Of a DNA stretch of 64,000 nt, positions 1 to 64,000 are shown piece after piece. Within the stretch, counting starts at the first letter, position 1; each line of letters opens with the position of its first letter. The stretch is from Torpedo marmorata (taxonomy: Eukaryota), in contig OZ360251.1 in NCBI GenBank assembly GCA_977017645.1, forward strand, positions 36,270,001-36,334,000, given 5' to 3'. The notes under the pieces were generated by a model, which saw only the letters and a list, made by a program, of their open reading frames with translations, did no database searches and had not been told where the DNA came from. The position numbers and the translations under genes were made by a program.

Positions 1-12600: not shown

Positions 12601-14146
12601 ACCTACAATTACGATATCCTGTACCGGCCCGGGAAGCTCAATGAGCCCTCCGATGCTCTATCCCGGGGATCATGCGCCAGCGCGCAGATCGACCGATTGC
12701 ATGCCCTACACGACGTCCTCTGCCACCCAGGAATTACCAGGCTCTTTCACTTTATGAAGTCACAGAACCTGCCATACTCACTGGAAGAGGTCAGGGAAAT
12801 GATCAGCGGTTGCCGTGTTTGCGCGGAGTGCAAACCCCAATTCTACCGCCCCGACAAGGCACAGCTGATCAAAGCCACTCGCCCTTTTGAATGTCTCAGT
12901 ATTGACTTCAAGGGCCCCCTTCCCTCCACGAACCGCAACGTGTACTTCTTGATCATTATCGATGAGTACTCGCGGTTCCCCTTTGCCATCCCCTGCCCAG
13001 ACACTTCGGCTACCTCAACCATAAAAGCTCTTCACCAGGTATTCACGCTGTTTGGCTTCCCAAACTATATACATAGCGACCGGGGATCAGCTTTTATGAG
13101 CGAGGAGCTGCGACGGTACCTGCAGGCCCGAGGCATCGCCACTAGCAGGACCACCGGATACAACCCCCGGGGAAATGGACAGGTGGAAAGGGAGAACGCG
13201 ACTGTCTGGAAGGCCACGCTCCTGGATCTCAAGTCCAGGGGATGGCCGGTCTCCCGCTGGCAGGATGTCCTCCCCGAAGCCCTCCACTCTATCCGGTCCC
13301 TGCTGTGCACGTCCACTAACGCAACCCCTCATGAACGATTTTTTTCCTTCCCCAGGAAGTCGACCACCGGAACTGCCCTACCTGCCTGGCTGGCGTCCCC
13401 GGGACCAGTGCTGCTCCGCAATCACCTTCGGAGCAGCAAATATGAGCCGACAGTCCAGAGGGTGCAGTTGGCGCACGCCAACCCACAATATGCATACGTG
13501 GTTTTCCCTGATGGGCGAGAGGACACTCTCTCGATTCGTGATCTGGCGCCCGCTGAGGCACCGGAAGAAAATCCCGACGGGCAAGACCACCTGCTGCAAC
13601 CCCTCCCTAATTCCCCGCCCAGCGCGTCAGACCCAGCCCCCTCGCCGGGACCACAGACACTCCAAGAAGCCAGGCAGGAGGCGACTGCACAGACAACCCT
13701 ACCATCTCCCCCATCACCACAACCCGCCCCGCCACTACGCAGGTCACAGCGGCAAATTCGACCGCCGGATCGCCTTGACCTGTGAAAGTGCATGTATATA
13801 TATTTCTGTATGATAGTCACTGTATGTCTGTTTCTGTAACATAGTTAGAGTGGTCACGTCACCCCGCTGGACTCTTTTTAAAAAGGAGGGGTGAATGTGG
13901 TAAACCACTGTTTAGTAGTGTGGTATAGGTATGTACTGCAGGCTGTCCCGATGTCTACTCCCCCCCCTCCCTTGGGTGTCCAGGTAATCCCTCCCCTTTC
14001 CTCACCTGAATAAAGGCCACTGTGCCACGGTCACTCCCTCAGTCCGGGATCAGATCTGCAGGAAACTACTGCCCTGTTTTAAGGTAATAAAAGCCTATGG
14101 TTCGTTCGCACTCATAGTCTTTGAGTACTTATTGATAGGCCTATCA
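9634..14146 (+). mobile_element. Full-length Gypsy LTR retrotransposon A
   Basis: LTRs at 9634-9887 and 13896-14146 (TG...CA) differ by a few substitutions and the poly-C length. 5-bp TSD GGTAG. PPT AAAAAGGAGGGGTGAA lies just before the 3' LTR. Confidence 0.97.
9913..13785 (+). CDS. Gag-Pol polyprotein, single uninterrupted ORF, 1290 aa
   Basis: Two CCHC knuckles ([28 protein letters not shown]), protease LFDTGS, RT YLDD, RNase H ESDAS, integrase HHCC plus D-D-E (IDFKG, HSDRG, VERENA), in Gypsy order PR-RT-RH-IN. Confidence 0.97.
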   Translation: MEGALRPDRLDIDHLAPDAGNSFEHWLRCLESFMITIKAESEEQRLRVLVSRVSSRLFSMVRDCKTYTEAMDALKRIYVTPVNAVYARYRLFSRKQRAGESTVEYVRDIQSLVRACDCKALTAEEHAGLLERDAFIMGIRSVYVRQRLLEHADLDFRAAVSMVHTLESALRNSDAMQAHDPQPAAWSAPSPSPANELTAAAVCSDPIAIATILTAAAVNREPEKCYFCGLDKHQRKRCPARDATCSSCGKKGHYAKACRSKSRSGPSSAACELRGRPSYLLLLPASTSCEEWRRPSLMLALPAPPSGRPTSVLPALPPPPPCSASSSDMCDPRVRPSLTTEDDYIPTLASVTLDQSIPHQLSRSMMDILVEGHKTTCLFDTGSTESFIHPDTVQRCGLTTIPVSQRVAMASGSHTTDIRGACVANIVVQGTEYRQFSLFIMNRLCTPVLLGLDFQSHLRSVTMRYDSPHPAITVANHQFLNNTPQTTCGLSTLKISPPSLFANLTPDCKPVATKSRRYSAGDRAFIKTEVQRLLQEGIIERSNSPWRAQVVVVKGAKSRMVVDYSQTINRFTQLDAYPLPRIADIVNQIAQYRFFSTIDLKSAYHQLPIRREDRPYTAFEADGRLFHFLRVSFGVTNGVSVFQREMDRIVDHYKLKATFPYLDDITICGLDRQDHDNNLRRFLQAAKALNLTYNKEKCVFGTTRLAILGYVVENGVIGPDPDRMRPLLELPLPSTPKALKRCLGFFSYNAQWVPNYADKARPLVKSTAFPLASEARKAFDLIKGDIARATMHAVDEETPFQVESDASDFALAATLNQAGRPVAFFSRTLQGPEIRHSAVEKEAQAIVEAIRHWRHYLSGKHFTLLTDQRSVAFMFNNQQRGKIKNDKIMRWRIELSTYNYDILYRPGKLNEPSDALSRGSCASAQIDRLHALHDVLCHPGITRLFHFMKSQNLPYSLEEVREMISGCRVCAECKPQFYRPDKAQLIKATRPFECLSIDFKGPLPSTNRNVYFLIIIDEYSRFPFAIPCPDTSATSTIKALHQVFTLFGFPNYIHSDRGSAFMSEELRRYLQARGIATSRTTGYNPRGNGQVERENATVWKATLLDLKSRGWPVSRWQDVLPEALHSIRSLLCTSTNATPHERFFSFPRKSTTGTALPAWLASPGPVLLRNHLRSSKYEPTVQRVQLAHANPQYAYVVFPDGREDTLSIRDLAPAEAPEENPDGQDHLLQPLPNSPPSASDPAPSPGPQTLQEARQEATAQTTLPSPPSPQPAPPLRRSQRQIRPPDRLDL

Positions 14147-14389
14147 GGTAGAAGAGGAGGGGGTAGAGGGGGGGTGAGTAGAAGGGGCAGAAGGTGGGGA
14201 GAGGGACTTTCTTTCCCTCCCTCTCTCTCTTCCTCCGCTTCACCTCTCCTCTTTCCCTTCCTGCTCTCCCTATCTCTCCCTCTCTTTTTCTTCCCAACTG
14301 TATCCCATTCACATCTTTCCCTGCATCCCCTCTCTTCCCCCCCCCCCTCTGTTCTCCAGAGAGGGGGGGGAAAGAGAGAAAGAGAGATA

Positions 14390-14722
14390 TACAGGTGCCA
14401 CAAGACTCGCACCACCAGGTTCAGGAACAGCTGCTACCCCTCCACCATCAGACTCCTCAACAACAAACTCAATCAGAGACTCATTTAAGGACTCTTACTT
14501 TTGCACTTTCTTGATTTTCTTTGCTTTCCCTGTATTGCACAGTCAGTTTGTTTTCATTCGTTATCTGATTACAGTTGTTTTGACTGTTTACATGTTTACG
14601 CTGTTTACAGTTTATTTTTTGCACTACCAATAAGTGGTGATTCTGCCGCACCCGCAAAAAAAAAAATCTCAGAGTTGTATGCGATGTCATGTATGTACTC
14701 TGACAATAAATCTAAAATCTGA
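14390..14722 (+). mobile_element. Rex1/Babar-type LINE 3' fragment
   Basis: RTTRFRNSCYPSTIRLLN C-terminal motif and a TGACAATAAA tail. Related minus-strand pieces lie at about 1690-1800 and 2040-2570. Confidence 0.7.
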
Positions 14723-16841
14723 GAGAGAGAGAAGCTGAGTGAGANNNNNNNNNNNNNNNNNNNNNNNNNNNNNNNNNNNNNNNNNNNNNNNNNNNNNNNN
14801 NNNNNNNNNNNNNNNNNNNNNNNNNNNNNNNNNNNNNNNNNNNNNNNNNNNNNNNNNNNNNNNNNNNNNNNNNNNNNNNNNNNNNNNNNNNNNNNNNNNN
14901 NNNNNNNNNGAGAGCAACAGACAGAGAGAGGGAGAGAGAGTGGGAGAGGGAGATGGGATGACGATGGAAGAGAGGGAAAGACGGGGAGAGAAAGTGTGGA
15001 CATAGAACGTAGAACACTACAGCACAGTACAGGCCATTCAGCCCTCGATATTGTGCCAACCCATATATTCCTTAAAAAAAATACTAAACCCTCACTACCC
15101 TGTAACCCTCTATTTTTCTTCCATCCATTTGCCTGTCTAAGAGTCTCTTAAACGCCCCTAATGTTCCAGCCTCCACCACCACCCCTGGCAATGCATTCCA
15201 GGCACCCACTACTCTGTGTAAAATACTTACCCCTGATGTCTCCCCTAAACTTCCCTCCCTTCACTTTGCGCACATGGAGAAAGAGGGAGAAAGGGAGTGA
15301 AAAGAGGGAAGGGGAGAGAGAGAGAGAGAGAGACAGGGCAGAGGGAGGGGGAGAGGAAGAGAGATGAGTGGGGGAGAGGGGGTGACTGAGAGGGATCGAA
15401 ATTATGGGGTGTTAATGTCTGATTCTGAGGGTCAGTAACACTGCGCCGATTGCAGACTCTCTCCCTCCTACCCTACACGGACCCTCCACCAACATGCTCT
15501 CCCTTGCTCCCTCCCCCTCGGTTCCTCAACTCATCACCTCCCTCACCCCCATTTTCTAATTCTCCACCTCTCTCTCCTCCCCTCCCTCACCCTCTCTATA
15601 ACACTCTTTCTCTACATCACCCTCATTTCTCTCCCCTTTCTCTCGCTCTCTCTGTCCTTCACAGATCACTACCACTCCCATAACTAACCCCACCCTCTGC
15701 CGCAGTGTAAACCACCTGAATCCAAACAGGTGTGAGAAAAACGGTCCCAGGACAGGTCAAGTCGAGTCACAATCGTCCCGAATCACCTCCNNNNNNNNNN
15801 NNNNNNNNNNNNNNNNNNNNNNNNNNNNNNNNNNNNNNNNNNNNNNNNNNNNNNNNNNNNNNNNNNNNNNNNNNNNNNNNNNNNNNNNNNNNNNNNNNNN
15901 NNNNNNNNNNNNNNNNNNNNAAAGAGAGAGAGGCAGACAGAGAGAGACAGACAGACAGAGAGAGGGGAGGGAGAGAGAAAGAGGGTGAAGGAGTGGTGCA
16001 GTAACAAAGCCACCTTCACAACCCTCTGCCTCCTCCCTCCCTCCCAGCAAGGATTAGCAAGCGAGAGCTTTTCTCTTTCGAGTGACGAAGAATGAGAGGT
16101 GATTTAAGAGGTGTGTAAGATAGGGTGGACAGCCAACACCTTTCTCCTGAGGCAACAGTTGCGATTACCACACGACATCCGCTGCTGTCTTCAAGAAGTT
16201 TGTACGTTCTCCCCGTGTCTGCGTGGGTTTCCTCCCACCCTTCAAAACATATGGGATTTTAGGTTAATTGGGTGCAATTGGGGGAAACGGGCTCATGGGC
16301 CGGAAGGGTCTGTTACCGTGCTGTATATCTAAATTTAAATTGGTTTAAAGTAGTGGAGGAAAGTTTTGGGGGACACGTCAGACAACATTTTTTTTTAAAC
16401 ACATATAGTGGTAGGTGCCTGGAATGCATTGCCGGGGGTGGTGGTGGAGTCTGGTACAATAGGGACATTTAAAAGAATCTTAGACAGGAACATGGATGAA
16501 AGAAAAATAGAGGTTTATGGGTGTGAGGGGTTGGATTGTTGTGGGGTAGGTTTCCGTAGGTCAGCACAACAATGAGGGCCGAAGGGCCTGCACTGTGGTG
16601 TATGTTCCCTCACTAAAACTCCGATCACCTGGCCAGCCTCATTTGCCCGCACAAGGTCAAGCGTGAACCCCTTCCTGGCTGGAGTAGGACCTGCGGCATT
16701 AAGAAACTCTCCTGAACACACTTACCAAATTCTGTCCTGTCTCAGCCTCTGGCACTGAGGACGTCCCATTCAGTATTGGGGAAATTGAAATCTCCCACGG
16801 CGACAACCCTGTTGGATTTACCCCTTTCCAAAAGGTTTGGT

Positions 16842-16985
16842 CATAACCTTGATGAAGGGTTCAAGCCCGTAACGTCGGTTATGTATTTTTACCTTTGCTA
16901 TATAAAGGACACTGTTTAACCTGCTGAGTTTCTCCAGCTTTGTGTGTTTTTACTTCAACCACGGTGTCTGCAGACTTTCATGTTT
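16842..16985 (+). mobile_element. Penelope-like terminal repeat remnant with degenerate minimal hammerhead ribozyme
   Basis: CATAACC-TTGATGA-AGGGTTCAAGCCC-GTAACGTC-GGTTATG, followed by CTGCTGAGTTTCTCCAGC...CTGCAGAC. A partial inverted homolog lies at 49171-49275. Confidence 0.65.
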
Positions 16986-17299
16986 TACTCCTGCACTAAT
17001 TCACACTTTCACATGTTCACAGATACACACTCACACACACTTATTCTTTCAGATACACACTCACACACATGCAGACATACACGCACAAACTCAAACACAC
17101 ACATATTCACAGACACACTTACACAAAAACACACACCAAAACACACAGCCACACACAAATCACAACACACTCACACACACAGTGATGCCTGGATGGAGAG
17201 TTGAGGAGGGGGGAATTATATCTGGATGTGTGTCCCACCAACCTGCCCCACCCCTGTGCTGAGACTGTTGTCACAGTGAGCAGGGAAAACTGCTGACGG

Positions 17300-20200
17300 T
17301 TCCAATAGACAATAGGGGCAGGAGTAGGCCATTCGGCCCTTCGAGCCAGCACCGCCATTCACTGTGATCATGGCTGATCATCCACTATCAGTACCCCGTT
17401 CCTGCCTTCTCCCCATATCCCTTGACTCCGCTATCTTTAAGAGCTCTATCTAACTCTTTCTTTTTTAAATTTATTTTTAAAAAATATTTTATTTTTTTCA
17501 TTTTCACGAAAAGTCCACAATATAAACAAGAAATATACAATTTCCAATTATACACAACATTATTATTAAACTCTCCCTCCCTCCCCCAACTGAAAAGAAA
17601 AAACATTAAAAAAAAAATTAAAAAATAAAACACATAAAACATAAGGAAAAAGAAAATAAAAATCTAAACGTACCGTCAGTGCTTACATTGATTTTTCAAC
17701 CTTCTTGGAGACGTCACACCGTTAAATATTTATACATTACATTGTACTGTACTTTAGGGTTTAAATTACAACTGGACACCAATATACTCTAGGTATGGTT
17801 GCCACACCTTAACAAATGTATCATATCTATTCCAAAGATTATATGTGATTTTCTCCATAGGAATACAGCTGTGCATTTCTGCTGACCATCAAGTGATAAG
17901 GGGGGAGTCGGACTTCCAAGTGACTGCTAAGCATTTTTTTGCTACGGACAAAGCAACCAGCACAAATTGAATTTGGAATTTAGATAATTTGTAGCTTATG
18001 TCCATTAGATTTCCTAAGAGATACAACTCCGGGTCCTGTGGAAAGGCCACCCCTGTAATTCTAGTTAGTATATTAGATATATCATACCAAAAGGGTCGTA
18101 CCTTTGCACAGGACCAAGTGGAGTGTAGGAAAGTTCCAACCTCCCCACCACATCTGAAACACATTTCCGATATTTCAGATTTTGATTTGTGTAACTTTTG
18201 TGGTGTGAGATATAGTTGGTGCAAGAAATTATACTGGACCAACCTATAATCTAGCATTAATAACCGTCGTCATACTATTCCGATACCAGTCTGACCAGCA
18301 ACTGTTCTACCTCGTTGCTTGTAGGTGGAGTCATTGTTGGACCCCACCTTTCTCGCAGGAAGGATCTTAATTGGAGAAAACAGTGAAAGGTTCTATTAGA
18401 CAAATCATATTTATCTTTAAGTTGTTCAAAGGACATAAACTGTCCCTTATCATAACAATCTTCAATATACCGAATCCCCTTCTGATACCAAACGTTCAAT
18501 ATTTTATTACCCAAATTCATGGGCATAAGTTCATTTTGTAACAGAGGTGTTTTGGGGGATATTCCAACTTTTCCTCCAATACACTCATTGATTTCTTGCC
18601 AAATTTTAATCATATGTTTCAGAATGGGGTTGTTCGTTCTTTTTGATATTAACTTAGCATTCCATTTGTAAATAAAGTCCTTAGCTATTTTATCCCCTAT
18701 AGTATTTAGTCCAATTTGGACCCATGGAAGGATATCACCCTCCTCAAAAAAGGATAAGAGAAATCTCGACTGGGCTGTTAAGTAATACTTCTTAAAATCT
18801 GGTATCGTAAACCCCCCAATTTATATCCCACGTCACCTTTTCCATGGAGACTTTGGACACTATACCATTCCAGATGAACTGTCTTTCATATCCATTGAGT
18901 GTTTTGAAAAGAATTTGTGGCAAAGGGATAGATAAAGATTGAAAAAGGTATTGCAATTTCAGCATCACCATCATTTTGATACAATTAACCCTGCCCACTA
19001 ATGTGATGGGCAGGCTTCTCCATCTAAGTAAATCGTCTTCAATCTTTCCAAGCACCGGGAGGTAGTTGAGTTTATATAAATTCTGTAAATTATTATCAGT
19101 CATTATCCCTCGATACATAATACCTTCTGGTTGCCATCTAAAGCGACTCCCCTGTTGATATTTTTTTATAATCAAATTTCGTCAGTGGCATGATTTCACT
19201 TTTGTCTATATTTATTTTATATCCTGAAATCATACCATAATCCTCCAGTGTAGTCTGCAATTTTGTCAAAGACTCAGTCGAATCTGTTGGATATAACAAT
19301 ACATCATCTGCAAACAAGTTAATCTTGTGATCCACCTTGAATCCCTTTATTTCTGGATCCCTCCTGATAGCTTCCGCTAAAGGTTCAATTGCTAATACAA
19401 AAAGCCCTGGAGACAGTGGACAACCCTGCCTACTAGATCTACTCAGTGAGAATGTCAACGATATCTGCCCATTCGTTATAATTTTAGCCCGGGGTTTATA
19501 GTAAAGTGTTTTTACCCATTGGACAAATGATTGTCCCAGTTCGAACTTTTCGAGTACTTTAAATAAAAAAGGCCATTCCAGCCTATCAAAGGCTTTTTCC
19601 GCGTCTAAAGACACGGCTACGCTGGGGTCTATTTTGGATTGTGCCAAATGTATTATACTAAATAATCTACCCAAGTTGTTAGCAGAGTGTCTCCTCTTCA
19701 CAAAGCTGACTTGATCCGGATTTATCAATTTTGGTAAATAATGACCTAATCTACTAGCTAATGCCTTAGCTATTATCTTATAATCAGCATTTAACAATGA
19801 AATAGGTCTATATGAAGACGACTTTAGTGGGTCTCTATTTTTCTTAGGTATAACCGTAATAATAGCCGTTGAAAAGGATTCCGGGAGAGTCTGTGTTTCC
19901 GCTGCCCAGTTAACCACATCCATAATAAGGGGCATCAGAAGTTCTTTAAATTCTCTGTAGAACTCGGGCGGGAAACCATCTTACCCCGGTGATTTATTAG
20001 CTTGAAATGTACTCAAGGCTTTTTCGATCTCCTCTCTGGAGAAAGGGGAGTTTAATTTCGTCTGATCGTCTTGGTCCAATCTGGACAAAAAATCATCTAT
20101 CTTAGTTTAGTCTTTGGGTGACTCTAATTTATATAGTTCTGTATAGAACTGCTTGAAAATATCATTTATCTCTTTCAGGTTATGTGATATCTTGTCTGGT

Positions 20201-22860
20201 CCTAACTGAATCGCGTTAATTGTCCTCGATGTCTCTTTTGCCTTCAATTGCCAAGACAAGACCTTATGGGCCCTTTCGCCTAGTTCATAATATTTTTGCT
20301 TAGATCTCAAAATAGCTTTCTCCACTTGATACGTTTGTAAAGTGTTGTACTTAAGTTTCTTGTTTACCAGAATTTGGTATTTTTCCTTTGAGCCAGATTG
20401 TTGATATTCCTTTTCCAACTCTAGAATTTATCGTTCTAAATCATTTATTTCTGCCAAATATTTTTTCTTAACATTTTTAGTGTACAAAATTATTTTCCCC
20501 CTCAAATAAGCCTTCAAAGTATCCCATATTAAAAAGCTATTATTAGTAGAGGGGCAATTTGTTTCACAAAACAAATTTATCTGACCCCTTAGAAAATTAT
20601 AAAAATCTATCCTTTTCAACAGTGTAGAATTAAGGCGCCATCTATATACGCTAGTCTGTTTTTCTGGCATAACTATAGATAAAATCAAAGGTGCATGATC
20701 TGATAATAGTCTGGCTAGATATTCCGATTCGATCACTCTGCCTTCCAACTGTGCTGACAATTCTAGTATAGGAATCATGGGGCTTAGAATAAAAGGAATA
20801 ATCTCTGGCTTGTGGATGTAACCGTCTCCATGCATCTATTAAGTTTAAATCTTTCATAAATGCCAGAGTGGTTTTAGCCACCCTGGCCTTCGTTACCGTC
20901 TTTGCAGACTTATCCAGAATGGGATCCAGGCAAAAGTTAAAATCCCCTCCCATTAACACATTCTGTCTCCTCCCTGCCACCTTCAGAAATATATTTTGCA
21001 TAAAAGCCTCATCATCAAAATTTGGAGCATAAAGGTTCAGAAGTGTCCAGGGTTCCGAATAAAATTGACAATGTATCATCACAAATCTCCCAGCTGAGTC
21101 AATAACCGTATCCTCCACTGCCATCGGAACATTTTTATTTTTTGAAATAGCCACCCCCCCCCAGCCTTGGAATTGAAAGAAGATGCGACCACCTGACCCA
21201 CCCATTCCCTCTTCAATTTGTTATGTTCTTTATTCATAAGGTGAGTTTCCTGTAAAAAAAACTATATCCGCCTTTACTCCAGCGCCATCTTGCAAAACGA
21301 CTCCTCCCCTGGTGCCATCAACACCCTTAAACCATCCTACCGTAACTCCCTAGCCAGTCTTGGGCTCCCCTTATATCTTTATAATATTCTCTTAAAATAA
21401 AAGCGAGTAAAAATGATCCCAACATTCCCGCAACTTAATATATTATAACTCAACTCAACATCCCTTTTACAAAACTTGAACCTCACTATTCCCTTTACCC
21501 AATGTCTCATTGTGCTTCCTTGGATATTTTCAATCTTTGCTTCTCCTCCCGATCCGATCTTAAGATCTCCCCTGGAGACCCAGGACAAAGTCTTCCGCCT
21601 CCCGGGGTGTATGAAAGAACTTCCTCACGCCCTCCGGCAATTCCAGCCTCAGCGTCGCGGGGTAGAGCATTGAGTACGAGATGTTCCTTGTTCTCAGTTG
21701 CCTCTTCACCGCATCGTACTCCTTCCGACGCTTCATCAAGGCCGCACTCAGGTCCTGAAAAAAAAATCTTGTCTCTCTCGATCTCAACGGGTCCGCCCGT
21801 TTGTTTGGCACGTGCTGCCGCCGCACACAGGATCTCCTCCCGGTCCCGGTAGCTCAACAAGCGTACCAGAACCGGTCACGGTCGCTGATCTGGCGCCCTC
21901 TGGGGACCGAGTGTCTGGTGGGCTCTCTCCACCATCAAAGGTCTTTTAAATCTCTCTTGTCCCAGAACCTCTGGGATCCATCTTTTGAAGAATCCCACTG
22001 GGTCTTTTCCCTCAGCCCCTTCTTTCAATCCAATTATTCTTACGTTGTTCCTTCTGCTGAAGTTCTCCATATGATCCAATTTTTCGAGGATCTCCCTTTT
22101 CTCTCTTTGCCAGGCATCACTGTTATTTTCCAGGCTTCCCAGCCTGTCTTGCATCGTCTCCGTTGCCTGTTCAACCTTCTCCACACGGGAGATCAGAACC
22201 GCCATTGAGCCTTTAAGCTCTTTGACTCCATCCAGCACCTCCTTAAGCCAAGCTTCCACTCTTTCAAATCTGCTGGCCAGGTCTCCAACAACCTCCGCTG
22301 TATCTGGGGATGTGTGTGTCGACTCCCCACTCGCCTTCTTCTTTGCCACTTTGCCAACGCCATTGCCGATGCTTCCACTTCACTGCTCCCGTGTGGAATT
22401 TCAGTTGACAATTCCGTTGATTTGGGAGATCCTCCTGCAGCCAAAAGTTGGGACTTATTTTTCTTTCCCATTATATTTACGTTTTTTGGCTTTGAATCCA
22501 TGAACTGGGTATTTTAACTCGTTTTAAATCAACTTTAAACGGAGAGCCCAAGAATCCACGTCCTTCTAGCTGCTCCGCATCACGTGACCCCCTATCTAAC
22601 TCTTTCTTGAAAGCATCCAGAGAATTGGCCTCCACTGCCTTCTGAGGCAGAACATTCCACAGATCCACAACTCTCTGGGTGAAAATGTTTTTCCTCAACT
22701 CCGTTCTAAATGGCCTACCCCTTATTCTTAAACTGTGGCCTCTGGTTCTCGACTCCCCCAACATCCGGAACATGTTTCCTGCCTCTAGTGTGTCCAATCC
22801 CTTAATAATCTTATATGTTTCAATCAGATCCCCTCTCATCCTTCTAAATTCCAGTGTATA
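17300..22860 (-). mobile_element. CR1 LINE 3' end split by L1 (17300-17462 and 22592-22860)
   Basis: MRGDLIETYKIIKGLD...TRGHSL...FTQRVV motif followed by the CR1 3' UTR. Confidence 0.85.
17463..22591 (-). mobile_element. Near full-length L1-clade LINE, decayed, related to 3427-9024
   Basis: Same 5' end GGGGGTCACGTGATGC and homologous ORF1/ORF2 fragments. Poly(A) on the minus strand. TSD CTATCTAACTCTTTCTT at 17446-17462 and 22592-22608, inside a CR1 3' end. Confidence 0.95.
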
Positions 22861-23089
22861 CTACACTACCAGTGGCAAATCTCCTGGATCCAGGTGGAGT
22901 GGCAGAGGGAGGGAGGTGACAAACTAAGAACCCCTCTGGCAATGCGGTTCCTGAGCAACAGTGAACACAAAGCACGGGTGAAAGCCATTCGTGCAGCAGT
23001 TGTGAATCCCAGTCCAACTCGAGGAGCTCCAGTCTCTGAGCAGAGGAAAGAGCCAAGGGGGAAGCATTCGTGGTCCTGGGAGTTCTGCA

Positions 23090-23890
23090 GGAGGGAGGGG
23101 GAGGGAGGGTCGAGGGGGGAGAGAGCTTCAAGGGAGGTTGGGGGGGAGGGAGGGTCGAGGGGGGAGAGAGCTTCAAGGGAGGTTGGGGGGGAGGGAGGGT
23201 CGAGGGGGGAGAGAGCTTCAAGGGAGGTTGGGGAGGAGGGAGGGTTGAGGGAAGGGGAGGAGGGAGGGTAGAGAGAGGGGGAGGAGGAGTGAGGGTTGAG
23301 AGAGGCGGTAGAGGGAGGGAGAGGAGGGAACATCGAGGGAGGGTAGAGGGAGGGGAGGAGGGAGAGTCGAGGGAGGGGGAGGAGGGAGGGTAGAGGGAGG
23401 AGGAGGAGTGGAGGGTAGGGAGGGGGAGGAGGAGTGAGGGTTGAGAGAGGGGAAGGAGGGAGGGGGAGGAGGGAGCATCGAGGGAGGGGGAGGAGGGAGC
23501 GTCGAGGGAAGGGGAGGAGGGAGGGGAGGAGGGAGCGTCGAGGGAGGGGTAGGAGGGAGGGAAGAGAGAGGGGAGCAGGGATCGTCGAAGGAGGGGGAGG
23601 AGCGTCGAGGGAGGGGGAGGGAGGGAAGAGAGATGGGGAGGAGGGATCGTCGAGGGAGGGGGAGGAGGGAGCGTCGAGGAGGGAGCGTCCAGGGAGGGGG
23701 AGGAGGGAGGGAAGAGAGAGGGGGAGGAGGGATGGGAGGGGGAGGAGGGAGGGAAGAGAGGGAGAGGAGGGATCGTCGAGGGAGGTGAGGAGGGAGCGTC
23801 GGGGAGGAGGGAGGGAAGAGAGAGGGGGAGGAGGGATCGTCGAGGGACGGGGAGGAGGGAGGGAAGAGAGAGGGGGAGGAGGGAGGTGAG
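23090..23890 (+). repeat. Purine-rich low-complexity / short tandem repeat
   Basis: Almost exclusively G/A, with repeated GAGGGAGGGTCGAGG and GAGCTTCAAGGGAGG units. Confidence 0.9.
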
Positions 23891-23929
23891 GCCGTGGGAG
23901 GGGCAGACAGGAGGGAGTGGTGTTGAAGA

Positions 23930-24079
23930 GGCAGTGGCAACATATTCGGCAGAAATACCTGCAGATTGTGCGACCTGTCAGCGCATTCTCCGACCTTCCA
24001 TCACCTCTCACACCGTCGACCCAGACACTGCGCACACCACCAGCAAGCTGCCAATTCACCGTCGTCCACACACCAGCTG
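23930..24079 (+). other. Candidate non-coding 5' exon of the carbonic anhydrase gene
   Basis: Unique island between purine repeats ending in a strong donor CTG|GTGAGT (24080). The ATG exon has an upstream acceptor (TTTGGCTTCAG, 29433) that needs such an exon. The start coordinate is approximate. Confidence 0.45.
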
Positions 24080-24177
24080 GTGAGTAAACACTTCACCCAG
24101 CACAGATCTAACCAAGGAACGGGGTAGCAGGAGAGAGGGAGGGATTGAGGGAGAGCAAGAGAAAGTGACATGGACAG

Positions 24178-25667
24178 AGATGGGGGAATGAGGGAGAGAG
24201 GGGGAATGAGGGAGAGAGGGGGGAATGAGGGAGAGAGGGGGAATGAGGGAGAGAGGGGGGAATGAGGGAGAGAAGGGGAATAAGGGAGAGGGAGGGGAAT
24301 GAGGGAGAGAGGGGGGAATGAGGGAGAGGGGAATGAGGGAGAGGGGGAATGAGGGAGAGAGAGAGGAATGAGGGAGAGAGAGAGGAATGAGGGAGAGAGA
24401 GGGGAATGGAGAGAGGGGGAATGAGGGAGAGAGGGGGGAATGGAGAGAGGGAATGGAGAGGGGAATGCGGGAGAGAGGAATGAGGGAGAGAGGGGGAATG
24501 AGGGAGAGAGGGGGAATGAGGGAGAGAGGGGGGAATGAGGGAGAGGAAATGAGGGAGAGAGGGGGGAATGAGGGAGAGAGGGGAATGAGGAAGAGAGAGG
24601 GGAATGAGGAAGAGAGGGGAATGAGGGAGAGAGGGAATGAGGGAGGGAGAGAGGGGAATGAGGGAGAGAGAGGGGAATGAGGAAGAGAGAGGGGAATGAG
24701 GAAGAGAGGGGAATGAGGGAGAGAGGGGAATGAGGGAGGGAGAGAGGGGAATGAGGGAGAGAGGGAATGAGGGAGGGAGAGAGGGGAATGAAGAAGAGAG
24801 AGAGGGGAATGAGGGAAAGAGAGAGGGGAATGAGGGAGAGAGAGTGGGGAATGAGGAAGAGAGAGAGGAATGAGGGAGGGGGAATGAGAGAGAGGGGGAA
24901 TGAGGGAGAGAGAGAGGGGGAATGAGGGAGAGAGGGGGAATGAGGGAGGGGGAATGATGGAGAGAGGGGGGAATGAGGGAAAGAGGGGGAATGAGGGGGA
25001 GAGAGGGAATGAGGGGGAGAGAGGGGAATGAGGGAGAGAGAGAGAGGAATGAGGAAGAGAGAGAGAGGAATGAGGAAGAGAGAGAGGGGAATGAGGAAGA
25101 GAGACGGGAATGAGGAAGAGAGAGGGGAATGAGGGAGGGGAATGAGGAAGAGAGAGAGGGGAATGAGGAAGAGAGGGAGGGGAATGAGGAAGAGAGGGAG
25201 GGGAATGAGGAAGAGAGATGGAAATGAGGGAGAGAGATGGGGAAATGATGGAGAGAGAGAGGGGAATGAGGGAGAGAGAGAGGGGAATGAGGGAGAGAGG
25301 GGGAATGAGGGAGAGAGAGAGAGGAATAAGGGAGAGAGAGGGGAATGTGGAAGAGAGAGAGGGGAATGAGGGAGAGAGAGGGGAATGTGGAAGAGAGAGA
25401 GGGGAATGAGGGATAGAGAGAGAGGAATAAGGGAGAGAGGGGGGAATGAGGGAGAGAGAGAGGGGAATGAGGGAGAGAGCGGGGAATGAGGGAGAGAGGG
25501 GAATGAGAGAGAGAGCGGGGAATGAGGGAGAGAGAGAGGGGAATGAGGGAGAGAGAGAGGGGAATGAGGGAGAGAGAGAGAGGGGAATGAGGGAGAGAGT
25601 GGGAATGAGGGAGAGGGAGAGGGGAATGAGGAGAGAGAGAGGGGAATGAGGAAGAGAGAGGGAAGAG
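24178..25667 (+). repeat. (GGGAATGAGGGAGAGA)n purine-strand minisatellite
   Basis: About 1.5 kb of 16-22 nt units, ending at an assembly gap. Confidence 0.95.
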
Positions 25668-25994
25668 NNNNNNNNNNNNNNNNNNNNNNNNNNNNNNNNN
25701 NNNNNNNNNNNNNNNNNNNNNNNNNNNNNNNNNNNNNNNNNNNNNNNNNNNNNNNNNNNNNNNNNNNCTCATTTGTACAAAACAATATTTATTTATTTTT
25801 ATAGATATAATGCTTGTCCTGCATATGTATTGTTTGTCTGTATGTGAGTTATGTCTGGTTGTGTGTTTGCGTGTTTTGCACCGAGGACCGGAGAACGCTG
25901 TTTCCTCAGGTTGTACTTGTACAATCAGATGGCAATAAATTTGATTTGACTTGACTTAAATAATCCCTTCCTAACCACAGAGCACCTTTAACAA

Positions 25995-27060
25995 CGTAAG
26001 AAATAGGAGCAGGAGTCGGCCATCCGGCCCGTCGAGTCTGCTCCCCCATTCAATGAGATCATGGCTGATCTGATGATAGGCTCATCTCCACCTACCTGCC
26101 TTTTCCCCATATCCCTTAATTCCCCTACTATGTAAAAATCTATCCAACCTTGTCTTAAATATATTTACTGAGGTCGCCTCCACTGCTTCAATGGGCAGCG
26201 AATTCCACAGATTCACCGCCCACTGGGAAAAGCAGTTCTTCCTCATCTCCGTCCTAAATCTACTACCCTGAATCTTGAGGCGATGTCCCCTAGTTCTAGT
26301 CTCCCTCACCAATGGGAACAACTTACCTACCTCTATCTTATCTATGCCTTTCATAATTTTATACGTTTCTATAAGATCCCCTCTCATTCTTCTAAATTCA
26401 AGCAAGTACAGTTCCAGACGACTCAATCTCTCCTCATAGGCTAACCCCCTCATCTCTGGAATCAACCTGGTGAACCTCTGCACCACCTCCAAAGCCAGTA
26501 CATCCTTCCTCAAGTAAGGAGACCAGAACTGCACGCAGCACTCCAGATGCGGCCTCACCAGTACCTTGTACAGTTGCAGCATAACCCCCCTGCTCCTAAA
26601 TTCAACCCCTCTCGCAATGAAGGCCAACATTCCATTTGTCTTCTTGACAGCCTGCTGCACCTGCAAACCAACCTTCTGCGATTCATGCACAAGCACTCCC
26701 AAGTCCTTCTGCACGGCAGCATGCTGCAATCACTTGCCATTTAAATAATATTCTGATCTTCCATTTTTCCTTCCAAAGTGGATAACCTCACATTTACCAA
26801 CATTGTGCTACATCTGCCAGATCCTTGCCCACTCACTTAACCTATCTATATCTCTCTGCCCAATTTGCTTTTCTACTCAATTTAGTGTAATCAGCAAACT
26901 TAGATACACTACACTCTGTCCCCGCTTCCAGATCGTTTCTGTATACTGTGAACAGTTGCGGGCCCAGCACCGACCCCTGCGGCACCCCTCTCACCACCAA
27001 TTGCCAACCAGAAAACACCCCTGCACCCCAACTCTCTGCTTTCTATTGGTTAACCATCCT
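25995..27060 (-). mobile_element. CR1 LINE 3' portion
   Basis: KDLGVLVHES, LVRPHLECCVQFWSPY and MRGDLIETYKIM motifs plus 3' UTR. Confidence 0.9.
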
Positions 27061-27879
27061 ATGCTCTAAGTGCTCTGTGGTTGGTAAGGGATTACTTAAG
27101 GTGGTATGTGAGGGGGGGAAAAAAGGTTGCGATCCACTGGGATGGACCCGTGAGTATGAACGGGCTGGAGGGATCTCTGTCAGGTGCAAGCAGTGGGGTT
27201 TTAGTTTGATTGGGTCATCGACAGATGTGGGCTGAAGGGTCTGTTCCTGTGCTGTTCTACATTCTACTGTCTATGTTCTATCTTCCATCTTCTCAGCAAA
27301 CCATTGCCATCCTGCCAACAGACACACCTCCCTCTGCTCCTTTCCACCCCAACCACAGCCCCCTGGGCCTGAATGGCCTCCTTCCCCTCCCCACCCAAAA
27401 ACACACCCAATGCAAAATTGTGAGTCAGGCCGCCTTTCCCAGGTACATGACATCGGGTGCTAGAAACACGGACCCAAATCGGTCCTTCTCCAGTCATGGA
27501 AGGGGTGGTCGGAGTAGGGCTGGGGGCGGCAAGGATTCAAGTTGTTTCTCAAGCACATCCTTTGACATTGAGGAAAATCGAGTTGGAGAAGTAAATGGTC
27601 AGACAAGGCGTGAAGAGCAAGTCCTTTCTTCCCATACACACAGGTAGACAGGGCAGTGAAGAAGCACGTCAGGAACAGGAGCAGGCCACTCGTCCCATCG
27701 AGTCTGGTTTACCCCCCCTCACCAATGGGGTCATGGCTGATCTTCTGGGGTCGCAGCTCCACCTCCCTGCCTTTTCCCTATCCCTCTTTATCCTCTCTGG
27801 GCAAAATTCCCTGGGTCTGAAACACATTAAATGAGGAGCCTCTACTGCTTCCCTGGTCAGAGAATTAATTAAAAAATTT

Positions 27880-28136
27880 TTTTTTTTAAAGTTTAGACAT
27901 ACAGCACGGTAACAGGTCCTTTCGGCCGATGAGCCCGTGCCACCCAATTACACCCAATTGACCTACAATCCCTGGTACGTTTTGAAGGGTGGGAAGAAAC
28001 TGGAGCCCCCAGACGAAACCCACGCAGACACGGGGAGAACGTACGAACTCCTTACAGACAGCACGGGATTCGAACCCCGGTCCCAATCGCTGGCGCTGTA
28101 ACAGTGTTGCGCTAACCTCTACGCCAACCGTGCCGG
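27880..28136 (-). mobile_element. tRNA-derived SINE (V-SINE-like)
   Basis: A-box/B-box head (GGTTCGAATCCC) followed by the GTTTGTACGTTCTCCCCGTGTCTGCGTGGGTTT core. Further + strand copies lie at about 16160-16340, 29613-29755 and 30288-30535. Confidence 0.8.
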
Positions 28137-28289
28137 CAAAATTCCAGGATTCACTGCTCTCTGGGAGAAGCAGTTCCTCCTCATCTCTGTTCCTCTCCCT
28201 CCCGCCTCCCCCTCTCCCTCCCCCCCTCTCCCTCCCTCTCCCTCTCCCCCCCTCTCCCTCCCACCTCTCCCCCTCTCCCATGTTGTTTC

Positions 28290-29080
28290 CTGGCAAGGGT
28301 GTGCTTGGTAAGTGGGAGGCCTTCAAAGGTGACATATTGAGAGTACAGAGTTTGTGTGTTCCTGTTAGAATTAAAGGCAAGACTGACAGGTACAAGAAAC
28401 TTTGGTTTTCGAGGGATATTGAGGATGTGTTGGCAAATGTGAGGTTATCCACTTTAGAAGGAAGAATGGCATGGTTGGCGTGGTGGTTAGGGTTAGGTGG
28501 GTGGAGATGAGCCTATCATCAGATCAGCCACGATCACATTGAATGGCGGAGCAGGCTCGACGGGCCGGATGGCCGACTCCTGCTCCTATTTCTTATGTTC
28601 TTATGTGGTTAGGAAGTGGAAGAAGAAGGAAGTGCCGAGAAGGTATCGGCAGCGAGGAACAAACGAGGTACTTGAGGAGGACAAATGCAGAAAAACACAA
28701 GAAGGAGGTCATCAGGGCAAAACGAAGGCATGAGCTGGGTCTGGCAGACACAGATAGAAATTCCCAAGAGCTTCCAAGGGGAAAATCTCAGATGGAGCAA
28801 AAGGACAGCAAGGGACAACATTGGTGCTCTTGAAGATCAGAGGGGTCATCAATGCATGGAGCCAAAAGGGAAGGGGGAGATCTTAAATAGGATTTTTGCA
28901 TCTGCATTTACTCGGTGAACACACACTGAGTCGATGAATGTGAGGCAATCAGTGAGGTCATGGACCTATACAGATTACAGAGGAGGAGGTGCTTGATGTC
29001 TTGAGGCAAATAGAAGTAGATAAATCCCCAGGGCCTGACAAGATAGTCCCTCGGACCTTGAGGGAGGCTCGTGCAGAAAT
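28290..29080 (+). mobile_element. Degenerate CR1 fragments
   Basis: [17 protein letters not shown] motif, with an interleaved CR1 3' UTR piece. Confidence 0.7.
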
Positions 29081-29447
29081 GAGAGGGGAGGAAGGGGAGG
29101 GTGAGAAGGAGGGGCAGAAGGGGAGGGGGAGAAGGGGATGGAGGATGGGAGGTGGTGAAAGTAGAGGGGGAGAGGAGGGGGGAGGGGGAGTGGGGAGATG
29201 GAGGGAGAGGGAAATGGAGGGGGAGGGAGAGAGGAGAGAAAGGGGGGAGGGGAGGGAGAGGGAAAGGGAGAGGGGGAGGGGAGGAGAGAAAGAGGGAGAG
29301 AGGGGAGAGTGAGGTACAATGGGGCACCTGTCGAAGTTGTTGAGGGATGGGGGAGTTTTCCAAGGGAGTAGAGGGAAGTTGGGCTCAGAGCGGGCATGGC
29401 GGAATGCACTGACCTGTCGTTGTTTGGCTTCAGCTCCGGGAGAAAGG

Positions 29448-29505
29448 ATGAAACTGCTGAGCGTCATCCTACTACTGTCTCTACAACGAGCCAAGACGGC
29501 CACAG
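29448..29505 (+). CDS. CA coding exon 1 (signal peptide [19 protein letters not shown])
   Basis: AGGATG start, hydrophobic core, phase-1 donor CAG|GTGAGT. Confidence 0.88.
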
Positions 29506-32500
29506 GTGAGTCTGGACATTTGTCTCAGCAGGGGCTACCCAACCTGAAATCACACGGGGAGGTCAGGGAACGTGAACAGGGAGAAAGAGGTTATTTAATT
29601 TGCAGGGTGGTTGATTAGCATAGCAATTTGCGCAACGCTATTACAGCGCCAGCGACCCGGGTTCGAATCCTGCGCTGTCTGTAAGGAGTTTGTACATTCT
29701 CCCCGTGTCTGCGTGGGTTTCCTCCGGTACTCTGGTTTCCTCCCACCCTCCAAAGACTGAATCTAAAGGCGGAGTACGTGGTTAATAGAAGGATTCTCAG
29801 CAGAGTGGAGAAATAGAGGGACCTTGGAGTCCAGGTCCTTAGATCCCTCAAGGTCACCACGCAAGTTGATAAGATGGTTAAGAAGGCGTAAGGTGTGCTG
29901 GTCTTCTTTAAGAGGTGTGAGGTGATATTTCAGCTCAGTTAAACTCAGGTTAGACCACACTTAGAATAGGCAGCCACAGTTTTGTAAGGGGGTAAAGGTA
30001 AAGGTTCCATTATTGTCACGTAATACTACATTTAGCATGTAACATACATGAAATTCTTTAATTTTGTCTACCGTAAGGCAGTCAAAGGGTCGCTATTTTG
30101 TCCAGCGCCCCTCACAGAAACCTACAGCACCTGGTGTTCCTTGGCGGTCTACCCTCCAAGTACTGACCAGTCCTGTGCCTGCTTAGCTTCCGAGATCAGA
30201 CAATCCCAGTCGTATTCAGGCTATTGGTGCTATTGGGAGATCATGTCTCACAAATTTGATTGTGATTTTTGAAGATGTTCGCTGAGCGGCACGTTAGCGT
30301 AGCGGTTAGCGCAATGCTGTTACAGCGCCAGCAATCGGGACCGGGGTTCGAATCCCACGCTGTCTGTAAGGAGTTTGTACGTTCTCCCTGTGTCTGAGTG
30401 GGTTTTCCCCGGGGGCTCTGGTTTCATCCCACCGTTCAAAATGTACCGGGGGTGTATGTCAATCAGGTGTAATTGGGCAGCACGGGCTCGTGGGCTGAAA
30501 GGGCCTGATACCGTGGTGCAAGTCTAAATATAAATGTGTCAAAGAAGGTTGCATACATAGATTTCAGCAAGGCATTCCATAACGTTCCACACGGTAGGCT
30601 GCTCTGGAATGTTAGATGACATGGGATCCAAGGAGAGACAGCTCCTGGTGTGGTCTGACCCAGAGAAAGGAGACTGGAACTGTGCACAGTGCTCCCGGTG
30701 TGGTCTGACCCAGGGATACAGAGGTGGGAACTGTGCACGGTGCTCCCGGTGTGGTCTGACCCAGGGATACAGAGGTGGGAACTGTGCACGGTGCTCCCGG
30801 TGTGGTCTGACCCAGGGATACAGAGGTGGGAACTGTGCACGGTGCTCCCGGTGTGGTCTGACCCAGGGATACAGAGGTGGGAACTGTGCACAGTGCTCCC
30901 GGTGTGGTCTGACCCAGGGATACAGAGGTGGGAACTGTGCACGGTGCTCCCGGTGTAGCCACCTCCACCTTACATCTATCACAGATAGGATTAACGTTAG
31001 GAAAAATACGAGCCAACCTGGCTTGCCCAGGGATTCTAACTTAGCGACAGGGATATCGGGAATGCTTGGTGCTCACAATGTGATCAGACACTAATTTTTA
31101 TCACTTTATTTTTCTTCAGGCCCATTCTGCTATCATGACCCAAAATGTGGTAAGTTGATCAACATTGTCACCGCTCAGATGCGACCTGGTGTCACGGTGA
31201 GTTAGTCACACTGTCCTGTCCCACTCTGGGACTGAGAGACTCCAGTCAGTGCACAGATATCCCCTTGAGAGTATGGGAACGGAGAGATACCAATCAGTGT
31301 ACAGATATCCCCTGAGAGACACCGGTCACTGTATAGATATCCCCCCCACTCCCCCAAGAGAGAGGGGCGGAGAGACACCAGTAAGATATCCCCCTGAGAG
31401 AGGGACGGAGAGACACTGGTCAATGTACAGATATCCCTCTGAGAGAGAGGGACGGAGAGACACCGGTCGGTGTACAGATATCCCTCTGAGAGAGAGGGAC
31501 AGAGAGACACTGGTCAGTGTACGGTCAGAGCCTAAAGACGAGCACTCAACGGCACAAGGACAGCTTCTTCCCCGCTGCCATCAGATTCCTGAATAATCAA
31601 TGAACCAAAGACACTGCCTTACTTTTCGTGCACTATTATTTATATTTTTTTTATAGTAATCTCGTAAGATGGTTATAATATGAATGTTTGCACTATGATG
31701 CTAACGCAAAACACCAAATTTCATGACTTGTTCATGACAATAAATTCTGATTCTGTACAGATATCCCCCTGAGAGAGGGACGGAGAGACACCGGTCAGTG
31801 TACTGATATGCCCCTGAGAGAGAGGGACGGAGAGACACCGGTCAGTGTACGGATATCCCCCTGAGAGAGGGATGGAGAGGCACCGGTCAGTGTATAGATA
31901 TCCCCCCCACCCCTCGAGAGAGAGAGGGACAGAGAGACACCAGTAAGATAACCCCCCGAGAGAGGGGCAGAGACACCAGTCAGTGTACAGATATCCCCGA
32001 GAGAGAGAGGGATGGAGAGGCACCGGTCAGTGTACAGATATCCCCCTTAGAGAGAGGGATGGAGAGATACCAGTCAGTGTACAGATATCCCCCTGAGAGA
32101 GAGGGGCGGAGAGATACCGGTCAGTGTACAGATATCCCCGAGAGAGAGAGGGATGGAGAGGCACCGGTCAGTGTACAGATATCCCCCTTAGAGAGAGGGA
32201 TGGAGAGATACCAGTCAGTGTACAGATATCCCCCTGAGAGAGAGGGACAGAGAGATACCGGTCAGTGTACAGATATCCCCCTGAGAGAGAGGGACGGAGA
32301 AATACCGGTCAGTGTACAGATATCCCCCTTAGAGAGAGGGACGGAGAGACACTGGTCAGTGTACAGATATCCCCCTGAGAGAGAGGGACGGAGAGATACC
32401 GGTCAGTGTACAGATATCCCCCTTAGAGAGAGGGACGGAGAGACACTGGTCAGTGTACAGATATCCCCCTGAGAGAGAGGGATGGAGAGACACCGGTCAG

Positions 32501-35500
32501 AGTACTGATATGCCCCTGAGAGAGAGGGACTGAGACACAACTTGGAGGAAGGGTTGGGGAGACCCCGGACAGTGTACCCATGACATGTCTGTCGTGATTT
32601 CTCCCCCAGATCCTCGTACATGGCCAAAGCAATATCCAAGCTGCAATGGCACCCACCAGTCTCCCATCGACGTGTTGACCTACCAGGCTCAGCGTAATGA
32701 CCACCTCGGTCCCTTCAACCTCACTGGCTACAGTAACCCGCAGTTCCTGCTCAACATCAAACACACCAAGCACACTGGTGAGCGCAGGTTCCAGCCTCTC
32801 CCAACCCCCGTGTCCAGCTCGTCCAAGGGCACCAGGAAAGTCCCAGGCTGCATTCCTAGCCTTGTTAACAACAACTTCCTGAGGTGGACGCTTGACCTCG
32901 CCCACCTCCTCTCCCGTCTACTTCACGAAGTGTGTCCCATAGGGAACATTGTGAATGGTAAGGGGTGTTGAAGGACAAAGGGACCTCGTGGTACAAGGGT
33001 AGGACACACATCATGAATGGCAGGGAGTGTCGAGGGACACTGCAGAGTTCCTGTCTCCATGTCGCTGGGTCAGACCACACCGGGAGCACCGTCCACAGTC
33101 CCTGTCTCCGTCTCCCTGGGTCAGACCACACCGGGAGCAACGTCCACAGTCCCTGTGTCCATCTCCCTGGGTCAGACCACACCGGGAGCACCGTCCACAG
33201 TTCCTGTCTCCATATCCCTGGATCAGACCACACCAGGAGCACCGTCCACAGTTCCCGTCTCCGTATCCCTGGGTCAGACCACACCGGGAGCATCGTGTAC
33301 AGTTCCCATCTCCGTATCCCTGGGTCAGACCACACCGGGAGCATCGTGTACAGTTCCTGTCTCCGTATCCCTGGGTCAGACCACACCGGGAGCATCGTGT
33401 ACAGTTCCTGTCTCCGTATCCCTGGGTCAGACCACACCAGGAGCACCGTCCACAGTTCCCGTCTCCGTATCCCTGGGTCAGACCACACCGGGAGCACCGT
33501 GCACAGTTCCCGTCTCCGCATCCCTGGGTCAGACCACACCGGGAGCACCGTGCACAGTTCCAGTCTCCGTATCCCTGGGTCAGACCACACCGGGAGCATC
33601 GTGTACAGTTCCCGTCTCCGTATCCCTGGGTCAGACCACACCGGGAGCATCGTGTACAGTTCCCGTCTCCGTATCCCTGGGTCAGACCACACCGGGAGCA
33701 TCGTGTACAGTTCCTGTCTCCGTATCCCTGGGTTAGACCACACCGGGAGCATCGTGTACAGTTCCTGTCTCCGTATCCCTGGGTTAGACCACACCGGGAG
33801 CATCGTGTACAGTTCCTGTCTCCGTATCCCTGGGTCAGACCACACCGGGAGCACCGTCCACAGTTCCCGTCTCCGTATCCCTGGGTCAGACCACACCGGG
33901 AGCACCGTGCACAGTTCCCGTCTCCGCATCCCTGGGTCAGACCACACCAGGAGCATCGTGCACAGTTCCAGTCTCTGTATCCCTGGGTCAGACCTCACCG
34001 GGAGCATCGTGTACAGTTCCCGTCTCCGTATCCCTGGGTTAGACCACACCAGGAGCACCGTCCACAGTTCCTGTCTCCGTATCCCTAGGTCAGACCACAC
34101 CAGGAGCATCGTGTACAGTTCCTGTCTCCGTATCCCTGGGTCAGACCACACCGGGAGCACCGTCCACAGTTCCTGTCTCCGTATCCCTGGGTCAGACCAC
34201 ACCGGGAGCATCGTGTACAGTTCCCGTCTCCGTATCCCTGGGTCAGACCACACCGGGAGCACCGTCCACAGTTCCTGTCTCCGTATCCCTGGGTCAGACC
34301 ACACCGGGAGCATCGTGTACAGTTCCTGTCTCCGTATCCCTGGGTCAGACCACACCGGGAGCACCGTCCACAGTTCCTGTCTCCGTATCCCTGGGTCAGA
34401 CCACACCGGGAGCATCGTGTACAGTTCCTGTCTCCGTATCCCTGGGTCAGACCACACCGGGAGCACCGTCCACAGTTCCTGTCTCCGTATCCCTGGGTCA
34501 GACCACACCGGGAGCATCGTGTACAGTTCCTGTCTCCGTATCCCTGGGTCAGACCACACCAGGAGCATCGTGTACAGTTCCTGTCTCCGTATCCCTGGAT
34601 CAGACCACACCAGGAGCACCGTCCACAGTTCCCGTCTCCGTATCCCTGGGTCAGACCACACCGGGAGCATCGTGTACAGTTCCTGTCTCCGTATCCCTGG
34701 GTCAGACCACACCAGGAGCACCGTCCACAGTTCCCGTCTCCGTATCCCTGGGTCAGACCACACCGGGAGCATCGTGTACAGTTCCTGTCTCCGTATCCCT
34801 GGGTCAGACCACACCAGGAGCACCGTCCACAGTTCCCGTCTCCGTATCCCTGGGTCAGACCACACCGGGAGCACCGTGCACAGTTCCCGTCTCCGCATCC
34901 CTGGGTCAGACCACACCGGGAGCACCGTGCACAGTTCCAGTCTCCGTATCCCTGGGTCAGACCACACCGGGAGCATCGTGTACAGTTCCCGTCTCCGTAT
35001 CCCTGGGTCAGACCACACCGGGAGCATCGTGTACAGTTCCCGTCTCCGTATCCCTGGGTCAGACCACACCGGGAGCATCGTGTACAGTTCCTGTCTCCGT
35101 ATCCCTGGGTTAGACCACACCGGGAGCATCGTGTACAGTTCCTGTCTCCGTATCCCTGGGTTAGACCACACCGGGAGCATCGTGTACAGTTCCTGTCTCC
35201 GTATCCCTGGGTCAGACCACACCGGGAGCACCGTCCACAGTTCCCGTCTCCGTATCCCTGGGTCAGACCACACCGGGAGCACCGTGCACAGTTCCCGTCT
35301 CCGCATCCCTGGGTCAGACCACACCAGGAGCATCGTGCACAGTTCCAGTCTCTGTATCCCTGGGTCAGACCTCACCGGGAGCATCGTGTACAGTTCCCGT
35401 CTCCGTATCCCTGGGTTAGACCACACCAGGAGCACCGTCCACAGTTCCTGTCTCCGTATCCCTAGGTCAGACCACACCAGGAGCATCGTGTACAGTTCCT

Positions 35501-38500
35501 GTCTCCGTATCCCTGGGTCAGACCACACCGGGAGCACCGTCCACAGTTCCTGTCTCCGTATCCCTGGGTCAGACCACACCGGGAGCATCGTGTACAGTTC
35601 CCGTCTCCGTATCCCTGGGTCAGACCACACCGGGAGCACCGTCCACAGTTCCTGTCTCCGTATCCCTGGGTCAGACCACACCGGGAGCATCGTGTACAGT
35701 TCCTGTCTCCGTATCCCTGGGTCAGACCACACCGGGAGCACCGTCCACAGTTCCTGTCTCCGTATCCCTGGGTCAGACCACACCGGGAGCATCGTGTACA
35801 GTTCCTGTCTCCGTATCCCTGGGTCAGACCACACCGGGAGCACCGTCCACAGTTCCTGTCTCCGTATCCCTGGGTCAGACCACACCGGGAGCATCGTGTA
35901 CAGTTCCTGTCTCCGTATCCCTGGGTCAGACCACACCGGGAGCATCGTGTACAGTTCCCGTCTCCGTATCCCTGGGTCAGACCACACCGGGAGCACCGTC
36001 CACAGTTCCCGACTTCGTATCCCTGGGTCAGACCACACCGGGAGCACCGTGCACAGTTCCCGTCTCCGTATCCCTGGGTTAGACCACACCGGAAGCACCG
36101 TGGAGATCCTTGGGGTGATACTGCACTGCGACAGCTGCCCACATCATACTAATGCCCCCTGATGACCTCTCCCCTTGCCTGTTTTGCAGTCAGAGTCACC
36201 ACAAACACCCAGATGGTGGTGAGTGGGGGTGGACTTCCCGGGGACTACCTCACCTCCCAGTTCCACTTCCACTGGGGCAACCAGACCACTGCGGGGGGGT
36301 CCGAACACAGGCTGGATGGACATCAGGCCAACATGGAGGTGAGGGGGAGATGGGAGAGGGGGAGAGAAGAAAGATGGGAAAAGGAGAGAGGAAATGGAGG
36401 GGAGAGTGGATGGAGGGGCAGAGGGAGGTAAAAGTTGGCCAGAGAGGGAGGGAAGGGAATGGTGGGGATAGAGGGAGGGGAAAAGCAGGTGGGACGGAGA
36501 GTGGGGGAGATGGGGTGGAGGGAGGGGAGAGGCTCAGAGAGAGGAGCGGTGCAAAGAGGAATGGAGGGTGAGGGGACGGCGATGGGGTGGAAAGAGGGGA
36601 GGGAGAGTATAGGGCATGTGAGGGAACGGCGTGGAGAGGAGTGGATTTGGGGAGGTGGGAGTTGCGGGAGGGGAGAGAGGATGGAGGGGATGAAGGGAGG
36701 GTTGGTGGGGAGGGGGTTGCGGGGAATGGACCACTGCTCCTCGCGGACTCTGACATCAGACCGAGCTCCTGGGACGATGACCCTTGAGTCATCCTGGGTG
36801 CCAACGGCTGACATCTGTCCACTGACCTCCCCAGGACAGCGACGGACCCCAGGGTCTCCCAGCACTGATCCCTTCCAGTTTCTCACCCCTGGGACCCCTG
36901 ACCTGCACTGTGGACCGCAACCTCTGACCTCGCTAAGCCTCTGTGTCACCATCCACAGCTCCATATCGTTAACATACGGAAGGATCCGAATATGCGCAAG
37001 GTCAGAAGTCAAACTGACGGATTCGCAGTGTTGAGCTTCCTCATTGAGGTACCACAGGGCGAGGGAGGGGGTGAGCATGTCTGGGGGAGAGAGAGCCGGA
37101 CGGGGGGAGAGCGGGAGGGGGGAGAACGGGAGGGGGGGGAGGCAGCATGGGGGGAGAGCGGGATGGGGGGAGAGCGGGACGGGGTGAGAGTGGGACGGGG
37201 AGATCGGGACAGGGAGAGCGGGACGATGGGAGCGGGACGTGGGAGCGGGATGGGGAGGGAGGGGAGGGGAGAGGGGTAGGGGAGGGGGAGGAGAGGGGGA
37301 GGGATGGCGAAGATGGGGAGAGAGGAAAATGAGAGCTGGGAAGGAGGGGCTGAGGGGTGCGAGCAGAGGGTGTGTTGACACAGATATGTAGCTGGGCAGA
37401 GGTGGTTTATTCAGGAAGAGAACATCCCTCCCTCTCACTGTGTCTCCCTCCGTTCCTGTCAAATTTCCTCTCTTTCTCTCTCCCTCTGCCTCTATTTGCC
37501 CCACTCTCGCTCCCTCTCTCCCTGTCTCTCTTATTCTCCCTCTCAGCTTTCTGTCTCTCTCTCTCTCTCTCCCCTTCTCACAATCCCTCTCTATCTCTCC
37601 CTCCATCCTGGTCTCAATTTCTGATTAACCTTGTCTCTCTTCCCTCCCCAACTAACTCTCCCTTGCTCTTACCCTCCCTGTCAGTCTCACCCTCCCTCCG
37701 TCTCACACGCTCCATCTCTCACCCTTCCTCCCTATCTCACTCCCTCTCTGTATCACTCTCCCTCTCCCTCAGTTAGTGATAGCCTTTTCCATTAAACTGA
37801 AGCATTCTTTCTCAGGTTGAACACAACATAACAGAGAATCCAGCCTGGAAAAATCTTACCAGTCTCATCAAACACCTTGGAGAAGATGGTATGTCCCCAA
37901 CAAAATATACAAAATATAACACAACTTCCCGTTCACTCTCGGGGTAGGGGGGGGTAAATATCTGTACACTGACTGCAGTCTCTCTGTTCCTCTCTCTCAG
38001 GGGGATATCTGTACAGTGACCAGTGTCTCTCTGTCCCTCTCCCTCAGTGGGATATCTGTCAACTGACCAGCGCCTCTCCATCCCTCTCAGGGGGATATCT
38101 GTACACTGGTGTCTCTCCATCACTCTCTCTCAAGGGGATATCTGTCCACTGACTGGTATCTCTCCGTCCCTCTCTCTCGGGGTGGATATCTGTACACTTA
38201 TCGGTGTCTCTCAGTCCTTCTCTCTCAGGGGGATATTGTCCACTGACCAATGTCTCTCAGTCCCTCTCTCTCAGGGGGATACCTATACACTGACTGGGGT
38301 CTCTCTGTCCCTCTCTCTCTGGGGGATATCTGTACACTAACCAGTGTCTCTCTCTGTCCCTCTCTCTCAGGGAGATATCTGTACAGTGACCGGTGTCTCT
38401 CAGTCCCTCTACCTCAGGGGGATATCTGTACACTGACCAATGTCTCTCAGTCCCTCTCAGTTTTGAATCCAACAAGGCCAGCTCACCTTGGATCCCATGT

Positions 38501-41500
38501 GATTTAACCTTCCGGACTAACCTGCCATGTGGGACCTTGTCAAAGACCTTGCTAATGTCCATGTAGACAACGTTCACTGCTCTGCCCTTACCACCCTCAT
38601 TGTCACTTCAAATAACTGTCAGATTTGTGATACACGATCTGCCACGTGCAAATCCATGTTGACCACCTCCAATTAGACCCTGTCCATCCAAATGCTGTCA
38701 AGGCTGCCAATCAGAATTCCCTCTGGTAATTTTCCAACCATTAACGTCAAACTCACTGGCCTGTCAGGTAGATAGGGTTGTAAAGAGAGCTTTTGGCCTT
38801 CATAAATCAAAGTATTGAGTATAGTAGTTGGGATGTTATGGTAAAGTTGTATAAGACATTGGTGAGGCCACATTTGGAGTACTGTGTGCAGTTTTGGTCA
38901 CCTAACTACAGGAAAGATATCAATAAGATGGAAAGAGTGCAGAGAAGATTTACTAGGATATGTCTGGACTTGAGGAACTGAGTTATAGGGAAAGGTTAAA
39001 CAGGTTAGGACTTTTGATATGCCTATCAATGACTTACGCAAGGCAAGAAGTACTGGAGATCAACAGGCTTTTATTAACAGTAATTCAGGCCAGGGCCAAG
39101 CTACATTAGACCTGTTGATACCTGCTGGACTGTCCCGGAACTGAGGGTGGAGTCAGTGGCTCAAGGCCTTTATTCCAGGGGAGAGGGGGAGGAGTCACCG
39201 GGACAGACAGACAGGACATGATCAGGCTTGCCCCTAGCCCATAGTATACAACATATACAACAGTGGTACAACAGTGGTTTACCACATTCACCCCTTCTTT
39301 TAAAACAAGTCCGACGGGGGGGGCGAAGTGGCCACCGTAATTAATAAATCACACAGTTATCCCGCGTGCACACAAATATATACAAATATTATCTACATAG
39401 TAGGGTTGCCGCAACCATCACATCTACAGGTTGAGTCTATCCGGCGGTCGGGCTCGCCGCTGCGACCTACATAAGACCTGCGGTGACGGCGCGGGCGATG
39501 ATGGTAGTTGTGGTTGTGGAACGAGGGTGAGGGGGGTCCGGGTCCGGGTTGCCTCCTGCCTGGCTTGTGGCTCGTCCAGCTCTGGCTGAGGCGTTGTACC
39601 CGCCGTGCTGGGAGGCGGGGAGGGTGGAGGGAGCAGCTGTGACCAGGCGTTCCCGCTGTCGGGGACCTCTTCCAACGCTCCTGCAGGCGCCAGGTCCCGT
39701 ATTGATACCGTGTCTTCCCGCCCGTCGGGGAAGACCACGAATGCGTACTGCGGGTTCGCATGGGTCAGCTGCACCCTCTCGACTAAGGACTCGTACTTGC
39801 TACTCCGAAGGTGTTTGCGGAGTAGCACCGGTCCCGGGGACGTCAGCCAGGCAGGGAGGGTAGTTCCGGTGGTCGATTTTCTAGGGAAGGAAAAAAGACG
39901 TTCGTGAGGGGTAGCGTTTGTGGAGGTACATAGCAGGGATCGTATAGAGTGGAGGGCGTCCGGGAGAACCTCCTGCCAGCGGGCCACTGGCCACCCTTTT
40001 GATTTCAGGGCCAGTAGCGTAGCTGTCCACACAGTGGCGTTCTCCCTCTCCACCTGTCCATTTTCCCGTGGGTTGTACCCCGTGGTTCTACTGGTGGCGA
40101 TGCCTCGGGTCTGCAAGTACTGCCGCATTTCCTCACTCATGAATGCGGATCCCCGGTCGCTATGGACATAGCAGGGGAACCCGAATAAGGTGAATACCTG
40201 GCGAAGGGCTTTAATAGCCGAGGCCGCCGAGGTATCGGGGCAGGGGATAGCAAAGGGGAACCGCGAGTACTCGTCGATAATATTAAGAAAGTACACTTTG
40301 CGGTTCGTGGAGGGAAGGGGGCCCTTGTAGTTGATACTGAGACGTTCAAAAGGGCGGGTGGCCTTGACCAGCTGTGCCTTGTCGGGGCGGTAGAACTGTG
40401 GTTTGCATTCCGCACAGACTCGGCAGCTGCTGATCATGGTCCTGACCTCTTCCAGGGAGTATGGCAGGTTCCGTGACTTCACGAAGTGAAAGAGCCTGGT
40501 AACTCCTGGGTGGCAGAGGTCGTCATGTAGGGAGTATACCCGGTCGATCTGCGCGCTGGCGCACGATCCCCGGGATAGAGCATCGGAGGGCTCGTTGAGC
40601 TTCCCGGGCCGGTAAAGGATGTCGTAATTGTAGGTGGAGAGTTCTATTCTCCACCTCATGATTTTATCATTTTTGATTTTACCCCGCTGCTGGTTGTTAA
40701 ACATGAATGCGACGGAGCGCTGGTCCGTCAGCAGGGTAAAATGTTTTCCGGCGAGATAGTGCCTCCAGTGCCGAATAGCCTCAACTATGGCCTGGGCCTC
40801 TTTCTCTACCGCGGAGTGCCGAATTTCGGGGCCTTGAAGGGTGCGTGAGAAAAACGCTACCGGTCTTCCCGCCTGGTTGAGGGTAGCAGCCAGTGCGAAG
40901 TCCGATGCGTCACTCTCCACCTGAAAAGGTACCGACTCGTCCACCGCGTGCATCGCTGCTCGGGCGATGTCCCCTTTTATGAGGTCGAAAGCCTCACGTG
41001 CCTCCGCTGCCAGGGGAAACTTGGTGGACTTGACGAGGGGTCGGGCTTTGTCCTCGTAGTTTGGGACCCACTGCGCATAATACGAGAAGAACCCGAGGCA
41101 TCGTTTAAGGGCTTTGGGGGTATGGGGAATCGGAAGTTCCAACAGGGGGCGCATGCGGTCGGGGTCGGGTCCAATCACCCCGTTCTCCACGACGCACCCC
41201 AGGATAGCGAGTCGGGTAGTCCCGAACACGCATTTCTCCTTGTTATATGTGAGGTTCAGCGTCTTGGCCGCTTGCAGGAACTTCCGAAGGTTCCTATCAT
41301 GGTCCTGGCGATCATGACCGCAAATGGTAATGTCGTCCAGGTACGGGAAGGTGGCTGTTAGTTTGAACTGGTCAACGATCCTGTCCATCTCCCGTTGAAA
41401 CACAGATACCCCGTTTGTTACCCCGAAGGGGACGCGCAGGAAATGGAATAACCTGCCGTTCGCCTCGAAAGCGGTGTACGCTCGGTCTTCCCGGCGAATC

Positions 41501-44500
41501 GGAAGTTGGTGGTATGCCGACTTTAGGTCTATAGTGGAAAAGATTTTATAATGTGCAATCTGGTTGACCATATCCGCGATTCTCGGCAGCGGATAGGCAT
41601 CCAGTTGCGTGAACCTGTTAATGGTTTGACTGTAGTCCACCTTGGCCCCGTTCTTCACTACGACTACCTGAGCTCTCCAGGGGCTGCTACTGGGTGCGAT
41701 GATCCCTTCCCCCCAGTAGACGATGCACCTCCGCCTTAATGAATGCCCTGTCCCCTGCATTGTATCGCCTACTTTTAGTTGCCACAGGCTTACAGTCAGG
41801 GGTCAGGTTGGCGAAAAGTGACGGGGGTTGGATCTTCAGCGTGGAGAGACCACAGGTAGTTTGGGGCGTATTGCTCAAATACTGGGGGTTAGTCACTACA
41901 ATCGGAGGGTGGGGCCCATCATAGTGCATGGTGACGCTTCGCAGATGGCTTTGGAAGTCCAGTCCCAGCAATACAGGAGCACACAAACGGGGCATGACTA
42001 ACAACGAAAACCCCCGATATTCCGTGCCCTGTACCACTATGTTCGCCACACAACCCCCCCGGATGTCTGTTGTGTGTGTTCCAGACGCCATGGCCACCCT
42101 CTGGCTTACCGGTACAATTGTGAGGCCACAGCGCTGGACGGTGTCCGGATGAATAAAACTTTCAGTACTGCCTGTGTCGAACAGGCAGGTAGTCTTATGC
42201 CCCTCAACTAATATGTCCATCATCGATCTGGACAGCTGATGGGGCGCGCTCTGATCCAGCGTCACGGATGCCAGGGTCGGGACGTGGTCTTGATCCGACG
42301 TGCCGTCTTGATCCGACGCTGACGAAGATGGCTGCCCCCGTAGGTCGCACGTGTCGCTGCAAGATGGCGGCGCCGGAAGTGCTGGAAGTGCCGCGGTGAG
42401 GCTATAAAATGGCCACGCCGGAAGTGACGGTGTCGGAAGTGCCGGGGGCCAAGATGGCCGCCTCCATTCCTCGCACGAGGTCACCGCCGGAAGTGACGAC
42501 AGGTAAGATGGCTGCTCCCTTACTTCGCACGCGGCGCTGCTCGGACCCGCACGCGGCTTGGAGCGGCAGGCCTTAGCGTAGTGGCCTTTCTTGCCGCAGC
42601 TAGAACAAGTCGCGTCTCGGGCCGGGCAGCGTTTGAGTGGGTGTTTGTCGAGCCCGCAGAAGTAACACTTCTCGGGCTCCCGGGTAACGGCCGCGGCGGT
42701 TAACTCATGGATGGCGTTGGCGGGCTCCTGGGTAGCGGCGGCCAACTCACGGATAGCGGCGGCGGTCGGGTCGTGGTAGACGGCAGCAGCAGTCACGTCG
42801 CTTGCAGAGCTGGCGGTTGGGGCGATCCACGAGGCAGGCTGCGCCTGCATAGCGTCAGAGTTCCTGAGCGCAGCCTCCAGTGTGAGGGCCGTCTGGACGG
42901 TAGATTTAAGGGTCAGGTCGGCGTGTTCCAGCAATCGCTGGCGAATGTAAACCGACCTGAGCCCCATAATAAACGTGTCCCTTGCCAACAGTTCAGCGTG
43001 CTGCTCAGCCGTCAGGGCTCGGCAATCGCACGCCCGCACCAGTAGCTGCACGTCCTGGATGTACTCGGAGATCGACTCTCCGGGTCGCTGGCGCCGTTGC
43101 GATAACCTGTGCCTCGCGTAGACCGCGTTCACAGGCGTCAGGTACAGTCTTTTAAGGGCTCCCAAGGCATCATCGTACGTTTGACAGTCTCTGACGGTGT
43201 TATACACCCGTGGGCTTACCCTAGACATGAGGATGTCGAGTTTGTCTTCGTCGCTGACCGCTCTGGTCGACCTCAGGAACGGTTTGAAGCAGCGTAGCCA
43301 GAGTTCAAAGGTACTTGCGGCGTCTTGGGCCAGGGGGTCGATGTCTAGCTTGTCTGGCCTCAAAAAATTCTCCATCAGACTTAAAACTGTTAATAAAATT
43401 GATATGCCTATCAATGACTTACGCAAGGCAAGAAGTACTGGAGATCAACAGGCTTTTATTAACAGTAATTCAGGCCAGGGCCAAGCTACATTAGACCTGT
43501 TGATACCTGCTGGACTGTCCCGGAACTGAGGGTGGAGTCAGTGGCTCAAGACCTTTATTCCAGGGGAGAGGGGGAGGAGTCACCGGGACAGACAGACAGG
43601 ACATGATCAGGCTTGCCCCTAGCCCATAGTATACGACATATACAACAGTGGTACAACAGTGGTTTACCACAACTTTATTCCCTGGAGTGTAGAAGAATGA
43701 GGGGAGATTTGATAGAGGTATTTAAAATTATGAGGGGGATAGACAGAGTAAATGTAGGTTGGCTTTTTCCACTGAGGGTAGGTGAGATACAAACCAGAGG
43801 ACATGGGTTAAAGGTGAAAGGGGAAAGGTTTAGGGGGAACTTCTTCACACAGAGAGTGGTGGGAGTGTGGAACGAGCTGCCAGCTGAAGTGGTGAATGCG
43901 GGCTCAATTTTAACATTTAAGAGGAATTTGGACAGGTACGTTGATAGGAGAGGTATGGAGGGATATGGACTGGGTGCAGGTCAGTGGGACCGGGCAGAAT
44001 AATAGTTTGGTACAGACTGGAAGGGCTGATGGGGCCCGTTTCTGTGCTGTAATGTTCTATGGTTCTCCAGTCTTCTGGCACTTCACCCGAGGACAAAGAT
44101 GATGCAAAATCTTGGCAAGGGACTCCACAATTTCTACCCCAGCTTCCCACAGGGTGAGAGGATGCACTTCATCAGGCCCAAGGGTTTTGTCCACCTCAAT
44201 CAGCTCCAAGGCCACCAACACCTCTACCCTGGTGGTTCTTGAATGCTCCAAGACATCACGATATTCCAATTCCTGCCTTCCACGAGCTCCTCCACCGTAA
44301 AGACTGATGAGGTATTCATTAAAAATCTCACTGACCTCCACACCAACACAGACTTGTGGATCTTTAATGGGTCCAATTCTCCCCCCCTGCCACCCATCAA
44401 CTCTTCATATAGCTGTAGAATTTCTTCCTTTGTCCTCCTGGCCAACTCCATCTTATGTTCTTTTTAGCCATCATGCATTCATGTACACTGACCGGTGTCT

Positions 44501-47500
44501 CTCCGTCCCTCTCTCTCTCAGGGGGATATCTGTACACTGACCGGGGTCTCTCCACCACCCCCTCTCTCAGTCTGTACACTTACAGGTGTGGTCCTTGATC
44601 TCTCAGCGGATATCTGTACACTGACCAGACTCTCAGGGGGATATCTGTACACTGACCGGTGTCTCTCAGTCCCTCTCTCTCTCTCAGGGGGATATCTGTA
44701 CACTGACCAGAGTTACTGGGCAGGAGGGAGGGTGGTGCGGGAAGTTCTGTAAACTGCGTACTGGGAAGCTAAGATTTGCATCATGCCTGACCTGTTCACC
44801 CCCATTCCTGGGGCTCTGTTCTGCAGGTGATATGCTGCCACTCAATGGGACCATCTCCCTGATGGATCTGATCAGTGGAGTCAACCTGACCAGGTACTAC
44901 CGTTACAACGGCTCCTTCACCACCCCCTTGTGCGATGAGGGTGTCCTCTGGACCGTCTTCGAGGAGCCCATCCGCCTCAACGCCTCACTGGTGTGTACAC
45001 CCTCCTGGTGTGAGAGGGAATGTGTGATGGGACGATGTGGAGGGAACTTCACTGTGTGCCTGGTGCAGGGAGTGCCTGGGGACGGTGCGGAGGGAGCTTC
45101 ACTGTGTGCCTGGGTCAGGGAGAGTCTGGGGACGGTGCGGAGGGAGCTTCACTGTGTGCCTGGTGCAGGGAGTGCCTGGGGACGGTGCGGAGGGAGCTTC
45201 ACTGTGTGCCTGGTGCAGGGAGTGCCTGGGGACGGTGCGGAGGGAGCTTCACTGTGTGCCTGGTTCAGGGAGTGTCTGGGGACGGTGCGGAGGGAGCTTC
45301 ACTGCGTGCCTGGTGCAGGGAGTGCCTGGGGACGGTGCGGAGGGAGCTTCACTGTGTGCCTGGTGCAGGGAGTGCCTGGGGACGGTGCGGAGGGAGCTTC
45401 ACTGTGTGCCTGGGTCAGGGAGAGTCTGGGGACGGTGCGGAGGGAGCTTCACTGTGTGCCTGGTGCAGGGAGTGCCTGGGGACGGTGCGGAGGGAGCTTC
45501 ACTGTGTGCCTGGTGCAGGGAGTGCCTGGGGACGGTGCGGAGGGAGCTTCACTGTGTGCCTGGTTCAGGGAGTGTCTGGGGACGGTGCGGAGGGAGCTTC
45601 ACTGCGTGCCTGGCGCAGGGAGCTTCACTGTGTGCCTGACTCAGGGAGTGTGTGATGGGAGAGTGTAGAGGTAGGGTGTGATGGGACAGTGCGGAGGGAC
45701 TTCACTGTGTGCCTGACCCCTCCCTTTTTTATTTATTATTCTTCAAATTCAAATATTTCAAGTACTACGTAAGTCTACAAATCAGACCACACACACAGAA
45801 CATAGTTTTAAATTAGAACATGATTACCTCTGTCAATGATACCGAGAAGCCCTTGGGGAGCCCACTGTTCCCGGAAACCCTCCAAGGTGCCCGTGAGCAC
45901 TGAGTGCTCTTTCTCCAGGGATGCACGGGCACACAGGTGTCCTCGGCAGAGGGGCAGGCAGTCAGCCCAAGTTAAACCCTCGACTGCCCGCTGCCTGGAC
46001 CCATGGATGGCCATCTTGGCCGGGCCCAGTATCAGACCGACGAGGACAACCCTCGACCGACCCTCCCTCCTCCGTACCGGGTGCCCAAAGATCGGGAGTG
46101 TGGGGCTGAAATGCAGCCAGAACTTGAGCAGCAACCCCTTCAAGCACACGAGCAGGGGCTGCAACCTCTCACACTTCATATCTCCGTGAAACACGGTCTC
46201 AACCAAGCCTCAGAAGTAACAGGCGGCTGAGACTTCTGTAACACCCTCCACCTCAGGTCCCTGATGTATAGGGGGAGGACTCCTGTATATACAGACCTCG
46301 CTACTAGGGAGTAAAACAGACCACTACGGTGAGTCTGGACAGCAGACAATGGCAAAGAAGTGGATGGTGTGCAGGAGCAGTCAATATACATCCCGCCTCC
46401 CCGTATCCCAGAGCCACACACGAGTGGACTCGTGGGTGGGACCCATCCTCGAGAGAGAACTCAGGGCCTGGACCCAATGAGTAATTCCAGCCGTGCGGGG
46501 GTTAGCACAGTCGGGACAACTCCACATCCACGAGCTTCCTCTGCACCGAGGGGCAGGTTGGGGATCAGCCTCCATTACATTGCCCTCCTCCGGTGGAGGA
46601 GCTTTCTCCGGTGAACAGCACCATTCAGTTCCTCCAACATCAGGGGAGCATCCAGACACTTAAAGACCACTGGGTCAACCTGCGTTAGGGCCTCCAGAAG
46701 GAATGAACCAAGTCTCTGATTTGCTCTGGGTACCTGAGAGAAAACTGTCATCAACTAGCCACTCCACGAGGTGCCGACGGACACCCCGCCAATTCTCGAA
46801 TGAGTAGAAGGGTGAGGCAGGGACTGGAACATATTCAAGCACTCAGCCATAGACCTAAATGAATATGCAACAGGTGGCACCGACTTCATCAAGACTTGCG
46901 TGGACGAGTGTGTGCCCACGCGCAAATACCGGGTGTTCCCCAACCAGAAGTCCTGGATAAATCAGAGAATTCGCAACCTGCTGAGGACGAGAACAAGGGC
47001 GTTTAAGGCCGTGGACCGGGATCTTTACAAGAAGTCCAGGCACGACCTGCGGAAGGCCATCTCTGAAGCAAAGTGGCAATTCCGGAGGAAGCTACAGACA
47101 GAGACAGATACACGCCAGCTATGGCAGGGAGTGCAGGCCATTACAGCCTACAAAGCGAGGGCGAACACTATAGACGGCTGTGATGCTTCACTACCCGATG
47201 AGCTGAACACCTTCTATGCCCGCTTTGAGAAGGAGAACAAAACAGTGCCTACTAGAATCCCTGAAAAGGCTGAGGACCCTGTGATATCTGTCTCTGAGGG
47301 CGACGTCAGAACATCATTCAAGAGGGTGAACCCTCGCAAGGCGTCAGGCCCTGACAGCGTACCTGGCAGGGTACTGAAAATCTGCGCCAACCAACTAGCC
47401 GGAGTGCTCACGGACATTCTCAACCTCTCATTGCAGCAGTCAGAGGTTCCCACCTGCTTCAAAAGGGCATCAATCATCTCGGTACCCAAGAAGAGTAGTG

Positions 47501-59500: not shown

Positions 59501-60746
59501 TAGAAGGAGATCATTAGGAATAGTAGGCAGGATGTTGGACAGAATCACCCGCTGCTCAGCAGACTCAAAAGCGTCCACCTGCAGGAACATCCCACCCACC
59601 TCAATCCCCTTACTGATGGCCAGGGCCGCCGCCTTAGCAGTTTTTAAATAAATCACAGCCTTCCCATCCATCTTTGCTGCTATGGCTGAGGGGCCAACAA
59701 CCCTCACCAGTCTCCAGCTTTGAAAGTCAGTTGCAAGTAGATCTTCACCGCACGTCCACCATCCAGCGATCCAAAAGGACTCCGGGTTACAGGGGCCGCT
59801 GAAGCTGCTGCTGCCGCATAACTCCTGGAGGGCCCAGGTCTTTCAGGAGACTGGGCGGACATATTTGAAACAGTTCAAAATCCAAGATGAGATCGAGAAA
59901 GTTCTGTTGATTGAAGAGTGTTGAAGGGAAGTCCTCCAACCACTGTGCAAGCTGGCTCCCTGGCAATCTTCCAACACCTCCTGAAAGTTAGGCCAAGGCT
60001 TTCAGGCCTTCGAAATACCACTGATTTACCTTCTTTAACGAACCACTAAGGTTAACAAACAATGGAACAGGCAGGGGAATCGTTGACTTTGAGATGTTAA
60101 CGAGCAAATTAGGCAAAAAGCTGGTGTTTTGCAGTGGAGGAGGTCCACCCTGGCAGACTGCCAGCCAATTACTCGATCCGCGTCATTGGAAAACCAGAGT
60201 TAAATTCCCAAAGCAGCAAACTCCTCTTCACGAAAAGTCCTTCAGAGCACTCCCACAATACTAACACAAATCCTCCTTCAGTCTCCAAGACTTTTGAAAG
60301 AGGAGTGATTATCTTCCAAATTCCTTCCCAGCGATGCAGACCGTGACTTCACTCTGTGTCTGACCCTGGGAGTGTGTGATGGGACAGTGCAGAGGGAGCT
60401 TAACTCTGTGCCTGACCCGGGAGTACGTGACGGGAGGGTGCGGAGGGAGCTTCACCCTGACCTCTCTCCCCTCTCCTCCTCACAGGTTGAAACATTCTTC
60501 ACTGACCTGTACGTCAACAGGAGCCAAGGTATCCTCCTGCATAACACCTTCCGTCAGCCGCAGAAGAACACCAACCGTGTCTGGGCCTCACAGGGAGCAT
60601 CCAGAGCAACTACGACCCTCGCCCCCATCCTTACTGTCTTTCCCACAGCGGGAAGCCCCCTTACAAGCTGGGCCCACCCTCTCTGCCTGCTGCTGCCACT
60701 GGCCTCGATCTGGTTGGGGGGCTTGAGCCCATCCTGCACTGAGTAG
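29448..60746 (+). CDS. Secreted/GPI-type alpha-carbonic anhydrase (CA4/CA15 group), spliced: join(29448-29505,31120-31149,32610-32777,36190-36338,36959-37048,37816-37888,44827-44990,60486-60746), 330 aa
   Basis: All seven introns are GT-AG with compatible phases, giving a 993-nt open frame. Signal peptide, [20 protein letters not shown] (H94/H96), GSEH, ELHIV (H119), [17 protein letters not shown] and a hydrophobic C-tail. The CY..DPKC motif resembles CA15; orthology is not established. Confidence 0.93.
29991..30229 (-). mobile_element. 5S rRNA-derived SINE, copy 2
   Basis: Same 5S head and tail as 1803-2038, ending in (TTTACC)n. Confidence 0.85.
30288..30535 (+). mobile_element. tRNA-derived V-SINE-like element
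   Basis: GGCACGTTAGCGTAGCGGTTAGCGC...GGTTCGAATCCC head followed by the V-type core. Confidence 0.8.
30643..30956 (-). repeat. 51-bp minisatellite, about 6 units, inverted relative to 33046-36100
   Basis: Reverse complement of GGGTCAGACCACACCGGGAGCACCGTGCACAGTTCC. Confidence 0.95.
31120..31149 (+). CDS. CA coding exon 2, 30-nt microexon ([10 protein letters not shown])
   Basis: TTTTTCTTCAG| acceptor, TG|GTAAGT donor, phase 1-1. Carries the Tyr7 equivalent and two Cys. Confidence 0.9.
31235..32540 (+). repeat. 45-47-bp minisatellite (GTACAGATATCCCCCTGAGAGAGAGGGACGGAGAGACACCGGTCAGT), interrupted by a Rex1/Babar 3' end at about 31525-31755
   Basis: Direct tandem units. The inserted piece matches about 48585-48815. 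Confidence 0.92.
32610..32777 (+). CDS. CA coding exon 3
   Basis: [22 protein letters not shown]...KHTKHT; CCCCAG| acceptor and TG|GTGAGC donor. Confidence 0.93.
33046..36100 (+). repeat. 51-bp tandem array, about 60 units, in CA intron 3
   Basis: Unit GGGTCAGACCACACCGGGAGCATCGTGTACAGTTCCTGTCTCCGTATCCCT. Confidence 0.98.
36190..36338 (+). CDS. CA coding exon 4 (zinc ligands H94, H96; E106)
   Basis: VRVTT...[28 protein letters not shown]; TTTTGCAG| acceptor and GAG|GTGAGG donor. Confidence 0.96.
36959..37048 (+). CDS. CA coding exon 5 (H119)
   Basis: LHIVNIRK...[11 protein letters not shown]; CCACAG| acceptor and GAG|GTACC donor. Confidence 0.93.
37816..37888 (+). CDS. CA coding exon 6
   Basis: [24 protein letters not shown]; TTTCTCAG| acceptor and TG|GTATGT donor. 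Confidence 0.9.
37958..38460 (-). repeat. 45-47-bp minisatellite, inverted relative to 31235-32540; resumes at 44482-44710
   Basis: CTCTCAGGGGGATATCTGTACACTGACC units. Confidence 0.9.
39015..43671 (-). mobile_element. Full-length Gypsy LTR retrotransposon B in CA intron 6
   Basis: 272-bp LTRs at 39015-39286 and 43400-43671 with two visible substitutions. TSD ACTTT. PPT at 39287-39301. The polyprotein is closely related to that of element A. Confidence 0.97.
39424..43375 (-). pseudogene. Gag-Pol of Gypsy B with one frameshift near 41712
   Basis: [13 protein letters not shown]...LFDTGS is in one frame and YLDD/RNase H/integrase in another. The shift falls in a G6 run. There is also a short in-frame deletion (KNGAKVDY vs KGAKSRMVVDY) and the first integrase Asp reads Asn (INYKG). 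Confidence 0.9.
44827..44990 (+). CDS. CA coding exon 7 (T199/T200 loop)
   Basis: [26 protein letters not shown]; TTCTGCAG| acceptor and CTG|GTGTGT donor. Confidence 0.96.
45010..45720 (+). repeat. 50-bp minisatellite (GGGACGGTGCGGAGGGAGCTTCACTGTGTGCCTG...), block 1
   Basis: Exact 50-nt period. The same family occurs at 52970-53748 and 60346-60462. Confidence 0.95.
45721..48942 (-). mobile_element. Tx1-type element 1, internally deleted, with nested Rex1/Babar
   Basis: T-rich tail at 45721, ORF2 C-terminus ([14 protein letters not shown]...FREQWAP), 5' end CACGGTCTGCATC. Flanked by ACTTCACTGTGTGCCTGACCCC and ACTTCACTCTGGGTCTGGCCCC. Confidence 0.8.
46830..48821 (+). mobile_element. Rex1/Babar-clade LINE, 5'-truncated
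   Basis: [60 protein letters not shown] and KFANDT motifs; (TTCTGA)n tail. Confidence 0.92.
48965..52970 (-). mobile_element. Tx1-type element 2, non-autonomous composite
   Basis: Poly-T at 48965 plus about 200 nt homologous to the other Tx1 3' ends. The 5' end TGTCTGTATCGAGCTGGGAG resembles GGTCTGCATCGCTGGGAAG of element 3. The interior holds a 33-bp array. Confidence 0.6.
49302..52265 (+). repeat. 33-bp tandem array, about 90 units
   Basis: Unit GGACCGCTCCTCGCCCAACAGACCCCGGGAACA. Confidence 0.98.
52970..53748 (+). repeat. About 51-bp minisatellite, block 2
   Basis: GTGATGGGACGGTGCAGAAGGAGCTTCACTCTGTGTCTGACCCAGGAG units. Confidence 0.95.
53749..60345 (-). mobile_element. Tx1-clade LINE, element 3 (both ends present, decayed, endonuclease region missing, nested CR1)
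   Basis: ORF1 remnants at about 59035-59890 ([35 protein letters not shown]). ORF2 RT at 55026-56648 ([39 protein letters not shown]). Exact 19-bp TSD ACTTCACTCTGTGTCTGAC at 53730-53748 and 60346-60364. Confidence 0.93.
56648..58652 (+). mobile_element. CR1 LINE, 2-kb 3' portion nested in Tx1 ORF2
   Basis: RT ORF at 57335-58573 ([35 protein letters not shown]); (GTTATATG)n tail. Confidence 0.95.
60486..60746 (+). CDS. CA terminal coding exon 8 with GPI-like hydrophobic tail
   Basis: CCTCACAG|VETFFTDLY...HNTFRQPQ...RVWAS, a Ser/Thr/Pro spacer, [18 protein letters not shown] stop. Confidence 0.9.
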   Translation, partial: VETFFTDLYVNRSQGILLHNTFRQPQKNTNRVWASQGASRATTTLAPILTVFPTAGSPLTSWAHPLCLLLPLASIWLGGLSPSCTE

Positions 60747-60810
60747 CCCCTCCCTCCCCACACTTCAGGCAGCCTTTAGGCACGGGAGGGGCTGCGTTTG
60801 GGAAGTTTTC

Positions 60811-60831
60811 AATACAAAGAATCAAATTAAA
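60811..60831 (+). terminator. Candidate poly(A) signals of the CA gene
   Basis: AATACA (60811) and ATTAAA (60826), 65-85 nt after the stop codon. Confidence 0.55.
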
Positions 60832-62099
60832 TCAAATTGGAGACGTCTCACCTGTCTCCCTGCTGTTCTCTTCCATCCTCCCTCTCACCTCCTCCATCAC
60901 TCTCTCCCCTCCATCTCTCACCCCCTCTCCCTCCCCCACCTCCTCGCTCTCTCTCCCTCCTCCACCTCTATCTCTCCATCCTCCCACAATCCTACCCGTC
61001 TCTCACCACCCCGCCCCTCGTTCCACAGCAGATTCCCTGGATGGCATGGAGACCTCGTGAGGCAGGGGTGTGTGAGGTTGTGGTGGGGGCGGCAGGACGG
61101 ATCTGCGATTGCAGCGACTCTCCTCCCTCCTCCCCCGCGTCCGAGGGTCAGAACTCCCCTGGGACACCACTACCCTCAGTTGGGATCGCACTGTGCGATT
61201 CTCTCCTGGGATCGGGTTCTGGTTCAAACCCTGCGCCGGTCGTGATCGTGAGACGTGAATGATTGCTTGCTGATTAAACCGCACTGTGTAACCGAAACCC
61301 TGGGTCTGTGGTGGTGCTCTCGGGACCCCCGCGGTGTGTGGGGGGAGGGGGGGGTGAGTAAGAGGAGGACGATGGCAGTCGTCACATCGGTGAGGTCGGA
61401 TGCTCCCACACTCCCCCACACTCAAATGATGCAAGTGCGACAGGTTGGATACTCCATCATTTTATTCTGGATCACACTCAGAGCCCCAAGTCCCGGACCG
61501 GATCAGATCAGGAGTTTAAACTCCAGAACCTACTCCCCCAGTGCCGGACTGGAACAGTGCAGAGCGGACCACACATACAACCTCCTGGGTACTCGACCGG
61601 ATCACACACTGAGGCGAGTCCACCCGGTCCTGGACTCGATCAGTCAGGACCGGATGAGTCGGGACTGGACCTTAACCCAACTCCTCAGGACCGAGACTGA
61701 ACACGACCAGCCCACACTCTGAAACACCCCAAGCTACCCTCAGGTTCCGGACCGGATCAGTGTGGACTGGAGCTCGTGCCGAACATCTCCCCAAAGCGGT
61801 CCGGACACAGATCCGTCACCGAGACTCCCAGTGAACCGGCTCCGGGACACGGGTATTCCGTGCCTGGTGTCTGCCCCCACGACGCACCTCTCCTCTGCCC
61901 AACCCTGGCCGTCCCCTGCAGCCCCTTGGCTGAAACCTATCCTTGCTCCCCTCCCTCTGCACATCCTGCCCCCTTCTCCTGGGGCAGGGGCTCTGGCCCC
62001 AGGAGGGGTGTGACCCCTCCGCCGCCCCCTCCTGAAGGGGAGTCTCCGTCATTGGGGAAGTGTCGGAGGGTTGGGCCCTGGCGCCTCCCTCCTGCGGAG

Positions 62100-62635
62100 T
62101 CACCGTGCCGCGGACCCCAGAGGGAGGGTGTCGGGCGTGGAAGCCCCTCCAGGGGCGACGGGAGCGAGGGCCGCGAAGATGGGGGGCCAGGGGGTCAGGC
62201 CTGCGAGGGGCAGTAGTAGGAGGAGGGCAGGGCGACACAGAGGGTTCCCGCTGTTCCACGGCGTGATTCTGTTCATCGGCGGGCTGGGGGAGGAAGGAAA
62301 GGAAGGTTAGTGGGGGGGGCAAAGGGGCGAGAGGGAGGGGTAGGGGAGGGAGAGAAAGGGGAGGGTGGGGAGAGTGGTGGGAGAGCGGTGGAGAGTGCGG
62401 GAGGGAGGGGAGGGTGGGGGAAAGTAGGGGAGAGTGGTGGAGAGTGCGGGAGGGAGGGGAGGGTGGGGGATGTGTACATGGGGAGGGGAGAGTGTGGAGG
62501 GGGGGGGTGGAGGAGGGAAGAGGGTTACCTGTCCCAGCTCCACTTGTCGTGGACACCAACCACATTCCTCCCCCGTCTGTACCAAACCCCGTCCCCTTCC
62601 CGGGCGAACGCACCCATGCGCCATATTGCCTTCAT
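62100..62635 (-). CDS. Candidate two-exon small ORF, join(62635-62529,62283-62100), 96 aa, unknown product
   Basis: Donor CAG|GTAACC; CTAAC branch point, pyrimidine tract and CAG acceptor; frame preserved; hydrophobic stretch PALLLLLPLAGL; AATAAA at 61466-61461. No recognisable homology. Confidence 0.3.
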
Positions 62636-62779
62636 CAGACCTGTCCCCTAGTCTTGGTGTTCTGGACCCCATCCCGGGTGTAAGAGCCGTAGGCTTGGTT
62701 ACTTACCTTAATTGCGGCGTTCCGATGGTCTCAGCGGGGTTCAGAGGAGACAAGGAGATTAGTGGGCTGTGCTGGGCCT

Positions 62780-62918
62780 ATTGAATACTCTGCGCATGCG
62801 CAGTTGGGAAGTGATGGCAGTATGCGTGGTGGAGTATGCACGGTGAAGTATGCGCAGTTGGAGCATGCGCGATTCGGAGAAGAAGGATTAGAAAAGATGG
62901 CGACCAAGGAGGGTGAGT
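62780..62918. promoter_or_regulatory. CpG-rich promoter with NRF1 palindrome and YY1-type motif; candidate first exon ending at 62912
   Basis: CTGCGCATGCGCAG at 62790-62803, further GCATGCGC-like sites, AAGATGGCG, ATGGCGACCAAGGAGG|GTGAGT. Double YY1-type AAAATGGCGGCCATCTT at 63335-63351. Confidence 0.65.
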
Positions 62919-63701
62919 GAGATCGCCATATCTTTCATTGACCGTCAAAAGAACGTTTAAAGGACATTTAAAGCCTAATTTAAAGGATGTTTAAATGAGT
63001 GTTAAAAGAATCGTTTAAAGGAAGTTTATAGATGTTTTGAAGAATCGTTATTAAGCATCATTATCAAGAATTGTTTATATTTCATTAAAGAAGATATTTA
63101 AGTTATTGAAGATTGCTACAAGTCATCATGTGTTAATAAACATTTTGAACATAATTGGACTTTGTTAGTAAATTAATTGAAACGCGTCAAGAACAAGTAT
63201 CTCACCTAGCCTCCAAGTGACTATTTGTTGGATTGAAGTCACTATATGTTAGTCAATGAAAGATTTATTGCTTGGAACAGAAAATTGAAGGAAAGAAGAT
63301 AGAATAATCTCTGCTTTGGATTGATATTTAAAATAAAATGGCGGCCATCTTGGAGATGCCTCGAGTTAGGGGCAGTTTGTAATCCACATCCATCTGCCAT
63401 GACTAACAGCCAGAGAGGGATTTAAAGCTTCAAATCTTATAGTAAAGTGTACTATAAATACGTTGGAGAAAGCATTTCTGAAAAATCAGCGATATTATTG
63501 ACGGATGTCGTGGTGGAAACTCGTTTGTGAATAGCAGCACATTACAGTCATCTGAAGTGGTAGGCATAAGTCTGTGGACTCCTTCTGTGTATCTTTGGCA
63601 AGTTAGAACACAGATTGGATTTGCTGCCGCTAGTTCATTGGGGACTGTTGATTTGGCTAGTGTTGTGTATGCTCGAAGGACAGTGGAAAAAGACGAGTAA
63701 A

Positions 63702-63979
63702 ATGGCCGCAGCTGACGCAGCAACCGCTGATGTTGCTGTTAAGGATAAACGTATTGAAGACATGAAGGTTGCAGATATTAAAGAAGAATTGAAGCGAAAG
63801 AAACTAGATATAAGTGGAAAAAAAAGGGTTCTCATCGCAAGACTGAAGCTGAACAAGAAGACAGCAACGTGGAAATGGCTGAAATTGTGTCATCAAATGG
63901 TGATGAAGAAAATGAAAAGGATGAAGAAAATGAAGAGGATGAAGATGCAAAGGATGTACATTTCAAATTGTTGAAGGAG
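63702..63979 (+). pseudogene. SAP-domain exon, SLTM/SAFB-like N-terminus, apparently frameshifted; gene continues past the window
   Basis: MAAADAATADVAVKDKRIEDMKVADIKEELKRKKLDISGKKRVLIARLK fits the SAP consensus. The acidic continuation (EAEQEDSNVEM...DEENEEDED) is in the -1 frame and ends at GAG|GTAAGT. Confidence 0.65.
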
Positions 63980-64000
63980 GTAAGTAAGAAGACAACATCT

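What the first reader, a model, noticed from the sequence alone, without database searches (positions are those of the whole stretch)
45699..60364. Minisatellite-targeting Tx1 retrotransposon family: three same-site, same-orientation insertions
Seen: CA intron 7 begins and ends with the same ~50-bp minisatellite, and three distinct Tx1-type elements interrupt it. All are on the minus strand, and each tail starts right after CTTCACT(C/G)TGTG(T/C)CTGAC(CCC)-like sequence (45721, 48965, 53749). The motif reappears at each 5' junction (48943, about 52971, 60346). Element 3 has an exact 19-bp TSD, ACTTCACTCTGTGTCTGAC. The three 3' ends have diverged, so these look like independent events. Known: Tx1-clade LINEs are often sequence-specific (Keno/U2 snRNA, Mutsu/5S rDNA, Dewa/tRNA spacers, Kibi and Koshi/microsatellites). 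Inference: this family's APE endonuclease recognises a dispersed intronic minisatellite as a safe harbour. I do not know of this target being described.
Basis: partly seen in the sequence, partly recalled or inferred. Interest (0 to 1): 0.85.

Follow-up and report, generated by a model that had tools for sequence, protein, structure and literature searches.

The report
Jumping genes that target one minisatellite
Three old, broken copies of related Tx1-type retrotransposons sit at the same position and on the same strand of a 51-base tandem repeat in one intron, which points to a new target for a group already known to aim at repeats.

Summary
The last intron (44991-60485) of a CA4-like carbonic anhydrase gene holds three minus-strand Tx1-clade remnants. 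Each has a poly(A) tail starting 18-21 nt into the same core of a 51-bp minisatellite, and the core restarts at each 5' end. Chance for same phase and strand alone is 0.0036. Element 3's RT is 63% identical to Xenopus Tx1L and 74% to a stingray protein. Elements 1 and 3 diverged under purifying selection (pN/pS 0.54; 0, 1, 0 and 7 of 150 neutral simulations as low), which argues against segmental duplication. Corrections: these are diverged families, not one; all are defective; no endonuclease domain survives, so 'APE recognises the repeat' is inferred from Tx1L; the 19-bp TSD is weak evidence inside a tandem array; 'dispersed' and genome-wide specificity were untestable. New detail: all three keep their 5' end, and elements 1 and 3 share 24 identical nt across the 5' junction. 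Ten paper searches found no description of this target, but satellites are already listed as Tx1 targets (PMC4494074) and Repbase/Dfam were not available. Verdict: probably a new target for a known kind.

The parts
44827..44990 (+). Penultimate exon of a CA4-like carbonic anhydrase gene (host gene); start approximate
   Evidence: Pfam PF00194 E 2.4e-14; best PDB match CA IV; donor GT at 44991
44991..45720 (+). Left minisatellite array (50/51-bp units). Most units have lost the GACCC end of the core; the last unit (45700-45720) keeps it and abuts element 1's tail
45721..48943 (-). Element 1: Tx1 remnant. Poly(A) tail, 90-nt 3' UTR with AATAAA, ORF2 C-terminus, RT deleted, ORF2 aa about 320-470 (Tx1L numbering), 14-nt 5' terminus joined directly to ORF2
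46833..48821 (+). Other LINE nested inside element 1 (RT domain, hexamer-repeat tail; Rex1-like by recall); ends approximate
   Evidence: Pfam RVT_1 E 6e-21; Tx1 ORF2 continues on both sides
48930..48943 (-). 14-nt 5' terminus of element 1, identical to that of element 3 (60333-60346)
   Evidence: Exact matches at these two places only; 24 nt identical across the junction
48944..48964 (+). 21-bp lone target core between element 1's 5' end and element 2's tail (TSD-sized spacer)
48965..52969 (-). Element 2: Tx1 remnant. Tail, 3' UTR and last about 36 codons of ORF2 (48965-49175); interior replaced; ORF1 start and 5' UTR (52266-52969)
   Evidence: 3' end vs elements 1 and 3: 0 of 300 shuffles each. 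5' 320 nt vs element 3: global score 60, shuffle maximum 43.5, 0 of 1000; best of 748 window tile comparisons; ORF1-start peptides align
49176..49300 (+). Fragment of another interspersed repeat inside element 2
   Evidence: 83% match to 16919-16985
49301..52265 (.). 33-bp minisatellite, about 90 copies, inside element 2; not significantly related to the target repeat
   Evidence: shuffle fractions 0.53 and 0.22
52970..53748 (+). Middle array of the 51-bp target minisatellite (about 14-15 units)
53749..60346 (-). Element 3: most complete Tx1 remnant. Tail, 91-nt 3' UTR, ORF2 from aa 416 to the end with frameshifts and stops, no endonuclease, ORF1 remnant (start about 59862, zinc knuckle), about 480-nt 5' UTR
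54141..54468 (.). Assembly gap (328 N) inside element 3, followed by about 80 bp of unassigned sequence and a (TA)n run
55777..56646 (-). Open RT domain of element 3 (290 aa)
   Evidence: Pfam RVT_1 E 1e-32; 63% to Tx1L P14381, 74% to XP_072896886.1
56650..58653 (+). Other LINE (CR1-type by recall) nested in element 3, where the endonuclease region is missing
   Evidence: Pfam RVT_1 E 1e-28; related copies elsewhere in the window
60347..60485 (+). Right minisatellite units (2.2 copies) and splice acceptor; 60346-60364 is the right copy of the 19-nt repeat
60486..60746 (+). Last coding exon of the host gene (open to the stop, hydrophobic C-terminus as in GPI-anchored CAs, by inference)
   Evidence: Open frame in phase with the previous exon; no Pfam match of its own

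Best explanation
A lineage of Tx1-clade LINEs close to Xenopus Tx1L, in what is probably a ray or other cartilaginous fish, inserts by target-primed reverse transcription at a fixed register of a 51-bp minisatellite. Inferred mechanism: the ORF2 APE endonuclease nicks the plus strand at the end of the core (after GAC or GACCCC), the 3' OH primes reverse transcription on the poly(A) tail, and the second nick falls 18-23 nt upstream, which duplicates the core. Each insertion thus recreates a target, so later insertions stack head to tail. Element 2 probably came first (its 5' flank keeps the canonical AG before the core); element 1 then entered the core copy at element 2's tail and left the 21-bp spacer; element 3 entered another unit. 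All three then decayed through point mutations, kilobase internal deletions and nested insertions, and the intron grew from about 1.6 kb to 15.5 kb. Shown: clade, junction geometry, separate source lineages for elements 1 and 3, decay. Inferred: the nicking enzyme, nick positions, order of events, genome-wide preference.
For: 3 of 3 Tx1 remnants in the window abut the core; tblastn with element 3's RT finds no other Tx1-like RT, only two L1-like copies at 34-35% identity more than 20 kb from the nearest core with up to 2 mismatches. Target arrays are 3.3% of the window minus the elements (10% with related arrays); same strand and phase within 3 nt has probability 0.0036. The RT groups with Tx1L, sturgeon, turtle and stingray sequences at 99/97 support, sister to the stingray protein at 98/97. 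Tx1L endonuclease nicks almost only at its own target in vitro (PMC1950540). Elements 1 vs 3: pS 0.315, pN 0.170 over 260 codons; pN/pS 0.54, reached by 0, 1, 0 and 7 of 150 neutral simulations in four mutation models. Each copy has different deletions and nested inserts. Tandem insertions sandwiching a TSD are described for Tx1-mobilised SINEU-3 (PMC4494074). AATAAA precedes all three tails.
Against: One locus, three copies, and two of them share one site, so the events are not fully independent. No endonuclease domain survives. The excess of third-position changes alone is weak (66 of 169, p 0.067), and element 2 is too short to test (44-81 of 150 simulations as low). Target copies flanking elements 1 and 2 are inexact. 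The 3' junctions vary by 3 nt. About 66 units of a related 51-mer in and just upstream of the same gene carry no Tx1, although their core differs. No second locus was found: two junction-peptide searches, a linker-peptide search and one DNA scan returned no junction.
Confidence: 0.78

Rival explanations
1. Weak preference plus selection and a local hotspot: the lineage inserts widely with a short consensus that happens to occur once per unit. Antisense copies survive in the intron, and the cluster reflects open or GC-rich repeat chromatin.
For: All three are antisense to the host gene, as selection on intronic LINEs would favour (established knowledge). Crocodilian SINEU families range from 13% to 90% on-target (PMC4494074). 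The 3' junction varies by 3 nt.
Against: Selection explains strand but not phase, nor insertion next to a lone 21-bp core. The 5' junctions also agree within 1 nt. The two nested non-Tx1 LINEs in this intron went into Tx1 bodies, not into the core.
Confidence: 0.12
2. The real target is a larger repeat (a DNA transposon or other element) of which the 51-mer is an internal tandem repeat, as Tx1L targets Tx1D and Tx1-Mar targets a Mariner.
For: The nearest characterised relative, Tx1L, inserts in a piggyBac-derived element, and several crocodilian Tx1 families target DNA transposons (PMC4494074). That Tx1D holds internal tandem repeats is recalled.
Against: The array runs to within about 30 nt of both splice sites, and the intron ends show no inverted repeat (704 of 2000 shuffles score as well). 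Rfam finds no RNA gene there.
Confidence: 0.06
3. One insertion was multiplied by tandem or segmental duplication inside the array and then decayed.
For: Tandem arrays recombine readily. Elements 1 and 3 share 24 nt across the 5' junction, a stop at the same codon and the same short linker.
Against: Synonymous excess between elements 1 and 3; 21% and 32% body divergence against near-identical cores; no shared nested insert; 5' UTRs of elements 2 and 3 are far diverged and differ in length. Distant Tx1-like elements also have a short linker. The shared stop could be a CpG hotspot (inferred).
Confidence: 0.03
4. Assembly artefact joining repeats through the minisatellite.
For: N gap inside element 3 and four other gaps in the window.
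Against: Five of six junctions lie over 400 bp from the gap, the flanking exons are in phase, and the elements differ too much to be collapsed reads.
Confidence: 0.01

Closest known systems
Tx1L of Xenopus laevis (ORF2 = P14381)
   Same: 63% identity over the RT; same clade at 99/97; colinear ORF2 including the C-terminal Cys/His finger; sequence-specific insertion into a repeat (PMC1950540, PMC4494074).
   Different: Tx1L targets the transposon Tx1D; here the target is an intronic 51-bp minisatellite. The linker after the RT thumb is about 70 aa shorter in elements 1 and 3. No intact copy here.
Tx1-Mar and SINEU-3 of crocodilians (PMC4494074)
   Same: Several diverged Tx1 families share one repeat target, with fixed orientation per site and tandem insertions sandwiching a TSD.
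   Different: Target is Mariner-N4_AMi; some have U1/U2-derived heads, whereas Rfam finds no RNA-gene head here. Sequences not available for comparison.
Satellite-targeting Tx1 families ('Sat' in the Fig. 3 legend of PMC4494074)
   Same: Tx1 clade with a tandem-repeat target.
   Different: Family names, hosts and repeat units unknown to me: the figure and supplements could not be read. The paper's text does not mention sharks (0 occurrences). Identity with this lineage is not excluded.
Kibi and Koshi (TC and TTC microsatellites), Keno (U2 snRNA)
   Same: Tx1-clade, APE-type, target-specific (PMC4494074, PMC3812793, PMC4640811).
   Different: Target here is a 51-bp unit, neither a microsatellite nor an Rfam RNA gene.
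Hebe of Adineta vaga (PMC2861651)
   Same: Copies keep their 5' ends and die by internal deletion.
   Different: Jockey clade, subtelomeric, no sequence-specific target reported in the passages read; deletions 12-200 bp against kilobases here.

Membership tests
Tx1 clade non-LTR retrotransposon | RT groups with Tx1L apart from L1 | tested here: met
   Tree of 29 RT rows (20 of the 120 listed protein hits, chosen by me for spread; 6 of 16 loci; 2 window L1s; element 3): clade with Tx1L at 99/97
Tx1 clade non-LTR retrotransposon | ORF1 with RNA-binding domain and CCHC zinc knuckle | tested here: met
   zf-CCHC 21.1 bits, cut-off 20.8; atlas look-alikes 0.91-0.93, one cluster with RRM_1 on 18% of members, a lead only
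Tx1 clade non-LTR retrotransposon | APE endonuclease at the ORF2 N-terminus | tested here: inconclusive
   Region deleted in all three copies: ORF2 starts at aa about 320 (element 1) and 416 (element 3); relaxed tblastn with four N-terminal queries finds no remnant in the intron
Tx1 clade non-LTR retrotransposon | C-terminal Cys/His finger and poly(A) tail | tested here: met
   Finger aligns with Tx1L in elements 1 and 3; AATAAA and A-tail in 3 of 3
Target-specific Tx1 family (criterion of PMC4494074) | Over 20% of genomic copies flanked by one sequence type | not testable with these tools
   3 of 3 in this window; no eukaryote genome collection on hand
Target-specific Tx1 family (criterion of PMC4494074) | Fixed junction position and TSD | tested here: met
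   3' junctions within 3 nt, 5' junctions within 1 nt; TSD length 18-23, formally confounded by array periodicity
Tx1L proper | Insertion in the transposon Tx1D | tested here: not met
   Flanks are a 51-bp array without terminal inverted repeats at the intron ends; Tx1D sequence itself was not available
Keno | U2 snRNA gene target | tested here: not met
   No U2 match in the window or near the two 5' regions scanned at E up to 10
Kibi / Koshi | (TC)n or (TTC)n target | tested here: not met
   Flanks are 51-bp units
Catalogued Repbase/Dfam Tx1 family of cartilaginous fish | Nucleotide identity to a deposited consensus and same target | not testable with these tools
   Neither library is on hand

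The most novel reading that the evidence does not exclude
A long-lived, multi-family Tx1 lineage of rays has specialised on a gene-associated minisatellite and makes mostly 5'-complete copies because its RNA begins with a conserved terminus, possibly preceded by target sequence, that guides 5' joining, as the short rDNA extension does for R2. Element 1's 14-nt terminus fused to mid-ORF2 would then be a template jump during reverse transcription rather than a later deletion, and the 5'-side 'TSD' copies would be partly RNA-templated. The fact that element 1's 5'-side core lacks the two variants of its 3'-side core and resembles element 3's fits this. Such a system would be an APE-type element with R2-like 5' precision and a driver of intron growth at minisatellites.
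Probability: 0.15. Interest if true: 0.7.

Novelty: new member of a known kind. Interest (0 to 1): 0.45.

Why it matters
Tx1-clade endonucleases have switched targets many times, so each new enzyme-target pair near Tx1L (63% RT identity, with published biochemistry) helps map how APE specificity changes. A target kept by several diverged families implies long-term specialisation on a repeat that lies inside genes, which tests the idea that multicopy targets are harmless refuges. Here about 14 kb were added to a 1.6-kb intron. Because the target is a defined 18-21-nt core, the claim can be tested with one genome search and one nicking assay. It does not change the known picture: Tx1 targeting of satellites, microsatellites and transposons is already in print.

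Tried and rejected
Looking for a second locus: a plus-strand junction peptide (30 candidates, none at E up to 10); a minus-strand junction peptide against 1.84 billion representatives (3 hits, none holding the junction: one bacterial-type repeat protein and two tandem-repeat translations of unknown origin, not used as evidence); the ORF2 linker peptide (119 candidates, none at E up to 1); a 23-nt minisatellite pattern in GTDB contigs (0 matches); the RT in GTDB contigs (16 loci, 34-44% identity, 0 of 16 with the core); the array translation in the ESM Atlas (nothing above 0.90). These libraries hold little shark or ray DNA, so the blanks say little. Metagenome and viral contig collections stayed unchecked. 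Idea that the 14-nt 5' terminus derives from the minisatellite: rejected, 13% of shuffles and 13-28% of 1096 Tx1-body 14-mers score as well. Idea of a ribozyme or RNA-gene head: no Rfam match near gathering score; five folds, z between -0.01 and -1.51. Idea that the 33-bp array derives from the 51-mer: not significant. Transposon ends around the array: none. No structure or complex prediction was run, as no endonuclease domain exists to fold.

Full report
Setting. The window looks like a repeat-rich vertebrate locus. The nearest named relative of element 3's RT is a red stingray protein (74%, XP_072896886.1), so a ray or other cartilaginous fish is likely; this is an inference. A plus-strand carbonic anhydrase gene runs through the region: exons with CA motifs at about 32613, 36189 and 36960, an exon at about 44827-44990 matching Pfam Carb_anhydrase and CA IV best among 54 PDB sequences matched, and a last exon from 60486. 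The intron in question is 44991-60485. 'Intron 7' agrees with my recall of CA4 structure but was not counted out.

Observation. The intron reads: left array 730 bp, element 1 3223 bp, a 21-bp spacer, element 2 4005 bp, middle array 779 bp, element 3 6598 bp, right units 139 bp. T-tails begin 21, 21 and 18 nt after the start of the core CTTCACTCTGTGTCTGAC or its variants, and the core restarts at each 5' end. With up to 2 mismatches the core occurs 17 times, all in this intron, none in 100 shuffles. Element 3's exact 19-nt repeat is real. It is weak evidence alone, since the 18-mer is exact in 7 middle-array units and a tandem array mimics a TSD. The lone 21-bp core between elements 1 and 2, and the agreement of all six junctions, are the stronger signs. 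Random insertion gives the same strand and a 3-nt phase span with probability 0.0036. The arrays are 3.3% of the window without the elements, or 10% with related 51-mers. These figures are after the fact and treat the events as independent, which is generous for elements 1 and 2.

What the elements are. Element 3's RT matches 1279 proteins at E up to 1e-30 among 7746 candidates, 120 listed, mostly turtle. In a 29-row tree (20 of those 120 chosen for spread, 6 of 16 GTDB loci, two window L1s) it is sister to the stingray protein (98/97) inside a clade with Tx1L, sturgeon and turtle sequences (99/97). Element 3 keeps a 5' UTR, a broken ORF1 with a zinc knuckle and ORF2 from Tx1L aa 416 on. A nested LINE lies where the endonuclease should be, and 58654-59080 is unassigned. 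Element 1 keeps aa about 320-470 and the C-terminus, lacks the RT, and is split by another LINE. Element 2 was the doubtful one, with only about 210 bp of 3' end (0 of 300 shuffles against each neighbour). Its last 700 bp prove to be a diverged Tx1 5' UTR and ORF1 start: global score 60 against a shuffle maximum of 43.5 (0 of 1000), the best of 748 window tile comparisons, with matching ORF1-start peptides; local alignments were only marginal (1 of 300 and 2 of 300). No endonuclease remnant exists in any copy.

Independence. Elements 1 and 3 differ at 21% of coding sites. pS is 0.315 and pN 0.170 (Fisher p 2.7e-5). Neutral simulations with transition and CpG bias gave mean ratios of 0.70-0.89, and 0, 1, 0 and 7 of 150 runs fell to the observed 0.54. 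The simple third-position test was weak (p 0.067). Element 2's 36 codons are uninformative. The ORF2 ends are 65%, 67% and 79% identical pairwise. So these are separate source lineages sharing a target, not one duplicated insertion. Against this reading, elements 1 and 3 share a stop at one codon and a short linker; distant Tx1-like elements also have a short linker, and the stop may be a CpG hotspot, which I could not test.

Mechanism. By analogy with Tx1L, whose endonuclease nicks almost only at its target (PMC1950540, passages), the enzyme nicks the plus strand at the end of the core, the tail is copied from there, and a second nick 18-23 nt upstream duplicates the core. Regenerated cores allow stacking, as described for SINEU-3 (PMC4494074, section 14). 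Element 2's 5' flank has the canonical AG before the core while the spacer does not, so element 2 probably preceded element 1. All of this is inference from junctions. One unexplained detail: all three copies keep their 5' end, and element 1's 14-nt terminus, identical to element 3's, is joined straight to ORF2 near aa 320. Later microhomology-type deletion is the simpler reading, given kilobase deletions in every copy and the Hebe precedent (PMC2861651, passages). A template jump guided by the RNA's 5' end is the bolder one (R2's 5' rDNA extension is described in PMC13708176, passages). The terminus is not derived from the repeat and shows no known RNA structure. Element 1's 3'-side core carries two variants shared by the left array that its 5'-side core lacks; later homogenisation or RNA templating could each explain it.

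Comparison with what is known. PMC4494074 (abstract, passages, sections 14-16; figure and supplements not readable) gives Tx1 targets as Tx1D, U2, microsatellites, DNA transposons and LTR elements, and its Fig. 3 legend adds U5, 5S and satellites. PMC3812793 and PMC4640811 (passages) list microsatellite and U2-satellite targeting and state the multicopy-refuge idea. PMC8455134 notes Tx1 repeats in whale shark and Callorhinchus (one passage). PMC10620051 and bioRxiv 10.1101/2025.06.08.657570 report abundant tandem repeats in elasmobranch genomes and have no occurrence of Tx1 (passages). PMC1919474, PMC3747384, PMC5753468 and PMC8869645 (passages) add nothing on this target. Kojima and Fujiwara 2004, Christensen 2000 and Garrett 1989 were not read; Dewa's tRNA-spacer target and the names Rex1 and CR1 for the nested LINEs are recalled. 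Ten searches found no paper on this target, but the library lacks most subscription journals and Repbase Reports, where such families are usually filed (recalled).

Limits. Every attempt to find a second locus failed for want of suitable data. 'Dispersed' rests only on a related 51-mer upstream of and inside the same gene (shuffle fraction 0.0035) and on my recall that such repeats are common in sharks and rays.

Verdict. A real feature, well supported at this locus: a Tx1L-related lineage that most likely targets a 51-bp minisatellite core (confidence about 0.78). It is a new member of a known kind, perhaps already catalogued.

Noticed in passing
window 33041-36102 and 30641-30956: A related 51-bp minisatellite (60 and 6 copies; the long array on the opposite strand, in an earlier intron of the same gene) with a variant core and no Tx1 insertion; a natural negative control for nicking assays.
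   Followed up: partly
window 49301-52265: A homogeneous 33-bp minisatellite of about 90 copies (92% matches) fills the place of element 2's coding region; origin unexplained, not related to the target repeat.
   Followed up: partly
window about 46383 and about 54825: Elements 1 and 3 carry TGA at the same ORF2 codon while neighbouring codons differ synonymously.
   Followed up: partly
window 9880-13785 (+) and 39424-43444 (-): Two LTR-retrotransposon pol regions (protease, RT, RNase H, integrase) in opposite orientation, one a 1301-codon open frame; the second lies between exons of the carbonic anhydrase gene.
   Followed up: no
window 4819-7580 (+) and 18795-21325 (-): Two L1-like LINE copies about 84% identical in protein, with endonuclease and RT, far from the target core.
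   Followed up: partly
window 31227-32539, 37958-38458, 44485-44710: A second minisatellite family with a 47-bp unit recurs around and inside the same gene.
   Followed up: no
window 30119-30237 (-): 5S rRNA-like sequence, 44.7 bits against a gathering score of 38, possibly a pseudogene or SINE head.
   Followed up: no
window 31528-31755 and 48586-48813: A 94%-identical short copy of the 3' end of the LINE nested in element 1, so that family was active after element 1 arrived.
   Followed up: no
L001, L004/L005, L009 (GTDB contigs CBDAUV010000045.1, CBDAUV010000004.1, CBDAUV010000067.1): Contigs filed under a bacterial MAG carry same-strand, head-to-tail runs of distant Tx1-like LINEs 6-10 kb apart: likely eukaryote contamination, and perhaps another site-specific lineage.
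   Followed up: partly
window 58654-59080 and 54469-54550: Unassigned sequence inside element 3 with no match elsewhere in the window beyond low-complexity CT runs.
   Followed up: partly
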